Shown: in pieces, positions 1 through 64,000 of the stretch | Numbering within the stretch: position 1 is the stretch's first letter | How the letters are laid out: each line of letters opens with the position of its first letter | Origin: a virus | Reading direction: 5' to 3' (one strand) | DNA: 64,000 nt | IMG/VR virus record: IMGVR_UViG_3300028844_006278 | Program-made: the position numbers and the translations under genes | The notes under the pieces: generated by a model | Seen by the model: the letters and a program-made list of their open reading frames with translations, nothing else | What the model was told of the DNA's origin: nothing | Database searches by the model: none

Positions 1-662
1 TCCAGGGCAACAATGTCATGGATAGTGACGTTGTTGACAAGGGCAGTAGCCGCGGTCAGGTGACGGGTCGTGCTTGGGAGACCCTTCATGGCAAGAGCCA
101 AAGAATCACGGGACATAGCGCCCACAGTGATGTTACCCATGGCACCGACTTCGGTGACGCGAGGACTGGCAGCTGCGCTCTGCTCGTCCAACGTACCGAC
201 TACAGTGTTTACTGCGGCCATGTACTTACGGTCTTCCTCTGCGAGGATGTCCTTAAGCATAAGGTCGTTAAACACCTGACGGATGTCGAGGTCATAGGTC
301 ATGAGGTTAGCCACATCGGCGATGAAGCGAGCCGACATGATGCGGTCAAACATCACACGGTAGCGCGGAGCATCGATGTAGTGGTTCATCGGGACGTTGC
401 CAAACGGCACCGAAATGGCGGGAGGTGTGTCCGGCTCAGTATCCTTGACAATAACCGGCTTGACGGTATCGACCTGACGGTCGAGATCGGCGGGGGTAAC
501 CGGGATTGGGGGCTGGATGCGTCGAGCAAAACCATCTTCGCGAGCTTTGAGGCGAAGGTAGTCGTCCACACCATTCTGAGCGGTCTTCTGCACGTAGGGA
601 TCCGAGGAACCCAGGGATTCGATGACCGTCTGATTACGGGTACTGGTCTCTGTATTCAACAT
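1..662 (-). CDS. Major capsid protein, HK97-like fold (5' part; continues beyond window start)
   Basis: Not in ORF track (no stop inside window). Manual translation from ATG 662 (SD AGGAG at 673-677): MLNTETSTRNQTVIESLGSSDPYVQKTAQNGVDDYLRLKAREDGFARRIQPP...FDRIMSARF...DIRQVFNDLMLKDILAEEDRKYM. Pattern and position after protease/scaffold/decoration genes fit an MCP; strongly C-ending codons suggest high expression. Confidence 0.8.
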   Translation of the reverse strand, partial: MLNTETSTRNQTVIESLGSSDPYVQKTAQNGVDDYLRLKAREDGFARRIQPPIPVTPADLDRQVDTVKPVIVKDTEPDTPPAISVPFGNVPMNHYIDAPRYRVMFDRIMSARFIADVANLMTYDLDIRQVFNDLMLKDILAEEDRKYMAAVNTVVGTLDEQSAAASPRVTEVGAMGNITVGAMSRDSLALAMKGLPSTTRHLTAATALVNNVTIHDIVAL

Positions 663-680
663 AATGTCTATTCTCCTATG

Positions 681-1325
681 TTACGGGGTGACTGCTCGTG
701 CGGGCAGGTACACCGGCCAGAACTGGAGAACGTCTTGCCCGTACGTTTCCGTACGCGCACCAGTGGAGACTACTCCAACGATGTTCTCTTCCAAGGCAAG
801 CTCGCCGCCTGCCTGAATAGTACCGACATCGAGCCAGCCTTCGGGGTAACTGTCCGTGGGCTCGCCGCCGACGGTAGTGTATCCGATGAGCGGATCGTTC
901 TCGTTGTAGGTCGAACCAGTGTTGAACTCAGTGGTAACGAGTTCGAAGCCACCGGTAGCAACGAGGGTGCCGACCTTCTTAGTAAGCACAGTGCTGTTAT
1001 CGCTGGCCAAGGTCTGGCCTGCGATGTTACCTGCGTCTACGCGAAACAGAGAATTAGCCCCTGCGCCCCAGGCACCACCGCCTGTAACGTCGAGGTCATA
1101 ACTCGCATTGATAGCGAACAACGCCATAGCGTGTCCACCGAGGGTGCCGGCCAGATCTTCGAAGGGGATCAATTCCCCGTCAGCATCCAGCCCCAGCAGA
1201 GAACCACGGTTCCAATTCGCCGCCGAATCGCCATTACCTTGGAACTGCAGGTCGTGCATTCCATTGTAGCCGGAGATCGGGGTGAGGAGGTGATCGTAGT
1301 TCTGTCCAGGAGTGATATGAGCCAT
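681..1325 (-). CDS. Putative capsid decoration/cement protein
   Basis: Start probably MAHIT at 1325 (GGAGG at 1334-1338). Gly-rich beta-type protein ending ENIVGVVSTG, directly upstream of the MCP gene. Confidence 0.55.
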   Translation of the reverse strand: MAHITPGQNYDHLLTPISGYNGMHDLQFQGNGDSAANWNRGSLLGLDADGELIPFEDLAGTLGGHAMALFAINASYDLDVTGGGAWGAGANSLFRVDAGNIAGQTLASDNSTVLTKKVGTLVATGGFELVTTEFNTGSTYNENDPLIGYTTVGGEPTDSYPEGWLDVGTIQAGGELALEENIVGVVSTGARTETYGQDVLQFWPVYLPARAVTP

Positions 1326-1372
1326 CCTGAATTCCTCCAAATTTGAGGGTTAGTGTTTTTCCCGGCTGGGTA

Positions 1373-1858
1373 TTAGCCTGCCGAGAGGTTGTCAAAACAC
1401 TGCTCGAATGCCCGATCTGACTCCCGCGCTTGCGCAGAGGCAGATGCCTGACCTGTCGGTACAGCGTGTCCCAATTTCGGCATCTCCGCGCCCGCACTAT
1501 CCGAGCTGATGCGCTGATCCGCGAGCTTATCCAAAAAGGTAAGCAACGAATTGGCGGCATCGTCCTGAATAGCCTGCAAGGCCTGCTGGCGACTGCCTTC
1601 TTTGAGAAATCCTGCTTGGATAACCTTGTCGACGGTGCTTTCTATAGCGCCGTCCTCGAGGCTAGCCTGTTTGTCCTGTCCGTCTTCCGAGCACATACTG
1701 CACTTGTCGTAATCCTTGCCGCAGGCGCACTTGCCTTCAACGCTGGCGAGCTTCTCCTGGAGGCCGTGGATTTCGGCGGACTGGTCTTTGATAATGCTTT
1801 GCGTATCCGAGACATACGTGGCGATGTCGGCGGCCGCTTCTTTAGTGAGTGAGATCAT
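1373..1858 (-). CDS. Head assembly/scaffold-like protein
   Basis: ORF 1373..1894; likely start MISLTKEA at 1858 after GAGGA. Coiled coil, CxC..CxxC, several K-x-A motifs; lies in head module. Confidence 0.5.
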   Translation of the reverse strand: MISLTKEAAADIATYVSDTQSIIKDQSAEIHGLQEKLASVEGKCACGKDYDKCSMCSEDGQDKQASLEDGAIESTVDKVIQAGFLKEGSRQQALQAIQDDAANSLLTFLDKLADQRISSDSAGAEMPKLGHAVPTGQASASAQARESDRAFEQCFDNLSAG

Positions 1859-1888
1859 ACTGGTGTCCTCTCCGTTCTGGGGGATATT

Positions 1889-1904
1889 TAGCATACGTAT
1901 GCTA
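1889..1904. promoter_or_regulatory. 16-bp palindrome TAGCATACGTATGCTA, copy 1 of a repeated motif
   Basis: Perfect palindrome just after the stop at 1912; related copies at 21258, 30145, 48386 and 57965. Confidence 0.55.
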
Positions 1905-1911
1905 TGTCCCG

Positions 1912-2835
1912 CTATTCCGCGATGGGAGCTGCTGCTTCGTCGCCGGACTCTTCCAAGACTTCGGACATGACCTCTGCCAGCTCGTCGGGAGAAATCCCGG
2001 CTTCCTGCAGAGCCTGTACGTCTTCTACGGCCTGGGCGAGTTCGTCGGCAGTTACACCGGCTTCGTCGAGGGCATCAGCAAGTGCATCGATGGTCGCATC
2101 GCCGCCTTCTTCCTCGACAGCAGCACCGTCTTCCATTTCAGCCGCGGCTGCGGGAAGTGCGGCCTCTTCGGGGAGGATAGCTTCGGGGAATTCCATAGCG
2201 ACCTTGTCGAGGATGCCGGAGATGCCGCCGGCCTTTTCGATAAGGGCGGGGTCGATCTTGTTCTCAGCACAGGCTGCTTGGAGGTCCTGCTGGTCCTTGG
2301 CGCGCTTATGCATGCCGTAGAGATAGCCTTCGTAGTACTCTTGAGCAGCTTCGGCAGCCTGGGCGGCCATCTTATCGAGAGCGGTCGGAGCTTTAACGCT
2401 TTCGACAGGAGCCTCGGCAGACTCTGAGGCCGCCTTGAAGAGGACTTCGAGAATAGCGTTACCGAGGTTCTCGGCACGAGCTACTTTCTGCTCGCTGTTG
2501 ATCTCAGTCTTCTTGACGGGACCGATATTGCCTTTCTGCTCGACGGGATCGTCGGTAGTAAGGGTCTGCGTGCCCTGGGTCTCTGCGAACGTATTGCCGG
2601 CACCTTCCTTATTGTCGGGAGCGGAGCTGACGGTGGAGCCGGAGTCATTAGCAGCTTGTGTCTGCTCGACGCCGAGATTGGTCTGCGATTCAGCAGGGTC
2701 CTTCTCCTTCATCTGCTCTTGGGGCGTGGCGTCCTTCGTGTCTTTGAAGGATGCTTCTTTCTGTGCTTGGGCCCGGACGGGCTCCAAAAACGTGTTGATC
2801 AAGGACAGGCTGTCCTGAATGCTGCGATTACTCAT
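1912..2835 (-). CDS. Putative scaffolding protein
   Basis: Acidic, Ala/Glu-rich 307 aa between protease and MCP; motifs KEAS, KVAR, KAAS, KMAA, KRAK, KVAM. Confidence 0.55.
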   Translation of the reverse strand: MSNRSIQDSLSLINTFLEPVRAQAQKEASFKDTKDATPQEQMKEKDPAESQTNLGVEQTQAANDSGSTVSSAPDNKEGAGNTFAETQGTQTLTTDDPVEQKGNIGPVKKTEINSEQKVARAENLGNAILEVLFKAASESAEAPVESVKAPTALDKMAAQAAEAAQEYYEGYLYGMHKRAKDQQDLQAACAENKIDPALIEKAGGISGILDKVAMEFPEAILPEEAALPAAAAEMEDGAAVEEEGGDATIDALADALDEAGVTADELAQAVEDVQALQEAGISPDELAEVMSEVLEESGDEAAAPIAE

Positions 2836-2851
2836 TTGATGAGTCTCCTAA

Positions 2852-5443
2852 TTAGGATTTGGCTTGGTTATGGACTACGACGCGGTGTGCGTACTTGTCT
2901 GCCCCGATGCCAGCCAGTAGTGAGATTTGATATTTCGCGTACTCATGCGACAAAACTCTTGACTCAGCACTCATTGTCGGCTCAACAAACATACTTGCCC
3001 GCTTGTGTTGCGGAGGACCGCCTTGGATAACTACGAGGGTTATCCTACGACGAACCGGGTCATCTTCAATTGAGAAACTTGGTTTTATATCTTTAGCCAA
3101 GTCCTCCAACTCTCTCCAATAGGTAGGAGAAAGCGGAGTATAACTTGAATCCGATATAGCTCCGGACGCGGAGCACGCCGCATCGGGGGCTCCACATTCG
3201 GCTTCAGTAAAGGCGCCCCGCATAGCTGGGCACATATTATCGATGCCTGGGATCTGATCTTTGTCCTTCTTAGTGACTATCTGGGCAAAGGATTCCGGAG
3301 GCAGTAAAATCTTATGATTAGCAAGGCAGCCGAGTACATCTTCCAGGGGGAATTCCTTTAGACGCTTAATGATATCCTCGGGAAGTTCTTCGTCCGGGAA
3401 GGCTAAGGATAGATCTGACTCTTCTGGGGTGAGTCCTTCTGCTAAGATCTTCTTTTCGATCTCTGCGAGCTTAGACAGAGCATGGGCGTTATTCTTCTCG
3501 GATTCTGAGCCGACCTTGCTGATAAGGGATAGCGGAAGATACATGTTAGTAGCGTCATCTGCCGTGGGGTCTATCCCGCCGTTGCTGGCTACCTTGGCTA
3601 GTGCGAACGCTATCCTATCGGCCGGGACACGGACTTTAGATATGTCGTGGAAATGGGGCTTATCATTGATCGCATAGACCTGGTGACCTTCTTTAGTGAT
3701 CCCCAGCTTATTATACTTGAGGTGCTCGCAGTAGTTAGCGCGTGTCTTTGCCTCGTTGCCACATACCGAGCAGATATCGAAAGGAACGCCGCAGTTGTGG
3801 GTAGATATGCCGTTCGCCAAGTAGCTGTGGTGTTCCGATTCGACCTCTAAGTTAAAGACGTCTGTGCTTCTAACAGTCACGTCAATGCTAGATACTGGGA
3901 CCAGCATATGATCTCCGACTATTCTCCTAGTGCGTCTAGTTTTGGCTGTTCCTTTAATCTCAGGAATCTTGGAGCTTAGGCCGTGTAGAGCCTCTGTAAG
4001 CACCCTGCTGCACCACAGCTGATATTCGTATGTGAAACCATCCTCTGTGTTAGCTGACGCGCTTGTGACGTGCTTGATATTGTTTATCGATACAGGATGT
4101 CCAAGCATAGGGAATAAAATCTGAAGCTGGATCGCCAGCTCTCTGCTGGAAGTGCTGAAGTAGGCATTGCCTCTAACGGAGTCAACATCTGATGAGGTAT
4201 AGTACCCGCCGTCTCCCTCATGATATCCTCCAAGCAGTTCCCACAAAGCTCCGTCTACCCACTGGAATACGGAAGGATGGATGTACTTATTTTTTGCCCC
4301 TGATCCAAATAGCATTAGTAGTGTTTTAGCCAGGTCTGCATCGAACAAGTTGATTGAGAAGGCTTGGTCGCAGTCTCTTCTTTTTGACTCTACTGGAGGG
4401 TTTCTAGTCCCTATCTCCCGGCATATGTCGTTTATGCGCTCTCTTAGTGTGTCTGACGCATGACACGTAAAGCATATGCCTGAGGGGGTGCCGTCCTTAT
4501 TGAACAGCACGTAGCCCTCAGCCAAGTAGTATCCGCAAAGCCGGGCAAAAGCTTCCGTTGCGTAAGCAGGATGAGCTACTGTTCTTGATAGGGGAGTCAG
4601 TAGGAGATCTCCCTCTAAGATTTCCGACGCCTCTAGCCACTCAGCGCGGTCAATTACATCTCCATCCAAGATAAATCTGCCGCGCTTAAAGGCCTTTTCC
4701 CTACGTACCACCAAGAACGGGTGATTGGGGGTGCATTCTAGGGGAAGTCCTCCTGTGGGCTTTATGGTGTAGATCTCGATGTCATCATACGATAATGAGC
4801 GAATAGCATCTACTTTTGAGCTCTCACCTGTGTGCAGTCGAACCTCGTCGCCTACGGCCACGTCTTGAATGGGAACTTGAGACATGTCGGACATTGTGAC
4901 TAGTGTTCCGGATAGGAAGCAGCCCATTGAAAATAAGACAGGAGTATCGGACGCCAGTTTATTCAGCGAGTCTGCCCATATATCGTTATCCAGCTTGACG
5001 ACTAGTTCCCCTCTATGCATTGCCGGGTTATAGGCCTCTAGCTCTATACTTCCTAACGACTTAGCTCCTTTGCGGGAATTGTGGTGCTCCCTATACACTC
5101 CGCCGTATTTGCTGAACGTGCTGTGATACTGTGTAAGGCCGCCGTCGATCTTCTTCTGATATTCCCTGCCTGTGCGGTGATGCTCTGGGACGGTGATAGT
5201 CCCTTCCTTCTCGTTGAAGAAGTCCGCATTGTTGTTAGGGCCGTAGAACTCTCCCGCACCTGTGGTAATGAGATGCACAAAGCTCTTACCCTTCTCCGGC
5301 TTGATGTCCATATGCATAACGTATTCCGACGCGGCGATCTTCGACATCTGCATCCTATCGACCCCTCGGCTGTGCACATCTATGAGATGGGCCGCCGGGT
5401 GGTCCTGGAACCAGCTTGTAGGGAGTATGCTCTTAGGGATCAT
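2852..5443 (-). CDS. Prohead (capsid maturation) protease with intein
   Basis: Spliced extein reads VYREHHN...ELVVKLD...FSMG|CGVPFDICSVCGNEAKTRANYCEHL...FHDISKVRVPADRIA, the His / SMG / Zn-knuckle / S-x-V-x-x-P-A pattern of assemblin/HK97-type head proteases; located in head module. Confidence 0.75.
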   Translation of the reverse strand: MIPKSILPTSWFQDHPAAHLIDVHSRGVDRMQMSKIAASEYVMHMDIKPEKGKSFVHLITTGAGEFYGPNNNADFFNEKEGTITVPEHHRTGREYQKKIDGGLTQYHSTFSKYGGVYREHHNSRKGAKSLGSIELEAYNPAMHRGELVVKLDNDIWADSLNKLASDTPVLFSMGCFLSGTLVTMSDMSQVPIQDVAVGDEVRLHTGESSKVDAIRSLSYDDIEIYTIKPTGGLPLECTPNHPFLVVRREKAFKRGRFILDGDVIDRAEWLEASEILEGDLLLTPLSRTVAHPAYATEAFARLCGYYLAEGYVLFNKDGTPSGICFTCHASDTLRERINDICREIGTRNPPVESKRRDCDQAFSINLFDADLAKTLLMLFGSGAKNKYIHPSVFQWVDGALWELLGGYHEGDGGYYTSSDVDSVRGNAYFSTSSRELAIQLQILFPMLGHPVSINNIKHVTSASANTEDGFTYEYQLWCSRVLTEALHGLSSKIPEIKGTAKTRRTRRIVGDHMLVPVSSIDVTVRSTDVFNLEVESEHHSYLANGISTHNCGVPFDICSVCGNEAKTRANYCEHLKYNKLGITKEGHQVYAINDKPHFHDISKVRVPADRIAFALAKVASNGGIDPTADDATNMYLPLSLISKVGSESEKNNAHALSKLAEIEKKILAEGLTPEESDLSLAFPDEELPEDIIKRLKEFPLEDVLGCLANHKILLPPESFAQIVTKKDKDQIPGIDNMCPAMRGAFTEAECGAPDAACSASGAISDSSYTPLSPTYWRELEDLAKDIKPSFSIEDDPVRRRITLVVIQGGPPQHKRASMFVEPTMSAESRVLSHEYAKYQISLLAGIGADKYAHRVVVHNQAKS
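3794..4921 (-). mobile_element. Intein with LAGLIDADG homing endonuclease (376 aa)
   Basis: Block A CFLSGTLVTMSD, block B LECTPNHPFL, LAGLIDADG-like RLCGYYLAEG and LLGGYHEGDG, end VFNLEVESEHHSYLANGISTHN followed by Cys+1. Confidence 0.93.
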
Positions 5444-5464
5444 ATAGAGAGGGCCTCTTGTATC

Positions 5465-6958
5465 CTAGATGATATTAGGGGGAGCGCCTGTATTATTAGC
5501 AGGGGCGGGGGCAGGCATTTTAGCTGGGGCTTTCTTGTCCGACGAGGTTAGCACATCTGCTGCTAATGATGCACTTGATTTTATCGCCCTACCGGCCGAG
5601 TCGGCAATATTCCTGACGCCTAGCGAGCCCTGTAGAGCAGTGGGTCTCTCTGGACGCTGCGCTTCTAGGCGTTCTTTCTGTGCTAATTCGTCTGACGCTT
5701 GATCTCTCTGTTGGTCGCGAAGACCTTTTGAGATATCGGCCTCGGTCTTCAGCTCGAAGGGATCCTTAAGGCCGGAGGACTGGATATTCTTGATCATAAG
5801 GCTGCTGAGGATCTCAGGCTTATTGTACGCCTCCGGGACCGTGCTTACTGCTGCGTTGTACGCCTTGAGAAGCTCCCCGTGTCCGTACGCCTTAAGCTCT
5901 GGGTGATACAAGGACAGCAGGATGAATGTCCTCTTGGCCTCCTGGCCCTTCATCTCGTTGAACTGGTCCGCGTCCAGCAGCTCTTCTTCAACAGTCTTTA
6001 CATGCTTCCGGGCCGACATAGCGTCCACGATCTTATCAGAAGACACTCCCGCGCCTGCGAGGAAGTTAGCCAGCGCATTAGCTGCGAAGTTAGATCCGAA
6101 TTCTCCGCTGGCTGCCTCTTTATCAACAAAGAGGGCCATCTCGGTCTCAGCCTTTGCCATGTTCTCGGCCGCGGTATACAGACGGTTGATGGTTACGTAA
6201 GGCTCTTGAGTCGGGAAGCATACGCAGTTAGCGGTCTTAGTCATCTCTGGGAAGTCTACTCGAGCCTTGTATTCGATGATGTCCAGCAGCCCTTTACCTG
6301 TAGTCGGGTACCCGTTAACAATATACTGAGCTACCTTGCGCAGTCCTCGCGGAGTTAGAGGAGCCAGGTGCTCGCACACCTCGTCAAGGGCTCGCTCGAA
6401 GGCCATTTTATGGAACTGGATCTTCATGCGCAGTTCCTCCTTCAGCTTACTAGTAACGGCCGTCTTCTCCAGACAGGCCTGCTTTAGAAGTCGGTCGCAG
6501 GTACTTACCTCTTCTGCTGTGAGTTCCTTCTTGCTGGACGGCGCAGTCTGTAGGTGGTCGGAGGCCGTCTTGGCAAACATGTCTAGTGCAGCGGCTTCGT
6601 CCGCCTGCCGCAGCGCCTTGTGGGACTCTTCGAATAGAGCGTCCTTGGAAAAAGAAGGTAGGGCGAACACGGCTGCCGTCTTCTCGGTAGGCGTATAGAT
6701 GGATCGTAAGATCTCTTGCGTATTGGCTAGTTCGAACGGATTGGCGCGCTCGTCCTGGGACGCCGCCTTAAACACGTGTACCGACTTCGATTTATTAAAG
6801 GCCTCCGCCATTCGGCTGATCTTCTCAGGGCCGTACTTCTTATCTGCGGCTACCTTAGCTATAGCGTCATTGGGGGACAGTCCACTATGAGTGAGTCCTA
6901 TGGACTGCTCGATCGCACTAACTAATTCGTTCTCTTCCCTAGGCGAGAGCATTTTCAT
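5465..6958 (-). CDS. Hypothetical virion-associated protein
   Basis: About 497 aa (start MKML at 6958 after GGAG), helical; EKTA twice, AKTAS, TKTAN, DKEAAS. Confidence 0.6.
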   Translation of the reverse strand: MKMLSPREENELVSAIEQSIGLTHSGLSPNDAIAKVAADKKYGPEKISRMAEAFNKSKSVHVFKAASQDERANPFELANTQEILRSIYTPTEKTAAVFALPSFSKDALFEESHKALRQADEAAALDMFAKTASDHLQTAPSSKKELTAEEVSTCDRLLKQACLEKTAVTSKLKEELRMKIQFHKMAFERALDEVCEHLAPLTPRGLRKVAQYIVNGYPTTGKGLLDIIEYKARVDFPEMTKTANCVCFPTQEPYVTINRLYTAAENMAKAETEMALFVDKEAASGEFGSNFAANALANFLAGAGVSSDKIVDAMSARKHVKTVEEELLDADQFNEMKGQEAKRTFILLSLYHPELKAYGHGELLKAYNAAVSTVPEAYNKPEILSSLMIKNIQSSGLKDPFELKTEADISKGLRDQQRDQASDELAQKERLEAQRPERPTALQGSLGVRNIADSAGRAIKSSASLAADVLTSSDKKAPAKMPAPAPANNTGAPPNII

Positions 6959-7016
6959 GTAACGTATTCTCCAAATGTGGAACATATGTACCTAATAATA
7001 GGAACATACACCTTCT

Positions 7017-7937
7017 TTATTTATCTAAAACTCGTTTCGAGAGTTCTGCATTAGGCTTAAAATGGGGAGAGATCCCCGGCTCGTAAAATGTTCTCGCCTC
7101 TTTTACCAGGGCGGGGATGCTCGGATCCATCAAGGCCTGCTCGAGAGACTCCAACACGCTGCGACCAGTCTCTTCTGTGAGAGATCCGGTGCCGGCGATG
7201 TTTTTAGCCATAGCGGAGTTCTGCATGCTCCAGTGCCTGTCCGCATGGTCGAGGACCGCTAACGCGTCCTGCCGATACATGTTTCGCAGACTGGACGTGA
7301 GGTTGAACTCTCCGTAAGATCGTCGGAAGGAACTTACGTCCCGGAACCAAGTCTTTATCGGATCCGGCAGCATCCCGCCGGCTCGGAACGCAACAAACTC
7401 GCGGAACGCATCGAAGCCTTGGGTATACGCAATAATCTTCCACGTAAAGTCGCAATCGGTGGCGGCATGTGTTTTAGCCAGAGACTGCGCTAGTATGCTG
7501 CATAGGACATTAGCCTTGCGTTCCCGGTAGTGGTCAATATCGAAGTACACTTTGCGGTACATCTCGATCGTCTCGGCTCCGTGTAGCGGGCAGAACTCGT
7601 TAGCGATCTCTTTGTTCGTAGCGTCTGTCATCAGCATCGCCTCTACGAGCCACCGATACCCTCCTTGATTGCCTGCGTGGAGGTGGATCATAAATGCCTC
7701 GTGCATTGCCGGATACTTGGCAATGTACTCTGGATTGCGCTCTACGATCTCTTGTCGGCTGCCGTAGAACTCACATGCGGTCACCAAGTGCGTGTCCAGA
7801 GCTCGTCTGGCCTCTCGTATCTCCTTCTCGGCAGTGACTAGGGAGCTGTCGACAAAGCACCGCATGGCAATAGTCCACCGCCAGTTCGGTGCTCGGAGAT
7901 ACGAGGGGATCTGGGCTTGGTGCCGAACCAGATGCAT
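7017..7937 (-). CDS. Hypothetical protein (possible HTH-like segment)
   Basis: 306 aa, coupled (TAATG) to the upstream gene; segment MLMTDATNKEIANEF...ETIEMY is HTH-like. Confidence 0.55.
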   Translation of the reverse strand: MHLVRHQAQIPSYLRAPNWRWTIAMRCFVDSSLVTAEKEIREARRALDTHLVTACEFYGSRQEIVERNPEYIAKYPAMHEAFMIHLHAGNQGGYRWLVEAMLMTDATNKEIANEFCPLHGAETIEMYRKVYFDIDHYRERKANVLCSILAQSLAKTHAATDCDFTWKIIAYTQGFDAFREFVAFRAGGMLPDPIKTWFRDVSSFRRSYGEFNLTSSLRNMYRQDALAVLDHADRHWSMQNSAMAKNIAGTGSLTEETGRSVLESLEQALMDPSIPALVKEARTFYEPGISPHFKPNAELSKRVLDK

Positions 7938-10141
7938 TATACCGCAATGTCCTCTGAGAGGGAGCCGAAGATGTCTTCCGAGAATGTGGGATTGTATGAC
8001 GTCTTCTCGCGGAGGAAGAGGATAAGATCTCCTGTCTTCTTAAAGACATTAAGGAGTGTGTCCTCTAGCTTAGTGAGGTCATCCTTACCGTAACGGGCCT
8101 CGAACTCATCGTTATGCCAGTAGAACAGGAACAGCATGCGACCCACCTTATCCATGCCTACGACCATGTCGGAGATATAATCCTTACGGATCTCCGAGAT
8201 ATCGGCCTTATCGATAAGGCCCTGCAGGACGCGGACATCGAACACTTCCTTGATCCCCTGCTCGGCAGCCTGCGTGGCCTGTCCGATTACCGTCTCCGGT
8301 AGAATAGGGGAATTGTCGGATGCCGACGGGGCGGTAAGTGCCTTTCCTTGTCTGGAATCTGTCTCTTCGGTTACTGCTTCTTCCTGAGAAGTAGCAGGAC
8401 CTCCCATCCACGGCGGCTCGGCATACCCGTACGCAGCTGTATCGTAGGGTGCGGCGTGTTTGATGAGGTATCCTTTGCAGGAGTTCGGAGCTGAGTGAGC
8501 CTCCTTCAGCATCTGCAGGGCCTGGCCGCCTCCGATTCCGTGCCTCCAGATGAGGTGTTTTATAGCAGCCTCTTTAGAGATTAGCCCTGTGGAGCTCTCT
8601 CCGAACAGTACCTGAGCGTTAGAGCCGGAGCTATGGATACGCAGGTGACGGAGATTGGCCTGCTTGTGGATTACCTGGTGCAGGACCGTCGAGGAGTTCC
8701 CTAGAGACACATCACGAGGAGTGTGCTGCTTGGGATATGCCGGCGTGCGTCCGTCGAACAGCGACCGGCGAGTAAAGATCCGAGTGCCTTCCGGAACAAA
8801 CAGACGGCCGGTCTCTAGGCGGAGCTGGGCGTCCGGGCCGACGAACTCTACGCGGACTACACTCGGGCAGGAATCCCCTGCGAATGCTTGGTGACCGTCG
8901 GTATATCCCGTACTGTTGCTAACTGTGACGGAGAATGATCCGTCGGGATTGCCTTCACGGTTGACGATACGAGTCAGGATAGAGTTCTGAGGGCTCTGGA
9001 CAAATAGAAGCCCGGTGTCTCGCGCCAGCCCGGCCAGAATAGTTCGGGAGGCCTTCTTGCCGCCTTGGATGCCTGCCATCTCTTCGGACGTTACCCCGGT
9101 GGCCGGTTTACAGTACACGTCGGACGAGCACTTACTGGTATAGCTCTTCGGGTTGTCTATATCGACAAGACATATCTGCCGATTAGAGGAAGGAGCGAAC
9201 CTGCGCGAGGTAATGGAGGCCTCGGAGGTGTGATTAGGCAGAAAGATGATGAATGTCTTAAACGATCCGTCCGACAGTAGGACATCGTACAGGCCCGGGG
9301 ACGTAGGGTTCTGCAGGACAGAACTGTCTACCTCCTCTTGGAAGATCTTAGACAGGTTAGTTCTATTGTCCTTCACATAGATACCGTTACGGACTAGCAG
9401 CTCCTTCTCCCGATCGGCAAGATCCTTCGCCTCCTTGGAAGTCATATCGGAGATTACGACAACGTCGTCCTTCTCGGGCTTATCCGGAGTCGAGGCGCAG
9501 AAAGCAGCGTGCTTGGCCATTACTTCGACCTGACCTGTGTCGTAGAAGGAGAACAGAGAGTTGCTGAAGTCGGTGCTGTTGAGGAAGGTCTCCAAGAAGG
9601 AGTGAGACGCCGACTTACCTAGCTTAGGGATATCCCGGGCCAGGTCTACTGGAGAGAAGTTGGTAGCATCGAGCGCGGCCATCTTTACGGTCATGCGACG
9701 CCAAGTGTCCTGATCGATAATAGAGTTGGCGTCGAAGGATGCTTCCTTGCCTAACGTGACCATGCCCTCATCCAGTATCTGGGTATTCTCCGGAGAGGCC
9801 TTATCTATATTCTGGTCGCTAGCTTCCTCTGCTTGGCCTATCGCTTTCGTGCCCTGCTCTTTTATAGAAGAGATCCAGTTATCGAGAGCCGGCACGAAGA
9901 TGTCCTTCTGCTTGACGTATATTAGGTCTAGCCCTTTGATGTCTCCCTTAATGAAAAACACCGGGATGTATAGCCAGAGATTATTGACTACAAACGCGGC
10001 AATGCCTACCGCCTTCGTGTCGTCCTCTGTCTTGTCGATTACCTGGAATCCCACGCGGTGCTCGACTAATGACGGCAGCTTCTCGCTGATCTGGGAATCG
10101 GCTAGCTGTCCAAACTTCTGCTCAAAACTGACGTCGGCCAT
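7937..10141 (-). CDS. Large hypothetical virion-associated protein
   Basis: 734 aa; GKEAS, VKMAA, GKSAS, KHAA twice; adjacent to RNAP gene. Confidence 0.6.
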   Translation of the reverse strand: MADVSFEQKFGQLADSQISEKLPSLVEHRVGFQVIDKTEDDTKAVGIAAFVVNNLWLYIPVFFIKGDIKGLDLIYVKQKDIFVPALDNWISSIKEQGTKAIGQAEEASDQNIDKASPENTQILDEGMVTLGKEASFDANSIIDQDTWRRMTVKMAALDATNFSPVDLARDIPKLGKSASHSFLETFLNSTDFSNSLFSFYDTGQVEVMAKHAAFCASTPDKPEKDDVVVISDMTSKEAKDLADREKELLVRNGIYVKDNRTNLSKIFQEEVDSSVLQNPTSPGLYDVLLSDGSFKTFIIFLPNHTSEASITSRRFAPSSNRQICLVDIDNPKSYTSKCSSDVYCKPATGVTSEEMAGIQGGKKASRTILAGLARDTGLLFVQSPQNSILTRIVNREGNPDGSFSVTVSNSTGYTDGHQAFAGDSCPSVVRVEFVGPDAQLRLETGRLFVPEGTRIFTRRSLFDGRTPAYPKQHTPRDVSLGNSSTVLHQVIHKQANLRHLRIHSSGSNAQVLFGESSTGLISKEAAIKHLIWRHGIGGGQALQMLKEAHSAPNSCKGYLIKHAAPYDTAAYGYAEPPWMGGPATSQEEAVTEETDSRQGKALTAPSASDNSPILPETVIGQATQAAEQGIKEVFDVRVLQGLIDKADISEIRKDYISDMVVGMDKVGRMLFLFYWHNDEFEARYGKDDLTKLEDTLLNVFKKTGDLILFLREKTSYNPTFSEDIFGSLSEDIAV

Positions 10142-10195
10142 AATAAGTATCCTCTACACTCCTAACTTCGTGAACTAATAAAACTGAATCTGTGT

Positions 10196-12466
10196 TTACA
10201 ACCTAACCGGGTCTAGCACTTTAGGAACATATGATGTGCCCTCGTGCTTGCTACTGGATCCTAACTGGGCTGCCTCTAGGAATGACTTTTTAAGGCCAAA
10301 CCCGGATAATCGTACTTTCCAGTCGGGATCGCTTCCGAGGACACCCATCGCTCTAACCACGTGCGGCTCGAATCCGGGCCCCTCTTTATGAGTAACAATA
10401 GTCTCTACCCCGTTATCTTCCAAATCTTTCGCAATCTTCGACGTTACTTTAGTACCTATAGAGTAATGCATGGTAGGCTTCTCCAGGTACGTACCTACCG
10501 CCCGCTTTGGGCGCAAAGGGTTAGAATCCTTACGTGGAATGTACTCACTAGCTAGCTGAGTATATGGAACAATGTCGGATATAGCATATCCCATAACGCC
10601 TTCCGGTCGTGTGATTTTAACTTTATCGAAGAATGCTCTGGACAATACCTCTACATTACGTCTATGCGAGGATACTCCGTTTTTTGTAAGGATCTCGTAG
10701 AACTTGTCTTGGAAGTACCGGCGGCCTTCCCCTAGCCCTTTCGCCTGCGCGATCTCTGCAGGGTTAGGAGTGCCGTCTGTGAGCACATCTCCAGAAGTCA
10801 CCTCATCTCCCACCTTTACGGTAATATTCCGTGTACCTGGAGAGTATTCTGGCTCTCCGTCTATATACACGTACTTGCCTCCTTGAGGGGCGTCTACGAT
10901 GCGTGTGACCTTGCCGTCTCGTTTAGACAGCACTGCGCCTCCCTTGAAAGTCTTAGGAACCTGGACGAATTGGTTTACCTCGTCGAACCCTGACACGTTG
11001 GACGTGTTCTCCCCTACCACTCCGCCTAAGTGCTTGGCGGATAGCGCGAGCTGCTGGGTCATTGGCTCTGATAATACTCGAGCAGACTCGATACCTATGT
11101 ATGCTCCCATAGGCGGGAACTTATTCTGATCTCGTTTTCCGGAACACATCTGACATACGCCTTCCGGCATCTGGCAGGTTAGTAGTGACCGGATCATTAC
11201 TCGCTTGCCTCTCAGGGTAGCGAGATCTTTACGGGATACGGCAGTATTTCTGGAGATGCCTTCAGTGTCCCGAGAGATGACTGATCCTAGTATCTCGGGG
11301 TCATCTCCATCTACCATAAGACCTACCCCATCTGCCCCGCAGTCCTTCCCGGTAACTCGAATGTGCTGCGACATAGCTGCGAGCTGTTTACCTAGAAATC
11401 CTGTCTTGGCCGTTGCGAACTGTACGTCTGAGTTGCTGACGATAAGGCCGTTCGCTAGTACGAACATATGATCGGGGTGATCTACTTCCAGGTCGTACGT
11501 AGGAGTTAGACCGAGGGGCTCCGGATCACTCTGCTTCTTTAAGAATCCTGCTTTGGTCCACTCGTCCTTATCTAAGACAAGGGTCTTGTCGCTAACTCTA
11601 CAGCGAGTCGCCTCTCCGATTGGATTCATATCTCCGCCTCGGGTCGCCAGTATCTTGTGATCCGGGGTAGCCTCTATGTATATGGAGGCTCCGCTACCGA
11701 AGTGGTATCTGTAGACGACTCTTACGCCGTTGTAGTGCCTGTCGATAACCTGTACTGGGAATGTATCTCCGGCAGGGCCGGATCCGAGCACCCATTCGCC
11801 GGGCCCTATGTCCTCTATACGCTTAACAGACGTGTCCGCCATCCGCACCAGAGTGTTGGGAGACAAGCAGTATCCTTTTCGCGACGCGTACGACCCTGCC
11901 CAGAACTCCGGACCAGTCACTCCTTCTCCGTATCCGTGCATTCCAGGGATAGGTACAGGGCGATCTCTGTGGTCTGCTACTAACATGTCGCCGAACAGGA
12001 GCTGCGTGAGCTGGGTCGGTGATCCGCGTAGTCCTTGCTTCACCATCTCCCCGTATGCGTTTGGACGAGTCTCCAGTTCGGCTAGTAGCGTCTTCTGGAT
12101 AGTCGGCATAGCCTTCTGCATAGTCGACATGATCTGCTCGTCCTTCTGCGCTGAAGTCAAGGCGTTGCTCTGAGAGATGGCCCGTATCTTCTCTTGCAGC
12201 TGCTTACGATATGCCTTTGTCTTCGGTGGCAGCCTAAGGTCTGTAAGCCGCAACGAGGATGTTCCTCCGTACTCAGTCGCAACTACCCGGGAGATATCGG
12301 AGAGTCTTTTCAGCACCGTCACGTAATCGTCCGGGTGCTTCTCTGCTAACTCTTGGAAGAACGCCGACGAAGTCTTCTTGTTTAAGACTCGTCCGGGCTC
12401 TCGCATAGACTCGGGGATCGCCTGGTCTATGAGTATCCTCCCTAGCGTTGTACGGGCAGCGGGCAT
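10196..12466 (-). CDS. DNA-directed RNA polymerase, beta' C-terminal half (with mini-intein)
   Basis: Start probably MPAARTTLGR at 12466. TTLGRIL; bridge helix SRKGY|SDVQFATAKTGFLGKQL; Zn site DCG...RSLLTC...GVCQMC; trigger loop EPMTQQLALSAKHLGG; VKVGDEV..GDVLTDGTPNPAEI; HRRNVEVL. All align to bacterial RpoC motifs. Confidence 0.92.
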   Translation of the reverse strand: MPAARTTLGRILIDQAIPESMREPGRVLNKKTSSAFFQELAEKHPDDYVTVLKRLSDISRVVATEYGGTSSLRLTDLRLPPKTKAYRKQLQEKIRAISQSNALTSAQKDEQIMSTMQKAMPTIQKTLLAELETRPNAYGEMVKQGLRGSPTQLTQLLFGDMLVADHRDRPVPIPGMHGYGEGVTGPEFWAGSYASRKGYCLSPNTLVRMADTSVKRIEDIGPGEWVLGSGPAGDTFPVQVIDRHYNGVRVVYRYHFGSGASIYIEATPDHKILATRGGDMNPIGEATRCRVSDKTLVLDKDEWTKAGFLKKQSDPEPLGLTPTYDLEVDHPDHMFVLANGLIVSNSDVQFATAKTGFLGKQLAAMSQHIRVTGKDCGADGVGLMVDGDDPEILGSVISRDTEGISRNTAVSRKDLATLRGKRVMIRSLLTCQMPEGVCQMCSGKRDQNKFPPMGAYIGIESARVLSEPMTQQLALSAKHLGGVVGENTSNVSGFDEVNQFVQVPKTFKGGAVLSKRDGKVTRIVDAPQGGKYVYIDGEPEYSPGTRNITVKVGDEVTSGDVLTDGTPNPAEIAQAKGLGEGRRYFQDKFYEILTKNGVSSHRRNVEVLSRAFFDKVKITRPEGVMGYAISDIVPYTQLASEYIPRKDSNPLRPKRAVGTYLEKPTMHYSIGTKVTSKIAKDLEDNGVETIVTHKEGPGFEPHVVRAMGVLGSDPDWKVRLSGFGLKKSFLEAAQLGSSSKHEGTSYVPKVLDPVRL
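11432..11869 (-). mobile_element. Mini-intein (146 aa, no endonuclease)
   Basis: Starts CLSPNTLVRMAD, block B IEATPDHKIL, ends TYDLEVDHPDHMFVLANGLIVSN followed by Ser+1; removal restores the bridge helix. Confidence 0.9.
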
Positions 12467-12470
12467 AGAG

Positions 12471-13028
12471 TTATCTAAACTTATTATCGATGATGTTACC
12501 AAACACGGTGCCGAGGAACGGCACTGCCTGCCCTACCTCTATCCCCCTATCCTTCCAAGTCCTACCGTCTATCTTACCTGTAAGATGTTTTGCTATAGAC
12601 ATGAGCTTGGCCTTTCTAGTAGGGTCCTTTTCAGACGTGGCGGCTTCGGTAAGCACTTGGCGGCGAGCGATCAGCGCATTTCGGTGCTTTAGATTAGGTG
12701 CCCGAGTCCTTGCTTTTTTAGCATTGCCCTCGATATCTCCCTGTAGGATTCCTCTCTGGGAGTTGATAAAATCTATCTCTTCCTTAGAGATATCTGACGT
12801 GGGGTTGCCTAGAACGTAGTCTTTATATTGACCTAAGCTGGATATACCCTTCCGTCTTCCCTGCATGAGCTCCCCTGCTGCAAGACCAACGCCTGCTCCG
12901 ACGCCACCTCCAATCAGATACTTGTTGAAGGTCCTATCGGACTCGGGCACGAGCTTGCGGGTTAGCGCGACTCCGATGACAGCGCCGAGCGGGGTCGTAA
13001 CTAGTGATGGGTTGATTGGATCCTTCAT
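12471..13028 (-). CDS. Hypothetical glycine-zipper protein
   Basis: LGAVIGVAL and LIGGGVGAGVGLAAG hydrophobic segments. Confidence 0.55.
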   Translation of the reverse strand: MKDPINPSLVTTPLGAVIGVALTRKLVPESDRTFNKYLIGGGVGAGVGLAAGELMQGRRKGISSLGQYKDYVLGNPTSDISKEEIDFINSQRGILQGDIEGNAKKARTRAPNLKHRNALIARRQVLTEAATSEKDPTRKAKLMSIAKHLTGKIDGRTWKDRGIEVGQAVPFLGTVFGNIIDNKFR

Positions 13029-13033
13029 CTGGA

Positions 13034-13834
13034 CTACTCCGCGTACTGGCCGAGGGCCCGCAGTACTTGAATAAGGGCGTTATCTTGGTCGGCGGCCTCT
13101 AGCTGCTGCGGCATCTCCGTGGGGACCGGCATGGGCGGCAGTTCTGCCATAGGGGGAAGGGCCTCTGGCATGGGCATCTCGCCTGCGGGCGGAAGTGCGC
13201 TTAGGGAGTCCGGTGTCAGATTAGCGACGCTTGGAGGGAGCGCAGCCTCCCCTCCCTCTGGAACTGTCTCCGGAACAGAGACGCCCATGGTATTAGCCAT
13301 CTGGACAAGCAGAGACTCTAGCTCATCGATGCGGGACTCCAGCTCCTTATTGGTGACTCTGGAAGATTCCTCCTCCTTTGCAGGGGGCTGGGAGGCAGCG
13401 GCGGCCTCGATCAGCATCTGCAGATCCTGTGCCGACAGGGTAACAGGCTGTGCTTCCATGCCTGCCATCCCGGGATCTCCTGGACCGGCAGCTGGCATAC
13501 CCATCATACTAGGGTCCATCGGAGGCATCGGCGGTGCGCCGCCCATCATACTAGGATCCATCATGCTAGGGTCCATCGGAGGCATCGGCGGTGCGCCGCC
13601 CATCATGCTAGGGTCCATCGGAGGCATCGGCGGTGCGCCGCCCATCATACTAGGATCCATCATGCTAGGATCCATCGGAGGCATCGGCGGTGCGCCGCCA
13701 GCTAGTGCGGGATCCTCTGCAGGTGGCAGGGCACCCATCTGTCCCGGTACTGCTGCTGCTGGCGCGGGAGCTGGGGGGGCGTATGCCTCCTTGGTTAGGT
13801 GCATTACTTTATTTAGTAGGTCTTTATTCAACAT
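13034..13834 (-). CDS. Pro/Met-rich low-complexity protein
   Basis: TKEAY near N-terminus, repeats of GGAPPMPPMDPSMM, short coiled coil. Confidence 0.65.
   Translation of the reverse strand: MLNKDLLNKVMHLTKEAYAPPAPAPAAAVPGQMGALPPAEDPALAGGAPPMPPMDPSMMDPSMMGGAPPMPPMDPSMMGGAPPMPPMDPSMMDPSMMGGAPPMPPMDPSMMGMPAAGPGDPGMAGMEAQPVTLSAQDLQMLIEAAAASQPPAKEEESSRVTNKELESRIDELESLLVQMANTMGVSVPETVPEGGEAALPPSVANLTPDSLSALPPAGEMPMPEALPPMAELPPMPVPTEMPQQLEAADQDNALIQVLRALGQYAE
13500..13699. repeat. Coding tandem repeat (42- and 57-bp units)
   Basis: Four near-identical copies of ctagg(g/a)tccatcggaggcatcggcggtgcgccgcc, with an optional 15-bp DPSMM unit. Confidence 0.9.
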
Positions 13835-13874
13835 CGGGATATCTTATGCCTCTTAGGTGATTCGGATATTGCTA

Positions 13875-14405
13875 TTAATTTGAAGTGTACCCCGATATAA
13901 ATGCGGAAACATTTATTGTCGGCATTTGAGAAGCGCACTTCCATTTTCTGCGTGCCTTACATATTCTCTTATCAGGAGTCTTTGAGCAATCTATATTATG
14001 CATCTTGCGCTGTCCATCGGATCTAGCGCAGAAGCTCTTTCTTCTCTTAGACGCCGCGCCCCCCTTTTTAACTTTACCTGTGACAGGCGCTTTTAAGTTA
14101 CTGCCTGGGTTTTCTCTCTCGTAAGACTTACGGCCAGCTTCGTTTAGGCCGCCTTCTCTATTCTGTCCCTTCTTACGAGTCCATGCAGGGCTCTTCTTTT
14201 TCTTATCCTTAGCCTCTTTGAATGCTGTCACGAACCTTACAAATTCGTTATCGCTTGAGGCTTTCTTCGCAAACTCCTCCAACTTATCTTCGGACATGCT
14301 GTTGGCGATCTCTTTTACCTTATCTGAAGCGTCCGGGCTCTCTCCTCGCTTATATGCTAGAGCCGCTCCAAAAAGTTTACGCTGATTTTCAGATTTAGCA
14401 GGCAT
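13875..14405 (-). CDS. Small basic protein, DUF3008-like plus DUF6321-like domains
   Basis: Start MPAKS at 14405 (GAGGAG upstream). MPAKSENQRKLFGAALAYKRGE..MSEDKLEEFA resembles DUF3008; SPAWTRKKGQNREGGLN..RRKSFCAR..KWKC resembles DUF6321 (from memory). Confidence 0.6.
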   Translation of the reverse strand: MPAKSENQRKLFGAALAYKRGESPDASDKVKEIANSMSEDKLEEFAKKASSDNEFVRFVTAFKEAKDKKKKSPAWTRKKGQNREGGLNEAGRKSYERENPGSNLKAPVTGKVKKGGAASKRRKSFCARSDGQRKMHNIDCSKTPDKRICKARRKWKCASQMPTINVSAFISGYTSN

Positions 14406-14406
14406 C

Positions 14407-15639
14407 TTACTTCTCTCCTCCATTGAACATATCTCTTGATATCCTTAGCTTAGATCCTGGGTCGTATCCGGGAAAATCTTCTCTCCGGCTGTTTATACCC
14501 ACTGCATCTGCCAAGGACTGTACGAATGTGTTGGAGTTTACTCCTCGGCCTAGAATGTTCTTCCATATGGGTGGGTACATGTAGGGATTCTCCCTTTCGT
14601 TATATCTGTAGGCTTCCCCAGCCTTTAGTACTTTACTTATGATGTCGTCGGTGCTCTTCCCTTGGTTGACAGATCTGCTGATGTGCGTCTCCCAGAACTT
14701 AGGTAACTTGGGATTCTCCTGTGTTGAGAAGTACTCTCGAAAAGCCTTTACATCGTTTCCGTAGTTCCTATGGTACCGGAGCCTGCGTCTGCTGAAGAAA
14801 CTAGGTTTAACATTGTATGCTCCTACTATGATGGCAGGAGTGTCTCCGTACTTATCTACCGCATTGCCGAATCTATTGGGATCTTGTGGAACCAATATGA
14901 AGAACTGGTGTCTGCCTATAGGGGCCTTGCCGACGCCTGTGTCCATAGCGACTCTTCTCGATCCTATGTATATGCCGGGATTAAGGTTCTTGCTGTGTAC
15001 TAGTTCCTTGCCTTTCTTCTTCGCCGCAGACTTGAATAGCTTCGTAGGCAGGCGGATGTCGTTCCCTATATCGCCCTTGGGGAAATCCTGCCTGCGCTTA
15101 TCTATGCCTGCCACGTCGGCTAAGGTCTGTGCGAAGGTGTTAGAGTTAGGCCGCATTCCGAGGAGATTGGGAGCGAGGGCCGGGTAATACACTGGGCGCT
15201 TCGCTGTAGATTTCTCGTACGCCTTGCCTGCAGTCAGCATCCTACGGATAGTGTCGTCAATATCTTTCTTTGGGATAATGGGCCGGCTCAGTACGGGCTT
15301 CCAAAAGGCCTTAGACTTGGGGCTGCCTGAGTGTGTGTCTGTGTACTCTCGGATGGCTGCTAGATCGTCTGGCTCGTTCTGTCGGTACTTGAGACGGGGC
15401 CTGGATAGGACCCTTTCCCCCGGGACCCGGTATCCTCCGACCAATATTCCGCGATTGCCGTTGCCTAGATCGACGTCCAGTCCTTTGAACTTCTCGGGCT
15501 TATTAGGCACCATCACGAAGAATTGGTGGCGGAAGTAGGAGGGGTTCGCCGGGCTGTTCGCATTGGCTACTCGGCGCGTGCCTAGGTATATGCCTGGAGC
15601 AAGCGTTCCGGTTTCTATGAGTTTATCTTGCTGCTTCAT
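14407..15639 (-). CDS. Tandem two-domain protein, permuted papain-like fold candidate
   Basis: Two ~195-aa repeats, each PGIY.G.RRVA..RHQFF..VP...Y.P....LG...NSNTF.Q.LAD..GI..RR.DFP..D.G. Confidence 0.6.
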   Translation of the reverse strand: MKQQDKLIETGTLAPGIYLGTRRVANANSPANPSYFRHQFFVMVPNKPEKFKGLDVDLGNGNRGILVGGYRVPGERVLSRPRLKYRQNEPDDLAAIREYTDTHSGSPKSKAFWKPVLSRPIIPKKDIDDTIRRMLTAGKAYEKSTAKRPVYYPALAPNLLGMRPNSNTFAQTLADVAGIDKRRQDFPKGDIGNDIRLPTKLFKSAAKKKGKELVHSKNLNPGIYIGSRRVAMDTGVGKAPIGRHQFFILVPQDPNRFGNAVDKYGDTPAIIVGAYNVKPSFFSRRRLRYHRNYGNDVKAFREYFSTQENPKLPKFWETHISRSVNQGKSTDDIISKVLKAGEAYRYNERENPYMYPPIWKNILGRGVNSNTFVQSLADAVGINSRREDFPGYDPGSKLRISRDMFNGGEK

Positions 15640-15646
15640 ATGTCTA

Positions 15647-18600
15647 CTATTCCAGTATGGTGATGGGGTCGTCTATTGCTATCTTACCTGACCTATACGC
15701 CTTTCTTGCATCGGCCACGGTATTGAATACAGCGGCTGTCTTATCTGCAGGAGCCTTGGTAGCTAGATATAGCCCCTGCAGATATTCATTGGAAAGCTTA
15801 TACGATGCCTGTCCTGATCGGGCGGAGATTAGATTGCGGTCCGGCATCATGCGGTCGACCACTTGGGATACCGCCTCGTCCGAGACAGGAACGGTGAATG
15901 ACGCTGTGTCTCCGTCATAGTCCATGGCGAATGGCCCTACAATGGCCGGAGGCACTTGGACGGTAGATCCTTTTACGAGTACCGGCCAGAATCCCATGAC
16001 ACTGTACTTGTGTAAGGTAGGCGCCCGATTTAAGATGACAGGGCGCTTGGTGATAACAGACTGCAACGACTTGTACGCTAGGGGTGAGTGATCTTTGACC
16101 GCTGTTGCAGCCTCTGTGGCAGGGACGCCCTGTCGCACAAGGTCTCGGATAACAAACGGCTCGTATAGATTCCAAGCAAGCTTCTCTGGGATGCCCGCTT
16201 GGTTGAGTAGAAGGGACGGATTAGGTGCGACTACGCCTAGTCCCGACATATCGATATTAGTCCCTAGAACTCGGCGCTGAATGAAGCCTGTCTTCGGACT
16301 TCCTTTTCCGAATATGTGCGAAAGGATGCCCTTTACGTTCTTCTGTACGAGCTGATCCTTCTTCGGATCGGATACACCGATGAGAGCCTTGTAGCTATCC
16401 CATAGATCTCTTCGAGCATCGTTACGCATATCTGCCGGTAGTCCCTCTGTCTCGTTATAGTCGGAGATAGACTCCACTAGAGACTTATACAGGTAGTTCG
16501 GGTCGGCCACCATCGTCATCCCTCCCTGTGCTGATATAGGACGGAACCGAGGCGGAAGTACCGGAACTCGGGTCATCATGAAGTCCGATGGCTTCACCTT
16601 GTTAGTTTCGAAAGCATGTAGGAATCGGAACTTTTTTACAGCATCGTCGCGCTTAGATCTGATGCCGTGCTTTATCTCGTGCAGCGCCTTGGCCTTTTCT
16701 GCCTTGACGTCGATTCTACCTAGCTTGTCGGCTAGAGCGTCCTCTCCGGAGGCCACTAAATCCTCCATCTCGGTTCTTTTTAGGCCCAATATACGCCGTA
16801 TAGGGTCTACCATGATAGGGTTAGGCATGGCCGTAGGGAGGTCAATGTATGCCCATCTGTCGCCGTTAGCCGAGCTTCCGGTAGCGTCGGGGTCAAATAG
16901 GCCTCCTGGGATGGGCTTAAGACCTTTTGCTGTATATGTATCACCGGTAGAGATCTTTCTATTTCCGGTAAGGTCTTTTGCCTGTTGGTTGGTCATAGAG
17001 AATATGTCGTCGGAGAACGCGCCTTCCGACAGATGTACTCCGCCTGCTCTGAGGAGGTCCTTAAACTTCTCGTAGACTAGCGGAGTCTTCGGCATGGTAG
17101 GGGTCTGTCCCAGCTTCAGCTGACGCCAGAACATATCGTTCTTCTGCCCCTTGATGAGCTTCATGTCCTTGAGGACCTCTGTCGCCCCGTGTGCTAAAAG
17201 AGCCTCTTGGTACATCTTGCCTAGGTGTTTAGCGCCTGTCTTGCCTCCCTTGGCCGGCTGGTCCTCTGCTGTGTACTTAGCCTGTGATCTGGACTTGCCT
17301 TTACCTTCGGACGTATGCTGCATCTTGTAGAAGTACGTCACTCCGGTAAATATCTGGGGGATCTTCTTCCCGGTTCTCGGATCTACTAGGTCCTCTCTAT
17401 CGGATAGTCTATTCTTCTGGAGCTCGCTATGGGTGAACTCTATCATGTCTTCGTCTGAGAATCCCGGTAAGACGTAGGGCTTGCCTGTCTTCTCTGCGAT
17501 CTTGCCTAGCTGGGCCTCTAGCTTCTGTGCCGGGTTAGTTCTGCTGACTACTCCCAGGGGAGACAGTATGACGTCCATCTTTCTGCCCTTAGGGTCCGTC
17601 GGCATCTCAGAGTCCTTGATCACCTTAGAGATTACGCCCTTGCCGCCGTGCCGCATGGCCAGTTTATCTCCTACGCCCATGGGTATGTTCGTACGGACAT
17701 TGATGTAGTACTGCTCTTTGCCTTCGGTCGCGTCTGTGACTACTCCGGGGTGTCTCTTCTCCCACAGCACTGCCTTGTTGGAGCGCATGCGGCGGCCAAG
17801 GGATCCACCGGCATGCGGATCCTGCTCGGACATCGCCAGAGCAAGCGGATCTCCATATCGTACGACCGATCCGGGCTTTATCATCCCCGTCGTTTCGTCG
17901 ATCTTAGCGAGCTGCTCTTTATTGAAGGCGGCGGGGAAATTAGCTCTGAACTTATCCTTAGAGACAGACAGGTCCTTTTCCTTCTTGAACTTAGCATGAT
18001 ACATATGCTCTGACGTGAGCTTCTTAGCTGCCGTCTCGGATATAACAATGGCATCCTCGAACACCAGTCCGTCATAGTTCCAGTACGCTACGCGGAGATT
18101 AGTCCCGAGGGCCGCTACTCCCTTATCGCTGGTGAAGTTACTGGCTGCGAGCATGTCGCCCTTCTTCACCTTGTCTCCGGCCTTTACTAGGGCCTTGTTG
18201 CGGATGTACGTGGATCGGGCATACGGAAAGTTCTCGTACAGATCCACGGATCCCTCGGATCCGTCCGCATAGGTTAGGTCTACTCTATTCTTGCGGACGG
18301 CCTTAACTGTGGCGTCCCTAGAGGCGCGCACTGCTCCGAGATGGCCGCCTATGCGTCTCTCCATGCTGGTGCCGCTTCCGGGATCGGTAGTTCTTACTAG
18401 CGGAGCCTCTCTGCTCACCAGAGGAAGTGCCTGGGGCCCAAATTTCGAGCCCATTAATAAACGCATTCCCTTATCTCCGGATTTCAGAGGAACCAGGTTA
18501 GCCCCATCGCTAAACATATCATCGTTGTTCGGTACGACGTAATCGATGTCTTCACGCTTTACCCATGCCATGCCCTTATTAGGCACCATCGCAATTACGT

Positions 18601-20095
18601 AGGGGTCTGTGTTCTTCTGGAATCCCGGCCATGTCAGGTTCTTTCTAGCGGCCTCTCGGATCCCTACCCACTTCTCCTTACCTGTACGGGCATCTATGAA
18701 TTTAGAGTACAGCTGACGGTCGGGGCCTCTACGTACGTTGCGCGACATCTTCATATCTACGCCGATCTTTAAGCTTTCCGGAGCACGAACTGGATCAATG
18801 TAATTCAGGTACGTGGGCTGTACGCCTCGGGCCTCTTTAGGGACAACATCTACGCTAGTCATCGCGCCCTCGCCTAGGCGTAAGATCCGCTGGTTCTGGT
18901 CGTACATGTCTAGCGGATTGATCTCTTCGATGGGCTGAGCCATCCCTGAGCTGACAAACAGATGCTGTACGTGTTTATCGAGAGGGGCGGTAGGTACTGC
19001 AGATATGTCTCCGTTCTTCTTTGAGACTTTCCATAGGATCTGTCGCAGCACTCCGTTCTGGTCGTTGGCTACCTTGTCACTAAGGAAGTCCGATATATCC
19101 CAGACGTCCTGGAACTCTAACGAATCCCTACTGTCGGAGTCTTCGTCTCCTTTGGCAACCCGCAGGATCTTCCCGGTAGCCGACATAATAGCCTCTGGAG
19201 AAGCGTTGGTGTGATCCTCTCCGAGAGTAACCCTAGTGACCCGGGGGTTGAGTCCGATTTTACCGAACTCTTCAGTAAGTCCTTCCCGGACCGTGTCGTT
19301 GTATAGGGAGGACACTGTCGACCCTGTCTTCTGCTGTAAGAGCTGTGCAACTACAGGCCCTGCCTTGGCGTCCAGTGCTATGGGCGCTGCCGGTGCATCT
19401 GGCTCTGGGGCAACTGCGAATCCTTTTAGGAAGTTGACTGCGTAGGGAGACTTCTCTAAGGTCCTGTTCTTCTCCGCGATGTCTTTTCCCCACTGCGCCT
19501 CGATATCTTCGTGCTGCTTACCCATGGCCCGGAGGATAGGATATAGCGGAAGCTTACGGTTCTTATACTTCATGTAGAAGAAAGACGTCGACGGCTCCAT
19601 GTATATACGGAAAGAGGGCCCGGACCGTGGAATAGCGTTGAACTGGGCCTCTATGTTCGAGTCATCCGTTACGCGCGTGTATATTCCTGAGTTGAGACGA
19701 AGCTGCTTCGCTACAGTGTATTCCGTGCCGTTACGTACGTACGTGCCTCTGTCTGTAAGGTACGGCACGTTTATGATAGTCTTCCGGCCAGTTCTGCCTA
19801 GCGACTTGCCTGTCTCCTTATCGATAACCTCCCACCGACCTGTCACCTTATCGCTAAGTGTCCGGCCCTCTAGGATCGCGTCCTTCTGCTGGGACAGCGA
19901 GTATCTACCTTTAGGCTTAGCGTACGCGACGTCTGTGGCCTTTAGCATGTATCTGTCGTTTTCGGAAAACGCTGATTGCTCTACTGAAGACAGGACCTTC
20001 TTTCGAAGATCGGTTCGTACTGAATCGTAGTCCGTATAATTTAGGAGACCGGTACCATCTGAGAAGTCCGGAGCAGGAGAAGGCATCTCAGGCAT
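15647..20095 (-). CDS. DNA-directed RNA polymerase, beta fused to beta' N-terminal half
   Basis: Beta motifs GTYVRNGTEY..KQLR, GDKLAMRHGGKGVIS, DVILSPLGVVSRTN, YKMQH..KSRS, QPAKGG. Then in the same ORF beta' motifs GGLFD, VPVLPPRFRP, DPNYLY, GFIQRRVLG..DMSG, LNRAPTLH and catalytic AMDYDGD. Confidence 0.95.
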   Translation of the reverse strand: MPEMPSPAPDFSDGTGLLNYTDYDSVRTDLRKKVLSSVEQSAFSENDRYMLKATDVAYAKPKGRYSLSQQKDAILEGRTLSDKVTGRWEVIDKETGKSLGRTGRKTIINVPYLTDRGTYVRNGTEYTVAKQLRLNSGIYTRVTDDSNIEAQFNAIPRSGPSFRIYMEPSTSFFYMKYKNRKLPLYPILRAMGKQHEDIEAQWGKDIAEKNRTLEKSPYAVNFLKGFAVAPEPDAPAAPIALDAKAGPVVAQLLQQKTGSTVSSLYNDTVREGLTEEFGKIGLNPRVTRVTLGEDHTNASPEAIMSATGKILRVAKGDEDSDSRDSLEFQDVWDISDFLSDKVANDQNGVLRQILWKVSKKNGDISAVPTAPLDKHVQHLFVSSGMAQPIEEINPLDMYDQNQRILRLGEGAMTSVDVVPKEARGVQPTYLNYIDPVRAPESLKIGVDMKMSRNVRRGPDRQLYSKFIDARTGKEKWVGIREAARKNLTWPGFQKNTDPYVIAMVPNKGMAWVKREDIDYVVPNNDDMFSDGANLVPLKSGDKGMRLLMGSKFGPQALPLVSREAPLVRTTDPGSGTSMERRIGGHLGAVRASRDATVKAVRKNRVDLTYADGSEGSVDLYENFPYARSTYIRNKALVKAGDKVKKGDMLAASNFTSDKGVAALGTNLRVAYWNYDGLVFEDAIVISETAAKKLTSEHMYHAKFKKEKDLSVSKDKFRANFPAAFNKEQLAKIDETTGMIKPGSVVRYGDPLALAMSEQDPHAGGSLGRRMRSNKAVLWEKRHPGVVTDATEGKEQYYINVRTNIPMGVGDKLAMRHGGKGVISKVIKDSEMPTDPKGRKMDVILSPLGVVSRTNPAQKLEAQLGKIAEKTGKPYVLPGFSDEDMIEFTHSELQKNRLSDREDLVDPRTGKKIPQIFTGVTYFYKMQHTSEGKGKSRSQAKYTAEDQPAKGGKTGAKHLGKMYQEALLAHGATEVLKDMKLIKGQKNDMFWRQLKLGQTPTMPKTPLVYEKFKDLLRAGGVHLSEGAFSDDIFSMTNQQAKDLTGNRKISTGDTYTAKGLKPIPGGLFDPDATGSSANGDRWAYIDLPTAMPNPIMVDPIRRILGLKRTEMEDLVASGEDALADKLGRIDVKAEKAKALHEIKHGIRSKRDDAVKKFRFLHAFETNKVKPSDFMMTRVPVLPPRFRPISAQGGMTMVADPNYLYKSLVESISDYNETEGLPADMRNDARRDLWDSYKALIGVSDPKKDQLVQKNVKGILSHIFGKGSPKTGFIQRRVLGTNIDMSGLGVVAPNPSLLLNQAGIPEKLAWNLYEPFVIRDLVRQGVPATEAATAVKDHSPLAYKSLQSVITKRPVILNRAPTLHKYSVMGFWPVLVKGSTVQVPPAIVGPFAMDYDGDTASFTVPVSDEAVSQVVDRMMPDRNLISARSGQASYKLSNEYLQGLYLATKAPADKTAAVFNTVADARKAYRSGKIAIDDPITILE

Positions 20096-20102
20096 GAGTT
20101 AT

Positions 20103-21188
20103 CTACGCTCCCATTAACTCTGAGTACAAATCCTGCGATGCGGTGTCGCCTAGTTCGGAGGGAATTAGAGACTGTCCTTTATCCGCGGCCGCGATGGCGG
20201 CCCGTCCTGTCGGTATTGCCGTATGTATGCTCTCCTTCTTTACTGCTCCTGCCTCGGATGAGGAGGGGACCTCGGGAAGATCTGACGCGTCCAGGATGAC
20301 GGGAGCGCCTGTCTGCTTCTGCCGAGAGCTCATGAGCTTTTTCAGATCCTTCATACGTCCTCGAGCGGGATCTTGCTTGTCGGAGTAGGTCTTCATAGCC
20401 TTATAAGAGAACGCAAATGCGAACGTAGCCCACAGCCACCAGAAATTAGCTACCGCTTGTGGGTACCGGGTCGGGGATGTTAGTGTATCGCCTATAGACG
20501 GGTTCTGTTTTTCTATATCCGCTGCGTGGATAGTGTCTGCTGCCTTCTTCTGGCTGCCCATTCCCTTTACGCGCTCGTACTCTTCGTGGATCATCTTATC
20601 GACTTTGTTTTTAGTACTGGCGATGCTTGTGTCTAGCTGCTCTCGACGCTGGGCGTCCTCAGCATAGTCCGCAAGGCGCCATCCGCCCGCAGTCGCTGCA
20701 AATACGGCAGCCGTGGCTAGGGCCAGATGAGCCGGATCGTGCTTACCGGAGGATATGTCGTCCAGGAATCGGCCTGTTGTACCTGCTACGCCTTGTAAGA
20801 GTCCACTAGCCTCCTTCTGCCCTTCGCCTAAGAGGCGGTCCTCTAAGGCCTCCTCCTCTTCCAGATCAGCAGCGTCGGGGTCGATAGTAAATGTTGGATA
20901 CTTGCCTGAAGAGTAGGCCTTAGCGTCTGCTCTCCTTCTCTGCAGCTCCTGGTTGATTCCGAGCTCTTCAGCCTCTTTTAGCTTGTGTAGCTTGCGAAGT
21001 ACGAACGCGAGTCCGCCGTAGCCTATGCCTAGGCCTCCTGCATGCAGGAGGGCCTTCTTTGTCGGACTCGCGTCCGGGGAGACTATAGTCCGATCGAAGG
21101 CGACGGGATTGAAAAAAGTATTGAGGACGCGGGCCATGTCGTCCTTGGCCGCCTTCTTTTGCGTATCGGTATTAGAGTCTGTAGGCAT
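20103..21188 (-). CDS. Hypothetical protein with three hydrophobic segments
   Basis: 361 aa; QKKAA, QKEAS and QKKAA each precede a module containing one hydrophobic helix. Confidence 0.6.
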   Translation of the reverse strand: MPTDSNTDTQKKAAKDDMARVLNTFFNPVAFDRTIVSPDASPTKKALLHAGGLGIGYGGLAFVLRKLHKLKEAEELGINQELQRRRADAKAYSSGKYPTFTIDPDAADLEEEEALEDRLLGEGQKEASGLLQGVAGTTGRFLDDISSGKHDPAHLALATAAVFAATAGGWRLADYAEDAQRREQLDTSIASTKNKVDKMIHEEYERVKGMGSQKKAADTIHAADIEKQNPSIGDTLTSPTRYPQAVANFWWLWATFAFAFSYKAMKTYSDKQDPARGRMKDLKKLMSSRQKQTGAPVILDASDLPEVPSSSEAGAVKKESIHTAIPTGRAAIAAADKGQSLIPSELGDTASQDLYSELMGA

Positions 21189-21257
21189 TCTATGGGCTCT
21201 CGGTATCGTATATGAATGTTGAAAGGAGTTCGGGGCTGCACTGCCCTATGTCTAACA

Positions 21258-21273
21258 TAGAACACGTATGCTA
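21258..21273 (-). promoter_or_regulatory. Repeated intergenic motif copy (TAGCATACGTGTTCTA)
   Basis: Intergenic, about 70 nt upstream of the start at 21188; 14/16 identical to the 1889 copy. Confidence 0.5.
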
Positions 21274-21292
21274 AATTGTAACCGATGTATGT

Positions 21293-21853
21293 CTACGTCG
21301 TATCGGGGCTATCGTCGTCCGGAATCTGCTGGAGGGCCTGCATCAGACCGTCCATAGCGTCCTGGGCTGTATGGTATCGGCTACCGCTATCGTCCAGCTC
21401 CGGGGGAGAGAATTTATCCGAGGGGGTCCGGGTATCTGTCTCGGGCATTACTTTCTTCTTAGGCTCTTTTGCGGTACCGGCCGTGGCGTTCTCTACTGCC
21501 TTAGGCGGGGCGAAGTAGTGCTCCATCCATCGCATAAGTACGCGCCAGCTTTTGATGTCGTTGTCGTACACCTTCTCCTCGAACGAGATGGTGGCCAGGC
21601 TGTCGCAGACTTTCTGTCCTACAGCCCGGTACTGCTTCATGTCTTCCTCATTACTGAGGTCGAACTGTGCGCAGCAGGCGTTGCTCTTTAGCTGAGGCTT
21701 TAGATCGTCAGCATCGTCTTCCTTAAATGGGTGCGGTTGACCTATGTATGGCAGCCCGCCGTACTCGTATCCCTTTCCATAGTCCCGCAAAGCCCCGTAG
21801 GACTTTAGTGGGGACATAGCGCTGAAGGGATTAAATGCGGAGCGCTCGTGCAT
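21293..21853 (-). CDS. Hypothetical protein
   Basis: 186 aa ORF in tightly packed operon. Confidence 0.6.
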   Translation of the reverse strand: MHERSAFNPFSAMSPLKSYGALRDYGKGYEYGGLPYIGQPHPFKEDDADDLKPQLKSNACCAQFDLSNEEDMKQYRAVGQKVCDSLATISFEEKVYDNDIKSWRVLMRWMEHYFAPPKAVENATAGTAKEPKKKVMPETDTRTPSDKFSPPELDDSGSRYHTAQDAMDGLMQALQQIPDDDSPDTT

Positions 21854-22196
21854 TGCTGCCTCCTTTCTTGGTCTCTTCGTCTATCTCTGCCTGTACCTTA
21901 CGGCGAGCCACGTCCGTCTCCAGCTTACGGAGATCGGAAAGCTCGATGGCTTTCTGGACTGTCTTGAAGTCCAGCTTTGACGGGGAGGTTATTCTAGAAT
22001 GTATGTGGCCTCCGAAGCCGCCTGCAATTGCCGGGAGGACCAGCATATAGGGTAGGAGCTCTCCGGCAGAGGTTATCCCGAGTTCCAGTGCGTTGCCTAC
22101 GACGTCTGCGAGTCCTGCTTTCTTCTCTATAGGGCTAGTCTGCGGCTCTATGTTGGCGTAGCCTCCGGAGAAGCCTAAGTATGTATCTGCGTTCAT
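21831..22196 (-). CDS. Hypothetical protein with hydrophobic segment
   Basis: Leader YLGFSGGYA...EKKAG, then LLPYMLVLPAIAGGFGG. Confidence 0.6.
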   Translation of the reverse strand: MNADTYLGFSGGYANIEPQTSPIEKKAGLADVVGNALELGITSAGELLPYMLVLPAIAGGFGGHIHSRITSPSKLDFKTVQKAIELSDLRKLETDVARRKVQAEIDEETKKGGSNARALRI

Positions 22197-22627
22197 TATT
22201 CCCCAAACTCCGTAAATATTCCTGTACTGATAAGTGCGCCGGCTATCGCTCCTGCTGCGCTTAAGCGCTTAGAAACTATAGTCGGTAATGAAAATAGTGA
22301 GGATGCGGCACGGCCGAAAAGATACCCTGCTCCTCCGCCAGCGCCAGCTGTGACCGCGCTTTGCATTAAGGATCCCCCGCTTGTAAAGCCGAACTTCTTC
22401 TTCTCAGCTTTCTCGAATATCGCAGAAGCTATATCCTTCTGGGTGATGGATAGGTATGGATCTCCTTTGATGATCTGTAGGCTCTCTGAGATCGGAACGC
22501 TCTTAGATTTAAGAGATATGTCCTCGTTCATCATGTACGAGGCATCCTTCTCCAGCAAGTGCATCCACGCCAGATCCCCGGCAGATGCGTATCCCTTCTT
22601 ATATCCCGCAGACTTGCTCATCGTCAT
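22196..22627 (-). CDS. Hypothetical glycine-zipper protein
   Basis: MSKSAGYKKGYA..EKDAS leader; AGAGGGAGYLFG and AAGAIAGALI. Confidence 0.6.
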   Translation of the reverse strand: MTMSKSAGYKKGYASAGDLAWMHLLEKDASYMMNEDISLKSKSVPISESLQIIKGDPYLSITQKDIASAIFEKAEKKKFGFTSGGSLMQSAVTAGAGGGAGYLFGRAASSLFSLPTIVSKRLSAAGAIAGALISTGIFTEFGE

Positions 22628-23118
22628 CGCCTCATATCTTGGTAGGTTCGGCTGACGTCGTAAGCGACAGGAGCGTTTGCTGCTGTTCGTTTGTGGGCGT
22701 TCCGCTTCCTATCAAAGACTTCTTTGTACTTCGTCTTATAGGACGGGTCTACCAAGCTCTGCAGGGCTCGACCTGTGCCGGCGGATGTATCGATGTGTTT
22801 GAGTATCGGATACGCCGCTCCTGCTGCACCGCCGAGAGTAGCGGATATGCGGCTAATCGTCTGCACTGTGCCGTCTTCTTCTAGCTTACGTAGGGCTTCG
22901 GCCCTCTTATCCGGAGGTACTCGGATGAGTAGCGTTTTAACTAGTCCGTCCGTAAGCTTCTTTGCAGCGAAGTGTCCGCCAACTGCTCCGAGCGATCCCA
23001 GGATGGCCGATTCTGCCCAAGGTGCCTTGTCCGTAAAAGACTTATATCCTCGCATCGCGCCCTGGGCTGCCGATGACGCTGTGTCTATCCAGTTGGTTTT
23101 TGCAGGTGTTGTACTCAT
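22624..23118 (-). CDS. Hypothetical glycine-zipper protein
   Basis: ILGSLGAVGG and LGGAAGAA; ATGA overlap with the next gene. Confidence 0.6.
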   Translation of the reverse strand: MSTTPAKTNWIDTASSAAQGAMRGYKSFTDKAPWAESAILGSLGAVGGHFAAKKLTDGLVKTLLIRVPPDKRAEALRKLEEDGTVQTISRISATLGGAAGAAYPILKHIDTSAGTGRALQSLVDPSYKTKYKEVFDRKRNAHKRTAANAPVAYDVSRTYQDMRR

Positions 23119-23141
23119 AGTGATTCTCTCCTACAAAGTAG

Positions 23142-24041
23142 TTACGTAAGTCTAGTCGGATTCAGATTCTGCCCCAGCTGTCGGTACATGGACTCCGATA
23201 GGTAGCTGGAAGGCTGTCTAGGCGTCACCGCTTTAGGCGCCTGCTGAGGTGCTGCAGATTTAGTCTTAGACATCAGCAGCATCGCCAATGGAGTCAGTGC
23301 CGCGGCACCTGCTACCCATGGAGCGGCCTTCTGCACAGTTCCCGATACTTTAGATCGGACGTGCTGTAGGAGCTCCTTCTTCGCCCCCTCTCGGTAAGGA
23401 GAATGTTTGACATAGGTAGCAAGATGGTGCATCTTGTCGTAGTCTTTCGCCTTCCGCGCGTCGGCGAAAGCTGTCCTAAAGGCTGTCTCCTTAGCACCCT
23501 CCCCTATGGGCAGCCTATTGCCCAAGTACGCGGCTAATTGGCCAACCTCGTCTTGCTTGGCATGCGGGTATCTAGGTTGGATGTAGTTTTTGAATACGTG
23601 CTTGGCGTCCGCAGCATTGGGATTATATCTAATGTATTTTCCTCCTCCTGCCTCGCTATTATAGATTCTAGCCGGAGGAACGGCGTATCTGCCTCCACTA
23701 TTACCTACGGGCCCGTACGGGGAATACCTGTAGGTCGGAGTAGTGGCAGGGCGATCCTTTACCGTAGGGGCCGTAGCGTATTCCAACATAGATGAAATAG
23801 ATGGCCGGCCTTTTTCTTGGAGGAGGCCCGGGGGTGGTCCCGTGGGGCTCTGAAAGATAGGAGCCATTGCCTTGACCTCCGGAGAGAACTTGGGGGCGAA
23901 CTTCTCTATGTTCTCGTCCGTTAGCACCTCATTGTTGAACCCGCTTACTATACTCCCCATTATACCTTCCCCCGCTTCCTTAGAAAAAGAAGCAGAGTAT
24001 CCGGCTCTAACAGCTATATTGTAGTTGTGTCTATCTGTCAC
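23142..24041 (-). CDS. Hypothetical protein
   Basis: Leader AVRAGYSASFSKEAG; C-terminal hydrophobic WVAGAAALTPLAMLL. Confidence 0.55.
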   Translation of the reverse strand: MTDRHNYNIAVRAGYSASFSKEAGEGIMGSIVSGFNNEVLTDENIEKFAPKFSPEVKAMAPIFQSPTGPPPGLLQEKGRPSISSMLEYATAPTVKDRPATTPTYRYSPYGPVGNSGGRYAVPPARIYNSEAGGGKYIRYNPNAADAKHVFKNYIQPRYPHAKQDEVGQLAAYLGNRLPIGEGAKETAFRTAFADARKAKDYDKMHHLATYVKHSPYREGAKKELLQHVRSKVSGTVQKAAPWVAGAAALTPLAMLLMSKTKSAAPQQAPKAVTPRQPSSYLSESMYRQLGQNLNPTRLT

Positions 24042-24079
24042 GAATATCCTATCTGGGTTAGGGGAGAGTAATTTTTTTT

Positions 24080-25561
24080 TTACTCCCCTACAATGCTTGA
24101 GAGGAAGCCCTTGGCCATGTTACTGAGTTGTCTAGATTTGCTGTCTTGCTGTTTCTGTATCTCTTCCATTTTTTTGCGGCGGGCGGTGTTTAGCTCGTTT
24201 TTTGGCGCGTTCGCGTTGTACTCCTCTTTATCCTTAGCTGTAGGAGTTGGGTGCATTACTTTAGGCGAGGGAGGGGCGTTATACTCCTGTTTGGCCTGAC
24301 TGACCATAGCTCTGGCCGCCGCGACTGGGTTGTAACTACTGGCGTTGTACCCGGCGTCTAGTATCCTGTATAGTGCGGAGGACTGGTTAGGAGCCGGAGT
24401 AGGAGCCGGAGTAGTAGCGGGAGGCGCTGCCGGATGCGGCGGTGCTGGAGCCGGAGGGGCTGGCGCGGGAGTGGTAGCTGGAGGGGCTGGAGCCGGAGGG
24501 GCTGGCGCGGGAGTGGTAGCTGGAGGGGCTGGTGCAGGAGCTGGCTCTGGTGCGGGGGGAGGCGTTGGAGCCGGGGGCTCTGGTGCAGGAGGAGCAGCGG
24601 GAGCAGCAGCAGCGGGAGCAGCAGCAGGAGTATGAACAGGGACCATGTTTTTGTACCTGTTCTCTAAGTCCGTTAGCCTATCCTGGGCTTTAGCAATCTG
24701 CGCACCGTAGTCCGTGCCGGATGATTCGAGCAGTCCGGCGGGCAGGGCTGTTCCGGCTTCTCTGAGACTATCTAGTGATTTTAGGTGACCGATATTCGCC
24801 TGTTCTTTTGCTACAGCTGCACGGTTACGGGCGATATTATCTACATTCGCGGTGCTTAGCCCGGGGGCAGTTATATTGAGGAGTTCTTTCTGCTCCGCCA
24901 AGGTTCTTTTGAATACATCCTTAGTGTAGGCGGTATGCGCAGCCGGTAACTGATTCTTCATAAGATCAGTCTTCTGCTCACTGGACAAGGCGGATTGATT
25001 ATTAGCTAGCTCTAGGGCTGTACTGTACACGGCGGCCGGGGCTGTACTGATTGCCGCTATAGCCTCCGCATTCTTGTCCGGATCCTTCGCGAGAGCTTCT
25101 CGTACCTTGTCTAGATTGCGAGTAGCGATCGAGTCCTGTACGAACTTAACAGCTTCCGTTTTACCTACGCCGAAGAAGTCCATAACCGCGAAGGCAAGTG
25201 TACCGATAAGTGTGCCGGCCAGTGCGCCTTTACCGCCTCCTAAGAGACCTCCGATGACTCCTCCGACGCCGGCTCCGCCCAGGGCCCATCCTATCTTCTG
25301 CGCAGTCTTATCTGACGATACCTGATACATGGTGTCGGACATGATAAGCGAGCTCGCCCATTGCCGAATCTGAGACAGCTTTTCCGGAGTATTATAGCCT
25401 GCTTTGTATGCCGCTCGGGTGAATTCGTCTCCCTCGACTTGAGGCACCATGTCTGCAGGTACCGGTGCTGGAGGCGGCGGGACCGCCCCTGTATTTGCCC
25501 ATTTCTGGAAGAATTCCTCGGCCTCCTCGGCCGATAGTCTAGTATGAGGTAATTTGATCAT
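24080..25561 (-). CDS. Glycine-zipper protein with Pro/Ala/Thr-rich stalk
   Basis: WALGGAGVGGVIGGLLGGGKGALAGTLIG after DKTA; PAPPATTPAP repeats at about 24390-24630. Confidence 0.65.
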   Translation of the reverse strand: MIKLPHTRLSAEEAEEFFQKWANTGAVPPPPAPVPADMVPQVEGDEFTRAAYKAGYNTPEKLSQIRQWASSLIMSDTMYQVSSDKTAQKIGWALGGAGVGGVIGGLLGGGKGALAGTLIGTLAFAVMDFFGVGKTEAVKFVQDSIATRNLDKVREALAKDPDKNAEAIAAISTAPAAVYSTALELANNQSALSSEQKTDLMKNQLPAAHTAYTKDVFKRTLAEQKELLNITAPGLSTANVDNIARNRAAVAKEQANIGHLKSLDSLREAGTALPAGLLESSGTDYGAQIAKAQDRLTDLENRYKNMVPVHTPAAAPAAAAPAAPPAPEPPAPTPPPAPEPAPAPAPPATTPAPAPPAPAPPATTPAPAPPAPAPPHPAAPPATTPAPTPAPNQSSALYRILDAGYNASSYNPVAAARAMVSQAKQEYNAPPSPKVMHPTPTAKDKEEYNANAPKNELNTARRKKMEEIQKQQDSKSRQLSNMAKGFLSSIVGE

Positions 25562-27426
25562 TGTACAGGTACCTGTCCTTGTCGCGCGAGCTGCACACCT
25601 TGTGTAGCCGCTTGGTTTTCGAGTTCGCTGAGTCTAGCTTTGACTTGGGCATACAGTGCCTCGTCCTGGTGCTTAAGGTCGGATAGCGTCCTACGTCGTG
25701 TAAGCGGGTCCGCTACGATAAGCTCTTGGGCGATCTGGTCTGCGTTGGTCAATAGGTCGTCGATGGTTGCTCCAACCCCTGTAGCCCCTCCCGTTCCTGC
25801 GGAGGGAGGCATAGCGGCAGGAGGAGCTGCTGCTCCTGCGGGAGCACCGGCCTGCTGCTCTTGGGCAGCCATAGCGGCCTGCTCTTCCTGCATAAGGACC
25901 TGCTGTCCTGGGCCGGGCACGGTGACTGCTTGTACATTGGCCATCTGGTTGTCCATCTGGCGCTGGCGCTCTTCCATCTCTTCGGCAGCCGCTTCTTCCT
26001 GATCGAGCAGCTTCTTACGCTCTTGGTCGTAGTCTATGCCGATTGTCTGTAGAGCGGTGTCTTCAGATATCTTACCCGCGGCGGCGAGCTGCATCTTGAG
26101 ACTGCGGATCTCCGGATCCTCGTATAGGGATACTGGTTTGACGAATGCGCGGACAGTTTCCCAGCTTAGTAGATCGCCCTGCTTATTCACTACCCACGTT
26201 GCCCACTTGTTGAGCTGGTTAGCGAAATGCTGCCACGTCCGTTCGAACATCTTAAAGCCGATAAGAGGTCCTGCAGCTGCTTGGAATCCTGTAATGGATG
26301 ACTTGTAGAACTCAGGAGGAATACCCATAGAGTGTAGGAGCCGCATCTCGAAGTGCTCCATGATGTCTACAGGTATAAGGCTCTTTGCCTCGCCTCCCAG
26401 TGTCTGGTACTCCAAAGGATAGGGGAGGAAGTTCCAGTCCGTAGGATTTCTACGGTGGCGCTGGATCATACCCATTACAGATCCGACAAAGTCCTTCATA
26501 TTCATGTTGAGCATAGGATCCTTAGATCCGCCTGCGCTCGGAGGAGAGAACACGCGAAACGGCATAAGGTACTCTACCAGGATAGTCTCCACGTACTTAT
26601 CCAACATCGTCACTAAGACGGCCGTTTCAAAGTCCGCCATGAATGGGGGAAGTCCCCATCCCTTAAGATTAGGGATAGAGCAGGCAGCTACTGGGAAGGA
26701 CATGTGATATAGCTCGTCGTTCGCAAACTCGAACTCGCTTCCTTTACAGATAGCCTCTACGACCTCCCAAGGAGTGTCTTCAAGAAAGATGAGGTCTCCT
26801 CTAAGAACAGGGGCGGACAAAGAATCGTACTGTTTTAGGTCTATGCTGTACTTGGTGCGGCCTGACATCGGATGCTGATGGATGCGCATAAACTGCGGCG
26901 GCCAGCGGGTGATGACAGGCTTAGACTTCTCTTTAGGAAGCAGTGTATCTTCGTGCGGTAGCTGGCCCTTATAGGAGCAGGATGCGCACTCTCCGATGAA
27001 GCGGCAGTTCTCGAACTTAATCTTGTTTTTGAAATGCTTTAGAGGCGCACGCAGGCTACATCGGGGGCAGATAAGCTGGCGAAGGAACGGGCGGTGGATC
27101 GACGTGAATGAGTTCCCGAATGCCATGAAGTCGTCGCCTATTACAGCCAGCTCTTCGATCATGTCGAAGTTTTCGGCAATCGCATCGAGGTAGACCTTAC
27201 GGCTACGGAAGTCCAGATCGTCTCCCTCTACATCCAGCTCGGTCATAAAATACCGAACAGCCGAGGAGATAGACTGGGAGTACATGCCGTGATGCATCCA
27301 CAGTTCCTCTGCCCATGCAAAGGTCTCTCGGATAGTCTTAGGATAGACTCGCCGGGTCAGCTTATTAAAGGGGGACGTTACATCCTTGTCCCATCGAAGG
27401 CCGGCGTCTTGTATACCTGAAGACAT
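25558..27426 (-). CDS. Portal protein (putative) with Zn-ribbon insertion
   Basis: 622 aa; DFMAFGNSF, ELYHM..WGLPP, MPFRVF, LEYQTLGGE, LHSMGIPPEF are portal-like; CPRC...CASC insertion; acidic Gln-rich tail. Confidence 0.7.
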   Translation of the reverse strand: MSSGIQDAGLRWDKDVTSPFNKLTRRVYPKTIRETFAWAEELWMHHGMYSQSISSAVRYFMTELDVEGDDLDFRSRKVYLDAIAENFDMIEELAVIGDDFMAFGNSFTSIHRPFLRQLICPRCSLRAPLKHFKNKIKFENCRFIGECASCSYKGQLPHEDTLLPKEKSKPVITRWPPQFMRIHQHPMSGRTKYSIDLKQYDSLSAPVLRGDLIFLEDTPWEVVEAICKGSEFEFANDELYHMSFPVAACSIPNLKGWGLPPFMADFETAVLVTMLDKYVETILVEYLMPFRVFSPPSAGGSKDPMLNMNMKDFVGSVMGMIQRHRRNPTDWNFLPYPLEYQTLGGEAKSLIPVDIMEHFEMRLLHSMGIPPEFYKSSITGFQAAAGPLIGFKMFERTWQHFANQLNKWATWVVNKQGDLLSWETVRAFVKPVSLYEDPEIRSLKMQLAAAGKISEDTALQTIGIDYDQERKKLLDQEEAAAEEMEERQRQMDNQMANVQAVTVPGPGQQVLMQEEQAAMAAQEQQAGAPAGAAAPPAAMPPSAGTGGATGVGATIDDLLTNADQIAQELIVADPLTRRRTLSDLKHQDEALYAQVKARLSELENQAATQGVQLARQGQVPVQ

Positions 27427-28226
27427 TAAGACTCTCTCCTAATCATTACTTGTATGCCGCAATCGGTGAAAGGAAGTTCAAACTCTATACCGGGAAAGTA
27501 TACTTCATACGTGATCCCATCACACGTTAATGAGAACTCCTCTGCTGACTTAGGGGGACTGAACACCTGCGCGTCCGTGTCGTACACCAGGATAACGAAC
27601 TCGTGCTCGACATAGACATAGGCGTATGTCCCTCTGTAGCTTCCGAAGGCGCCTTCCATCCGTACACGTTTAGCGGCTGGCGTCTCTTCTTCCTCATTTT
27701 CCTTATCGACACGAAGGGCCGCCTGCACTGCCTCTGCGATCATTAAGGACATGGCTTTGGTCGATAAAGTAGGAGCAGGAGTCTGCGTCGAGTCTGGGGC
27801 CTCTTCCGGGATATCCATATCTTTTGCTGCGTCCATGATATCCCGCAGCTGCTTCTCGACGGCGGATAGTTCCTCTTCGGGATCCGAGGCAGCTAATTCC
27901 TCTAATGTCGTCTCTTGCTCGTCGTCTGTTTCGGATCCTCGAAAGTAGGCTTTGAGTTGGGTGGGCTCGAACTCCTCGGGAGTATCATATAGCTCTCCGT
28001 TCTTATATCGGAACGTCTTACCTATTACTATGGAGCCGAATGGGGATCTCGACTTACGGAGCTCTCCCCTCTTTCCGGTAGTCGGCAGAACCGTTCCCTG
28101 CATAGCGCCCTGCATCGCCCCGAATGTGTATTCGTCCGCCTTGTCGGGATCTGCTAAGGCGATTGCTCTATGCCCTGTGCCGGCTGCCGGCGTTGTCTCT
28201 GATACTTTGATAAAACCTTCACTCAT
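27426..28226 (-). CDS. Hypothetical acidic protein
   Basis: 266 aa, coupled to the portal gene (TAATG). Confidence 0.6.
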   Translation of the reverse strand: MSEGFIKVSETTPAAGTGHRAIALADPDKADEYTFGAMQGAMQGTVLPTTGKRGELRKSRSPFGSIVIGKTFRYKNGELYDTPEEFEPTQLKAYFRGSETDDEQETTLEELAASDPEEELSAVEKQLRDIMDAAKDMDIPEEAPDSTQTPAPTLSTKAMSLMIAEAVQAALRVDKENEEEETPAAKRVRMEGAFGSYRGTYAYVYVEHEFVILVYDTDAQVFSPPKSAEEFSLTCDGITYEVYFPGIEFELPFTDCGIQVMIRRES

Positions 28227-28240
28227 GATGTCGCCTTCTG

Positions 28241-28468
28241 CTATTGCTCCTCTACTTTCCGTATGAATGTCAAGGCTGCTGAGGGGCTCCCTGGATTCAA
28301 CTGCTTCACGATGGCCTGCAGAACAGGCTCTGTGACTCTAGCGGCAGATGCTAATGTACCGCCTTTTTCGAATATGTATTGGTATCGCCCTATTACTAGG
28401 CCGTACCCGCCTCTACTTCTCGGATAAAATAAAGGCTCGCCTGTCCATTCTACTGCTTTGGATTGCAT
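28241..28468 (-). CDS. Small hypothetical protein
   Basis: 75 aa, fits operon packing. Confidence 0.45.
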   Translation of the reverse strand: MQSKAVEWTGEPLFYPRSRGGYGLVIGRYQYIFEKGGTLASAARVTEPVLQAIVKQLNPGSPSAALTFIRKVEEQ

Positions 28469-28513
28469 TTAAGGGTCCTGCGTAAAAGACTATCGGTTAC
28501 TGTTGGTACAAGT

Positions 28514-29584
28514 TTATGGCTGTACTATTACATCCTCTCTAGGCGTTGGGAAGGCCTCCCGCACTAGGGATATTGCTTTCTTTGTGTACTCTACCGCCGT
28601 GTCTATATCTTCTGCGGAAGTATGTCGGCCTACTCTGAACAGTAGGTTACTGTGCCTTGCCGTCTCTTCGAACATGTAGGAGGTAAGCGGCGTACATAGG
28701 TGAGTGTTACGTAGTCCGTCTATAGTGTCGGACACTGATATACCTAGTTTACGTAGGGCCAGCACTAGCGGCCTCGTCCACACTCCTTCGATATGCAGGT
28801 TAACGGTATGCTCTGCCCGCGGAGCCTCTTGGAAGTTCAGGTAGACACCAGGTATCTCCATCATGCGCGATTCCAGTTTTGTCCTCATCTCTCGAACACG
28901 GCCTACATCTTCGTCCTGCATGCCTAGAACTGCCTGTATACCTGCTGAGAGTGTCCCGCACGGCGCGCTATGTAGGTATCCGGGTCTGAGGCCGAATTGC
29001 TGACGTCCCGCTGTCTCATTGCTTCGTATGTTCTCCGGATCCTTACTCCAGATAATCCCTACATGTGGCGCGCCGCAGAAGGATCCGTCGAATAGCACTA
29101 TGTCCGTGTCTGCCGATATATTGGCGAAGTAGGAGGGGTCCATAGCATAGGACATGTCGGCTATTACAACTGTCTCTGGAGATATGCCCTTTATCATAGA
29201 GGACGTTCCCGGGAGGTCTGATACTACCCCGTACTCTTCATTCACTACGGATATGTATGCGTGGGAGAACTTGTCCGGATCCGTTAGGTACGTGTTCCAC
29301 GCCCTGGCGCCGGACTTGCGGATCGGTACTACACTGCATTCCGGAAGGGATGTGACGCTCTCAGGCTCCAAGAAGGATGCTACTACAGAGCAAGCCGGGT
29401 GAACCACCATCCCTATGGATTCGGTGGATCCTGATGTGACAGCTATTACTCCTTCGTCGGAGCCTACAAGTACCCGAGTGCGTTCTAGAATGTCCCGCAT
29501 CGCTATTGTAAGCCTATCGTGCTCTTCCTCGTCAGGGGGAAATATAGACACGCTATCGAAACACGCCATATGTGTAGCCTCCAC
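28514..29584 (-). CDS. Degenerate cysteine desulfurase (IscS/NifS, class V aminotransferase fold) homologue
   Basis: VTSGSTES, VVNEEYGVV, QQFGLRPG, FRVGRHTSAEDID match IscS, but the SGHK and SSGSAC motifs read DGSFCG and SDTIDG. Confidence 0.75.
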   Translation of the reverse strand: MEATHMACFDSVSIFPPDEEEHDRLTIAMRDILERTRVLVGSDEGVIAVTSGSTESIGMVVHPACSVVASFLEPESVTSLPECSVVPIRKSGARAWNTYLTDPDKFSHAYISVVNEEYGVVSDLPGTSSMIKGISPETVVIADMSYAMDPSYFANISADTDIVLFDGSFCGAPHVGIIWSKDPENIRSNETAGRQQFGLRPGYLHSAPCGTLSAGIQAVLGMQDEDVGRVREMRTKLESRMMEIPGVYLNFQEAPRAEHTVNLHIEGVWTRPLVLALRKLGISVSDTIDGLRNTHLCTPLTSYMFEETARHSNLLFRVGRHTSAEDIDTAVEYTKKAISLVREAFPTPREDVIVQP

Positions 29585-29805
29585 GCTAATTCACACCCGT
29601 AGTCTACCCCTTCTGAGCGCTTGCCGCAAGTGGATACAGCCTATAGGGGCTTCAGTCCTGTCCGATATCGCGTATATCTGCGAGTTACGGGCAGCTATGG
29701 GACCTATCTCGCACGTATATGCGAGTTGTCAGGGCGCAGGGAGGAGAGTTGACAGATTCGCTACGCTGGCTCCGTCTGGGCCTCGATATGATCCGATCCG
29801 TGGGA

Positions 29806-30120
29806 TTAGATCTCGATAGAGTGATAAGGGATCTGTCTCTTCTTATCTCCTAAAGACTTCCGACCTTGCTGCCTCCGTAGACTGTCTCGGATCTGATCCG
29901 GTGTACGTTCACTCGTTGCGGCCGTCCCTCGCCGCATGCCTTGTCGGGCATCCTTCTGGCTCTTCTTGCGGCGGGCGATAATTCGTTTGAGCCTCTCTTC
30001 TTCTGGAATGTCGTGCATAGGGAATAGTTTACGGATATCGAAGATCGGATCGCTTGCTACTTTATCTAGAGACGCGGGGTTTTCTGCCGCGTATCCAGCA
30101 ATGAAGGCGTCTGTGTTCAT
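29806..30120 (-). CDS. Small basic protein with leader motif
   Basis: MNTDAFIAGY...DKVAS, then Arg/Lys-rich body. Confidence 0.55.
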   Translation of the reverse strand: MNTDAFIAGYAAENPASLDKVASDPIFDIRKLFPMHDIPEEERLKRIIARRKKSQKDARQGMRRGTAATSERTPDQIRDSLRRQQGRKSLGDKKRQIPYHSIEI

Positions 30121-30143
30121 AAGGGGCTCTCTGTTTATTGGAG

Positions 30144-30160
30144 TTAGAATACGTATGCTA
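30144..30160 (-). promoter_or_regulatory. Repeated motif copy (TAGCATACGTATTCTAA)
   Basis: 17 bp identical to 57964-57980; overlaps the TAG stop of the upstream gene and lies 24 nt before ATG 30120. Confidence 0.55.
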
Positions 30161-30778
30161 TTTGCCGAACAGTCGACGAAGCCATGAGGAGTCTTCCTCT
30201 GATACCTCTTCTGCCGCAGGCACGTTGTCTGGGGTTACGTCAGCCGGGGTCGCTTCTAACGCCTCGTCCTCCGTGGGGACCGTGATCATAGGGGCAGCTG
30301 TTGTTATAGCCCGGCGCAGGTCCAGTATCTCCCGTTCCTTATCATCTAGAGCGATATGTGCCTTACGTAAACTATTTCGTATATATTCGAGCTCGTCGTC
30401 TTGATTCTGTATTTTATCGCGCAGGGCGTCGACCATTTTATCCCGAACAGCTATGTCGGCTCGGGCAGTCTCTAGCGCGCGATCAGTCTCGGCTAATCGT
30501 ATAGTTTGTCCAGAAATATCTGTTTTCCATCTGAGCTCTATATCGTCCCCGGTCTGTATCCACTTCGCATATCCTGCCAATACCGCATCTTCCTTAGAGA
30601 TGGGTGCGAGATCTCTTTCTTGGACCTTCTCTAGGATGTTGTTGCGGCTTAGGGAAGCGGCCGTCATCAGGAGCAGTAGTATCGATACTACGGTAAATCC
30701 GTACGCTTGTATGACCGGCTGGGCTCCGTATTTCGAGCAAGCCTCCTTGTGCTTCGCTACTACCTCGTCTTTACTCAT
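30158..30778 (-). CDS. Membrane-anchored coiled-coil protein
   Basis: TM FTVVSILLLLMTAA, coiled coil, amphipathic tail SWLRRLFGK. Confidence 0.55.
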   Translation of the reverse strand: MSKDEVVAKHKEACSKYGAQPVIQAYGFTVVSILLLLMTAASLSRNNILEKVQERDLAPISKEDAVLAGYAKWIQTGDDIELRWKTDISGQTIRLAETDRALETARADIAVRDKMVDALRDKIQNQDDELEYIRNSLRKAHIALDDKEREILDLRRAITTAAPMITVPTEDEALEATPADVTPDNVPAAEEVSEEDSSWLRRLFGK

Positions 30779-30798
30779 TATGTCCTCCGTGTGGTTCG

Positions 30799-32301
30799 CT
30801 ATGGTACTTCTACTAAGTGGATAGGCATCTTCTCATGCTTGTTCCACTTACCGCGCCAGACTCCGTCTCGATCCTTTATGAGCGAGCAGATGAAGTCGTT
30901 CTTACTGGGCCCTATGAGTAGTGTGGGTTTCCCGTCCACTTCCCGCATCTCCCAGACATTCTCCAAATCTGCCTTGCCTTCTTTGATCTGTCCGTTGTCT
31001 GACAAGGATATGACTCTCTTGTCATGCCCTACACGGATATACACAAAACGCTTACCTGTAACTAAGGATGCATGCTTTGTTCCGGCGGCTACCTGGGCCT
31101 TTACGAATCCGTCTGGAACTAGTTCAATGTCCATGCGCTCGTGATTGTCCCACCTGCCTTTCCACCGGCCGCCAAGAGTCTCTTCATGGAGTACACAAGT
31201 AACAGAGTTGCCAACTATGCAGAGCTCGGGACCTTTATCCCCGTCCTGGACAAACCATCCCTTCTCTAGCTGGGCCGCGCCTTTACCTATGGTGTTGTCT
31301 GGCAGCAGCTCCATCTTCCGCTTATCGTGTCCGATCCTGTGGTAGGTGAAGCGCACGCCTGCGATCCTGCTGGCGGCTTCTTTGCCTTCTTCCGACTCCG
31401 GGGCAGGGTACTCGATCTTGCCGTCCCAGACGTCTTGTAGCTCCTTTAGGAACTCGAGGCACTTGTCCTCCATTAGGAAGCCGTGGATGCGGGGATTCTT
31501 GCCGGTAAGGGACCACTTCTGCATATTGCGATGCTGGAAGATCCGCTTATCGTCGAAATCGTGCTGACACATAGTGGCTCGCAGCGGGTGGATTAATCTC
31601 GAGGGCATTGAGTACCGCGTGCCGCAGATGTGCCACGCCATATGGAACGTGTCCTTGTCTCCATGAATGTGGGTGTAGTAGAAGTCGGAGTGCTCGTTGA
31701 GGTGCATTGTAGTATTGAGCTCCTCCCAACAGCGGCGCTTATCTACTACGATCTGTCCGGACTCGAACTCCGGCTCGTCTCGGTACTCTACGCCGCAGAT
31801 CTCCCATATCTGTCTAGTGCGGGCCAGTCTGCCGTAGTCCGGCCAGAAAATAGCGCCTGTGTCCCTGTATTGCGGAGTGTCTAAAAGAACTTCCGGGTCG
31901 ATAAGGGGTACGTTGTCCGCGTCTAGGAAGATGACCTCTTCGAAGCTAGAGTGTATAATGGCGAACGGGTTGCACTCCCATCCGAACAAGCGGCGCGCCG
32001 GGTACTTTTTACGCACCTTGTACGCATCGATACATGTGACGTCGTATTTGCTGACCATATCGCGCATGCGGTCATCCATCTCACATACTCCGAGATGCCA
32101 GAACTCTATAGGCAGCTTACATCCGTGGTGGCGAAGCATCTTTACTGTCACCCACGCGTTCGTAAAGTAGCGCGGGCCTCCTGCGCAGATAACGATGCCT
32201 CTGCCCTTGAACCGGTCTGCAGGGTATTCTTCTAGATCCGCCCTGGCGGTACGTACCAGCTCTTGGTACTTTGCAATAATAGGGTTGGTAGCGGCCGCCA
32301 T
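30799..32301 (-). CDS. GT71 (Mnn2-like alpha-mannosyltransferase) family glycosyltransferase with two C-terminal repeats
   Basis: RGIVICAGG, FEEVIFLDADN, GAIFWPD, ESGQIVVDK, GDKDTF. Confidence 0.85.
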   Translation of the reverse strand: MAAATNPIIAKYQELVRTARADLEEYPADRFKGRGIVICAGGPRYFTNAWVTVKMLRHHGCKLPIEFWHLGVCEMDDRMRDMVSKYDVTCIDAYKVRKKYPARRLFGWECNPFAIIHSSFEEVIFLDADNVPLIDPEVLLDTPQYRDTGAIFWPDYGRLARTRQIWEICGVEYRDEPEFESGQIVVDKRRCWEELNTTMHLNEHSDFYYTHIHGDKDTFHMAWHICGTRYSMPSRLIHPLRATMCQHDFDDKRIFQHRNMQKWSLTGKNPRIHGFLMEDKCLEFLKELQDVWDGKIEYPAPESEEGKEAASRIAGVRFTYHRIGHDKRKMELLPDNTIGKGAAQLEKGWFVQDGDKGPELCIVGNSVTCVLHEETLGGRWKGRWDNHERMDIELVPDGFVKAQVAAGTKHASLVTGKRFVYIRVGHDKRVISLSDNGQIKEGKADLENVWEMREVDGKPTLLIGPSKNDFICSLIKDRDGVWRGKWNKHEKMPIHLVEVP

Positions 32302-33354
32302 TTATGTCTCCACGCGCTGTAGGGTTATGTCTGATTTCTCGAAATGCTCCCATCGTCCCTGCCAGGTGTCGCCGGCAGCGTCTTGTCGAGCTTTGAATGT
32401 GAGGTACTCCTTCCAACAGGCCGCAGTATGTCCTGTTACCCAGAGTTCTATTCCAGTCTCCTTCTGCACGGGAAACCACCATTGCTCTAGAAGTCCTGAG
32501 TTCTGTATGGTCCCGTCTGGGCGAAGTATAACGTCGGATGTGGTATTGCCTTTATGTTCGAGGTCTCGAAAATACGTATACTCTCCGGATAGCCGGTCGA
32601 ATTCCTCCTCCGCTATTACTTCGTAAGAGTTATTGACCGATCCTCGTATGTAGGATTCGAAGTTGTCCGATATATCCTTAGAGAAGTCCTTCTGTAAGCT
32701 CTTCACGGTAGTCTTCATATCCCGGCCGATCTTATGCGCACCTATTACCGGCATGCCTTTATCCATCCAGTCTCCTGCAGACTGTACCCAGTTGTATCGT
32801 CTATCCAGGTAGCGGATAGGTAGACGCATCATCTGGGCAGCCATGTTTAAGGAGGTCTGGTCTTTGAACTGTACCCAGAACCTAGCTTTAGGGTGCCTGA
32901 GCTTGACTGTCTTAGGGTTCAACTTTGCAATGATCCTGTCGTAGCATCCCTTAGCTGTAGACAGCAGGTACGCACAGGGATCTCTATTCAGCACTAGGAA
33001 CCCTGAGTTAAAATAGCTGTCTAGCTCTAGCTCAAAGCCCTCTGCATCCATGGCGATGTGTCCGGATCGGTTGAGGTCCCTAACTGCTCCTAGGCCTCCC
33101 TGTGTGACGGCTGCCAGCTCTCTAGGATCCCATTCCCGCATCCACCACAGGTCTGAGTCAAAATAGAACACGCATTCTGAATCTACCATATCAAAGATAT
33201 GGTACTTCAAGTGGTGTGGGAACGGCAGGTTGTATTTAGCGAGATGCTCGTCTCCTAATACTACGCACGGGAGGCCGGTAGTTCGTCGGAAACTGTCTGC
33301 AGCTTTATCTGCTAGCTTCCTGAAGCTTCCTGTTCCTATGGTTACGCCTGTCAT
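32302..33354 (-). CDS. GT8-like glycosyltransferase
   Basis: VFYFDSD, YFNSGFLVLN, DQTSLN, LDRRYN. Confidence 0.8.
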   Translation of the reverse strand: MTGVTIGTGSFRKLADKAADSFRRTTGLPCVVLGDEHLAKYNLPFPHHLKYHIFDMVDSECVFYFDSDLWWMREWDPRELAAVTQGGLGAVRDLNRSGHIAMDAEGFELELDSYFNSGFLVLNRDPCAYLLSTAKGCYDRIIAKLNPKTVKLRHPKARFWVQFKDQTSLNMAAQMMRLPIRYLDRRYNWVQSAGDWMDKGMPVIGAHKIGRDMKTTVKSLQKDFSKDISDNFESYIRGSVNNSYEVIAEEEFDRLSGEYTYFRDLEHKGNTTSDVILRPDGTIQNSGLLEQWWFPVQKETGIELWVTGHTAACWKEYLTFKARQDAAGDTWQGRWEHFEKSDITLQRVET

Positions 33355-33363
33355 AGTGTCTCT

Positions 33364-33696
33364 CTATTTTTGGATCTTCATGTATTCGAACCTGTGGTTC
33401 CCGTTAAATCCATCTGGATCGCAGATGCTCCACCCACTCTCATCGACCCATCCGGGATATACACCGCTAGTAGAGCCATAGTCCAACTGGCCGTCGTCCC
33501 ATATAGCTATATGTAGCTGGTCTGGAAAATCTATAGGACGCATAAGTATGGCATCGGATGTTGGGGTGTCTATGGATACCGGAGACCATGTGGTCGTCAG
33601 CAACTCCTCTGCCTTAAGTATGTCGCATCGGTGTATGCTAAATCTAGCGTCGCTCCATGTGTACCCGCAGTCCGGGCACGTGCTGTAGATGCTCAA
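33364..33696 (-). CDS. Hypothetical protein
   Basis: 110 aa, CPDC at N-terminus. Confidence 0.5.
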   Translation of the reverse strand: MSIYSTCPDCGYTWSDARFSIHRCDILKAEELLTTTWSPVSIDTPTSDAILMRPIDFPDQLHIAIWDDGQLDYGSTSGVYPGWVDESGWSICDPDGFNGNHRFEYMKIQK

Positions 33697-34244
33697 GGTT
33701 CTGTGCTCCGTAGCGCGTGCTGCAGCATCGCTGCTGTTCGGCTATTGATTGTTGCGACCGCGAATCCCTTATGAGGAAAGATCACATGCTCAAACTTCCC
33801 GAGAGCTTCGTGGTATCGTGACCGTTGCGCGTCGTGCACGCATAGAACGACCTCGTCATTATGTGTAGAGGCGTACTTGTATACATTCTCTATACACTCT
33901 GCCCGTCGTCGGGAGTCTACGAAGAACAGATCGAATAGGCCGGACTCGAACATGCCTGGATAGCCTGAGGCGTAGTACTCCGACGCCACCTTCATGTGCA
34001 GGACTGTCTGTCTCTGGAATTGTACGTCGGGAATCCACCGTTTCTCCTGCTCTACGGACACCACGTTCGCGACTCCTTGTCTAAGTGCCATGTCTGTGTT
34101 CTTGCCCGGGCCCCATTCATACACACCTATAGGCTGCATAGCATCCAGCACCTCCTGATAGTATGGGACATAGCTCTGCACGCCCTGGGAGCAGGGGCAG
34201 TTGTGCCTGTGTCCGCAGTAGGGAAACTTTGTAATGTCTGCCAT
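33693..34244 (-). CDS. Class I SAM-dependent methyltransferase
   Basis: VYEWGPG, VVSVEQ, FDLFFVD, VHDAQR. Confidence 0.7.
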   Translation of the reverse strand: MADITKFPYCGHRHNCPCSQGVQSYVPYYQEVLDAMQPIGVYEWGPGKNTDMALRQGVANVVSVEQEKRWIPDVQFQRQTVLHMKVASEYYASGYPGMFESGLFDLFFVDSRRRAECIENVYKYASTHNDEVVLCVHDAQRSRYHEALGKFEHVIFPHKGFAVATINSRTAAMLQHALRSTEP

Positions 34245-34245
34245 G

Positions 34246-35124
34246 CTATTCGGTCTCCGGTAGCTCGAAAGGTTTGTACGGTTGTTTCTTCCATCCCTGC
34301 AGGTAGCAGTGCATCTCTCTGCCGAATCTGCCGTCAGTCCAGTATTGCCCTGAGGATGTTCCTGCTGATACTCCTCCCACGTGCTGGATAAGTCCGATAG
34401 GTGTGGCGTATCTGGTCCACTCCTTATCGCTCCACGCTCCGTATAGTAAATCGGCCGGGTCGTCTGTCTCGTGCTTCTTCAGATAGGACAAGAGGCTGGA
34501 GAGGCACTCTCTGTCGTAGTAGATTCCGCATAGGCCTGCGAAGGGTCCTCCGCCGGAGCAGTAGTACTGTCCGCGGTAGAACGGGTTCTTACCTATATAG
34601 TTTCCTGTGCTGTAGAAGGTAAGCGTATTGCCGTCCTGCCGTAGCTGGTGCGATCGCATCTCGTTTATGGCATCCATGGCGTATCCCCAGAATCCGTCCG
34701 CAAAGACTACGTCGTCCTCGCATATAAGGAATCCTTTCTCCTGTGTGGATAGGGCGAACTCCAGTGCCCGGATGTAGTTGCGGGTGAGCCTCCTGTGCGG
34801 AGTGCTTGCTCCTTTATTCAGGTCTCTTGGAGGAGGGTGTATCTTCACTCGGTCCGTATGCTTATAGAACCAGTCCAGGTAGTTGGTAGGTCCGTCCCCT
34901 ACCAGAAGGTCGACTCCGGCTACCGAGTGGCTGAGGGGGTCGCACATCCACAGACTAGATAAAGTCTGGTAGATGTAGTGCTCTCCTTTCTCTGTCTTTC
35001 TTCCGCCCTGGACTCCAGAGCGCTCCCTGCGGTTGCATGTAAAGAATAGTACCCGGATATCGGAAACACTCAGCATCCGGGAAGAGGCGTCTGGCCTCAG
35101 TTTCTCTTTCAGAGGGTAGGTCAT
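34246..35124 (-). CDS. GT-A fold glycosyltransferase
   Basis: FLICEDDVVF, DPADL, LIQHVGGVS. Confidence 0.7.
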   Translation of the reverse strand: MTYPLKEKLRPDASSRMLSVSDIRVLFFTCNRRERSGVQGGRKTEKGEHYIYQTLSSLWMCDPLSHSVAGVDLLVGDGPTNYLDWFYKHTDRVKIHPPPRDLNKGASTPHRRLTRNYIRALEFALSTQEKGFLICEDDVVFADGFWGYAMDAINEMRSHQLRQDGNTLTFYSTGNYIGKNPFYRGQYYCSGGGPFAGLCGIYYDRECLSSLLSYLKKHETDDPADLLYGAWSDKEWTRYATPIGLIQHVGGVSAGTSSGQYWTDGRFGREMHCYLQGWKKQPYKPFELPETE

Positions 35125-35160
35125 ATATCTCGTATCTCTATGATCTCTGTGCGCACGAGG

Positions 35161-36492
35161 CTACACGTTAGTGTAGTCCTCTAGTCGACGCAAGCGGCCT
35201 TGCTCGATATAATCCGCCACGAGCCGCTTCTCTGCTTCGAAGGGATGTCCACCCCAGCCGCCGTGCGTAAAGCCAACCAGATAGATCTCGTGATCCTCCC
35301 ATCCCGGTTGATTGAGTGCCATGTATATGGACACCATGCCTGTACTAGGTGTATCGAATTTGCGTTGGTATGTTCTGAGCTCCTTATCCAGCTCAGCCCA
35401 TAACTCCTTCGAGGGGTACTGTATCTGCACCTCCTCTCGAAACCTCTGTGCTTTTACGATGTGACCGGACCGGTCCTTACCTGCGTAGTTAGACCATAGG
35501 TGAGGTCTAGAGAACCACGCCCGTTCTATCTCGTCTCCTACCCGACCTCCGGGGATCAAGTACTTCTTCGGACTGCAGAACTTGGGCGCTGCGCCCTCTC
35601 CCGCATTGATGCAGGCCCATACTGTGGTCTTCTGTCCCATGCGCCTCTGCTCGTCTCCGTACCCTATGCAGAGGTTCATGCGGATGACCTCGTCCATGCT
35701 ATTGATGACGCGGCAGTAGTTATCCAACTTGTTGTGGTTGTTAGCGACTATTACTACCTTCTTCTTATCGGATGGTGGGTCTATCCATTTGCGAGCCTTC
35801 TTCAGCATATTGCCGTTTCCTCCGCCTGCCCACATATGGTAGGCGAAGGGCACTCTATGTGCGCCGCCGAACTTATCCTCGATGCGCGCCTTATCCCAGC
35901 CCTCATCTACCAGGTCTCGGAAGAAGTCCAGGCCGCCTCGGTGCGATCCCAGGGACCATATGTAGAAATCCCGCTTAGTTGCCACGGTTGTGATCTCCTT
36001 GTGATGCCGGGCCATCTTCGTCATCAGGCGTGGGCCAAACATCGTGCGGTCCACTTTACCACTAGCGGCCACCTCGAGGTACTTGTCTATATGCACCCAT
36101 GCCGGGGAGAACTTGGATATACCTATTATGCCGTTAGCGATGACCTTGTTCTTGTCCCACCGCCGGTCGTCGGTCTGCCGGGTCAGGAAGAAGTCCGCCT
36201 CTATCTCATATTTGTCGAAGATGTCGGACATCGGACGTAGAGGGACAAAGTCGCAGTCAAAGTACCACCCTCCGTATCGCTTTAGAGCCGATAGTCTGAG
36301 GATGTCTGACTTGGAGCAGAACTGAGGAGCTATGTCGTAATATTTTTTATACTCCGGTAAGAGAACTTCCTCTCCGTGCATGGTGATCTCGTAGTCCGGG
36401 TTAAGGTCTCGGAACCATTGGATGCACTGCTGCCCGAAATCTGGGAGAGGCTTATCGCCTACCCATATGAAATGTAGCTTCTTAGGGATCAT
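35161..36492 (-). CDS. GT32 (DxD) glycosyltransferase fused to a GT29/sialyltransferase-like domain
   Basis: MIPKKLHFIWVG, SDILRL..L..YGGWYFDCD; then VVIVAN..DEVIRMN..GQKTT, PSTGMVSI, IYLVGF, H.FEAE. Confidence 0.8.
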   Translation of the reverse strand: MIPKKLHFIWVGDKPLPDFGQQCIQWFRDLNPDYEITMHGEEVLLPEYKKYYDIAPQFCSKSDILRLSALKRYGGWYFDCDFVPLRPMSDIFDKYEIEADFFLTRQTDDRRWDKNKVIANGIIGISKFSPAWVHIDKYLEVAASGKVDRTMFGPRLMTKMARHHKEITTVATKRDFYIWSLGSHRGGLDFFRDLVDEGWDKARIEDKFGGAHRVPFAYHMWAGGGNGNMLKKARKWIDPPSDKKKVVIVANNHNKLDNYCRVINSMDEVIRMNLCIGYGDEQRRMGQKTTVWACINAGEGAAPKFCSPKKYLIPGGRVGDEIERAWFSRPHLWSNYAGKDRSGHIVKAQRFREEVQIQYPSKELWAELDKELRTYQRKFDTPSTGMVSIYMALNQPGWEDHEIYLVGFTHGGWGGHPFEAEKRLVADYIEQGRLRRLEDYTNV

Positions 36493-37094
36493 GCGCTGTC
36501 CTCGAGTGCTCTGAATAGGAGGCCGAACAATCTCACGTTCTTGCCGGGCGCGTGACTCTTGTAGTGCTGGTATACCTTAGACGACGCCGCGTAGAGATAG
36601 TATCCGTGGCTGCGCATGATCGCCACATAGTCGTTGAGGTCCCTGTTGAAGACAGGAGGATTGCCGCGGCGCCTCCATTCCCTGCCTAGTATCTCGGCTA
36701 CACATATGTATGGGTGATCTGCCTTCCGTATGTTGCCAATGACTCCGTCCAGTGTCTGGTCATCCATGTGTAGGAAAACTGTGTATGCCAAGGTAGCGTC
36801 TGCTTCGGGGTACTCGCTATCTACGGATACCTCGTTGAACGTGTATCCTGGATTAGCCTTCTTCGCGGCGGCTATAGATCCAGGACTAAGGTCAGACCCT
36901 ACATATTCCTCTGGGGAGCGTACTGAGCATAGTCGACCTCTCCCGCAGCCTAGGTCGTGCACTGTCTGTATGTCTGGGGCTAGGGCTAGTAGTTCCCGAA
37001 GGAACTGCACTACGTCGAACCCCTCCGGACTGCTCGTAGCGCCCGCTGTTATGTTCTCACCGCTATCTGCGGTCCAGTATTCCTTAAAGTCCAT
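36489..37094 (-). CDS. Class I SAM-dependent methyltransferase
   Basis: VHDLGCGRG, YVGSDLS, YTVFLHM. Confidence 0.85.
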   Translation of the reverse strand: MDFKEYWTADSGENITAGATSSPEGFDVVQFLRELLALAPDIQTVHDLGCGRGRLCSVRSPEEYVGSDLSPGSIAAAKKANPGYTFNEVSVDSEYPEADATLAYTVFLHMDDQTLDGVIGNIRKADHPYICVAEILGREWRRRGNPPVFNRDLNDYVAIMRSHGYYLYAASSKVYQHYKSHAPGKNVRLFGLLFRALEDSA

Positions 37095-37102
37095 GCTGCT
37101 AC

Positions 37103-38287
37103 CTAATCTACGTATATGTGGGCCATGTCGCGGGTGCCGCAGGCAAGGCGTATCCCCTCATCACTTATACATGTTATAACATGTATAGTGCCTTTAGGTA
37201 GGAAGACTATGCTTCCTTCCTGGGCTAGTATTGTCTCGTCGGGATCTTTGCTTAGTTTTCCTGAGTCTGGGTAGTACCAGAGGTCGTATCTGAAGCACCC
37301 TTCGACAATGAACCAGAACTCAGACTTAGAGGAGTGGAAGTGCCTCCTACATCCCTCACCCTTATGTTGGTAGATAAGTCCTACTTGGTCCTTATCAGAT
37401 AGTACTACAGGAACGGTCCCTGGACGGCCCGCTAACGCTTCCTTAGCCTCTGCTAGTGTCGTCATCCTCTTGTTGCTCTCCGACTTCGTAAGCGGAGATC
37501 CGTCTCGAGCTATCAACGTACATAGGTCCGATTCTATACCTGATACGACGTCGGGGTTGAACTTAAATTTCCCGGTATCCTTAGCTGAGTGCTTGTGAGC
37601 CAGACACGCTTCGATTATGCGTAAGTCTTGCGGGCTATCTAGCTCTAGTGCCTCCATCTTAGGGATGGGTGTGTAGTTCACTCTTCCGTTAAACGTCGGG
37701 CCTGTTGCGTATGATTCCATAAACTCTTTCCGCTTCCATGCGCAGATAGCCCACGATATGCTTCTTATGGGAGTCAGCTCTTGAGTAGGCTGCTTCCTGA
37801 GAGGGGTAAAGTTTATGGGGACGTCTCCTAGAAAGCTCTCGATATGATTTTCTACTACGGCGAATTGGCTGTCTGCGCCGGATTCTCTGAACCTGCTAAC
37901 AAACAATTCAATATACTCCGGCGAGATCAACGGAGAGGTTGTATGGATCATGACTACGTTGGTCGCTTCTTCCGAGAACTCCATAAAGGACTGTATGAAA
38001 TGGTCGGCTACCTGGCACCGGCCCCCTTGGCAGCTGGCGGAAGAATTAAACATCCTGCACGCCGTTCCGCCCCTCTCTGGATCTCTCTCCCTAAAGGAGG
38101 CCCCTAGCCCCTCTATCAGGTCCCTAAGGCACACTAGGTCGCTGTCTACGTATATCTTATCGAATACCCCGCTGTCTACCGCAGCTTTCACGACGTAATA
38201 GATAGCTGGGTATCCGTCTATAAGTATGAGGTTTTTATCCTGTACTCTAGTAGAGCCGGACAGTGCGGGTATTAGAGCTACGGTCAT
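37103..38287 (-). CDS. NeuA/KdsB-like cytidylyltransferase fused to cupin
   Basis: ALIPALSGSTRVQDKNL, FDKIYVDSD, HTTSPL, LELDSPQD; cupin RHFHSSKSEFW...PKGTIH. Confidence 0.85.
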   Translation of the reverse strand: MTVALIPALSGSTRVQDKNLILIDGYPAIYYVVKAAVDSGVFDKIYVDSDLVCLRDLIEGLGASFRERDPERGGTACRMFNSSASCQGGRCQVADHFIQSFMEFSEEATNVVMIHTTSPLISPEYIELFVSRFRESGADSQFAVVENHIESFLGDVPINFTPLRKQPTQELTPIRSISWAICAWKRKEFMESYATGPTFNGRVNYTPIPKMEALELDSPQDLRIIEACLAHKHSAKDTGKFKFNPDVVSGIESDLCTLIARDGSPLTKSESNKRMTTLAEAKEALAGRPGTVPVVLSDKDQVGLIYQHKGEGCRRHFHSSKSEFWFIVEGCFRYDLWYYPDSGKLSKDPDETILAQEGSIVFLPKGTIHVITCISDEGIRLACGTRDMAHIYVD

Positions 38288-38293
38288 GGTCCT

Positions 38294-38851
38294 CTAGACT
38301 CCGGCCCGCTTACGTTCCTTCTCTTCTGATATTAACGGACATCTGTTTCCCGTGGCTACTACTAGCTCATAGAACAAAATAAGCGTCAGTATCTCTGTTA
38401 CGTGGAAATAGTCAGTACGCAGCGCCACGTTGTTCACTCCGTCTATTTTAGACTCATGGCCACTAATGAGGTGGCAGGAGATGTTTTTGTGCCTGCTGTA
38501 GTACTCCAAGGCTTTGACCACGTTGGCTGACGTGCCAGAGCAGGATAGTCCGATTATAACGATGTCGTCTTTAGAGCCTATGTCCTCCAGCTCCAACCAT
38601 CTTTGGAATATCTTGTCGAACCCGTAGTCGTTTGCTATCGATGTCATCAGACATTGGGAGTCCAGAGACGTGAATACTTTACTAGTTAGCCGGGTTACAT
38701 CGTCAGATCCGTGTGACGCCACTGCCCAGAGTCCTCCGTTTCCAAACGCATATACCTTCTTAGTTCCCGCTACAGCCTTAACGAGGTTGTCCCACTCCTC
38801 CGTCTGTATGATTTCAATGTGCTTCTTTTCGATGTCGTCAAGATCTAACAT
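38294..38851 (-). CDS. SIS-domain sugar-phosphate isomerase (GmhA-like)
   Basis: FGNGG..ASH, TSIANDYGFDKIF, GLSCSGTSANVVKA. Confidence 0.85.
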   Translation of the reverse strand: MLDLDDIEKKHIEIIQTEEWDNLVKAVAGTKKVYAFGNGGLWAVASHGSDDVTRLTSKVFTSLDSQCLMTSIANDYGFDKIFQRWLELEDIGSKDDIVIIGLSCSGTSANVVKALEYYSRHKNISCHLISGHESKIDGVNNVALRTDYFHVTEILTLILFYELVVATGNRCPLISEEKERKRAGV

Positions 38852-38873
38852 CCGTATTTCCTCCCTAGTTAGG

Positions 38874-39587
38874 TTACTTTACTTTGGAATCTATGCGTTG
38901 CTTCATCAGGAAATCGTCCAAGACTACCCTACTATCGTCCTCTATTAGAGATAGTATGTATCTTAGCTGGTTTTCTCCGGAAGCATGGCTTGATTTATTA
39001 ATGTGTCTCTTGGCCCTTTGTGCATTCTCCAGGCCTCTTCTGTACTTAGGAATATACCCTGTCCTATAGAATGAGATACCTGTGATGTACAAAGATTTTA
39101 TGTCGTACCTCAGTAGGTCGCATATGGCGTTAGTTCCGGTGTTTGGTTTACCCTTACATCCCCAGTATGTCGAAACCCACTGCTCTCTGTCCATGACGGC
39201 TACGGGGAACTTACCTCCCACAACCTTTAGAAAATTCTTAATGAGACGAAATCTATACATATCCTCCCCGGACTGGCGGAGCATGGATTTTCCCATCACC
39301 CCCCAGACTACAAATTTGTAGTCCTGCGCTTGGATAAACTTTTTATCTGATAACCGGACCCCTCCTGCCGTCTGGGTGGGGACCAGGCAGCTATACAGGA
39401 CATCTGTCCTGGTGCCTATATCTTCGTGCCAGCACTCCCAGGCCCAGAATTGCTTGTTCAGCCGGATAACGACATCGTGCTCGTCTATGTACTTCCCTTT
39501 TCCAGTCCCTAGCGCTGTGGCAGCGGGTCCGACCAGAGCTACTCTCTTACCTCTAAGGTACTCTGCGTACTGCTCATTAGCTGTCAT
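38874..39587 (-). CDS. GT29/sialyltransferase-like protein
   Basis: KRVALVGPA..G..IDEHDVVIRLN..IGTRTD (sialylmotif-L-like), PNTGTNAI (motif-S-like), LYITGISFY. Start MTAN at 39587 by ATGA overlap. Confidence 0.8.
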   Translation of the reverse strand: MTANEQYAEYLRGKRVALVGPAATALGTGKGKYIDEHDVVIRLNKQFWAWECWHEDIGTRTDVLYSCLVPTQTAGGVRLSDKKFIQAQDYKFVVWGVMGKSMLRQSGEDMYRFRLIKNFLKVVGGKFPVAVMDREQWVSTYWGCKGKPNTGTNAICDLLRYDIKSLYITGISFYRTGYIPKYRRGLENAQRAKRHINKSSHASGENQLRYILSLIEDDSRVVLDDFLMKQRIDSKVK

Positions 39588-40654
39588 AGCGTCTCCCATA
39601 TGGTTTGAGCAGCGGCATTCACCTCTCTACTCGTTACGTCCTGATATACCGATATCCGGCCATGTCCCTCGTAGAGCACCATTGCCAGATCCTTCCCTGT
39701 TCTCTTCTTATCCCAATACATGTAGCGAGCTACTTCTTCTATGTCTATAGCTCGTACTTTGGTGGCGTCTGGAACGAACGCCGTGCTGCACGCTCGATTA
39801 TACTCCTGAACCTCTGCCGATATCAGCCCCCGATTGAAGGAGATTTCATCTGCTACCAGTATGCCTACTAAGACCGCTTGGCCGTGAGGTATCGTAAACC
39901 CCGAGGCGGACTCCAAAGCATGTCCGAAACAATGTCCGTAGTTACAGAGATTTCTTCGTCCCTTGTCGAACTCGTCGTCCTCAAAGTAACTCCTCTTTAT
40001 TGACAGGCAGTTACGAATTATACGCTCCATCTCTTTACTAGGGACGTTCTTGTCCTGTAGTGTGGTGCTTATGGCCCTAGTGTCTTCGTAAGTTTGGGAG
40101 CACATAAGGTTAAACTTTATGATCTCTCCAACGCCGCTTTTGAATTCGCAAGGAGGTAGAGATCCTAGGAGACCGGGGTCTACGTATATCTGGTGAGGCG
40201 GGTAGAATAGACCCAGCGTATTCTTCCTATCTCCTAGATTGATCGATACTTTGGACCCTATGCAGCTGTCCGCCTGGGAGAGGAGAGTAGTCGGAACGTA
40301 GATCCACCTCACTCCTCTGTATATCGTAGCCGCTATGAATCCGGATAGGTCCTGCAGGACTCCTCCGCCGATTGTTATTATAGTATGGTCTCTTCTGAAG
40401 CCCTTTTTTATTAAGGACTCGATCCATCCTGAGACGGCCGAGTACTCCTTCTCCTTCTCGCTCGAGTCTACCTCTATCACAGGGGCCGGCAGATCGGCTG
40501 CGCTCACGCGGTCCTCGTATAGGTCGTACACGTTCTTATCCACTAGTACAGCGCAGGGAGATTCGCGCGATATTCTTCGGACTTCTTCGAACGCATCTGA
40601 GACAAAGCTAAGGTGGTAGTCGTGCGAGGCGCTGGATATTTTTGTATTATACAA
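39584..40654 (-). CDS. AroB/dehydroquinate-synthase-family sugar-phosphate cyclase
   Basis: IGGGVLQD, YRGV..VPTTLLSQADSCIGSK, KNTLG.FYPP, GEIIK, NYGHCFGHALE, HGQAV. Confidence 0.9.
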   Translation of the reverse strand: MYNTKISSASHDYHLSFVSDAFEEVRRISRESPCAVLVDKNVYDLYEDRVSAADLPAPVIEVDSSEKEKEYSAVSGWIESLIKKGFRRDHTIITIGGGVLQDLSGFIAATIYRGVRWIYVPTTLLSQADSCIGSKVSINLGDRKNTLGLFYPPHQIYVDPGLLGSLPPCEFKSGVGEIIKFNLMCSQTYEDTRAISTTLQDKNVPSKEMERIIRNCLSIKRSYFEDDEFDKGRRNLCNYGHCFGHALESASGFTIPHGQAVLVGILVADEISFNRGLISAEVQEYNRACSTAFVPDATKVRAIDIEEVARYMYWDKKRTGKDLAMVLYEGHGRISVYQDVTSREVNAAAQTIWETL

Positions 40655-41363
40655 GGCTCTCTCCCCCGTCTACAGTTAAGTCTTGCCCTGTTATGTACGA
40701 GTTCTTATCCGAACATAGGAACTCTATAACTCCTGCTATGTCGGATGGTGCAGCCAAACGGCCTTTCGGAATACCCTGCTCTCTACGAGAACGCTCCTCT
40801 ATGGTTAGGTTCCTACTTACCATTGGAGTGTCCGTCAGTCCCGGCGACACTGTGTTGACCAAGATATTATGCGGAGCCATGTCCAGCGCGATCGCTCGTA
40901 CCAATCCCTGTGCTCCTCCTTTAGAAGTTCCATACGTCAGGCATCCTGCACGTGGTCTGTGCGCGGCTATGGATGCAACCTGTACTATCCTGCCCTGTGT
41001 TCCCCGAGATACCATTAGTCTGGCGACCTCCTGCATTATCTGTGCCGGTGCCTTGAGGTTCACGGATAGCATCTCCTCCCACCCGTCGTCGGAAAATCCG
41101 TGTGTCCATGATGGGTTGAAGATGCCTGCGCAAATAACCAAGGCATCTATGTCTCGGCCGCCTATATACCTGCGTGCTGCTTCCACGCTGCTGAGGCAAT
41201 CAAGATCTAACTGTATCCGATCATGCAGTGAGGAGTTCGATTTGTCCGACCTGTGCGAGCCTATCACTGTGTCCCCGTATGAGATAAAAGTCTCAACCAC
41301 TGCTTCTCCTATCCCAGACGTTGCTCCTATCACTAGTACTGTTCGATCGCCTCTTCGTTTCAT
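40647..41363 (-). CDS. SDR family oxidoreductase
   Basis: GATSGIG, YGTSK, VNTVSPG, ITGQDLTVDGG. Confidence 0.92.
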   Translation of the reverse strand: MKRRGDRTVLVIGATSGIGEAVVETFISYGDTVIGSHRSDKSNSSLHDRIQLDLDCLSSVEAARRYIGGRDIDALVICAGIFNPSWTHGFSDDGWEEMLSVNLKAPAQIMQEVARLMVSRGTQGRIVQVASIAAHRPRAGCLTYGTSKGGAQGLVRAIALDMAPHNILVNTVSPGLTDTPMVSRNLTIEERSRREQGIPKGRLAAPSDIAGVIEFLCSDKNSYITGQDLTVDGGESLV

Positions 41364-42082
41364 CAGGTGATAACAAAGCCTCCGTCTACAATTAAGTCCT
41401 GTCCTACGATGTGGGACGCTGCTGGGGACACCAAGAATCCTACTACTTCCGCGATCTCCTCAGGACATGCCATACGACCTAGCGGGATCTTGCTGCATAG
41501 GTCGTCTCTCTCTGACTGGCTGAGCATACGTCTAGTCAGTTCTGTATCCGTGAAGCCCGGGCAGATGTTATTTACTAGTATGCCCTGTCCCGCCAGCTCG
41601 ATGGCGGCCTCTTTTGTGAATGCTGATAGCCCTGCTTTAGATGCAGAGTAGGCTGCCCGCATATCCCTGGACAGTGTCCCGAAGATAGAGCCTATGTTTA
41701 TTATCCGGCCCGATCCTCTACGTACCATGCTATGTACGACTGCTCGTACTATTCTCATAGGCCCGGATAGATTCACCTCCAGGATATTAGATAATGTTTG
41801 GGGACACAGGTCGAGTATACTTTGTATCTCGTTGACACCTGCGTTGTTCACCACTACGCTCCAGTCTATCTCATGTATGAAGTCTGGTAGCGCCTTCTCC
41901 TTCCCTATATCTAGCTGCTCGTATCTAGCTCCGGTAATCGGATCCTCCGGGGACACCGCTCGTCCGGTATATATGGCGGAGTACCCGCAGCCTACTAGGT
42001 GCTTCGTTATCGCTCTGCCTATTCCCCGAGTGCCTCCCGTAATCAGCGCGAAGCCTTTATGACCGTTATGTGGATTTAGCAT
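41363..42082 (-). CDS. SDR family oxidoreductase
   Basis: TGGTRGIG, NNAG, YSASK, CPGFTDT, VDGG. Confidence 0.92.
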   Translation of the reverse strand: MLNPHNGHKGFALITGGTRGIGRAITKHLVGCGYSAIYTGRAVSPEDPITGARYEQLDIGKEKALPDFIHEIDWSVVVNNAGVNEIQSILDLCPQTLSNILEVNLSGPMRIVRAVVHSMVRRGSGRIINIGSIFGTLSRDMRAAYSASKAGLSAFTKEAAIELAGQGILVNNICPGFTDTELTRRMLSQSERDDLCSKIPLGRMACPEEIAEVVGFLVSPAASHIVGQDLIVDGGFVIT

Positions 42083-42993
42083 ACGTCTTCTAAATCTTCC
42101 TTGCAGTATGCGTAAAGCTCCTCGGCAAGCTCGTCGAACGTCGGGACCTCAGGATACCCTGCCATCTCCCATAGGAGCTTGTGCTCGTCCGGCGCGTCTG
42201 TACCTACCAATACCGTGCTCTGCGTACTCTCTGAGTGCTGCGGGTCGGATATGGATAGCCGCTCTTGCCGGAAGTGCGCAATGATAGACACAGCCTGTTC
42301 GAACTCGCTTATCGCTCCGTCGGACATGATGTGGTGGAGGTTGCCTATGCGCTCCCGCTTTACCTCGTCTCGGATAAGTCCTCTGACTATCCTTGCAAAG
42401 GCTAGTGTAGTTATAGGTTGGGAGTAAATATCCTTCGATACCTCTAATACGGAGTCAGTCTCAAATATAGTGCTGAATAGGCCTTCGGTAATGCGCGGGC
42501 CTATTACGTCTGCCCGCAGGTGGTAGACTCCTTTAGTACTGACTTCCCCTATAGCGGTCGACCTGCCGAAGACGGTCACCGCATCTGTTGCGGAGCTCTC
42601 TGTCTGCAGGGTTCCGCTAGGCTGAAAGACCGCGTACGAGGATGGCTGGATCGTGATCGCTCCTACTCTGTTTGCCTCTGACGCTACTATGTGCGGCAAG
42701 AGTGAGTTAAGCGTCAATGCCTTCTCTACGTCCGTCGAGGACTCCGCCGGGGTCGCGTATAGGCAGTTAACTATCGCATTGGGCTGGGAGGTCTCTAACA
42801 GCGTCTGGAGGACGTCTGTGCAGTCCTGTCGGCTTGCTGCTGGTTTGAATAGGAGGCTGCGGCATCTCTCGGGAGCCTTTATATCCTGCCGACTGTATGT
42901 TACCCATACCTGGGTATCTTCGGAAGATGCGAGGGTCTTGGATACCTCTCGGCCTATGCCGGACTCTCCGCCTAATACTAGAACACTGATCAT
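42076..42993 (-). CDS. RmlD-like NDP-sugar reductase (divergent)
   Basis: VLVLGGESGIG, PNAIVNC, NSLLPH; catalytic YGxSK appears as FGRST. Confidence 0.65.
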   Translation of the reverse strand: MISVLVLGGESGIGREVSKTLASSEDTQVWVTYSRQDIKAPERCRSLLFKPAASRQDCTDVLQTLLETSQPNAIVNCLYATPAESSTDVEKALTLNSLLPHIVASEANRVGAITIQPSSYAVFQPSGTLQTESSATDAVTVFGRSTAIGEVSTKGVYHLRADVIGPRITEGLFSTIFETDSVLEVSKDIYSQPITTLAFARIVRGLIRDEVKRERIGNLHHIMSDGAISEFEQAVSIIAHFRQERLSISDPQHSESTQSTVLVGTDAPDEHKLLWEMAGYPEVPTFDELAEELYAYCKEDLEDVC

Positions 42994-43141
42994 ATTGCTC
43001 TCCTCTACAGGGTTGAGTCAGAACTTAACCTTGATGCCAATAAGAATAAACTCGATATTTCTTCTTTGTCTGTAATCTTCTCTGCGATGCTCTGCGTGGT
43101 GGCGCAGCCGGTCATCATCAATGGAGCATCGTTCGCCGAAC

Positions 43142-43333
43142 TCATTCGGGGCATCTACGTCCCATTGCTAGCGGTTCGGGGAGGCAATCGAGGCAGCAGC
43201 ATAGGTCGCTGTGCGTCGTGCCAGGTGGGCAGGCCAGGCAGCACGGAATACACTGCTCCTGGCCGGTTTCTAGGTCGATTTGCTGCGTGCGGTCCAATGG
43301 CAGCGGGGTATCGCATTCGGTGCAAGTGTTCAT
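43142..43333 (-). CDS. Small Cys-rich protein
   Basis: Start MNTCTEC at 43333 (ATGA overlap); stop falls inside the 36-bp repeat. Confidence 0.5.
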   Translation of the reverse strand: MNTCTECDTPLPLDRTQQIDLETGQEQCIPCCLACPPGTTHSDLCCCLDCLPEPLAMGRRCPE

Positions 43334-43689
43334 TTCGGCACCTCGCACCATTCGCCTAACACTTGGATGAGAAACCCCAGGCGATATGACCACCATTCGC
43401 CGAGGCGCCCATCCCACCTGATGACATCGGGCGCGGGCCTGTGCGCGTGCGATCGCCACAGTATTGGCCGATCCTTTGGGGCGATGTCGATCGGCTTCCA
43501 GGTGCGCTGTTCACTGAGCATGTGCGCACGGTTCTCGGCCTGCACCAGTTCCTCCGTGATTTCAGAAATCGTCACGGCATCCTCTCTGAGGCGGGCGGCG
43601 ACAAGTGGCATCCTCCCCGGCCAGGAATACATTGCAAGGGGGTTCTCGCAGAACTTTGCCAGCGTTTCGTTATCGGTTCGCTCTGCCAT
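43330..43689 (-). CDS. Hypothetical phage protein (WxPIxxAPKD type)
   Basis: WKPIDIAPKDRPIL...W.EVP, a common small accessory phage domain. Confidence 0.6.
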   Translation of the reverse strand: MAERTDNETLAKFCENPLAMYSWPGRMPLVAARLREDAVTISEITEELVQAENRAHMLSEQRTWKPIDIAPKDRPILWRSHAHRPAPDVIRWDGRLGEWWSYRLGFLIQVLGEWCEVPK

Positions 43690-43777
43690 TATGTCAGCCC
43701 GCCGAACTCATTCGGGGCATCTACGTCCCATTGCTTTACACTGTCGAAGTAGACGGCCTTCCAGTCTTTAGATACCG

Positions 43778-44086
43778 TCATGCTCTGCTCTTCTGTTTTA
43801 CTATCGGAACCAGTTGGTCTCTGATCCTGCCTACTCGGGCCAGTAGTACATCTATCTCATCCTGCAAGGTCTCTTCCGTGACTAGCGTACATAGACTAGC
43901 TGCGCAGCTACGTACCATATTGCGGGGAGGATTGGCCCGTCTGTCTGCTATCTGCCTGTGCTCTGACCGTACGATATTTAGAGACAGGTCTTTGTATACG
44001 CGTATGACTTCCCAATATCCTGCAGAGTATGGTCGGACAATGCTGCCGGCTCTTATGCCTTTGTACTCGTCGAGTTCTTCTATCAT
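43778..44086 (-). CDS. Hypothetical protein
   Basis: 102 aa, GGAG SD upstream. Confidence 0.5.
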   Translation of the reverse strand: MIEELDEYKGIRAGSIVRPYSAGYWEVIRVYKDLSLNIVRSEHRQIADRRANPPRNMVRSCAASLCTLVTEETLQDEIDVLLARVGRIRDQLVPIVKQKSRA

Positions 44087-44256
44087 GCTGCTCTCCCTAT
44101 GTGGTTATCTCTAGTAGGCGCCATATACGCAGGAGCGGATACGAATTAGGTCTGCTCGGGCGGTTTCGTATTAGGAGATCTATATGAATCGACTGCTCGG
44201 CAGGCTCGGCCATAGGTTCGAACGAGAACCGCACTATCCCCCTATTCCACGGACAG

Positions 44257-44445
44257 TTAATTATCATCGTCAGCATTATTCTCCGCCCCTCTCCGGTGGG
44301 ACACGTTCTGCATCCTGCCGCACCCTGCGCACCGGAACCCGATCATAAGGGTTCCATCACTATCATACCAAGTCTCTACTTTACCTCCGTTCAGACCTAG
44401 TATGTGTGCCAGCCTGTGCAGGAGTCTGTGGATAGCCCTCCTCAC
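44257..44445 (-). CDS. Small Zn-ribbon-like protein
   Basis: GTGA overlap with upstream gene; FRCAGCG. Confidence 0.5.
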   Translation of the reverse strand: MRRAIHRLLHRLAHILGLNGGKVETWYDSDGTLMIGFRCAGCGRMQNVSHRRGAENNADDDN

Positions 44446-46202
44446 GTCTCTTCTCCCTGGTCCTCGGTAGGTGTATCCTCTGCAGCCTTGTCGGCCTTAC
44501 GCGCTGCTGCAGCAGCATCGTGTGTTGCCTGCATCTTACGTCGGACCTCGTCCGCTTCCTTCTTCCGCGCCTCGGCTGCCTCTTTCTCTAGCTGCTCTCT
44601 GTTATCGATAGCGTGCTGGATCTTCTTCTGGACGCATTCCGGCTTCTCGTAGGTCTTAACTGTCCACTTTTCTGCGTCTTCTGAAGAGAAGTCGTATGCG
44701 TCCTGGTACATCCGGACCTTGTCCACTACGCTGTCTACTGTGATCATGTCCATGCACTTAGGGATTACCTGCCCTGAATTGGAGACGACCGGCATGTGGC
44801 ACAGCTTGGTGTCTTCCTTTGTATCGTAGTCCTTCTCGTCTCCGTCCAACATAGGCTCTACTCGAGACTTCCAGCACCCTCCGTGCGAATTACATGGGAG
44901 CGCCCCGCATGTGTGGAGGTATTGGTGGTGAGAGTATGCTTCCCACATGGTAGGCTCTCTGCCTCCTGCGATGACCACACAGGGACGAGTGGCCCTCTTG
45001 TATCGAGGATGCATCTCTACAGCTGCTGCGAGGTGCATAGGGTAGGATATAGGCGTAACTACTCCTGCCGCGTGGTACATGAGGCGGATGAACTGACGGT
45101 GAGAGGTCTTGCCTCTTAGGTCTATGACATTGTCCCCTGTCAGATCCGGGTGATAGTGCTGCGGATTGTCTGCCCCTACCTGTACCCATGTGATGTCCGG
45201 CGTCCGATCGATCAGTTCCTGGAATCTCGCGACCTCCCATAGCTTAGCTGTGTAGTCGTGCTTACGGCCAGCGTCGATTATCCAGAACGGAATGTCCCGC
45301 CCGACTATCTCATGTACCTGAGAGTACCAAGACTTCTCCTGCTCTGACAGGTACACAGCACCGTGGGCTGCCGTCTGGTCGATGGGCAGTCCTAGCTTTG
45401 CCTCCAAGTCCTTGCGAAAGCCGTGGCAGAAGTGATGGGCGCCCCGATTGCTGGTGTTTACAAGATTGTACTCCATTCGTACCCACATAGCATCTGGATC
45501 GGAGTCCTCTATGTGCGTATGGTTGGGGTTGTTCTCCCATATCTCGTGAGCCGGTGTCCGCATGCATGTGATGAACATGCCCGGGTAGGACCTATGTAGA
45601 TCGTCTACCGCCCTGGAGAGCATAATAAGATCTCCGGGACTCTGGTGCTGCGAGATGAAGAGCTTAACCGGCGCCGTACATTCCTCTAGGATGCTGGGGG
45701 CACCTGCCGGCCGAGGAGCCAGTACTTCCTTATTCAGACTGGCTGCCGCTTCTGTGAATGCGGACCTAGTGGTCTTAGCGGGCAGGCCGTCTGATGTAGT
45801 GGCGGACTCTACGGATATCGGCAGATTCTTTGTGCTCTTAGGCAGACGTGCTGTTTTTGCCACCAGTACGTCTCGGCGGCAAATGTCGGCGTACCGCTGC
45901 TCGATCTGCTCCCGGGGAGTTTTAGTAGGTACGCGCATGGGCTGGGTAGCTCCTTGCGCGCCCTTGCGGACGAACTCTACCTTACCGGCCTTCAGCTTGG
46001 ATACGAAGTCGGGAGACACTTGGATCTTCTTAGACTTCAGAGAGTCTATTGGGATTCCCAGCTTATCTGACATTAGAGCAAGAGCGTCCTCATCCAGCAC
46101 AGCCGTAGGAGCCTCTGTATCTGAGCCTTCAGGAACGTCCGGAACCTTAGGCTCTGTAGGTACCAGCTTAAGCTCGGTAGGGTTTACGAGTACGTCCGAC
46201 AT
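44442..46202 (-). CDS. GT9-like (heptosyltransferase-type, GT-B) glycosyltransferase with N-terminal extension
   Basis: SPGDLIML, IWENNP, KLW, WVQVG, DLRGKT, MHLAAAV, CVVIAGGREP. Confidence 0.8.
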   Translation of the reverse strand: MSDVLVNPTELKLVPTEPKVPDVPEGSDTEAPTAVLDEDALALMSDKLGIPIDSLKSKKIQVSPDFVSKLKAGKVEFVRKGAQGATQPMRVPTKTPREQIEQRYADICRRDVLVAKTARLPKSTKNLPISVESATTSDGLPAKTTRSAFTEAAASLNKEVLAPRPAGAPSILEECTAPVKLFISQHQSPGDLIMLSRAVDDLHRSYPGMFITCMRTPAHEIWENNPNHTHIEDSDPDAMWVRMEYNLVNTSNRGAHHFCHGFRKDLEAKLGLPIDQTAAHGAVYLSEQEKSWYSQVHEIVGRDIPFWIIDAGRKHDYTAKLWEVARFQELIDRTPDITWVQVGADNPQHYHPDLTGDNVIDLRGKTSHRQFIRLMYHAAGVVTPISYPMHLAAAVEMHPRYKRATRPCVVIAGGREPTMWEAYSHHQYLHTCGALPCNSHGGCWKSRVEPMLDGDEKDYDTKEDTKLCHMPVVSNSGQVIPKCMDMITVDSVVDKVRMYQDAYDFSSEDAEKWTVKTYEKPECVQKKIQHAIDNREQLEKEAAEARKKEADEVRRKMQATHDAAAAARKADKAAEDTPTEDQGEET

Positions 46203-46907
46203 CTATTTCTGCTCCTCCTCTGCGAGCTGCTTGCGAAGCTCTTGTCCTTCCTTGATGACCTCGATGTAGTCGTCGAGTCGGCGGAGCAACGGCCCTGAGT
46301 TAACTGTAGAGGGCCACAGGCCTTCCTCCATCCACTCTGCGATGACCGCCTTGCGTAGCTCCGGAGAGAGCCCTGCAAGGACGGACAGCATGCCTTGGAA
46401 CTCGCTGTCTCCGTCTTGTAGCGGACGGATGCCGATAGCCATACGAGGAACTGTGAACAGGTAGCAAAAGTAGGACTGCACAAAGAACGTGCAGAATGCT
46501 CCGTATACCTCTTCCCCTCTGTCCTGGGAGCGGACCTCTTCGTATAGCTGGCTGAACAGCGGCACTCCCTGCAGATTGTCGGACACAGACTCGTTCCATA
46601 CCTTGGCGATTAGCTGCCCGATGCAGTCTAAGAGCTCGATGGCCTTCTCGTCGTCCTTATACAGAAGCTGCGTGGCGGCCTGCAGGCTCTCCTTCATAAG
46701 GAACGGCATGCAGTGTCCGATGTCTCGGTGAATAGGGTCGCACACTACTCCGGTAACCGCCGACCGTACGCCGCCGAATGAGGTAGCGTACTTGCCCTTG
46801 TGATCTAGCATCTGAGTGCCGCGGAGGTGCTGGGCTCCCTTCCAATCTCCTTCAGGCGGGGGAGTTGGCGGAGGAGTCTGGGGTGTGTCGGTAGATGTAT
46901 TTGCCAT
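46203..46907 (-). CDS. Hypothetical protein
   Basis: 234 aa, AGGAG SD upstream. Confidence 0.6.
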   Translation of the reverse strand: MANTSTDTPQTPPPTPPPEGDWKGAQHLRGTQMLDHKGKYATSFGGVRSAVTGVVCDPIHRDIGHCMPFLMKESLQAATQLLYKDDEKAIELLDCIGQLIAKVWNESVSDNLQGVPLFSQLYEEVRSQDRGEEVYGAFCTFFVQSYFCYLFTVPRMAIGIRPLQDGDSEFQGMLSVLAGLSPELRKAVIAEWMEEGLWPSTVNSGPLLRRLDDYIEVIKEGQELRKQLAEEEQK

Positions 46908-48201
46908 GATGGTCTCCTTTGATGGTGCGTAGCTGTACTACGTTCTTGTGTGGAAGGTATTTGCTCCATACAGGAGCGAGCTGTTGTGGTGACTCTAGGG
47001 CCGCCTTCTCGAATAGAGCGTATAGAGGCTGTACGATAGCACTCTTCTTGCAGCTAGAGCATCCGGATGTCTTGGCAGCGTTCGCAAGATCGTCGGCGAT
47101 CTTCTGCAGGACGTCCGCTGGGAATAGCGCAGGAGCCTCTTCTCGGAACTTAGGGACTAGTGCTACAAGATCCTTGGGGCGAACGACTGCGTTCTTTGTA
47201 TTCTCCTGTAGGGAGTGCTCCCGGCGCACGTCCGCGGCAGATGTCTTAAGGATGTCGGACAAGGATAGGTCCTTAGCGAAAGATATCTGGTGCCGGCAGT
47301 GCTCCATAAGATAGTTCGAAGGATATACCGGTATCTCGAACGGAGATCTATCTATAGCTGATATGCGGATCCCTATCTCTGAGAACTTCTTAAAGATATT
47401 CGGGAACACCTGGTGCAGGCTGGCATAGGTCTTACGCTTCCTGTCCGCTTCCTCCTTCTTAGGGATATCTCCCGAGAAGTAGAAGTCCGATAGCTCTGTG
47501 GAAAGATCTACTCCCGACATCACTATATTGTTGAAGCCCAGTACGGCGGCCAGAGATAGCCCCAGGGTAGTAGAGGTCCGTACTCGCATAAAGGACAGCT
47601 CCCGAGGATCCGATACAAATGTATCCACAGTACCGGAGAACGCTTTAGTAGATAGGTTAGCTGGTAGATCCTTAGCTGACTTGATCAGCTGCTTGTTCCT
47701 CCGGAAGTCGTACAGAGGCTTGTCGTAGAACTGCTCTAGTACGAAGGATACCGTATGCTGGCTAGTGAATGCTGCTGGGTGGTAGGAGAGCACGTCTCGG
47801 GCTCCTATCCAGTAGTCCGCATACGGCACGGCAGCTATTGCATTGCCTATGGCGATGATGGGGATCCCTAGCTTATGCACCTCCTCTAAGCGGGCCGGGC
47901 TGAGGCTGGGCCCGGCTCCCGCTAGTACACACATGCCCTCTGAGTATATAGGTGGAATGCCTATAGGGGCGAGCGCCTCCACGCGCTTCCTAAAGAGACT
48001 CCCTTGCTCTACTGCCTCATCGTTGTAGCGCAGCGTGTCTCTCTGTGTTCCTGTCTCCTGCAGGATAAGGTCGTCAAATTTCCTGGTCTCCTCGAATAGC
48101 GCACGCTTGCTCGTGCCTTCTAGCGCAGACGCTAGGATTAGACGCATATCGCCGCTACGGACGAAGCTGGGCCGTAGGCCGTATCTGGTCGCCTTACTCA
48201 T
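46852..48201 (-). CDS. Maf/DUF115-like protein (possible nonulosonate transferase)
   Basis: CVLAGAGPSL, IIAIGN, LSLAAVLGFNNIVMSGVDL; C-terminal CSSC. Confidence 0.65.
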   Translation of the reverse strand: MSKATRYGLRPSFVRSGDMRLILASALEGTSKRALFEETRKFDDLILQETGTQRDTLRYNDEAVEQGSLFRKRVEALAPIGIPPIYSEGMCVLAGAGPSLSPARLEEVHKLGIPIIAIGNAIAAVPYADYWIGARDVLSYHPAAFTSQHTVSFVLEQFYDKPLYDFRRNKQLIKSAKDLPANLSTKAFSGTVDTFVSDPRELSFMRVRTSTTLGLSLAAVLGFNNIVMSGVDLSTELSDFYFSGDIPKKEEADRKRKTYASLHQVFPNIFKKFSEIGIRISAIDRSPFEIPVYPSNYLMEHCRHQISFAKDLSLSDILKTSAADVRREHSLQENTKNAVVRPKDLVALVPKFREEAPALFPADVLQKIADDLANAAKTSGCSSCKKSAIVQPLYALFEKAALESPQQLAPVWSKYLPHKNVVQLRTIKGDHHGKYIYRHTPDSSANSPA

Positions 48202-48368
48202 TCCCTATACTTTCTCCTATCCGGATCGTTCTCTCTGGTCTCTATAGTGGCGAAGCGTGCTCTGCACTCTGCACAGTGTCTTTCTCGGAGGACCTTGCAG
48301 TCTCCATTCTCCGAGTACGCTGTCGTGCTGAGTACCTTTGTACGCTGGCCACAATCTCTACACTTCAC
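48198..48368 (-). CDS. NrdR-N/Ogr-like zinc-ribbon protein (56 aa, not in ORF track)
   Basis: GTG 48368 after AGGTGA: MKCRDCGQRTKVLSTTAYSENGDCKVLRERHCAECRARFATIETRENDPDRRKYRE; TGA overlaps ATG 48201. Confidence 0.75.
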   Translation of the reverse strand: MKCRDCGQRTKVLSTTAYSENGDCKVLRERHCAECRARFATIETRENDPDRRKYRE

Positions 48369-48374
48369 GCGTAT

Positions 48375-48566
48375 TCACCTGGAAATAGCATACGTATGCC
48401 ATTTCTCCTCTAACGACGACTCGTCGACTATCGAGGCGGAGGAATGGAGATCCTCCGATACATCTAAGGGGTTCTTCATAGGCGGGGAGGTCGGCTTCTC
48501 CATTAAAGCTGCTCCTGGCTTATCTTCCTCTGCTCTGCTAGAGCTGCTCTCGTCTGTCTTATCCAT
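48375..48566 (-). CDS. Small acidic hypothetical protein
   Basis: ATG 48566 after GGAGG (48571-48575). Confidence 0.5.
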   Translation of the reverse strand: MDKTDESSSSRAEEDKPGAALMEKPTSPPMKNPLDVSEDLHSSASIVDESSLEEKWHTYAISR

Positions 48567-48636
48567 ATAGCCTCCACATATTCCGTATATATGTAGTAAG
48601 GATAGGGCGTATATTCCGTAGGGCAACAGCAGATAC

Positions 48637-48674
48637 AAAAAAAAAAACCTCCGCCCCTGGTGAGGAGGCGGAGG
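48637..48674 (-). terminator. Intrinsic terminator
   Basis: CCTCCGCC...GGCGGAGG stem followed by T11 on the minus strand. Confidence 0.85.
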
Positions 48675-48792
48675 TCAGGGAGCGGGATGGGCGGCCACAC
48701 AACCGAGCCATCCTCTGAGCGCAAGAGCTACCTGCGCATAACAACACACGCTATAGACTATAGCGGGGAATTCTAATTATGTGAGTGCGGTT

Positions 48793-48857
48793 AAAAAAAA
48801 GAGCCCCGCCACGGCTTCACAAGCACGTCGTACGTGTTGGAGAGGCATGTGGCGGGG
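48793..48857 (-). terminator. Long hairpin plus T8 (terminator or sRNA 3' end)
   Basis: CCCCGCCAC...GTGGCGGGG enclosing CACGT/ACGTG, then T8. Confidence 0.7.
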
Positions 48858-48935
48858 ATTGGGAGAAGGGCCCGATGTTTTCGGTCTACCTACGCGCTAT
48901 AGGCTCTTACTCACAAGGGGCTGATCTTGCGTATA

Positions 48936-49532
48936 TTACGCGGTGGCGATGCCTCGAAGCTTCTGCCGTTTAGCCAATGCCTGGATGAGAGCACCAGTGG
49001 CCGCGCCTGCGGCGCCCAGGCCTACGGCCTTACCCACGTTGATGCCTTCGCCCTTCGTAGCGTCGTGCGCTAAGGAGAGACCTACGCCGGCCGTACCGCC
49101 GATTGCTGCTCCGCCGCCAAGCTCGCCGACAATCTGTCGGATCTTATCGCGGTTAGAGGGTCCGGATGTCGAGGGTCCGGATGTCGAGGGGACTGGAACA
49201 CTGGCCGGGGCGTACTTAGCCATCTGCAGTCCATTCTTTGACTGGTCGATCTCTTTGACTTGCTGCTCGAGTTCCAGTTTTTTCTGGGGATCCCAGGGGT
49301 CGTCGGTTTCCTCGTCATCGTCGAATGGGTTCGGAGCTCCTAGGGACGTAAATAGTCTGGGCGCAGGGGGCGCAGGGGGCGCATGGGGCTCAGGGGGGCG
49401 CGAGGCGGCGGTCTCTGCGGCTTCGATCGCATCCAAAGAAATCTCATCAGCAGCAGCTGCCTGCTTGTGAAGGTAGCCGAGCTGGAAGCCCTGAACGGGA
49501 ATGCTGTCTGTCTGGTAAGTGGTATCGGGCAT
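48936..49532 (-). CDS. Glycine-zipper protein with leader motif
   Basis: GFQLGYLHKQAAA leader; GAAIGGTAGVGLSL...GAAGAATGALIQ. Confidence 0.6.
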   Translation of the reverse strand: MPDTTYQTDSIPVQGFQLGYLHKQAAAADEISLDAIEAAETAASRPPEPHAPPAPPAPRLFTSLGAPNPFDDDEETDDPWDPQKKLELEQQVKEIDQSKNGLQMAKYAPASVPVPSTSGPSTSGPSNRDKIRQIVGELGGGAAIGGTAGVGLSLAHDATKGEGINVGKAVGLGAAGAATGALIQALAKRQKLRGIATA

Positions 49533-49620
49533 TTGTGTTCTCCGTGTAGGTAAATGCTAAGTAAGTGGACGGTACTGTATAAATGAGCAGGAGTCAAGTA
49601 TAACCGCAGCTCGAGGTAGG

Positions 49621-50217
49621 TTAGGACATTCCGCCGAAGTCTATATATCCCCGCACTGCCGGCGGGAGGTTGGAAGCCGAGATGTTGCCTTCTCTGTCTT
49701 TAGTAGCGCCCTGGTATGCTAGCTGCAGTAGCGCCCCGGTCGGTGCTCCGATCAGAGCTGCTAGCAGGGCTCTCTTGACGTGGAGGCCCTTCTTAGAGGC
49801 TGCGTCTACCAACAAGGAGATCCCGGTACCCGCAGTAGCTCCTATTGCTGCTCCGGGAGCAAGGGACTTGGTCCGTGTTGTATACGTCTTCGGCTCGGGT
49901 GATCCCTTGCTGTCGTACCGCTGGATATCCGCATGTGCTCCAGCTATTACGGGCTTCTCTGCCAGATCTTCGTCCGGTTCGCTAAGCTGCGCGAGGGCTT
50001 GTAAAATCACAGGATCTCTTGGAGGCGGCCGCTGCTGCCATCCCGACCCTAAGAGATCTTCTGCGTCGGGCGTACGTGGGATCAGGTTGTCAGCTGTAAG
50101 CTCTCCTGGCGCTACGTTCGGCCGGGAATCGTTAAGAACAACTCCACTGCTGCTGGGGATTACGACGTCTTCGGCGGACTTGAGGAATTGGGATAGTATG
50201 TTCTTATACTTGCTCAT
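49621..50217 (-). CDS. Glycine-zipper protein (C-terminal domain paralogous to 48936..49532)
   Basis: FLKSAE leader; GAAIGATAGTGISL...LIGAPTGALLQ. Confidence 0.6.
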   Translation of the reverse strand: MSKYKNILSQFLKSAEDVVIPSSSGVVLNDSRPNVAPGELTADNLIPRTPDAEDLLGSGWQQRPPPRDPVILQALAQLSEPDEDLAEKPVIAGAHADIQRYDSKGSPEPKTYTTRTKSLAPGAAIGATAGTGISLLVDAASKKGLHVKRALLAALIGAPTGALLQLAYQGATKDREGNISASNLPPAVRGYIDFGGMS

Positions 50218-51935
50218 TATCTAGCGCTCCTGTAGGGCTTGGCCGGTATGCTTAGGTCTGTCTTCTGATGGAGTGTAATCGGATTGCCGACTAGGATATC
50301 GACTATGTTCTTAAGGAGGTGCTTGTTCCGCTCCTTCTCCCTATGTTGAACCCTGCTGATCGGAGAGTCATATTGGCTCCAGCCAGGCCCGAGGTCGTTG
50401 TCATATCCTCTGCTACCTGACTGTACGGCCTCAGGTACGTCAGTCTTGTAGCCCTTACCGCCCCTGTAGTTCTCGTAATCCCACCTATCGTTAACTTCTG
50501 CTATATCGCTACCTTTATCTCTAGTAGATCGGTATCCTGCTATAAAGCCCCCGGTGCCTTCCATGTACTCTTTATCGCCCTTTGTTTTGAATTGAGGCTC
50601 ATAAGTAATGGGTCCGCCTGGATATTCGTGCCTTCCCAAGAAGTCGATCCGGACTGACTGGTCCAGGTCTTCCTTATTCGGGACCTCGTCCGAATACTCC
50701 CACTTTTTAGGATCGTTGGGAGATACCTTGAAGTACTTATTCATTACATCGGCGTCGAGAGGAAGGTCGAAGTAGGCCTTCTGTGCTTGGCTCCTCATTT
50801 GAAGGTCATCAGACATTTTGCCTCCCCATAGGCGCTCGCCCTTTACGACCTTGAGTAGGGTCTTCTTGAGGCCTACGTCTTCTACGGACTTCTTAAAGTT
50901 TTCATTAATCTCCGAGGAGTCGTACCCTACCGGTCTCTTAAGAGAGACGAAAGGTCTGCCTAACGCTCTACGGATAGGACGCATTAGAGGGTTTCTTCGT
51001 AGAGCGTCTCCTACCTTACGGAGCCGAGGATCTTTCTCTATCTTACGGAGGATATCCCCAGCTTCCCCTGGATTAGCTCTGTAGTAGTCTATGCGCTTCT
51101 TTACTGCATCTCCTGCGGCTGCTCCGCCTATCCCTCCTGCGAGGCCTCCTATAGCCCCTGAAGCGACATAGTTCATCCAGTTGCCTTCGTACCCCAGCAT
51201 CTTAGATAGGACGAAATTAGACAGGGTTCCGGACCCTATGCCCAGGGCCGCACCTATGGCTGCCGATAGCTCTGTAGCGGAAGGTGCAGCCTCTTTGTCC
51301 AGGTATCCTTGCACGTACGCACTCTTATTCATGCTATGTATCCTCTTTAGATACTTGCCGGGTATAGTGCCGGACGGGGTTACGACAAATCCGTGCGGTA
51401 CGTCGGCTGCGTACATCCGACCCTCTGGGTCGTCGTAATGCTTCCATAGCTCCTTGGGCGGGGTGCGTAAGTAGGCCTTTATCTGATCCGCCGACAGCCT
51501 GCTGCGTCTCTTATCTTTATCCGCGTCCGACATGTTCTCCTTATACGGTATCAGCTCAGCGCCGTGTACGACAGTGTCCGGCACATCCTTCAAGAGGGAC
51601 CCTAAATCTACTTTGTACATATCGGACTGGAACTGCCTGGAGGGGTGCTTATCTGTTATCTTATCAGGGTCCGGCATTCCGAAGAATACACTGGGGCCTT
51701 CCTGTGACTTAGACCATGGGCGGTCCTTTAGCCTCTTCTTTACTGACCCCGCAAACTCCTCTGCAGTCATTGCGTGTCCTGTATTTCGCCTATTCTCTAT
51801 AACTGCGGCTAAGACTTCTGGATTCTCTATCAGGGCTTTAGCCGATAGGAGTCCGTGCTTCTTTATCAGCTCCTCGGACCCCGGGGGTGCTGCTGTATAC
51901 ACAACTAGGTCGTCAGACTTATTCATACCCTTCAT
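50217..51935 (-). CDS. Composite protein: N-terminal domain, internal leader, glycine zipper
   Basis: Internal MNKSAYVQGYLDKEAA at 51332 followed by GAALGIGSG...GAIGGLAGGIGGAAAG. Confidence 0.6.
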   Translation of the reverse strand: MKGMNKSDDLVVYTAAPPGSEELIKKHGLLSAKALIENPEVLAAVIENRRNTGHAMTAEEFAGSVKKRLKDRPWSKSQEGPSVFFGMPDPDKITDKHPSRQFQSDMYKVDLGSLLKDVPDTVVHGAELIPYKENMSDADKDKRRSRLSADQIKAYLRTPPKELWKHYDDPEGRMYAADVPHGFVVTPSGTIPGKYLKRIHSMNKSAYVQGYLDKEAAPSATELSAAIGAALGIGSGTLSNFVLSKMLGYEGNWMNYVASGAIGGLAGGIGGAAAGDAVKKRIDYYRANPGEAGDILRKIEKDPRLRKVGDALRRNPLMRPIRRALGRPFVSLKRPVGYDSSEINENFKKSVEDVGLKKTLLKVVKGERLWGGKMSDDLQMRSQAQKAYFDLPLDADVMNKYFKVSPNDPKKWEYSDEVPNKEDLDQSVRIDFLGRHEYPGGPITYEPQFKTKGDKEYMEGTGGFIAGYRSTRDKGSDIAEVNDRWDYENYRGGKGYKTDVPEAVQSGSRGYDNDLGPGWSQYDSPISRVQHREKERNKHLLKNIVDILVGNPITLHQKTDLSIPAKPYRSAR

Positions 51936-52588
51936 CCTCTGAATAATTTTTGAGTAACCGCTACCGGAGTTAAAAGTAAAAATTTGTTATCCGGCATCAA
52001 CTCCATCCACTTTTGGTCTAGCGCAAGTCCTCGTAAATGGCGTATGTGTATAGGGAGATGTCTGCTCGTCCGCGAACGCACTACTGTCTTGATAAGTTGA
52101 AGAGACTCTACAAACTTGTCTTTAAGTTTAGAAATAAATGAGTCCCTTACAAGGTAAGCGTGCGATTGATAACATCTTGTTACTTGTACGCAGTCTTCAT
52201 CCCGTCTAGTAAAAGCCGGAAGGGCGCCTCCTAGTAACATAACATCCCAGTCTGGGTGATTGGCGTGAACTCGTGTTGCTTGTTCAAGCGTTTTACGGGG
52301 ATGGTGAAAATTAGCATCGTCCTCTAGGATACAGACGTACTTTGGAACAGGCGTTTGCTGTAGAGCTAATGCAAGGATCTCTATGTGCGCTTGGGCAACC
52401 CAGTAGCTACCTCGAGTCTCTCCTCTGGTTGCCGGATGCCTACATGCGTTGATCCCTAGGTTATTTATCTGGGAAATAATGTGCTCTTCCCGTTCCGGCT
52501 GACTATCCAGGTTTATATACCGGGTGTATTCGAAGAGGTCGTCGACGCTAGCGGCTGTTTCCTTTGGCTCTGTACTAGGCGTAGTCAT
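51932..52588 (-). CDS. GT25 family glycosyltransferase
   Basis: YINLD..PER, AHIEIL, CILEDDA, WDVMLLG, SHAYLV, ALDQKW. Confidence 0.85.
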   Translation of the reverse strand: MTTPSTEPKETAASVDDLFEYTRYINLDSQPEREEHIISQINNLGINACRHPATRGETRGSYWVAQAHIEILALALQQTPVPKYVCILEDDANFHHPRKTLEQATRVHANHPDWDVMLLGGALPAFTRRDEDCVQVTRCYQSHAYLVRDSFISKLKDKFVESLQLIKTVVRSRTSRHLPIHIRHLRGLALDQKWMELMPDNKFLLLTPVAVTQKLFRG

Positions 52589-52776
52589 CGATCCTCTGTA
52601 GAGTAGTCTAGGCCGTAGTCGTAGCTCTGCGGCGAATCGTTCTTTGGGGCTGTGTCGTTTAGGGATCCTATAAGAGCAAAGGCTCCGATAAGCACCGTAA
52701 AGAACAGAATAATCGCTGCCCCTAGTGCAACAACAGAGCCGAGCTCTTGCTCGTATGCATCGTCGTCTTCGTACAT
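52585..52776 (-). CDS. Small membrane protein
   Basis: One TM helix; ATGA overlap with the next gene. Confidence 0.5.
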   Translation of the reverse strand: MYEDDDAYEQELGSVVALGAAIILFFTVLIGAFALIGSLNDTAPKNDSPQSYDYGLDYSTEDR

Positions 52777-52780
52777 CGTT

Positions 52781-54253
52781 CTACGCTATGTCGTGTGTCT
52801 TTCTTTTGAACTGCTCTTGCTGGGCTACGGCCTTGGCCCGTATTGCCCGCCCTAAGTTGAACTGCTTTTGCTGGGCTACGGCCTTGGCCCGTATCGCCCG
52901 CCCTAAGTACGCGAGCTGCTTTACCCGGGGATCGTCCTTAGATATTCTCCCGGCCTTGTATGCCTTCTCTGCCTTTCCTCTGAGCCGCTTGTAGTCTGCG
53001 ACGAGCGTTCCGACATCTTTCTGGGATACGTACCTATTGATTTTGGCTATAGCTGCATGGGTCTCTACGTTCCTTGCCCGATCGGAGGCCTTCTGCACAT
53101 CGAGCTGCTGCTTTGCCTTGGCCTGCTGCCCTCCCTCATAGGCCTCCAGTCCGTGGCGCGTCATAAGGGATTGGATGCGAGGATCGTTAGGATTCTTATT
53201 ATACAAAGACCTTACTGCGTTCTTCTGGTCAGCTGTTAGCAGTGTGTGCTTAGCGACGGGGTTGACTTCCTGTATGCCTCTGGATTTCAGTGTATCTTTT
53301 ATACCTCCCCTCGTCTGCCCTGTATTGGATAGACTGAACAGGGCCTTGCGCTGATCGGGAGTGAGAGCTCGTTCATTGTCGGACAAGCCGAGATTCTTTC
53401 TCACCCTATCTAGACCTGGACTGGTGTGTCCTGTGTCCGTTTTGCCGTACATAGCGATCTGGTCTGCCCTGGGCGTTATCTCCCATCTACTGCCGGCTCT
53501 GTCGTTGATTGTGGACTGAACCACGGGCTTCAGACGCTCGCCTCCTGTCTGCTTATTCAAGGGCGCTACGCCCTTTTTCCTGTTGGTCACACCCATTACT
53601 CCGTACGGAGTGCGGACCATGGTATTTGGGACGAACCTTTGTCTCTCCTGTCGGTGCTTACTCTCTTGATCCCTTAGCTTGGTGATATAGGAAGGGGTCC
53701 GCCTCAGTGCATTAGATGTGTCGAGGCCTTTGTGCGCTCCGTCGAACACATCTGAGCCCTTACTTCGTGTAGACCTCTTAGCCATATCCCATGAACTAGT
53801 GCCGAAGTAGCCTTCTTTGCTTAGGTAGCCCTGCATGTATGCTTGCTTATGCGCTAGTACTTGAGGGACCTCCTCAGATGCTGCGGTCTTCTGTATCTCT
53901 GGAGATGCTTCGGGGAGAGGGGTCTCAGCCGATTTCTGCTGCTCCCATTCCTTTATCTTCTCAGCCAACCATAGGTTCTCCCGCTTCTGGAGTATGGAGT
54001 TGATATCCCGCCACCGCCATCTTTTCTGGGGGTAGTTATCAGCCATGTACTTCATGAGCAGGGCTCTTTCCTGCTCTCTTTCGCGCCAGTTCTTCTTGGG
54101 TGGTGTGAACCCCTCGGGAAGCTCTAGGGGATCCTCCGGCGGGAGCAGGCTCCAGGCCGTCTTCTGTATTGCGGTATTGAGTGCGGGAGTCATGACGTAG
54201 TGCGCCTCTGTGGGAGTGCTTAGGTAGCCCTGCATGTATGCTTGCTTATTCAC
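52781..54253 (-). CDS. Basic protein with duplicated leader motif
   Basis: KQAYMQGYLS twice, QKTA twice; C-terminal LGRAIRAKAVAQQ twice (51-bp tandem duplication near 52806-52908). Confidence 0.65.
   Translation of the reverse strand: MNKQAYMQGYLSTPTEAHYVMTPALNTAIQKTAWSLLPPEDPLELPEGFTPPKKNWREREQERALLMKYMADNYPQKRWRWRDINSILQKRENLWLAEKIKEWEQQKSAETPLPEASPEIQKTAASEEVPQVLAHKQAYMQGYLSKEGYFGTSSWDMAKRSTRSKGSDVFDGAHKGLDTSNALRRTPSYITKLRDQESKHRQERQRFVPNTMVRTPYGVMGVTNRKKGVAPLNKQTGGERLKPVVQSTINDRAGSRWEITPRADQIAMYGKTDTGHTSPGLDRVRKNLGLSDNERALTPDQRKALFSLSNTGQTRGGIKDTLKSRGIQEVNPVAKHTLLTADQKNAVRSLYNKNPNDPRIQSLMTRHGLEAYEGGQQAKAKQQLDVQKASDRARNVETHAAIAKINRYVSQKDVGTLVADYKRLRGKAEKAYKAGRISKDDPRVKQLAYLGRAIRAKAVAQQKQFNLGRAIRAKAVAQQEQFKRKTHDIA
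53818..54249. repeat. 33-bp perfect direct repeat encoding KQAYMQGYLS
   Basis: tgcttaggtagccctgcatgtatgcttgcttat at 53818-53850 and 54217-54249. Confidence 0.95.
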
Positions 54254-54254
54254 C

Positions 54255-56642
54255 TTAGTCCTCTAACCATGTGATGGCGCCTGTGATATCCTGCGCTGCT
54301 CCTCCGGTCATTCTGGCTGCGATGCAGAGAACATCTCCTCGCTCTAAGTGCAACGGGTTAATGCCCTCCTCTGCAAGGTCTGTGAATTTGAACAGGGCCG
54401 GCTGCCCTCCGAAGGTATTGAGCGCCGAGAGAACAGTACCTTCGTCGGAGAAAGTCGTACCAGCTACGTCGACCTCTACAATACTCTCCGCCTCGTCCTC
54501 GTATAGCCAGTTAGTCTCTCCGGCAAACGTCGGGTTGAGCAAGATCTTTATTTCGCAAGACTTACTGCCTTCCGGGGTAACGGATGCGATCTTAGGTAAT
54601 ACCTCCGATAGCTGTGTGGTGCCTGCGAACACGTTCCGTACTCGTATGGCAATGAGGGATGTAAGGGTCGTTGATACTGCCGTCCTGGTATTTACGTCTC
54701 CTCTAGGCTTACGGAACGGGTGGATCTTTCCCTGTATCGCTGCCATAAGACTACCGCCTCTCACCTGGATATTAGTGGACGATCCTAGGCTTTCCGATAT
54801 CCACCCTATTTTTAAGGTAGGGTTGGATAACGTCGGAGTACTACGATTATTTGCGAACTTCCATCTGTGGAATATGAAAAATCTTCCTGTTTCCGGGTTT
54901 TCTACAGACATGGACACCTCTCCATACCCTATATATTGTAGATTTAGTTCGTACACATTTCCTAAGTCCGGATCGATCGTCATGCCGCTCGGGCCGGTGC
55001 CGTCTAGATTGTCGTCGGTAAAGGATCCTTGGTATGTCCAGTCCTCTGTATTGACTACACCGGCCGCCGTCTGGGCGATGCTGCCTGCGAACGTCCCGTT
55101 ACTCGATACTGAGTAGCTACCCGCAGCTGGTCCGGCGTTTAGATTGAATAGGATAACCTTGCCGTTATTCTGCGAGACCTCCCATACGCTCTGGTTGGCA
55201 TCCAGCCACTCTGCGACCTCGTATGCGTTATGCTCCGCAGTACCGGAGGTGACCGGGATGTTGTATGTAACTGTATTCAGCTCTATGTCTGCTGTCTCGC
55301 TACCGGAAGCCGGTGTCCCTATCGTCAGTTCTCGGATCTCGTGCATACCGGCATATCGATGCATAACCCCGAACCCTTGTGCGTCGTGGTATCCGACAAG
55401 GAACCCATTAGTCGAATTGAAGGCACCTGCGAGCTGTAGACTGAGAGATACGTCGTTATTTTTGTCGAATAGGGCGGTCCATCGGTACAGGGATCCCTGT
55501 CCTGGTCTGTAGCGCAGAGCTCGTCGACCGCGAATTACTCCGTACCCTCCGATAGATACTCCTGTAGCGCAGACGAAGTTGCCGTCCACAACAGCTGTAG
55601 ATCCGCCCGTAGCACTAAAGGTTTCTACTTTATCTAATAGTCCGTACACAGCATCAGCCTGAGCAATAGGGTTCAGCTCAGCCACCTGCAGTTCCCCGAA
55701 GGCTGTAGCCGGAGACTTTATGCTTGTCAAGAACGCGCCGCTCTCGTCTAGCGCTGCGTTCGTATATTTTCCGTTAGGCTGGCGGCCTGAGATAACTGCT
55801 CGGACGTTCGATACGTCGATGTTATCTCCGATAGTCGAGTTGAGGCGAGATACCAGCTCTACTTGAGACGTATGATATATCGTCTGTATCGTGAAAGACG
55901 TAGTGGCTGTCGTCCCGTTGTCGTACCGGATTTGGAAGTATTTGGCAACTACCCCTAGTGTACGAGGAGCTGCGGCTGTAACATCGTCTACTGCTATAGC
56001 GATGGACCTATGCGTAGTAACAGAGTCGTGTGAGAACTCCATGTAGAGCGTACCGTCTGCCGTTCCTGCTGATGTGCCGTCTACGAGTATCGTCAGACCT
56101 GCGTATCCCGAGACATCTTCCCATGTTCCGTTAAAACTGGCAGAGACCCCTAGTGTCGCATCTGTGCTGTTCCCTGGGCTTACCCCGCCTGTCGGTATAT
56201 TGCCGTATTCGCCGTCCGGAGCCTCGGCCGCGATGACTGCTTTTACAACAGTCGCATCGTTGTCTGAGTTGATGCCCTGGCTTAATGGAGCATTAGGCTT
56301 GCCGGCGAAGATGCCGTAGTATGTAGACAGGCGCAGATATGTCTGCGGAGTTCCGTCGTTAACCATACGCACTCGGAAATATCGAGGTCCTTTTACAGCT
56401 GTGTGGAACTCGTGTATGCCTGCTGCTACTGCGAACCCGTTGACCGGGAAGGTTCCCCAGTTCGTACCGTCTACAGAGAAGTCGAAGTATAGGGTACCTG
56501 TCTGATCTGTCTGGCAGGATACCATTACATCGGAATAGTCGTCCAGCTCCCCGGTGCCTGTGAAAGTGGCACTAGCCCCTAACGGAGTCGTGCTCGTATT
56601 GAGTGTAGAATTAGTGCTGATTTGTTTAGGGAGAAAGCTCAT
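54255..56642 (-). CDS. Large beta-rich structural protein (fibre/appendage-like)
   Basis: 795 aa, Thr/Gly/Ser-rich; two N-terminal repeats (LGASATFTGT..Y / LGVSASFNGT..Y). Confidence 0.6.
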   Translation of the reverse strand: MSFLPKQISTNSTLNTSTTPLGASATFTGTGELDDYSDVMVSCQTDQTGTLYFDFSVDGTNWGTFPVNGFAVAAGIHEFHTAVKGPRYFRVRMVNDGTPQTYLRLSTYYGIFAGKPNAPLSQGINSDNDATVVKAVIAAEAPDGEYGNIPTGGVSPGNSTDATLGVSASFNGTWEDVSGYAGLTILVDGTSAGTADGTLYMEFSHDSVTTHRSIAIAVDDVTAAAPRTLGVVAKYFQIRYDNGTTATTSFTIQTIYHTSQVELVSRLNSTIGDNIDVSNVRAVISGRQPNGKYTNAALDESGAFLTSIKSPATAFGELQVAELNPIAQADAVYGLLDKVETFSATGGSTAVVDGNFVCATGVSIGGYGVIRGRRALRYRPGQGSLYRWTALFDKNNDVSLSLQLAGAFNSTNGFLVGYHDAQGFGVMHRYAGMHEIRELTIGTPASGSETADIELNTVTYNIPVTSGTAEHNAYEVAEWLDANQSVWEVSQNNGKVILFNLNAGPAAGSYSVSSNGTFAGSIAQTAAGVVNTEDWTYQGSFTDDNLDGTGPSGMTIDPDLGNVYELNLQYIGYGEVSMSVENPETGRFFIFHRWKFANNRSTPTLSNPTLKIGWISESLGSSTNIQVRGGSLMAAIQGKIHPFRKPRGDVNTRTAVSTTLTSLIAIRVRNVFAGTTQLSEVLPKIASVTPEGSKSCEIKILLNPTFAGETNWLYEDEAESIVEVDVAGTTFSDEGTVLSALNTFGGQPALFKFTDLAEEGINPLHLERGDVLCIAARMTGGAAQDITGAITWLED

Positions 56643-56682
56643 AGGGTCTTGCCTCTGTATTAGTCTGTCCGTATTGGGGGAC

Positions 56683-57240
56683 CTATATGATCCACCAATT
56701 GGATCCGTCGGATACTACGTCTATGCTAGTGTACGGTACGTTGACTGACTTACTTAGCTCGTTGTCAATAGTTTCGGTCCCGTCTCCGTCAATATCTACT
56801 TGATTGCCTGTCGTGTCTATCTTCTTTACCGTAAGTGTTTCGTTGGCGTAGTCTGCAGCCGGTGGGAGTGTGACTGTAATAGCGTTGCTGGATGCGTCCG
56901 CTAATACAATAGACTCGCCATTGTCTCCGGCTGTATAGGAGGCTGCTGTAGTAGTATGTACTGTGCCCTTCGAGAACGATACCCAAGCAGTCCTTCCGCC
57001 GTCGTAGTATCGCCAGGAATAGGTCGTATAATTGTAGTACAGATCTCCGTCCTGTGGGGCGGGACTAGAGGGGTCCTCTGCCTGTACCCCATAGTGTCTT
57101 ACCCCTCTAACCATGTCCAGGTCAGATGCCGGGATAGACTTAGAGGTAAACGATCCGCCTCCTTGATCTTCAGACACGAGTAAGAGGTCAGTGACCGAGA
57201 GATTCGCCGAAGCTATTAAGTCTGATATCGCTTTTGCCAT
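56683..57240 (-). CDS. Fibre/baseplate-like structural protein
   Basis: PSSPAPQDGDLYYN; LADASSNAITVTLPPAA..LTVKKID..DGTETID..SDGSNWWII. Confidence 0.6.
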   Translation of the reverse strand: MAKAISDLIASANLSVTDLLLVSEDQGGGSFTSKSIPASDLDMVRGVRHYGVQAEDPSSPAPQDGDLYYNYTTYSWRYYDGGRTAWVSFSKGTVHTTTAASYTAGDNGESIVLADASSNAITVTLPPAADYANETLTVKKIDTTGNQVDIDGDGTETIDNELSKSVNVPYTSIDVVSDGSNWWII

Positions 57241-57268
57241 TAAGGGGTCCTCTATATATTAGGTAGGC

Positions 57269-57502
57269 TCAGTCTCGATGCCTGTGGGTAGCTGATATTA
57301 CCCGAATGAGCTCGCGTATCACTTGGTTGTTTTCTCGTACGACGCTCGTGGTCTCTTCGGATATCTTCTTCGAATCTGTCCTCCACTCCTTACGCTCCTC
57401 GGAGTGCCTGTCTCCTGCTTTATTGAATAGCCAGAGCAGGACGCCGGCAAATGCCAGAGCTAGGCCGTGCTCTTTGATTAGTATAATGATATCTGCTAAC
57501 AT
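57269..57502 (-). CDS. Holin-like protein (BhlA/UviB-type topology)
   Basis: 77 aa, N-terminal TM GLALAFAGVLLWLF followed by charged coiled coil. Confidence 0.45.
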   Translation of the reverse strand: MLADIIILIKEHGLALAFAGVLLWLFNKAGDRHSEERKEWRTDSKKISEETTSVVRENNQVIRELIRVISATHRHRD

Positions 57503-57550
57503 CGGCTGCGCTCTCCATGCATTGTATGCTGTGCCGCCATTATCTTCTCC

Positions 57551-57865
57551 CTATCGGATCCGCTTAAGGGTTAGATACAGATGGTACGTAGTCCAAGAGG
57601 TAGCAAAGAACATGACAAACCTTATGTACGACTGCAGCTGTACGCTCCAATTGGGGAGCCATCCGAAATGAGCCGCTGTCGCGAAGACTAGAGTCCCTAG
57701 GCCTATCACCGCCTCTCCTACTAATTGTAGGCTGATTGCTCGAGACAGTCCCTGGTCCTGTTTGCCTAGTCTCTTGTGGTACTTCTCGAATTTGATAGAG
57801 ACCACTACGGATAGTACCACTGTCGCTATGCCCATGGCGAAGATAAGAAATGTAAGTGTGCCCAT
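57551..57865 (-). CDS. Small three-TM membrane protein
   Basis: Three hydrophobic segments in 104 aa. Confidence 0.55.
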   Translation of the reverse strand: MGTLTFLIFAMGIATVVLSVVVSIKFEKYHKRLGKQDQGLSRAISLQLVGEAVIGLGTLVFATAAHFGWLPNWSVQLQSYIRFVMFFATSWTTYHLYLTLKRIR

Positions 57866-57963
57866 CGATCTATATACCCCTTTTGGATGTCTGGCTGCAA
57901 ACGAGAAGAGTTTACTGTGTTATCTATACGCTGCAGACGCCTCTATTACCTACGTATGCGAAA

Positions 57964-57980
57964 TTAGAATACGTATGCTA
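57964..57980 (-). promoter_or_regulatory. Repeated motif copy (TAGCATACGTATTCTAA)
   Basis: Identical to 30144-30160; partial extra copy tacgtatgc at 57951-57959. Confidence 0.55.
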
Positions 57981-57982
57981 CT

Positions 57983-58306
57983 TCACTCTCCCGGTATGGT
58001 GAGGTCTGGGAAAGTGCTAGGCCCTTCTCCACGAGCGAATCGACCCTCATCGATCATCTGCTTTGCCCAGGAGTGCAGCTTCCAGTGCTTGCTTATCTGC
58101 GAGTCCTGCTTCTTATCGAGATCGGACTTCTTCTCCGACTCGGACAGAGCGTCCTGTACTGCCTTCAGCTGGACTTTCATTACCTGTCGTTGGGCGTTCG
58201 CTGCGTATAGCTCTTTAAGGGTGAATGACGATAGACTAAGGCATATCGTCATTAGCACCCCCATTGCTATGTTAACCGCGTTGTTCACCTTACCTGTACC
58301 AGACAT
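57983..58306 (-). CDS. Membrane-anchored coiled-coil protein
   Basis: N-terminal TM followed by coiled coil. Confidence 0.5.
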   Translation of the reverse strand: MSGTGKVNNAVNIAMGVLMTICLSLSSFTLKELYAANAQRQVMKVQLKAVQDALSESEKKSDLDKKQDSQISKHWKLHSWAKQMIDEGRFARGEGPSTFPDLTIPGE

Positions 58307-58309
58307 CCT

Positions 58310-58627
58310 CTACTCCGCTCGGTTGGCGGTCTGCAGGTATGCCAAGGTCTTCGGATCGAACTGGATGTTATCCATAAGGCCCTTCGGATCATCCATAGCT
58401 ACAGGAGTATCTCGGAGTCCGGGAAACATGCCCGGTCGGCACTTCATTGCTAAGGCCACATTAGCCGCGTTGCCTGCTCGGGCTTCTTTCTGCTGAAGGC
58501 GTGCCTCGAGCTTCTCATTAAGCTTCTGCGTAACAGCATCACTTGCCTGCTTGTCGAGATGTGCTTTGGTATCCGTTGCTGTCTTCAGTCCAGCAGTGCA
58601 TTGAGAGATAAGGGAAGAGTTAGTCAT
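58310..58627 (-). CDS. Hypothetical protein
   Basis: LKTAT and DKQAS motifs. Confidence 0.5.
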   Translation of the reverse strand: MTNSSLISQCTAGLKTATDTKAHLDKQASDAVTQKLNEKLEARLQQKEARAGNAANVALAMKCRPGMFPGLRDTPVAMDDPKGLMDNIQFDPKTLAYLQTANRAE

Positions 58628-58749
58628 GATATATGTCTTCTGATTTTAAGTCGTAAAAATTAAGGTTTATAGGTGAGAGCTATGTTTCAGCATTTCTGCT
58701 AAGTTACGTAGACCTATTTGTAATAACAAATAGGCCTACTTATAACTCC

Positions 58750-59229
58750 TTACTTTTTAGCCTTGCCTCGAGCTGTGATTTTAGCTAATAGGAGCTCTCC
58801 GATCGGTCCGGAGGGCTTGGCCTTCTTATCTACTGTTGCTGGGGGACCGGCCGCCATCGTTGCATATGATCCTTGCATGCGCTTAAGGTTAGGGTGCTTA
58901 CCGTAGTCCACAGTACCGTCTTCCTTCTTCTTCTGCTGTGCGGCGCCGGAGAGGGTGCTCTGTGTCTTCTCGGCAGGACTAGGGGACTCGTACCCTACCT
59001 TCTCCCACCAGAGTCCTGGATCGTACGCAGCTTCCTTTTCAGCTGTGTCCTCTTCTTTCGATGTCTCGGTGCCTTGCGTGTCCTTCTTGTTGCGGAGGAT
59101 CTCAAAATCATCTTCTTCGATCTTACCGTTGCCGTTAGCGTCGATCTCTTCTTGATCGCCTACGAGCTCTGCGTTCTTCTGCAGGGCTACAAGGCGGTCC
59201 ACGCACTCACTTACCAGTCTGCTTCTCAT
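58750..59229 (-). CDS. Hypothetical protein with one EF-hand-like loop
   Basis: DANGNGKIEEDDF between QKNA and EKEAA; AGGAG SD. Confidence 0.6.
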   Translation of the reverse strand: MRSRLVSECVDRLVALQKNAELVGDQEEIDANGNGKIEEDDFEILRNKKDTQGTETSKEEDTAEKEAAYDPGLWWEKVGYESPSPAEKTQSTLSGAAQQKKKEDGTVDYGKHPNLKRMQGSYATMAAGPPATVDKKAKPSGPIGELLLAKITARGKAKK

Positions 59230-59405
59230 CTGTATACTCCTCTATTGCGGATTACTTTGGGTTTTGGAACACTGCCTTACATACTGCGAACCATAGGTCC
59301 CTTACTATAAACAGTATCGTATCAGGCATGTATACTATATGCGAAGGAGAGGCAGCTACAACGTACGGTACTCCCGTCAGTATAGGATGTGTTCATCCTA
59401 TAGCT

Positions 59406-59513
59406 AAAAAAAAGGTAGGGGGGTAAGGGGTTCTCCCCTGCTGCAATAGATCGTGCTACCCGGGAATCTCTCCGGGTATATATCTCTACTGCAGCAGGGA
59501 CGCCCTTAACCCT
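59406..59513 (-). ncRNA. About 95-nt imperfect hairpin followed by T8 (structured RNA or terminator)
   Basis: Pairings GGGTTAAGGG/CCCTTACCC, CCCTGCTGCA/TGCAGCAGGG, TACCCGG/CCGGGTA. Confidence 0.5.
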
Positions 59514-59563
59514 GGGACAAACAGGTACAGCTCCGGTTTAACGCCCCTCAGCTCGGCGTGCCA

Positions 59564-59848
59564 TCAGGATGTCGGGTAGGGTGCCCCGGGGGGCATCTCC
59601 GGACACTGCCGGAAAACCCATATGTCGTACCCCCGTACCTCCACATACTCCGCCCAGGTACCGTCGTCGTACCAGACGGTACCTCCGTAGAAGTTTAGTT
59701 CCGACAGCGGGGCCAGGTACTCTAGGGCGCGATCCACGCATGCGGTGATGAGCGTGTGCTCCTCGACGCCTGCCTCGAGGCTGATCAGGTTTACTGACCG
59801 ATCCGCTGTCGTTTTCTTGATGAGCCTCTCAAATGCATCTTTGTGCAT
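59564..59848 (-). CDS. Hypothetical phage protein
   Basis: Start MHKDAF at 59848 after GAGGAGG; GTVWYDDGTW motif. Confidence 0.6.
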   Translation of the reverse strand: MHKDAFERLIKKTTADRSVNLISLEAGVEEHTLITACVDRALEYLAPLSELNFYGGTVWYDDGTWAEYVEVRGYDIWVFRQCPEMPPGAPYPTS

Positions 59849-59859
59849 GATGCCCTCCT

Positions 59860-60815
59860 CGGGTACCCGGTACCGCCGGGCCGGTGCAGGACTTCGCTCC
59901 TGCGGCGCCCCGAAGGGTCCGCTACGTTTAACGCCCATCAGCTAGGCATGTAGGAAAGGGGTGGTGCTACTGCAATTCATCCACGGGACGCACCGGCCCG
60001 GGATATACGGATGTCCTTGTATCAGCCCCGGTAATCCGTCCTGGCTGTGCTGATACGAGGGGTGGAATAGCCCACAAGCGATTAGGCAACAAGCTGCAGT
60101 GACTTGTCGCCCCGGGTCTGCCCTTCCCGACGGGCCCTCCTGTTCGCTACGGAGGATCGCGATCTGCCCTATTACACCGGCAGACATGGCGGCTCCGTTT
60201 AATGCCCAGCTCGGCATGTAGGAAAGGGGGTGCAGAGCGTGGGACCACCACGTTGACTTCCCTGCAGTCTTGCTACAGGTGGCGAGGATGACTATCCCAC
60301 TCGCGGCACACATGTCTATTATACGGTTTCATCGGGGTGTGCTCCCGGCAGTTGCCCTCCAACCCGGGGCTACTGCTTTCGGGTCCACGTGTCCGCGGCG
60401 CAGGGAACTACCCCTACGCCCGACTGGGAATGTCTCTGCCTGGCGGTAGGCAGAGCGGTATGGCAGGGCTTTGTACATTCCATCCACCAGGCTATTCGCC
60501 GCCCGGCTTCCGTACTGACCTCCATTAGCCCAGGAGGCGGGGTCCAGGTAGCGAGGGGTGACCCTCCCTATACGCCCCCCTGGTCCTCCCAGGGCGCATA
60601 GGTTACCGGCGATGACGGGCCGGACCGGTGGGTCTACTACAGGCGTAGCAGCCTGCATGTGACTTATATGTAGGGTTGTTGCTGTCTGGCCGCTACCAGA
60701 TCCACAACAGCTGTAGCCGGCGTTCATCGCCGCCCTAGTATCGACTCACGTTCCCCGGGCTACAGCCCCCGGGTACTTGCTACTGCCAGCTCATAGTCTG
60801 GCGGGGTCGGTGCCC
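59860..60815 (-). ncRNA. Candidate long structured non-coding region
   Basis: Dense short hairpins and a repeated pseudoknot-like element; overlapping ORFs look non-coding. Confidence 0.45.
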
Positions 60816-60817
60816 AG

Positions 60818-61123
60818 CTAGGCGGGATCAACAGATACTATGATCCCAGACAGGTCTCCCTGCCTGTTCACTAGTACCTGCCCCGGCAGGGCGCTGTACC
60901 GCCGGGTACGCAGGAGCTCGGCTCCCGCGCTGTTGCGACAGACGAACTCGCTGCCGTCTGTGTCCACAGTTAGCGCCCGGCGGAAATCTTTTACCGCCTT
61001 GGGGGGTACAGCGACCACCCCTCCAACGTACTCACTGCCTTTAAAGGCTTGGAGCGCGTTGGCGCCGGGAACCGCCACCAGAGTGTAGCAGTCCCCGGAC
61101 TTTGTGGTGGCTATGACGTACAT
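60818..61123 (-). CDS. Hypothetical protein
   Basis: AGGAGG SD upstream of ATG 61123. Confidence 0.6.
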   Translation of the reverse strand: MYVIATTKSGDCYTLVAVPGANALQAFKGSEYVGGVVAVPPKAVKDFRRALTVDTDGSEFVCRNSAGAELLRTRRYSALPGQVLVNRQGDLSGIIVSVDPA

Positions 61124-61209
61124 ATCGTCCTCCTGTTAAGGTTAGCACTCACCAAGTATATATGCCCTAAAATACCCCCGTAATTAAGGCATTTTTAGGA
61201 CATATATAC

Positions 61210-61860
61210 CTACATCATTGCCTCTGTTATACTGCCCTGGAGGATAGCGATTGCGTCTTTTACCGCGGCGGACTCTGCGGAGGAATATGCGGCGGACCAG
61301 GCGGCGTTCTCTGCGGAGACTTCTGCGACGATCCTGGGGAAGGAACGGTCGGTGAAGTCTGCAGCGATCCGTGATCGAGCTGCCCGTGCGGCGGACTGTG
61401 CGGCGTGCCTTGCGGAGACTTCTGCGTTTTCTTCGTAGTCCGGGTCGGTGCTGGAGTAGCTGCCGCATGCAGACCAATACGCGGACCACCAAGCGGTCCG
61501 GGCGGGGGACTGCGTAGGGCTCCGGTCCTCGTACTGTGCGGCGGCGGCCCTATCCTCTTCTAACCCATCACGCAACCAGCGCAGCACAATCTCCGGAGCA
61601 TCCCAGTTACCGATACAGCGGAGCGCCGAGCGCCTCGCTGCAAGGCTGCACTGCTCTTCAGACATTAATCGGTATAGGGCCCAGAGCTTATCCCGTGCGG
61701 GGATCTTGCGCATACGGCCTAGCTGCTCTATACTGATCGGCAGCTTAGGCATCAACCATCCTCCTAGAGCCGTGTCAGGCTCTCCGCTATATTGGTCGAA
61801 GTAGCACGCATCTTTCGAGACTAGCCACTCGTGCGTTATTACCTTATCTTCGTCTTTCAT
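61210..61860 (-). CDS. Hypothetical phage protein with Ala-rich C-terminus
   Basis: 216 aa; DKLWAL..LAARRSALR, imperfect internal repeat AEVSA..AA.SAA. Confidence 0.6.
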   Translation of the reverse strand: MKDEDKVITHEWLVSKDACYFDQYSGEPDTALGGWLMPKLPISIEQLGRMRKIPARDKLWALYRLMSEEQCSLAARRSALRCIGNWDAPEIVLRWLRDGLEEDRAAAAQYEDRSPTQSPARTAWWSAYWSACGSYSSTDPDYEENAEVSARHAAQSAARAARSRIAADFTDRSFPRIVAEVSAENAAWSAAYSSAESAAVKDAIAILQGSITEAMM

Positions 61861-62127
61861 TGCGTTGTTGTTCCTTGTTATTGATTAAAGGGAGGAGGGA
61901 CAGGGCGGACCTGTCCTCTCCACTTATAGTGGCTCATTGCTTTGTATTTATGCGGGAAGTGCTTTCGGAATCTCTCCCGACGATTAGCAGCTATGGCATC
62001 TGCTCGGACCTCCCCCAGTCGCCTATCTATAGGGAACAAGGCGTCTGACCCTAGGAGCTCTACTCCTGGGTCATCGCAGAAGAAGGCATAGTTAATATGT
62101 AGCGTAGTGTTTATCACTATTTGCCCC

Positions 62128-62541
62128 CTAGTCCGTCTTCCAGCGTACGTCTTTGAGATCGCAGGTGAATCCGGCATTCATCGTAAGTCTGTCCTGAGAG
62201 TGGATGCTTGTAACATATGACTCTCTCCACCGGTTGGCTGCGGATAGGCCTATCTTCATCCTGTAGTAGCACGGGCGGCCTAGTATGTCGGATACTTTGC
62301 TGTCTGCTATCTCTTCAGGTGTCGGAGCCTTTCCCATATCTTCATCAACTGTCATGTGTACTGTTTCCTGTTTTCTTAAATATGCCGCGGTGAGTCCTAT
62401 AAGCTGTGCTGCCAGCAGGGTTAGTAAAATAGTAGGCAGCTGATTTGCTCCCGGATTGAGTCTCCCTATTGCGGGGCCGCAGGCTAGTATGAACACGGCT
62501 ATTATGCCGGAGGCTGCTACGGCCTTGTCTCTTGTGCTCAT
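62128..62541 (-). CDS. Two-TM hypothetical protein
   Basis: Start MSTRDK at 62541 by ATGA overlap. Confidence 0.5.
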   Translation of the reverse strand: MSTRDKAVAASGIIAVFILACGPAIGRLNPGANQLPTILLTLLAAQLIGLTAAYLRKQETVHMTVDEDMGKAPTPEEIADSKVSDILGRPCYYRMKIGLSAANRWRESYVTSIHSQDRLTMNAGFTCDLKDVRWKTD

Positions 62542-63008
62542 CGCCGAGGACACGTAAAGGTGTATTCCGGAACCTCTTTGCACATTAGATCCCATAGTAC
62601 CTCATCCGCGGACTGGCTCGGAAGGTTGTGGTCCAATATAAATCGGTCGTACAGCTCTGTGAGGGCCTCGAAAAGTACGTCATCCTCTACGTCTTGATCG
62701 TCCCATGCAGTGATGAACCTTCTCAGCCACTTGATCTTGTTCTTCACTGGGACTCGCTTATGCGCCTTCGGGGCCTCCTCCTCTGCCGGCCAGGAGATCG
62801 GCGTAGCCTTATATGCCCGTACAGTCTGGTGGTCGGCCTCTCGGCTGATGCCGTCTTCTCTCATCTCCTTAGCGGATCGGTACCCTATAGCAGTAGTGTA
62901 ATACTTGCCGTTATATGCTCCGTAGGTAGCCGACAGGAAGTGGGTAAAGGTGCCTTCGCATAAAGGCTTATAGACCCCTGGTATAGTAGTCTCTTGTTCT
63001 TCGCTCAT
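62538..63008 (-). CDS. Hypothetical protein
   Basis: 156 aa ORF directly downstream of the tRNA-like gene. Confidence 0.55.
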   Translation of the reverse strand: MSEEQETTIPGVYKPLCEGTFTHFLSATYGAYNGKYYTTAIGYRSAKEMREDGISREADHQTVRAYKATPISWPAEEEAPKAHKRVPVKNKIKWLRRFITAWDDQDVEDDVLFEALTELYDRFILDHNLPSQSADEVLWDLMCKEVPEYTFTCPRR

Positions 63009-63047
63009 GTCGTTATATGTTCCTTGTGTGTGTACGTAGAGGTGTGG

Positions 63048-63135
63048 TGGTAGACGACGGAGGACTCGAACCTCTCGACTTCCTGCCCGCGGTTTAGTGT
63101 CGGCAGATTAGAATTCTGCTGCGGGAACGCCGTCC
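63048..63135 (-). tRNA. Non-canonical tRNA-like gene (TCT anticodon loop, no D-arm)
   Basis: Acceptor GGACGGC/GTCGTCT + A + CCA; T-arm GAGG-TTCGAGT-CCTC; stem-loop GCAGA-ATTCTAA-TCTGC. Confidence 0.6.
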
Positions 63136-63161
63136 TACTATCTCTACAGTGTGTGTGGTAT

Positions 63162-63617
63162 CTATTTGGGCTTTTCCGGGGACTCAGCGAGTGCTACAAT
63201 CCGGCGGGCGAACCACACTGGCATCTGCACTCCGGTACCCTGCCTGTCCTTGCCGTCTGCACATAGGCCGACGCAGGATATCTGAGGATCGTATGCCGTG
63301 ACTCGGACATTCATCAGGTCCTCGAGAGAATAGATCAACTTACGCCACTCCTCCCTTGTAGATATTGTATCTCCTTCCAGCTCGTCTGTGAACTTGTCCC
63401 ACGCTTCGACCGTGAAGCATCCTTTAGTTAGACGACCATTGCGGAGCAGTGAGGTGACCTTACCGACTGTGTGGATCTCCCACTCGTTGGCGGGAACGCC
63501 TTGTCGCAGTCCTATCCCCTGCCAGCATACGGCATCCTCGCATTCGTGGTATGTCCTCTTATCCAAGTGCAGGGGCCAGTAGGTGTTGTCCGGCTCCTTA
63601 CATAATACATAGTACAT
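63162..63617 (-). CDS. Hypothetical protein
   Basis: AAGGAG SD; 151 aa. Confidence 0.6.
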   Translation of the reverse strand: MYYVLCKEPDNTYWPLHLDKRTYHECEDAVCWQGIGLRQGVPANEWEIHTVGKVTSLLRNGRLTKGCFTVEAWDKFTDELEGDTISTREEWRKLIYSLEDLMNVRVTAYDPQISCVGLCADGKDRQGTGVQMPVWFARRIVALAESPEKPK

Positions 63618-63719
63618 TCTGTACTCCTTATCGGTTATTTATTCCCAGCAGCCTGTACGGACTATAGGTCTCATTTCATTCGCTTGATTCTGGCTACTTG
63701 CATTCTTTCCCGTCGCAGG

Positions 63720-63944
63720 TCATTGTTCGGATATCCGGTTGTTAGCTTCAGTGACCCTATACATACGCGCTGGGACACCAGCGTAGTCGCAGAAGCTCAT
63801 AGTCCACACTTTTATTCCCAGGTACCGATGCATCCTCTTTCCGCAGCAGTGGCACTCCCATAGCGCTCTATGCATCCCGTATTTTTTCGCGTGATCAGGA
63901 TTGCGATGATCGCCTTGCGATAATTGTTTGGCGGTAAGCATCAT
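63720..63944 (-). CDS. Small Zn-ribbon protein in attC-like cassette
   Basis: AGGAG SD; WECHCCG; flanked by GTTAGC (5') and GCTAAC (3'). Confidence 0.55.
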   Translation of the reverse strand: MMLTAKQLSQGDHRNPDHAKKYGMHRALWECHCCGKRMHRYLGIKVWTMSFCDYAGVPARMYRVTEANNRISEQ

Positions 63945-64000
63945 TCTCCTGACGCCTCGCTAACCAGGCCATGCTCGCCATGCGGCGAGATGGCCGCGTT

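What the first reader, a model, noticed from the sequence alone, without database searches (positions are those of the whole stretch)
10196..20095. Phage RNA polymerase with a beta-beta'N fusion chain and a separate beta'C chain
Seen: one 1482-aa ORF carries all beta motifs and continues in frame into beta' through the catalytic loop, so both double-psi barrels are on one compact chain. The loop reads AMDYDGD instead of NADFDGD, and the beta' N-terminal Zn ribbon is missing (GGLFDPDATG..WAYIDL, no Cys). The rest of beta' (bridge helix, trigger loop with His, second Zn site) starts at TTLGR four genes downstream. Known: Helicobacter and Wolbachia fuse full beta-beta'; cyanobacteria split beta' just after the TTxGR motif; archaea split further on; phiKZ-type phages split both subunits. 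None matches this layout. Inference: a distinct, bacterial-like, possibly alpha-independent enzyme, probably virion-packaged since it lies between portal and protease genes.
Basis: partly seen in the sequence, partly recalled or inferred. Interest (0 to 1): 0.88.

Follow-up and report, generated by a model that had tools for sequence, protein, structure and literature searches.

The report
Two-chain phage RNA polymerase, beta fused
A large, mostly uncultured group of tailed phages builds a bacterial-type RNA polymerase from only two chains (whole beta joined to the front half of beta', and the back half of beta' made separately, here interrupted by an intein). No paper found here describes this layout, and it can be tested in phages that are already in culture.

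Summary
ORF 15647-20095 (-) is a complete beta joined end to end to beta' up to just past the catalytic DxDGD loop, without the N-terminal Zn ribbon. ORF 10196-12466 (-) supplies the rest of beta': bridge helix, second Zn site and trigger-loop His.

- The beta'C gene carries a 146-aa mini-intein inside the bridge helix.
- The complete 164.9-kb genome encodes two sigma-70-like proteins but no alpha or omega.
- The layout is not unique. More than 150 protein clusters (50% identity) from metagenomes share it, as do Salmonella phage Arash (gp206/gp216) and Vibrio phages D69, D148 and D181.

Published Arash virion proteomics detected both chains and a sigma (gp10, whose homologue is encoded here). 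This supports packaging, though not conclusively.

AMDYDGD is ordinary variation within the family. The split lies about 60 residues upstream of the cyanobacterial one. The family forms one group outside the sampled bacteria and differs from the published mReC phage polymerases, which have separate whole beta and beta'.

No paper found describes this layout.

Verdict: a real new variant of a known kind. Independence from alpha is untested.

The parts
15647..20095 (-). Gene for the fused beta-beta'N chain (1482 aa, P0001)
   Evidence: Open frame. Pfam Rpb2_6, Rpb1_1 and Rpb1_2 on one chain. NCBIfam best hits are the Helicobacter/Wolbachia beta/beta' models, rpoB and rpoC.
17024..20095 (-). Beta module, residues 1-1024. 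It corresponds to RpoB 51-1339 of 1342.
   Evidence: Family profile against Salmonella RpoB. The motif MRHGGKGV at residues 814-821 (17633-17656) matches the E. coli GRHGNKGV active-site lysine motif (the E. coli motif is from memory).
16997..17023 (-). Nine-residue spacer (residues 1025-1033) between the end of beta and the start of beta'
   Evidence: Same length in 61 aligned family members, including Arash and D69. High-confidence, structured region in the AlphaFold2 model.
15650..16996 (-). Beta'N module, residues 1034-1482. It corresponds to RpoC about 30-553: clamp, lid region and the catalytic double-psi barrel.
   Evidence: Profile alignment to RpoC 30-65 and 160-551. Foldseek best matches are the cyanobacterial gamma subunit and plastid RpoC1.
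16838..16906 (-). Short Cys-free loop (GGLFDPDATG...WAYIDL) in place of the beta' N-terminal Zn ribbon
   Evidence: 21-23 residues with no Cys in 60 of 61 members. Rhizobium phage Y65 and Cobetia phage Carin-5 beta' keep the CxC...CxxC ribbon.
15908..15928 (-). Catalytic loop AMDYDGD (residues 1390-1396)
   Evidence: The three Asp are invariant in the 59-member alignment. The first two positions vary across the family.
17789..17818 (-). Shortened flap-tip region (PHAGGSLGRR). Arash and D69 have a longer segment here.
   Evidence: Family alignment and profile alignment to RpoB 880-905.
12471..15639 (-). Four intervening ORFs (410, 182, 266 and 185 aa) that are not conserved next to the polymerase genes in Arash or D69
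   Evidence: ORF list. No tblastn match to the Arash or D69 loci. Only DUF3008/DUF6321 and a weak DUF3750 hit.
10196..12466 (-). Gene for the beta'C precursor (756 aa from the ATG at 12466, P0122). After splicing it is 610 aa.
   Evidence: Pfam Rpb1_4, Rpb1_5 and Hint. rpoC_TIGR 164 bits. The profile aligns to RpoC 572-944 and 1187-1286. Intein-free relatives are 605-613 aa.
11432..11869 (-). Mini-intein of 146 aa (Cys1 ... TPDH ... VSN, followed by Ser+1), with no homing endonuclease. It sits inside the bridge helix, between RKGY and SDVQFATAKTG.
   Evidence: TIGR01443 intein C-terminal region above its cut-off and a Hint hit. Clean insertion relative to 67%-identical intein-free homologues and to RpoC. 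Coordinates.
11021..11347 (-). Second Zn site (KDCG; LLTCQMPEGVCQMC) and trigger-loop His (LSAKHLGG)
   Evidence: Residue-by-residue alignment to a solved beta' chain and to Salmonella RpoC. Coordinates.
25558..27426 (-). Portal gene, upstream in the same head module
   Evidence: tblastn to the Arash portal gp204 (E 6e-52) and to its D69 counterpart (E 1e-58).

Best explanation
The two genes encode the whole catalytic core of a bacterial-type multisubunit RNA polymerase. It belongs to a large, mostly uncultured lineage of tailed phages with genomes mostly of about 130-230 kb.

Chain 1 is a complete beta joined through a nine-residue spacer to beta' residues about 30-553 (E. coli numbering). 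It therefore carries both double-psi barrels and the clamp, but it has lost the beta' Zn ribbon.

Chain 2 is beta' from about residue 568 onward: bridge helix, second Zn site, trigger loop and jaw. In this phage it is made as a precursor. A 146-aa mini-intein must splice out to form an intact bridge helix.

Inferred steps:
- The enzyme uses phage sigma-70-family factors. Two are encoded elsewhere in the genome.
- It is loaded into the capsid with one of them and delivered with the DNA to transcribe early genes.
- Because it is the only polymerase in the genome, it also serves later transcription with the other sigma.
- The covalent beta-beta'N link stands in for part of the assembly role of alpha, which the phage does not encode.
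For: Shown here:
- Domain content and mapping of both chains.
- Conserved junction and Zn-ribbon loss in 61 members.
- Catalytic Asp triad conserved.
- Confident single-chain model of beta-C plus beta'N: pLDDT 87.6, pTM 0.75, with the junction structured. Its best fold matches are the cyanobacterial gamma subunit and bacterial beta'.
- Intein boundaries and signature residues.
- The best 150 clusters (50% identity), all with E at or below 5e-103, carry the fusion or are fragments of it. More than 100 clusters (90% identity) of 1445-1530 aa carry both Pfam families.
- Only one polymerase set is present in the complete genome.
- No alpha or omega here, and no alpha in Arash or D69.
- Two sigma-like ORFs.
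- The 238-aa sigma-like ORF is a full-length homologue of Arash gp10, with a conserved neighbour.

From the literature: in Arash virions, Gp206 (the fused chain) had the most spectra of any protein. Gp216 and sigma Gp10 were also detected (PMC10585845).

Gene order: portal followed by the fused gene is conserved in Arash and D69.
Against: - Packaging rests on one homologue at 29% identity. In that proteome 116 of 272 proteins were detected, including ribonucleotide reductases, and the authors themselves allow for lysate carry-over.
- The sigma assignments are weak. The 238-aa ORF passes the Pfam cut-offs for regions 3 and 4 only narrowly, and the 164-aa ORF is below the cut-offs.
- The flap tip that docks sigma region 4 is shortened in this sub-clade.
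- Absence of an alpha gene does not show independence from alpha, because host alpha could be recruited.
- Splicing of the intein is inferred. Its penultimate residue is Ser, not the usual His.
Confidence: 0.7

Rival explanations
1. The same enzyme is not packaged. It is made after infection and transcribes only middle and late genes, while host RNAP redirected by phage factors reads the early genes. Its detection in Arash virions would then be carry-over of an abundant protein.
For: The Arash proteome lists many non-structural enzymes, and its authors raise this possibility. Other phage lineages with bacterial-type RNAP (Rhizobium phage Y65, Cobetia phage Carin-5) keep these genes in the replication module.
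Against: The fused chain gave more spectra than the major capsid protein in Arash. The gene sits in the head module next to the portal in three distant genomes. The gp10-like sigma lies among structural genes in both genomes.
Confidence: 0.2
2. The phage core is not self-sufficient. It assembles on the host alpha dimer, and perhaps omega, like a cellular core, and the fusion has another cause such as co-packaging stoichiometry.
For: The enzyme is close to bacterial RNAP in sequence: 279 bits to RpoC and up to 217 bits per stretch to RpoB. Helicobacter RpoBC has the same end-to-end junction yet still uses alpha (established knowledge, not tested here).
Against: A virion-delivered enzyme would have to find alpha after entry. 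phiKZ/AR9-type phage polymerases work without alpha (PMC7598289). No alpha is encoded in three complete genomes.
Confidence: 0.3
3. The fusion is an artefact (assembly or frameshift error), or the contig is bacterial contamination.
For: None found.
Against: Independent assemblies give the same 1482-aa frame at 90% identity. The junction is conserved in 61 members and in three cultured phages. The record is a complete phage genome with terminal repeats, a portal and a terminase.
Confidence: 0.01

Closest known systems
Salmonella phage Arash gp206 + gp216 (OQ632216; PMC10585845) and Vibrio phages D69, D148 and D181
   Same: Same family and same two-chain layout: 1525/1527 aa plus 606/609 aa. The match covers 97-99% of the query in one piece at about 29-30% identity. 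The portal lies just upstream, phage sigma genes are present, and no alpha is encoded. In Arash both chains and sigma gp10 were detected in virions.
   Different: Those records and the paper call the chains simply 'beta' and 'beta''. No intein is present in Arash or D69 beta'C. In D148 and D181 the fused gene is interrupted by a homing-endonuclease gene. They form the deepest branch of the family in the beta'N tree.
Helicobacter / Wolbachia RpoBC (NCBIfam PRK09603, PRK14844)
   Same: Beta is joined end to end to the N-terminus of beta'. The spacer is about 5 residues in Helicobacter anseris and 9 here.
   Different: The cellular fusions keep the whole beta' on the same chain (about 2,840-2,900 aa). 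Here the chain stops after the catalytic barrel and lacks the Zn ribbon. That the cellular enzymes also keep the Zn ribbon and work with alpha and omega is from general knowledge, not tested here.
Cyanobacterial and plastid gamma (RpoC1) / beta' (RpoC2) split
   Same: Beta' is cut in the same inter-domain region, after the catalytic barrel. The best fold matches of the beta'N part are the gamma subunit and RpoC1.
   Different: Gamma is not fused to beta. By model coordinates the cyanobacterial cut lies about 60 residues further on: the fused chain ends near position 554 of the 619-position gamma model, and beta'C here includes TTLGR.
phiKZ / AR9-type virion and non-virion RNA polymerases
   Same: Phage-encoded multisubunit polymerases without alpha or omega. 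One form is packaged in the virion, and beta' is split after the barrel (PMC7598289).
   Different: [quoted passage not shown] Sequence similarity is marginal, about 20 bits. Here there is one set, two chains and sigma-like genes.
mReC phages (Weinheimer & Aylward 2020), Kleczkowskaviridae (Rhizobium phage Y65) and Cobetia phage Carin-5
   Same: Tailed phages with a bacterial-like, deep-branching beta and beta'.
   Different: All mReC contigs in the part of the table that was read list separate beta (about 900-1520 aa) and beta' (about 900-1390 aa) ORFs. Y65 and Carin-5 have an unsplit beta' with the Zn ribbon, placed in the replication module. They fall outside the fused family in the tree.

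Membership tests
Bacterial-type two-barrel multisubunit RNA polymerase core | Beta barrel with the conserved lysine motif, and beta' barrel with the DxDGD metal loop | tested here: met
   Rpb2_6 and Rpb1_2 hits. MRHGGKGV and AMDYDGD are present. The Asp triad is invariant in the family alignment.
Bacterial-type two-barrel multisubunit RNA polymerase core | Bridge helix, trigger loop with His, and second Zn site in the C-terminal half of beta' | tested here: met
   Alignments to a solved beta' chain and to Salmonella RpoC. The bridge helix is whole only after intein removal.
Bacterial-type two-barrel multisubunit RNA polymerase core | Alpha dimer and omega as assembly subunits | tested here: not met
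   No PF01000, PF01193 or PF01192 match in the complete genome, while all 14 control genomes match. No alpha in Arash or D69. Use of host alpha cannot be excluded.
Bacterial-type two-barrel multisubunit RNA polymerase core | N-terminal Zn ribbon of beta' | tested here: not met
   Replaced by a Cys-free loop of 21-23 residues in 60 of 61 members.
Helicobacter-type RpoBC fusion | Whole beta and whole beta' on one chain | tested here: not met
   The chain ends at about RpoC 553. The rest of beta' is a separate gene 3.2 kb downstream.
Cyanobacterial/plastid split beta' | Free gamma (RpoC1) chain, with the cut at the cyanobacterial position | tested here: not met
   The beta'N part is covalently joined to beta. 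The cut is about 60 model positions earlier.
phiKZ/AR9-type phage RNA polymerase | Beta split into two or more chains, and no sigma factor | tested here: not met
   Beta is whole and fused. Sigma-70-like ORFs are present here and in Arash and D69.
phiKZ/AR9-type phage RNA polymerase | Packaged in the virion | not testable with these tools
   Only indirect evidence: homologues were detected in Arash virions, and the gene lies in the head module.
Class 1 mini-intein | Cys/Ser at position 1, TxxH block B, C-terminal Asn, and a nucleophile at +1 | tested here: met
   C200, TPDH, N345 and S346 of P0122. TIGR01443 scores above its cut-off. The penultimate His is Ser here.
Class 1 mini-intein | Protein splicing activity | not testable with these tools
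   Needs expression of the precursor and a check for the 610-aa product.
Sigma-70 family (the 238-aa ORF outside the window, genome 72133-72849) | Regions 2, 3 and 4 in order | tested here: inconclusive
   Regions 3 and 4 are just above the Pfam cut-offs. Region 2 is seen only through the FliA/SigF NCBIfam models, below their cut-offs. The ORF is a homologue of the annotated Arash sigma gp10.

The most novel reading that the evidence does not exclude
A widespread phage lineage carries a minimal, self-assembling, sigma-dependent bacterial-type RNA polymerase made of two chains. The covalent beta-beta'N link replaces the alpha-dimer assembly platform. The holoenzyme (about 2,090 residues of core plus a sigma) is packed in the capsid and injected to start transcription without any host subunit.
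Probability: 0.4. Interest if true: 0.8.

Novelty: new variant of a known kind. Interest (0 to 1): 0.64.

Why it matters
All cellular RNA polymerases assemble on an alpha-type platform. The only natural exceptions studied so far, the phiKZ/AR9 enzymes, are very divergent, cut into many pieces and lack sigma.

This family stays close enough to bacterial RNAP to align almost end to end. It appears to keep sigma factors, yet encodes no alpha or omega, and it re-partitions the two large subunits in a way not described before.

It offers a direct test of what alpha is needed for. It also offers a compact enzyme for structural work, and a second, independent case of a multisubunit polymerase that may travel in a capsid.

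Cultured hosts exist (Salmonella Typhimurium ATCC 14028 for Arash; Vibrio for D69), so the questions can be tested now.

The inteins that recur in the bridge helix and trigger loop add a natural set of conditional-splicing sites in the catalytic centre.

Tried and rejected
- DNA search of phage records (megablast, 14 kb): no match.
- PHROGs and Pfam on 20 neighbouring ORFs: almost nothing, and no protease, capsid or alpha-like hit.
- Mapping the split against phiKZ gp74/gp80: the matches were too weak (about 20 bits) to place the cut.
- Literature searches for the layout, using phage Arash, fused beta/beta', rpoBC phage, mReC, and Vibrio phage virion RNAP: no description found. The library lacks most subscription journals, so this is not proof of absence.
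- Idea that the family equals the published mReC clade: rejected, because the mReC rows of its table that were read list separate beta and beta' ORFs.
- Idea that short hits (about 525 aa) are free beta'N chains: rejected. They start inside the beta C-terminus, so they are fragments.
- No complex prediction was run.
- The beta'N tree is a quick search on 54 rows without Firmicutes, Cyanobacteria or Thermus, and it is unrooted. It shows that the family is one group outside the sampled bacteria, not where it came from.
Full report
**The record and the two genes.** The window is part of a complete 164,893-bp virus record with direct terminal repeats. On the minus strand, ORF 15647-20095 gives a 1482-aa protein with no stop. 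Pfam places Rpb2 domain 6 at residues 629-950, Rpb1 domain 1 at 1159-1264 and Rpb1 domain 2 at 1345-1413 of this single chain. The top NCBIfam matches are the Helicobacter/Wolbachia beta/beta' models, then rpoB and rpoC. ORF 10196-12502 carries Rpb1 domains 4 and 5 plus a Hint module. Four ORFs lie between the two genes.

**Where the parts begin and end.** I built a profile from 61 family members and aligned it to Salmonella RpoB and RpoC, which share E. coli numbering.
- The beta part runs from RpoB 51 to 1339 of 1342.
- Nine residues later the chain continues with RpoC 30-65, then 160-551.
- Beta is therefore whole and is joined end to end to beta'. Helicobacter RpoBC has the same topology, with a spacer of about 5 residues.
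- The spacer has the same length in all 61 sequences, including phages Arash and D69.
- Between GGLFD and YIDL the family has 21-23 residues and no Cys in 60 of 61 members, where E. coli has about 95 residues including the Zn ribbon.
- The second chain starts at RpoC 572 (TTLGR). The cut therefore lies between about 553 and 568.
- On the cyanobacterial gamma model the fused chain ends near position 554 of 619, so the cyanobacterial cut is about 60 residues further on.
- The four Cys of the second Zn site and the trigger-loop His are present.
- AMDYDGD is one of many family variants (NADFDGD, GADFDGD, AMDFDGD, NMDFDGD). The three Asp are invariant.

In beta'C, the sequence RKGY is followed by CLSPNT...TPDH...LIVSN and then SDVQFATAKTG. 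Intein-free homologues at 67% identity, and RpoC itself, join RKGY directly to S/ADVQF. This is the start of the bridge helix. TIGR01443, the intein C-terminal region model, scores above its cut-off.

The element is 146 aa (window 11432-11869) and has no endonuclease domain. The spliced product would be 610 aa, the usual length in the family.

Across 120 beta'C relatives, large insertions cluster at two profile positions. One is about 200-210 (the bridge helix). The other is about 330-340, next to the trigger loop, where E. coli has its SI3 insertion. Many fused chains also carry inteins or homing endonucleases.

The likely start of the gene is the ATG at 12466, as in the database gene call.

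**How common the layout is.**
- A word-indexed search returned more than 100 clusters (90% identity) of 1445-1530 aa that carry both Rpb2_6 and Rpb1_2. Many sit on contigs of 130-233 kb.
- An exhaustive profile-free search with residues 990-1482 returned 150 best clusters (50% identity), all at E 5e-103 or better. In every one the match sits at the C-terminal end of a long protein, or the protein is a fragment that begins inside beta.
- In cultured phages the same two-chain layout is present in Salmonella phage Arash (gp206 of 1525 aa, gp216 of 606 aa) and Vibrio phage D69. In Vibrio phages D148 and D181 the fused gene matches in two pieces, with a homing-endonuclease gene annotated under the match.
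- In the scan of one genome per prokaryote species, only a single 3.7-kb MAG contig among the 80 best loci kept carried a family member.

**Relation to other polymerases.**
- The family profile scores 279 bits on Salmonella RpoC, 235 on Rhizobium phage Y65 beta', 102 on Cobetia phage Carin-5 beta', and about 20 on phiKZ gp74/gp80.
- Y65 and Carin-5 keep an unsplit beta' with the Zn ribbon, in the replication module.
- A quick maximum-likelihood tree of the beta'N region (54 rows) puts the fused family on one side of a branch (support 98). Bacteria from about 12 phyla are on another (99). Arash and D69 are the deepest family branch. The tree is unrooted and lacks several phyla.
- The published mReC phages list separate beta and beta' ORFs in every row of the part of the table that I read, so they are a different arrangement.
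- An AlphaFold2 model of residues 620-1482 is confident (pLDDT 87.6, pTM 0.75) and the junction is structured. Its best fold matches are the cyanobacterial gamma subunit, plastid RpoC1 and bacterial beta'.

**Partners.**
- The genome has one polymerase set only.
- Profiles for alpha (PF01000, PF01193) and omega (PF01192) find nothing here, although they hit all 14 control genomes. Alpha is also absent from the Arash and D69 records.
- Two sigma-70-like ORFs lie outside the window.
  - A 238-aa ORF (genome 72133-72849) has regions 3 and 4 just above the Pfam cut-offs and FliA/SigF-like matches.
  - A 164-aa ORF is ECF-like but below the cut-offs.
- The 238-aa ORF is a full-length homologue of Arash gp10 (E 1e-15), and the neighbouring structural gene is conserved.
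- The flap tip, which docks sigma region 4 in bacteria, is shortened in this sub-clade but longer in Arash and D69.

**Packaging.** The Arash paper reports that Gp206 gave the most spectra of all virion proteins (3516). Gp216 gave 1210 and sigma Gp10 gave 467. However, 116 proteins were detected in all, and the authors allow for carry-over of abundant proteins (PMC10585845). The gene order of portal followed by the fused gene holds in Arash and D69. Here the portal is 5.4 kb upstream in the same co-oriented block. I could not identify a protease.

**Reading.**
- Shown: a conserved two-chain core with all catalytic elements, a bridge-helix intein in this phage, sigma-like genes, and no alpha or omega genes.
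- Inferred: splicing, use of the phage sigmas, packaging and delivery, and self-assembly without alpha.
- I found no paper that describes the layout, though the library is incomplete.
- I rate it a new variant of a known kind. It is widespread, and it can be tested in cultured phages.

Noticed in passing
window 2852-5443 (-): This 863-aa ORF holds a second intein, with a LAGLIDADG endonuclease (about residues 172-550). Its flanks match the Arash virion structural protein gp222 and D69 VPHD69_0270. It is not the major capsid protein.
   Followed up: partly
genome G000:C1 72133-72849 (-) and 159702-160196 (-), both outside the window: Two sigma-70-like ORFs. The first is the homologue of Arash gp10, which was found in virions. 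The second is ECF-like and below the family cut-offs.
   Followed up: partly
window 17789-17818 (-): The beta flap tip is much shorter here and in close relatives than in Arash, D69 or E. coli. Docking of sigma region 4 may therefore differ.
   Followed up: partly
Vibrio phages D181 and D148 (OZ196140, OZ196545), fused polymerase gene: The match comes in two pieces, with a homing-endonuclease gene annotated under the match. In these records the fused gene appears to be interrupted by a mobile element.
   Followed up: no
beta'C family (P0122-P0241): Large insertions, mostly inteins, recur at two profile positions: the bridge helix (about 200-210) and next to the trigger loop (about 330-340). 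The second is where E. coli has its SI3 insertion.
   Followed up: partly
window 30799-32301 (-): This 500-aa ORF has a strong mannosyltransferase match (PF11051, E 3e-37) inside the phage genome.
   Followed up: no
window 13875-14423 (-): A 182-aa ORF between the two polymerase genes combines DUF3008 and DUF6321. PHROGs shows the same C-terminal module at the ends of many otherwise different phage proteins.
   Followed up: no
locus L013 (MAG contig RGVZ01000317.1): This was the only family member among the 80 best loci kept from the scan of prokaryote species genomes (43% identity, on a 3.7-kb contig).
   Followed up: no

Follow-up and report, generated by a model that had tools for sequence, protein, structure and literature searches.

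A coupled nine-gene phage cassette that may make a new CMP-activated ulosonic-acid-type sugar

All characterised members of the AroB superfamily are cyclases, including EboD, which acts on mannose-6-P. In DHQS, which converts DAHP to the carbocycle dehydroquinate, the enol-pyranose intermediate cyclises spontaneously. TIGR04425 is an uncharacterised NCBIfam clade of AroB-related proteins that is found in 473 of ~185,000 species genomes, and its genes are almost always preceded by an SDR gene.

The virus record IMGVR_UViG_3300028844_006278 belongs to an uncultured marine phage with a complete genome of 165 kb. The window analyzed is a 64,000 nt stretch of this DNA. An earlier note described a coupled run of nine genes here, and the run is real: all nine open reading frames are present on the minus strand at positions 35161–42993, and adjoining genes overlap by 1–16 nt or are separated by gaps of 6–22 nt. 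The nine genes, in order of transcription, and one further gene outside the cassette are as follows.

42076..42993, minus strand: RmlD-like extended SDR, 305 aa (RmlD_sub_bind, Pfam, 70 bits)
41363..42082, minus strand: classical SDR 1, 239 aa (adh_short_C2, 145 bits; YxxxK motif)
40647..41363, minus strand: classical SDR 2, 238 aa (adh_short_C2, 151 bits)
39584..40654, minus strand: AroB-related enzyme of clade TIGR04425, 356 aa, TTG start (DHQ_synthase and DHQS_C)
38874..39599, minus strand: sialyltransferase-fold glycosyltransferase, GT29/GT42-like, 241 aa (Glyco_transf_29, 29.3 bits, cut-off 23, over sialyl motif L)
38294..38851, minus strand: SIS-domain sugar-phosphate isomerase, 185 aa (SIS_2, 24.9 bits, just under the Pfam cut-off of 27)
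37103..38287, minus strand: CMP-transferase of NeuA/KdsB/PseF type with a C-terminal metal-binding cupin, 394 aa (CTP_transf_3, 59 bits; Cupin_2, 21 bits)
36489..37094, minus strand: SAM-dependent methyltransferase, 201 aa (weak class-I matches; Methyltransf_11, 21.5 bits, cut-off 21.2)
35161..36492, minus strand: two-domain glycosyltransferase, 443 aa (GT32-type DXD domain, Gly_transf_sug, 41 bits, residues 24–95; GT29-like C-terminus)
46852..48201, minus strand, outside the cassette: possible third CMP-sugar transferase, MptE/Maf/WaaZ-like, 449 aa (Pfam MptE-like, 19.5 bits, under cut-off)

The run is more than chance, since the order SDR-AroB-GT29-SIS-CMP/cupin-methyltransferase is the same in a 4.2 kb metagenome fragment from a related phage, L138. 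Amino acid identity between the two is 63–84%, with dN at 0.11–0.32 and dS saturated, and this comparison shows that the cassette genes are under purifying selection. SDR 2 is 64% identical across the portion present in L138, and the N-terminal 71 aa of the methyltransferase are 75% conserved. A check of synteny found related bacterial and archaeal loci as well, and the cassette is one conserved unit. Its genes are partly common to bacteria, archaea and many other phages, and have not previously been studied.

The AroB-like protein scores 375.9 bits with TIGR04425 (cut-off 400) and 262 bits with the aroB model TIGR01357 (cut-off 305). The tree places it within the TIGR04425 clade, apart from the four DHQS sequences included (SH-aLRT 100), with the bacterial/archaeal cassette clade as its sister group (support 98). 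The earlier view that it differs from housekeeping DHQS thus holds. However, it is not an orphan oddity but a member of a defined family, in which the QADSCIGSK motif present in the phage protein is invariant. All DHQS ligand residues are also invariant across the family; in A. nidulans numbering we take these to be R130, D146, K152, N162, E194, K197, K250, R264, N268, H271, H275, H287 and K356, two of which are presumably the DAHP carboxylate binders of the DHQS structure. The comparison with other cyclases is one of PDB profile scores, which are 164–230 bits for DHQS, 180 for DOIS, 147 for EEVS and 128 for DDGS. The AroB-like enzyme is proposed to perform an NAD+/metal-dependent phosphate-eliminating step.

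The Pfam name and many database names are 3-dehydroquinate synthase, and the gene could be an ordinary auxiliary DHQS that boosts host shikimate flux beside coincidental neighbors. This is hardly credible, given the score below the aroB equivalog cut-off, the full-support split from DHQS, the absence of a DAHP-synthase gene from the whole genome and the conserved glycan-gene context.

The phage AroB-like gene clusters with those of bacterial and archaeal cassettes built as SIS-SDR-AroB-like-CMP-transferase/cupin. The core of SIS, SDR, AroB-like and CMP-transferase(-cupin) genes occurs in ~11 bacterial/archaeal loci and in ~28 other viral contigs, where the related cassette has an aminotransferase. 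Of 80 cellular loci, 75 have an SDR gene immediately before the AroB-like gene; among 56 viral loci, an SDR homologue was found in 55. In the SDR tree, SDR 1 falls within this partner-SDR family and is closer than SDR 2 to the SDR found with TIGR04425 genes everywhere. SDR 2 is outside the partner-SDR clade and is an extra, more divergent reductase (34% identical to SDR 1).

About 50 of the 80 cellular loci have the AroB-like/SDR pair together with CDP-hexose, YerE-like ThDP and HpcH-aldolase genes and without the CMP-transferase. This gene content matches acyl-branched sugar clusters (PMC9306805) and indicates that a second pathway can make use of the pair. The phage run could accordingly be a mosaic of unrelated sugar genes. 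In that case the SIS protein would provide ADP-heptose to the GT9-like enzyme, host dTDP-sugars would be the substrates of the RmlD-like enzyme, and Kdo or sialic acid from the host would be activated by the CMP-transferase, with the AroB-like/SDR pair making a separate product, e.g. a precursor for a side chain, as the bacterial loci of ThDP type do. No homologue of the RmlD-like gene, the methyltransferase or the GT32 fusion was seen in the other cellular and viral cassettes compared, which also counts for a mosaic. However, the SIS, SDR, AroB-like and CMP-transferase/cupin genes remain neighbors in bacteria, in archaea and in two phage lineages that are independent of each other, the cassette genes overlap, and an AroB-cupin fusion exists elsewhere (P0092). 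The SIS protein itself is far below the GmhA cut-off (58 bits with gmhA TIGR00441, cut-off 209). A mosaic is quite improbable.

The SIS protein aligns to GmhA structures (E 4e-11) and retains the phosphate-binding S-x-S-G-x-S motif and the H47/D51 pair, but by our own mapping it has no His at the position of GmhA His180. The family labels of the earlier note stand for the RmlD-like, SDR, AroB-homologous and CMP-transferase/cupin proteins, while the SIS protein is only distantly GmhA-like. All 25 viral CMP-type cassettes contain its gene, as do 8 of the 11 cellular ones. The top PDB matches of the CMP-transferase domain are CMP-Neu5Ac synthetases, and the HxH...E...H metal motif of the cupin is invariant in 14 homologues. 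The same fusion is found in bacterial loci L003, L005 and L023 and in 54 viral loci.

The RmlD-like gene overlaps the SDR 1 gene by 7 nt. Its protein gives 58 bits with the rmlD model TIGR01214, far under the cut-off of 224, and every one of its nearest atlas clusters belongs to the RmlD family (feature score 0.98, TM 0.9). It is probably a ketoreductase acting on a nucleotide-linked sugar. The complete genome has no RmlA-type NTP_transferase, no RmlC and no sugar nucleotidyltransferase other than the CMP-transferase/cupin protein, and the RmlD-like enzyme thus lacks its conventional partners. The methyltransferase gene overlaps the next gene by 4 nt, and its product probably O-methylates the sugar.

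Motif L of the 241 aa glycosyltransferase aligns to ST6Gal1. The AlphaFold model (pLDDT 76, pTM 0.82) matches sialyltransferases at E 5e-6, probability 1.0 and TM about 0.5. The 31 best-ranked PDB chains are only sialyltransferases (ST3Gal-I, ST8SiaIII, ST6Gal1, CstII/CstI), and the 36 chains at E ≤ 0.001 are almost only such enzymes. Homologues are found in 19–21 related viral cassettes. Coupling of the cyclase homologue to a CMP-transferase, and to at least one genuine enzyme of sialyltransferase fold, is supported. The 443 aa protein was described as a GT32-GT29 fusion; the GT32 N-terminus is upheld and the GT29-like nature of the C-terminus is moderately supported. An hhalign comparison of the C-terminal 209 aa with the phage GT29-like family gives a probability of 80% (E 1.4e-5) and spans motif L as well as the (P)xTG region; the Pfam GT29 score is 16.8 bits, under the cut-off. 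The nearest atlas clusters of the 449 aa protein are MptE-like and WaaZ_KDO_III (feature score 0.88, TM 0.4–0.5), and a role as a third CMP-sugar transferase is possible but only a lead. In related cassettes the transferases coupled to the CMP-transferase are GT29-like or MptE/Maf-like. GT71-, GT9- (heptosyltransferase-like) and Maf-like genes neighbor the cassette.

NeuB and the KdsA/DAHP-synthase family were reported as missing from the window, and neither is encoded anywhere in the complete genome. The sugar precursor must therefore be host-derived, and a non-sialic CMP-activated unit, as proposed earlier, is the natural product. The best reading, to which we give about even chances, is that the cassette converts a host sugar phosphate into a new CMP-activated ulosonic-acid-type sugar, which is then passed to the sialyltransferase-like enzymes. 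The substrate would be a 3-deoxy-hept-2-ulosonate 7-phosphate, either DAHP from the host or an isomer made from a precursor that the SIS isomerase supplies, bound by the AroB-like enzyme as DAHP is bound by DHQS. Sedoheptulose-7-P, suggested earlier, is not favored, since all DHQS ligand residues are kept and one sister cassette has a DAHP-synthase-like gene. The AroB-like enzyme would oxidize C5 with bound NAD+ and then eliminate phosphate (lyase chemistry), and the tightly coupled SDR would trap and reduce the reactive product to a keto-acid sugar without the phosphate, probably 7-deoxy, in which the oxygen ring is retained. The CTP_transf_3 domain would attach CMP, and the fused cupin, RmlD-like reductase and methyltransferase may tailor the sugar. 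The 241 aa enzyme and the GT32/GT29-like fusion would then move it onto a glycan. The neighboring GT71-, GT9- and Maf-like enzymes would help to build that glycan, and its acceptor may be a virion protein or the host envelope. We infer the substrate, step order, regiochemistry and a deoxy rather than carbocyclic product.

Evidence for phosphate removal comes from sister phage cassettes of the aminotransferase type, a clade other than the one closest to this AroB-like gene. The SDR and AroB-like genes are both absent from 26 viral loci with the same CMP-transferase/cupin, and in 11 of the 26 a HAD phosphatase of 126–144 aa (DFDGV ... YIDDK motifs) is in their exact slot. The CMP-transferase, SIS, aminotransferase and GT29-like genes remain homologous. 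Because the phosphatase takes the place of SDR and AroB-like genes, the AroB-like step looks like phosphate removal. One such cassette consists of DAHP-synthase-like, aminotransferase, CMP-transferase/cupin, SIS and HAD genes, and its synthase scores 258 bits with the DAHP-synthase model versus 95 bits with KdsA. The closest cellular cassettes have GFO/IDH/MocA and D-2-hydroxyacid dehydrogenases, sometimes an HpcH aldolase, where DAHP synthase would be, and the keto acid there may arise another way.

A carbocyclic unit, which the earlier note raised as a possibility, is possible but less likely than an oxygen-ring sugar, and we regard it as unlikely. Here DAHP or a close analogue would pass through the complete DHQS reaction on the AroB-like enzyme, the resulting ring ketone would be reduced by the SDRs to an acid resembling quinate, and the CMP-transferase would esterify the tertiary hydroxyl beside the carboxylate, which mimics the anomeric center of an ulosonic acid. 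The resulting CMP-"carba-ulosonate" would go to the GT29-like enzymes. The spontaneous cyclisation in DHQS and the known superfamily activities count for this route, as does the invariance of every DHQS catalytic and ligand residue. A complete DHQS active site with DAHP would give the dehydroquinate carbocycle by default, and the sequence has no sign that cyclisation is avoided. A further weak point of the oxygen-ring reading is that the SIS isomerase has no explained role if host DAHP is used directly. Against a carbocycle, the conversion of DAHP to DHQ has no need of a SIS isomerase, and sialyltransferase-type transfer relies on the ring oxygen stabilising the transition state. A saturated carbocycle should therefore donate very poorly, yet between one and three transferases of this type always accompany the cassette. 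The HAD swap also fits two like-shaped products better than a sugar and a carbasugar.

The oxygen-ring sugar could instead have eight carbons. In one lineage, three related viral records have KdsD-like and KdsA genes ~4 kb from the cassette, which is of the AroB type in two of the three. These genes, with the KdsA scoring 309 bits (cut-off 242), point to an eight-carbon substrate. Host or phage KdsD/KdsA would then supply Kdo-8-phosphate, the AroB-like enzyme and SDR would replace the KdsC phosphatase, and the product would be an 8-deoxy (7-keto, then reduced) Kdo analogue activated by the KdsB-like domain. The layout of SIS, phosphate-removing step and CMP-transferase mirrors KdsD/KdsC/KdsB. 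Homologues of the N-terminal domain of the 443 aa protein are elsewhere fused to KpsC/KpsS-type Kdo-transferase domains, and both the WaaZ/Maf-like 449 aa neighbor and the nearby GT9 heptosyltransferase-like gene fit. On chemical reasoning, however, the phosphate of Kdo-8-P pyranose is one carbon further from the ring, and a DHQS-type beta-elimination would expel the C7 hydroxyl, while the phosphate- and ring-binding residues are all unchanged. The synthase within the sister cassette is DAHP-synthase-like and not KdsA-like. Cassette carriers include archaea and Gram-positives, which are generally not known to have a Kdo pathway. An eight-carbon substrate is improbable.

In aminocyclitol pathways the cyclase is followed by an aminotransferase. 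The SDR here, and the aminotransferase after the AroB-like gene elsewhere, parallel this order, a further point for a carbocycle. Other phage cassettes have a class-III aminotransferase just after the AroB-like gene; the complete genome of this phage has none, and a second reductase is found instead. The cassette here is a variant that is amine-free and methylated and was acquired independently. For the ulosonic-acid-type sugar, SDR 2 would stand in for the aminotransferase of other phage cassettes, and this variant would be hydroxy, not amino.

The region at 35161-42993 contains nine open reading frames, all on the minus strand, in which neighbouring frames overlap by 1-16 nt or are separated by gaps of 6-22 nt. 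In order of transcription, and with their Pfam and NCBIfam assignments, these are:

42076-42993 (-): RmlD-family extended SDR
41363-42082 (-): classical SDR (SDR 1)
40647-41363 (-): classical SDR (SDR 2)
39584-40654 (-): AroB-like enzyme, 356 aa, DHQ_synthase/DHQS_C domains
38874-39599 (-): 241 aa protein with the GT29 motif L
38294-38851 (-): SIS domain protein
37103-38287 (-): CTP_transf_3 domain plus cupin (CMP-transferase/cupin)
36489-37094 (-): small methyltransferase
35161-36492 (-): 443 aa protein with a GT32 DXD domain

SDR 1 and SDR 2 are 34% identical. The order SDR-AroB-GT29-SIS-CMP/cupin-methyltransferase is identical in L138, a 4.2-kb metagenome contig. Amino acid identities between L138 and the phage are 63-84% and dN values 0.11-0.32, with saturation at synonymous sites. 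Conservation of gene order at this level of divergence indicates that these are working genes that have been retained as a set.

The viral record is 164,893 bp long, has direct terminal repeats and is judged complete; the window corresponds to its bases 91638-155637. With genes for virion proteins and for a multisubunit RNA polymerase, it is a large tailed phage. The cassette region has no DNA-level match in cultured phages by megablast. A tblastn search of cultured phages shows only DHQS (3-dehydroquinate synthase) genes at 35% identity or less, most of them bacterial DNA filed as phage, and a search of plasmids shows ordinary aroB genes only. Promoter-like sites in the region are fewer than in shuffled sequences, as found by a promoter and terminator scan; the phage encodes its own RNA polymerase. 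The window has its lowest G+C content, 0.49 (other parts 0.50-0.59), at positions 38001-40000, which include the AroB-like, GT29-like and SIS genes, and its GC skew is most strongly negative here as well. Both properties are compatible with a foreign origin.

The AroB-like enzyme scores best with the model TIGR04425 (375.9 bits, cut-off 400), annotated in NCBIfam as [quoted passage not shown], an uncharacterised hypothetical equivalog. The score with the aroB model TIGR01357 is 262 bits (cut-off 305). Two close relatives, P0002 and P0003, have TIGR04425 scores of 370 and 361, and the range for the three closest relatives together with the phage protein is 360-376. Eight cellular homologues score about 400-440, one of them at 399.8 against the cut-off of 400. 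With the aroB model the cellular relatives show 257-302 bits, all below its cut-off.

A maximum-likelihood tree was made of 117 sequences, i.e. 113 family members and four DHQS (E. coli, Listeria, Leptospira and Streptomyces). The earlier note had asked for a cyclase phylogeny, and for DHQS the answer is clear: all four sequences split from the 113 family members with an SH-aLRT of 100. A housekeeping DHQS was rejected on the combination of an aroB score below cut-off and a separate clade. The phage protein groups with L138 and three metagenome proteins in one clade (SH-aLRT 100), which is sister (SH-aLRT 98) to bacterial and archaeal genes of the main CMP-type cassette clade. The phage gene does not branch within the remaining viral genes, and thus this phage lineage acquired it independently of the larger viral group.

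Residues R113, D129, K135, N145, E177, K180, K220, R234, N238, H241, H245, H257 and K316/K317 align with DHQS and are invariant; for the roles of these residues in DHQS we follow the structural literature. None of the positions that align with metal, phosphate and ring ligands of DHQS has changed in the family, which also displays invariant motifs of its own, among them QADSCIGSK, which replaces VDSSVGGK; the departure from the canonical motif had been pointed out from the phage sequence, and it extends to the whole family. In a comparison of the family profile with solved structures, DHQS give 164-230 bits, DOIS 180, EEVS 147 and DDGS 128, and the five best PDB alignments are all DHQS. On this ranking a sedoheptulose cyclase of the EEVS/DDGS type was rejected.

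The conserved DHQS active site suggests the chemistry of the AroB-like enzyme, i.e. NAD+-dependent oxidation beside the phosphate-bearing carbon, followed by beta-elimination. It also suggests a DAHP-like substrate, a pyranose 2-keto acid with phosphate on a ring-attached carbon. In the complete genome no gene of the DAHP_synth_1 family (KdsA or DAHP synthase), no NeuB and no class-III aminotransferase was found, nor were homologues of the HpcH aldolase, GFO dehydrogenase or 2-hydroxyacid dehydrogenase of cellular cassettes. The carbon skeleton must therefore come from a host metabolite. An RmlA-type nucleotidyltransferase (NTP_transferase) and RmlC are likewise absent from the complete genome. 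Thus the CTP_transf_3 domain is the sole sugar-activating enzyme of the phage, and the RmlD-like reductase is present without its conventional pathway.

Related viral cassettes bear on the role of the AroB-like enzyme. IMG/VR has 55 contigs with family members, and about half of these are of a ThDP type. Approximately 24 of the 55 have GT29-like, CMP-transferase/cupin, SDR, AroB-like, class-III (LAT-like) aminotransferase and SIS genes, and MptE/Maf-like transferases and extended SDRs are also frequent in this group. With the CMP-transferase/cupin as query, 54 loci display the full-length fusion; SDR and AroB-like genes are both present in 28 and both absent from 26. In 11 of the 26 AroB-free loci there is a protein of 126-144 aa that Pfam does not recognize but that has the four HAD phosphatase motifs (DFDGV, S/T-A-K, EKPRA and YIDDK). 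This mini HAD gene occupies the slot of the SDR and AroB-like genes, with the CMP-transferase on one side and the aminotransferase or SIS genes on the other. The interchange of a HAD phosphatase with the SDR and AroB-like pair in otherwise homologous cassettes argues that a phosphate ester is removed at the AroB-like step.

Viral loci with synthase genes include:

L160:3798-10112 (also in L159 and L161), without an AroB-like gene: D-2-hydroxyacid dehydrogenase, small second cytidylyltransferase, DAHP-synthase-like protein, LAT-like aminotransferase, CMP-transferase/cupin, SIS, mini HAD
L235:426-2268 (in the record of L103 and L164): KdsD-like arabinose-5-P isomerase, small adenylyl/cytidylyltransferase, KdsA (309 bits, above cut-off)

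The synthase of L159-L161 has scores of 258 and 231 bits with DAHP-synthase models versus 95 with the KdsA model. By its gene content this operon seems sufficient in itself for the synthesis of an amino-heptulosonic acid. The DAHP-synthase-like type in a sister cassette favours a C7 over a C8 substrate and agrees with a seven-carbon 3-deoxy-heptulosonate 7-phosphate. An eight-carbon substrate is nevertheless kept as a live alternative, since in one phage lineage, represented by three records of which two have the AroB-type cassette, KdsD-like and KdsA genes are found about 4 kb away on the opposite strand. Compared with these cassettes, the phage variant described here appears from its genes to be an amine-free form, with RmlD-like, methyltransferase and GT32/GT29-like additions, and its origin from the cellular CMP-type clade is independent.

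A scan with one genome per species yielded 473 cellular relatives, of which the best 80 loci were analyzed. A classical SDR gene is directly upstream of the AroB-like gene in 75 of the 80, and in the phage SDR genes are also directly upstream. SDR 2, which adjoins the AroB-like gene, was rejected as the counterpart of the universal partner, as the SDR tree puts SDR 1 closer to the partner family. Cultured carriers of the TIGR04425 family include Sulfurimonas sp. CS5, Sulfuriferula multivorans and Effusibacillus consociatus. Two types of neighbourhood are found in the 80 loci:

ThDP type, about 50 loci: glucose-1-P cytidylyltransferase, CDP-glucose 4,6-dehydratase, RfbH, YerE-like ThDP enzyme, HpcH-type aldolase
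CMP type, about 11 loci: GFO/IDH/MocA oxidoreductase, methyltransferase, D-2-hydroxyacid dehydrogenase, SIS, SDR, AroB-like enzyme, CTP_transf_3

The ThDP-type gene set is that proposed for acyl-branched sugars, e.g. caryophyllose (PMC9306805). In these loci the TIGR04425/SDR pair may be the source of an aldehyde or keto-acid side-chain precursor. PgfS/ArnC-like GT2 and GtrA genes are also present. Examples are L011, L012, L018, L021, L026, L032, L041, L065, L072 and about 40 more cellular loci, and among viral loci L084-L087, L092, L098 and others.

The CMP type shows that the SIS, SDR, AroB-like and CTP_transf_3 set recurs outside of phages, in about 11 of the best 80 loci; a synteny search of bacterial polysaccharide loci had been suggested. 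Its carriers belong to Omnitrophota, Margulisiibacteriota, Pseudomonadota, Campylobacterota, Methanoregula and Thermoplasmatales. The CTP_transf_3 domain is often fused to the same cupin, and some loci have a class-III aminotransferase or an HpcH aldolase. As a speculation by analogy with PdxB chemistry, the keto acid of the cellular CMP type could arise by oxidation of an aldose phosphate with the isomerase, the GFO dehydrogenase and the 2-hydroxyacid dehydrogenase.

The 241 aa protein has a Pfam GT29 score of 29.3 bits (cut-off 23) at residues 18-68, and its motif L aligns with that of ST6Gal1. An AlphaFold model made with 12 homologues (pLDDT 76, pTM 0.82) was compared with the PDB by Foldseek. 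The 31 best-ranked chains are all sialyltransferases, as are almost all of the 36 with E-values of 0.001 or less (GT29 and GT42); the best match has an E-value of 4.9e-6 and a TM-score of about 0.5. According to the model, the predicted fold is that of a sialyltransferase (GT-A variant 2).

The 443 aa protein had been described as a GT32-GT29 fusion. The GT32 domain is present, and a GT29-like C-terminal end is likely although not proven: the C-terminal 209 residues match the phage GT29-like family over 136 columns (hhalign probability 80%, E-value = 1.4e-5), a span that includes motif L and the (P)xTG motif, and the Pfam GT29 score of 16.8 bits is below the cut-off of 23. Two homologues, P0130 and P0131, have the GT32-type N-terminal domain fused to PF05159, a KpsC/KpsS-type beta-Kdo transferase. 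Judged by these domain arrangements, the GT32 module seems to be paired repeatedly with transferases of keto-acid sugars.

The SIS protein shows 58 bits with the GmhA model TIGR00441, where the equivalog cut-off is 209. It retains H61 but has Asp in place of E65, and phage-type proteins lack His at the position mapped to His180, a residue that the cellular cassette SIS proteins retain. We take Glu65 and His180 to be catalytic residues of GmhA (E. coli numbering). In view of the low score and the changed catalytic residues, a true GmhA, i.e. a sedoheptulose-7-P isomerase, was rejected.

The CMP-transferase has a CTP_transf_3 score of 59.4 bits (cut-off 22.6) and its best PDB matches are CMP-Neu5Ac synthetases. 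Scores with the equivalog models are 55.9 for PseF (cut-off 205.7) and 33 or less for the KdsB models (cut-offs 155-281). Its cupin domain has no informative sequence match in the PDB. In P0092 (509 aa) a TIGR04425-type AroB homologue and a cupin/PMI-like domain are joined in a single protein, and this fusion ties the cupin to the AroB-like step, beyond the CMP-transferase alone. The RmlD-like protein has 58 bits with TIGR01214 (cut-off 224), which denotes superfamily membership only.

The cassette is best read as a route from a host DAHP-type sugar phosphate to a CMP-activated, ulosonic-acid-type sugar that is then transferred. We infer all of its chemical steps. The AroB-like enzyme, judged by its sequence, probably carries out NAD+-dependent oxidation and beta-elimination of phosphate as in DHQS. 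An SDR, whose gene often overlaps, would reduce the reactive enol-pyranose or keto-deoxy product to a stable deoxy sugar before it cyclises. SDR 2 would replace the aminotransferase of other phage cassettes and thus give a hydroxyl where theirs has an amine. Activation by the CTP_transf_3 domain would be next, with the metal cupin, RmlD-like reductase and methyltransferase presumably epimerising, reducing and methylating the sugar, and the sialyltransferase-fold enzymes would transfer the CMP-sugar. If host DAHP is used directly, the SIS protein is left without an evident function; it may provide the host synthase with an isomeric tetrose or another sugar phosphate.

The chief rival is that the AroB-like enzyme closes a carbocycle, which is considered unlikely. 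Every characterised relative is a cyclase, including EboD, which acts on mannose-6-P; the DHQS intermediate is known from textbooks to cyclise unaided, and the AroB-like sequence displays no sign of blocked cyclisation. However, sialyltransferase-type transfer depends on the ring oxygen and such transferases are always present in these cassettes, and a phosphatase could hardly be swapped for a cyclase without altering what the downstream homologues recognise. A fuller form of this rival, to which slightly less probability still is given, is that the carrier phages, bacteria and archaea make a CMP-activated, quinate-like "carba-sialic acid" for a surface or virion glycan. If true, a carbasugar acid activated by a nucleotide would be known from a glycoconjugate for the first time, and enzymes of the sialyltransferase fold would have to use a new transfer chemistry.

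The cassette lies within an island of approximately 30.1-48.2 kb that has at least six putative glycosyltransferases. The flanking genes include:

30799-32301 (-): GT71-type mannosyltransferase-like protein, 500 aa
44442-46202 (-): protein with a weak GT9 (heptosyltransferase) domain, 586 aa
46852-48201 (-): 449 aa protein, sub-threshold MptE-like; its Atlas neighbours are MptE-like and WaaZ_KDO_III

The last of these may be a further CMP-keto-acid transferase (Maf/WaaZ-like) of the island. Directly downstream of the cassette, at 32302-35124 (-), are four coupled open reading frames (350, 110, 183 and 292 aa) with no Pfam family at E-values of 0.01 or less, which may encode further glycan enzymes or acceptors.

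Among the surface determinants that matter most in immunity, phage adsorption and motility are the CMP-activated keto-acid sugars, i.e. Kdo and the sialic, legionaminic and pseudaminic acids. To our knowledge, all known routes to such sugars use a NeuB or KdsA synthase and then a phosphatase or hydrolase. In the present case a CMP-keto-acid route appears to include a homologue of a core shikimate enzyme. Bacterial and archaeal species with this arrangement number in the hundreds, two phage lineages have it independently, and no paper on it was found. Literature searches, made in one library, gave none that names TIGR04425, that ties DHQS-like enzymes to nonulosonic-acid clusters or that describes a DHQS with a cytidylyltransferase and an isomerase, and enzymes of this kind are not mentioned in the SugarBase preprint on new CMP-sugars. 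If the route from a host DAHP-type sugar phosphate is correct, there would be a new class of seven-carbon CMP-sugars, deoxy or carbocyclic, the sugar-phosphate-cyclase superfamily would gain a new reaction type, and large phages would remodel their own or host glycan with a sugar the host may not make.

DHQS (AroB, EC 4.2.3.4; PDB 3CLH, 3OKF, 5EKS and 1DQS) shares with the AroB-like enzyme the two-domain fold family (PF01761 and PF24621), 30-35% identity and all of the metal, NAD-side and substrate ligand residues. Unlike DHQS, the AroB-like family is paired with an SDR and is found in glycan clusters, not in shikimate operons. The phage protein is within the TIGR04425 clade and has the SDR partner of that family, with a score just under the cut-off.

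The Kdo pathway (KdsD, KdsA, KdsC and KdsB) and its Kdo8N branch (KdnB/KdnA in Shewanella) have the same logic of a SIS protein, removal of the terminal phosphate from a 3-deoxy-ulosonate phosphate, and CTP_transf_3; a HAD phosphatase and an aminotransferase are indeed present in sister cassettes. Unlike the Kdo pathway, the phage has no KdsA, its SIS protein is GmhA-like rather than KdsD-like, and a DHQS homologue and SDR replace the phosphatase. The CMP-sialic, legionaminic and pseudaminic acid pathways share a NeuA/PseF-type CMP-transferase and the sialyltransferase fold, and related cassettes have Maf/MptE-like transferases. However the cassette lacks a NeuB-type synthase, the UDP/GDP-HexNAc 4,6-dehydratase route and N-acetyl chemistry, and its carbon skeleton would come from a sugar phosphate handled by the AroB-like enzyme.

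The dTDP-L-rhamnose system, RmlA-D, offers an analogy rather than a finding: a nucleotidyltransferase, NAD+-dependent oxidation and elimination to a keto-deoxy sugar, a cupin and an RmlD-family reductase. In the cassette phosphate and not water would leave, the eliminating enzyme is of the DHQS family and not an extended SDR, the metal cupin is unlike RmlC, and the nucleotide is CMP. The architecture of the metal cupin is reminiscent of the nucleotidyltransferase-plus-PMI cupin of ManC/AlgA. DOIS, EEVS, EVS, DDGS and EboD belong to the same superfamily, and in the classic order of aminocyclitol pathways a reductase or aminotransferase comes after the cyclase. Unlike these cyclases of secondary metabolism, the AroB-like enzyme is closer to DHQS and is coupled to CMP-transferase and sialyltransferase-like genes, not to antibiotic or sunscreen genes.

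Follow-up and report, generated by a model that had tools for sequence, protein, structure and literature searches.

A short leader peptide on unrelated proteins of an uncultured marine phage: a candidate label for packaging into the head

What does it mean when genes that share little else carry the same short peptide, either at the front or buried within? The question is raised by the region 48936-54253 of a 64,000-nucleotide stretch of viral DNA, the whole of which is called the window below. Its source is an uncultured, marine, 165-kb phage. A 15-residue unit, M-N-K-x-A-[FY]-h-x-G-Y-[LM]-x-K-x-A, fronts dozens of unrelated small proteins in this phage and its closest relatives. The reading that we favour, at a probability of about one half, is that of a two-part address label resembling the capsid-targeting sequence (CTS) of phage T4, in which a docking helix would be joined to a cut site, packaging and cleavage both being putative.

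The leader is under selection at the peptide level. A DNA pattern covering 10 of its residues retrieved 25 gene starts from IMG/VR, and a single 13-kb stretch accounts for five of these. The pattern opens 85 distinct metagenomic ORFs, 40 of which share [LM]11, K13 and [AGS]15 as well, positions outside the search pattern, with about one such ORF expected by chance; conservation ends at Ala15. In related phage records, the 6-residue core is found on the coding strand only and lies 4-12 residues past the start codon in 19 of the 21 distinct matches, with reversed-pattern controls giving zero or one match. Synonymous codons of the leader are mixed even inside one genome (AAT and AAC at 17:16, all four GGN and all four GCN codons being used). 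An element acting as DNA or RNA instead, for instance an enhancer of translation initiation or a site of recombination, might account for the A-rich codons 2-3 (M-N-K), typical of strong starts, for the rearrangements that occur at the leader and for the one perfect 33-bp repeat described below. We disfavour this explanation as scarcely credible, given that synonymous sites vary freely and that the third copy of the repeat in the window (51296-51328) keeps the peptide at only 70% DNA identity. A Sec, Tat or lipoprotein signal peptide was likewise considered and rejected, as the 15 residues include Lys and in most cases Glu or Gln, and nowhere form a hydrophobic run. Within one genome leaders are modestly more alike, and codon identity there is slightly higher too, so that this likeness is no decisive sign of co-evolution of the leader with a receptor.

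How many copies does this genome hold? With a weight matrix made from the leaders of other genomes, contiguous matches in the proteome number four at 8 bits or more (0.32 expected) and three at 12 bits or more (0.05 expected), and all four fall inside 48936-54253. Cores that have h-x-K-x-[AGS] within the next 22 residues number six, against 0.5 expected, a count reached in 0 of 300 shuffles. Most copies in this genome are degenerate or internal. Outside the two large genes treated further below, they are the following.

49458..49502, minus strand: leader-like peptide, residues 11-25 of a 198-aa Gly-zipper protein (gene 48936-49532); 12.5 bits, third best in the proteome.
30052..30120, minus strand: N-terminal leader of a 104-aa basic protein; core intact, K-x-A 8 residues further on.
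23970..24041, minus strand: weak leader-like start of a 299-aa protein; G-Y and K-E-A in a different register, unsupported.
22535..22627, minus strand: weak leader-like start of a 143-aa protein; no score; in relative L002 the ortholog forms the second half of a 325-aa fusion protein, with a partial leader before it.
22113..22196, minus strand: decayed leader of a 121-aa Gly-zipper protein; canonical or split leaders on orthologs in L032, L033, L039 and L043.
13878..13916, minus strand: core copy at the C-terminus of a 182-aa basic protein; its syntenic counterpart in relative G001 is at the C-terminus of a Nudix protein.
2296..2340, minus strand: internal tag-like motif of a 307-aa scaffold-like protein; semi-conserved in relatives.

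The first-pass annotation had placed motifs at many of these positions, and every one is present where it was reported. Those at 54253, 53854, 51332, 49502 and 30120 and that of the scaffold score well; the looser ones at 22627, 22196 and 24041 have no score. Orthology nevertheless backs the copy at 22196, through orthologs with canonical leaders, and more weakly that at 22627, through an ortholog behind a partial, degraded leader, whereas the copy at 24041 has neither motif score nor orthology behind it. C-terminal copies were seen only twice, in the syntenic pair listed. As for the scaffold (1912-2835), it is a candidate homotypic partner of the leader through its own, only semi-conserved, G-Y motif; other candidate partners are the scaffold-like product of 1373-1894, the capsid protein, the portal and the protease.

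The leader appears to be made of two halves. Its positions 11-15 fit the Lys-x-Ala pattern of head-protease substrates (hydrophobic-x-K-x-A, then a small or acidic residue). In the capsid protein, whose family exceeds 970 members at E <1e-10, K26 and A28 are nearly invariant among 28 relatives. The presumed enzyme for these sites is encoded in the window.

2852..5443, minus strand: head-maturation protease with intein; 30-32% identity to Arash gp222, intein domains.

The capsid protein, the scaffolds and the protease contain dozens of h-x-K-x-A sites that no G-Y precedes, which makes the G-Y half a separate element. The A-[FY]-x-x-G-Y half is confined to one sub-clade; the wider K-x-A clade manages without it. 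In 42 non-leader ORFs of the families of and related to the 490-aa protein described below, cargo is also joined through plain K-x-A sites (as in P0108), and the G-Y half is therefore not obligatory for whatever loads the cargo. The core gave no match in the cultured relatives Arash and Vibrio phage D69, and deposited phages likewise yielded none when searched by tblastn with the tagged proteins and with a 21-residue leader. The full leader pattern is absent from 185,579 prokaryote genomes and so yields no clue to the host.

Could the G-Y helix merely extend recognition by the protease, as an exosite for faster or ordered cutting, with entry into the prohead achieved by other means? The canonical form does join the core directly to the K-x-A site, and in the capsid protein of this genome a Tyr precedes that protein's own site at the corresponding position. 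We nevertheless find this unlikely, since most K-x-A sites lack G-Y and the core nearly always stands at the very N-terminus rather than at the many internal sites. Furthermore, some cores are followed by no K-x-A, as in the C-terminal copies, in copy 1 on the 490-aa protein and, where two copies stand in tandem, in the first of them.

If the unit is an address label, its cargo should be read from what follows it. The 37 tagged proteins compared fall into about 32 BLAST groups, which bears out the portability of the leader, and the earlier statement that sequences after the tag are mostly unrelated agrees with our finding of a common C-terminal domain in the products of the genes at 48936 and 49621 only. 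The cargo spans five Pfam families, and its domains include LysM, Gly-zipper, DUF5661 and DUF6496; searches of Pfam and PHROGs returned nothing for most tagged proteins. Most of the proteins are net basic. Tagged genes come after the portal gene or in an operon headed by a virion protein, and fusions, fissions and insertions fall exactly at the leader. In Arash, the most abundant virion protein is an RNA polymerase encoded beside the counterpart genes (PMC10585845).

25558..27426, minus strand: portal protein; in relatives, the genes directly after the portal all bear the leader.
48646..48676, minus strand: strong intrinsic terminator, a 12-bp stem then T10, at the end of the operon 57240-48936.

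Two tagged genes flank a GT25-like gene, and glycosyltransferase-like genes adjoin a tagged gene in G001. Such neighbours would suit a signal for a modifying enzyme, with the invariant G-Y marking proteins, for example for glycosylation by the many glycosyltransferases of the phage. This seems very improbable to us, as most tagged clusters in relatives (L033, L035, L003) have no glycosyltransferase nearby, and the adjoining cut site suggests that the peptide is discarded. For the address label, the neighbourhood is that of structural genes. The first-pass annotation had read the leader as such a label. Its portable leader, unrelated cargo and analogy with T4 stand, some of its looser versions of the motif being weak and its capsid targeting and tag removal being putative; the placing of the genes in structural operons or next to the portal and the rearrangements at the leader add to its support.

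Two genes in the region show what rearrangement at the leader looks like. The first starts one base past the stop of a 795-aa virion-protein gene.

52781..54253, minus strand: 490-aa basic cargo gene; GTG start, two tag copies, 133-residue insertion.
54209..54253, minus strand: tag copy 1, residues 1-15 of the 490-aa protein; core intact, positions 13-15 without K-x-A.
53810..53854, minus strand: tag copy 2, residues 134-148 of the 490-aa protein; ends K-E-G, at the point where homologs begin.
54217..54249, no strand assigned: perfect 33-bp direct repeat, copy A; 399 nt from copy B, frame kept.
53818..53850, no strand assigned: perfect 33-bp direct repeat, copy B; identical to copy A.

The perfect duplication noted at first reading is thus exact at the base level, and its two copies bracket the 133-residue insertion. 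In the homologs P0002-P0004 (351-361 aa), the leader runs straight into the mature part with no such insertion. That the repeat is real and not an artefact of this record is supported by contigs of two marine studies, in which its depth is about twice that of the flanks and the 426-nt middle piece is at flank depth, and by an independent run that bridges the internal copy. The insertion was sought as a separate short protein and none was found. A variant with a repeat-mediated deletion was not seen in the contigs, which cannot reveal rare variants.

The second gene encodes a 572-aa fusion protein.

51333..51935, minus strand: N-domain, residues 1-201, with an ADP-ribosyltransferase (ART)-like fold; AF2 pLDDT 93.5, and fold matches.
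51288..51332, minus strand: internal leader, residues 202-216; full 15-residue consensus.
50217..51287, minus strand: cargo part; Gly-zipper segment and a conserved domain with no recognised fold.

The modelled N-domain is ART-like: nearly all of the 50 fold matches listed are ART-fold proteins, the best being DarT (Z 7.4-7.8, which being below 8 is middling, with rmsd 3.5-4.6 over 134-153 residues) and Tpt1 (Z 6.5). Its Foldseek probability is 0.96 but the E-value only 0.02, and H97, E127, Y175 and H181 are invariant columns. This domain lacks the N-terminal K-x-A peptide of its stand-alone relatives. Five relatives of the other part (P0082, P0008, P0116, P0111 and P0030) begin with the leader that is internal here, and the sequence comparison indicates that a gene once separate began with what is now the mid-ORF copy at 51332, and that the ART-like domain was fused in front of it. 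Fold searches with the cargo part gave no clear match, with E above 0.8 in the viral library and Z of at most 4.0 in the PDB.

The nature of such cargo invites another explanation, that of a pro-sequence keeping it harmless or soluble, with the helix masking membrane-active Gly-zipper or enzyme cargo inside the cell that produces the phage, until its removal in the head. Gly-zipper patterns do occur in 24 of 54 cargo proteins, and one cargo is ART-like. We regard masking as quite unlikely, since a single 10-residue helix could not mask cargo of such diversity, the tag is also found at the C-terminus and as tandem copies, and AF2 models residues 3-14 of the leader as a helix undocked from the cargo, at pLDDT below 50.

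We infer both docking and cleavage of the leader, and the address label might operate as follows. The 15 residues would act as a propeptide in two parts, on proteins that would enter the head during its assembly and probably leave it together with the DNA. The first half (A-[FY]-h-x-G-Y) would form a short amphipathic helix with an aromatic face, which might dock the precursor on the core of the assembling prohead; the second half (h-x-K-x-A) would be the cutting site for the phage's own head-maturation protease, and the cut would then release the cargo. Being self-contained and removed, the label could load any protein joined to it, whether it stands in front, in the middle or behind. Genes could for the same reason fuse, split or gain insertions at the label with no loss of function, and both rearrangements in 50217-54253 would be of the kind that the label tolerates. 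It is tempting to speculate, at somewhat less than even odds, that a label standardised across the clade and working at the front, middle or end of proteins lets these phages shuffle an injected arsenal of the ADP-ribosyltransferase, Nudix and LysM kinds. If true, then with its own receptor and protease this would be a second independent natural system for packing chosen proteins into a phage head.

To our knowledge, detailed understanding of how large phages choose proteins for packing is limited to T4 and one P1 protein. The 10-residue N-terminal tag of T4 has one part for targeting and a distinct part for processing (PMC9026906). Passages in PMC9026906 and PMC3012670 (and Mullaney and Black 1996 as cited there) place the CTS on IPI, IPII, IPIII and Alt and have it cut by the prohead protease gp21. 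Like the leader, the T4 CTS is short (10-19 residues, against 15 here), N-terminal and found on otherwise unrelated, mostly basic proteins, which in T4 are internal to the head. The front part of the CTS serves targeting and its end part the protease, with removal after assembly; the same roles are putative for the leader. T4 cargo includes the ADP-ribosyltransferase Alt, as the cargo here includes an ART-like domain, and in both cases the set of cargo proteins changes rapidly from one related phage to another. However, the two have no sequence likeness, and the site is h-x-K-x-A here and L/I-x-E in T4: the leader is an analogue of the T4 CTS, not a homologue. Its motif is also far more uniform across genes and genomes and, unlike the CTS, occurs internally, in tandem and at the C-terminus. 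The function of the CTS has been demonstrated, whereas that of the leader is deduced from sequence.

Other systems resemble the leader in part. The signal of P1 DarB is N-terminal, no longer than 30 residues and brings into the head a large enzyme, as well as a reporter (PMC9024508), but it belongs to one protein only, with no shared motif family known and no cleavage code. phiKZ and SPN3US are, as here, large phages whose virions contain an RNA polymerase and whose many proteins inside the head, there head and ejection proteins, undergo processing at a short motif (PMC10052503, PMC5694885); their proteases (gp175 and gp245) differ in recognising [S/A/G]-x-E, and the propeptides are mostly of 111-254 residues, with no shared leader reported. 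Encapsulin cargo peptides are short, conserved, transplantable and alone sufficient to load unrelated cargo into an HK97-fold shell (PMC10960027, PMC8229669), but they are usually C-terminal, remain uncleaved, bind the shell protein directly and are cellular, not viral. A loading peptide of that type was rejected for the leader, which is N-terminal with an adjoining cut site, its only C-terminal copies being the syntenic pair.

As an address label, the leader would offer a sequence-only way to list probable injected proteins in metagenomes, and it would account for the ease with which the genes of these phages fuse and split. Being short and having a protease site to match, the peptide is also a candidate packaging tag, with the practical limit that no cultured phage bearing it is known. 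Set beside T4, the leader would represent a second, unrelated and unusually uniform label, used by a large group of phages that are mostly marine and uncultured.

The leader that opens the tagged genes is, by sequence comparison, a unit of 15 residues, M-N-K-x-A-[FY]-h-x-G-Y-[LM]-x-K-x-A. Our search pattern covered residues 1-10 only, leaving positions 11, 13 and 15 outside it; as [LM]11, K13 and [AGS]15 nevertheless recur together (40 of 85 distinct pattern-starting ORFs of the metagenome collection) and conservation ends at residue 15, the unit stops there. In IMG/VR, the DNA pattern for residues 1-10 matched 25 times; almost every match was a true gene start, and five fell within one 13-kb stretch. 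Very clean copies stand at gene starts in L002, a relative whose portal is 48% identical, and the gene after that portal carries two in tandem. A position-blind search of five related phage records with the six-residue core alone, A-[FY]-h-x-G-Y, found 21 matches, all on the coding strand (0-1 per record for the reversed-pattern control), and in 19 of the 21 distinct matches the core lies 4-12 residues after a start codon. No core was found in Arash or Vibrio phage D69. The tag-bearing sub-clade comprises the phages whose portals are at least about 33% identical, and the full leader pattern had no match in 185,579 prokaryote genomes. A topic-based literature search, which is weak evidence of absence, found no description of the motif.

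The window spans positions 91638-155637 of one phage record, which is 164,893 bp long and has direct terminal repeats. Almost every gene is on the minus strand. The main features are as follows.

L164:6320-7300, capsid gene, just beyond the left edge of the window
2852-5443, head protease with an intein, 30-32% identical to Arash gp222
25558-27426, portal gene, 24-26% identical to its counterparts in Salmonella phage Arash and in Vibrio phages D69, D148 and D181
50217-51935 (-), gene for a 572-aa protein with an internal leader from 51332
52781-54253 (-), gene for a 490-aa protein with two leader copies

Scaffold-like proteins and a two-chain RNA polymerase are also encoded. The homologs of these polymerase chains rank first in abundance among the proteins of the Arash virion (PMC10585845), so this phage group packs much protein alongside its DNA. 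The two ends of the record, bases 1-100 and 164794-164893, are made up of a reiterated 9-mer, GCGGCGGAC-C-N in form. A long plus-strand ORF, 18-1346 (+), is probably spurious; the minus strand there encodes the capsid protein and a protein of 222 aa.

The first-pass annotation had listed leader-like peptides in the window, and every one was found where it had been placed. The 33-bp direct repeat in the 490-aa gene is indeed perfect; a third copy, 70% identical, lies inside the 572-aa gene. Contigs from two marine studies match the assembly of the repeat, depth over it is twice that of its flanks while the piece between the copies has flank depth, and the internal copy is spanned in an independent run. 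A scan of the proteome with a weight matrix built on other genomes' leaders gave four contiguous matches of at least 8 bits (0.32 expected), all inside 48936-54253. In six places a core is followed by h-x-K-x-[AGS], against 0.5 expected, with none of 300 shuffles giving as many, and all five core matches in the whole genome are on the coding strand. As for the looser copies proposed at 22196, 22627 and 24041, none scores; the first two have ortholog evidence, and 24041 is unsupported. Other members of the 22196 family have canonical or split leaders, and the 22627 gene aligns with the rear half of a protein that is a fusion in one relative, where a partial leader precedes it.

The sequences that follow the tag had been described as mostly unrelated, which holds: 37 distinct proteins fall into about 32 BLAST groups. 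Their Pfam matches are limited to LysM, DUF5661, DUF6496, HiPIP-like and Gly-zipper; Gly-zipper patterns occur in 24 of 54 tagged proteins, and the majority are net basic. In relatives, tagged genes are located after the portal gene, and those of the window also form an operon, with virion-protein genes first and a strong terminator last. Between the 490-aa and 572-aa genes (51932-52776) lie genes for a GT25-like glycosyltransferase and a 63-aa membrane protein, with overlapping starts and stops. In the 198-aa gene, a perfect 15-nt tandem repeat (49156-49185) doubles a five-residue Pro/Ser/Thr/Gly unit. A small D-I-L-L-G-G-R-[FY]-K-N-K-R module (L046, L118, L130, L038, P0108) occurs in three forms: as leader-tagged cargo, preceded by N-terminal extensions of 80-174 residues, or fused with the family to which the cargo part of the 572-aa protein belongs.

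Leader residues 11-15 match a hydrophobic-x-K-x-A motif, read as a putative head-protease cut site. K26 and A28 of the capsid protein are nearly invariant across 28 relatives, and the scaffold-like proteins and the protease contain dozens of such sites; G-Y is missing upstream of most of these sites. Conversely, three kinds of core have no K-x-A: the leading copy in tandem pairs, the first copy in the 490-aa protein, and two syntenic C-terminal copies (a 182-aa protein here and a Nudix protein in the related record G001). Because K-x-A sites mostly lack G-Y and cores are found without K-x-A, the G-Y half is an element in its own right. In AF2 models, residues 3-14 form a helix of low confidence that makes no packing contact with the cargo; F6, h7, Y10 and [LM]11 would share one helical face, adjoined by A5 and G9. 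We give a probability of about 0.5 to the leader being a two-part address label. Smaller weights go to four other roles: a protease exosite, a pro-sequence that masks the cargo, a signal to a modifying enzyme, and a nucleic-acid element. The last is disfavoured, since the leaders of a single genome already mix synonymous codons, so that it is the peptide on which selection acts. At variable positions, leaders are more alike within genomes than between them (0.26 vs 0.18; 0 of 500 permutations as high), a likeness that cannot tell receptor co-evolution from common descent, as codon identity is slightly higher within genomes too.

The C-terminal cores end a Nudix hydrolase (G001, L034:11014-11664 (-)) and the unrelated basic 182-aa protein (core at 13878-13916). 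Both genes stand directly upstream of the same Pro-rich gene, and in G001 the Nudix and Pro-rich ORFs share one frame, with a single stop codon between them.

The 572-aa protein is, judging from its homologs, a fusion. Its residues 202-572 form a stand-alone leader-first gene in relatives (P0082, P0008, P0116, P0111, P0030). Residues 6-197 (within 51333-51935 (-); also P0009-P0155) belong to a domain some 190 residues long that is widespread but has no Pfam model. It is found alone or as part of proteins 1000-2500 residues long, where Nudix, pyrophosphatase, P-loop kinase, HD or DNA ligase domains and, in one case, an RNA polymerase beta' chain accompany it. These long proteins look like head-cargo polyproteins. 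The model of the domain (pLDDT 93.5) matches DarT (Z 7.4-7.8) and Tpt1 (Z 6.5), and almost the entire list has the ADP-ribosyltransferase fold; as the scores are middling, we call this predicted DarT/Tpt1-like fold ART-like only. Among the stand-alone relatives examined, many begin with a peptide whose end is h-x-K-x-A; in about 10 of 23, residues 9-14 are where this site starts. The domain in the 572-aa protein lacks this peptide and rides on its neighbour's leader. In P0108, a different module is joined to the same cargo via a plain K-x-A site, and two neighbouring window genes are a single fused gene in L002. Gene borders in the tagged system move, and do so at the leader.

Homologs of the 490-aa protein have 351-361 residues, with the leader directly joined to the mature part. 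In the 490-aa protein itself, the opening eleven codons of the leader are present twice and flank an extra block of 133 residues (490 - 133 = 357), which contains two K-x-A sites; a search for the block as a separate short protein found no relative. The 3' end of the gene has a tandem duplication of 51 nt (52806-52907), with copies 96% identical, so that a basic stretch of 17 residues is present twice; all four homologs have it once. R-S-T-R-[SD]-K-G-S-D-[VI] is common to the 490-aa and 572-aa proteins and conserved among homologs of both families, their BLAST match not being significant.

The capsid targeting sequence of T4 is the closest known system to the present leader, whose function we infer. 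It is an N-terminal peptide of 10-19 residues on unrelated internal proteins, including the ADP-ribosyltransferase Alt, and its front part targets while its end is the protease site (PMC9026906; PMC3012670). DarB of P1 has a similar signal (PMC9024508). The present leader follows the T4 logic but differs in sequence, site and protease specificity, so it is an analogue of the T4 signal.
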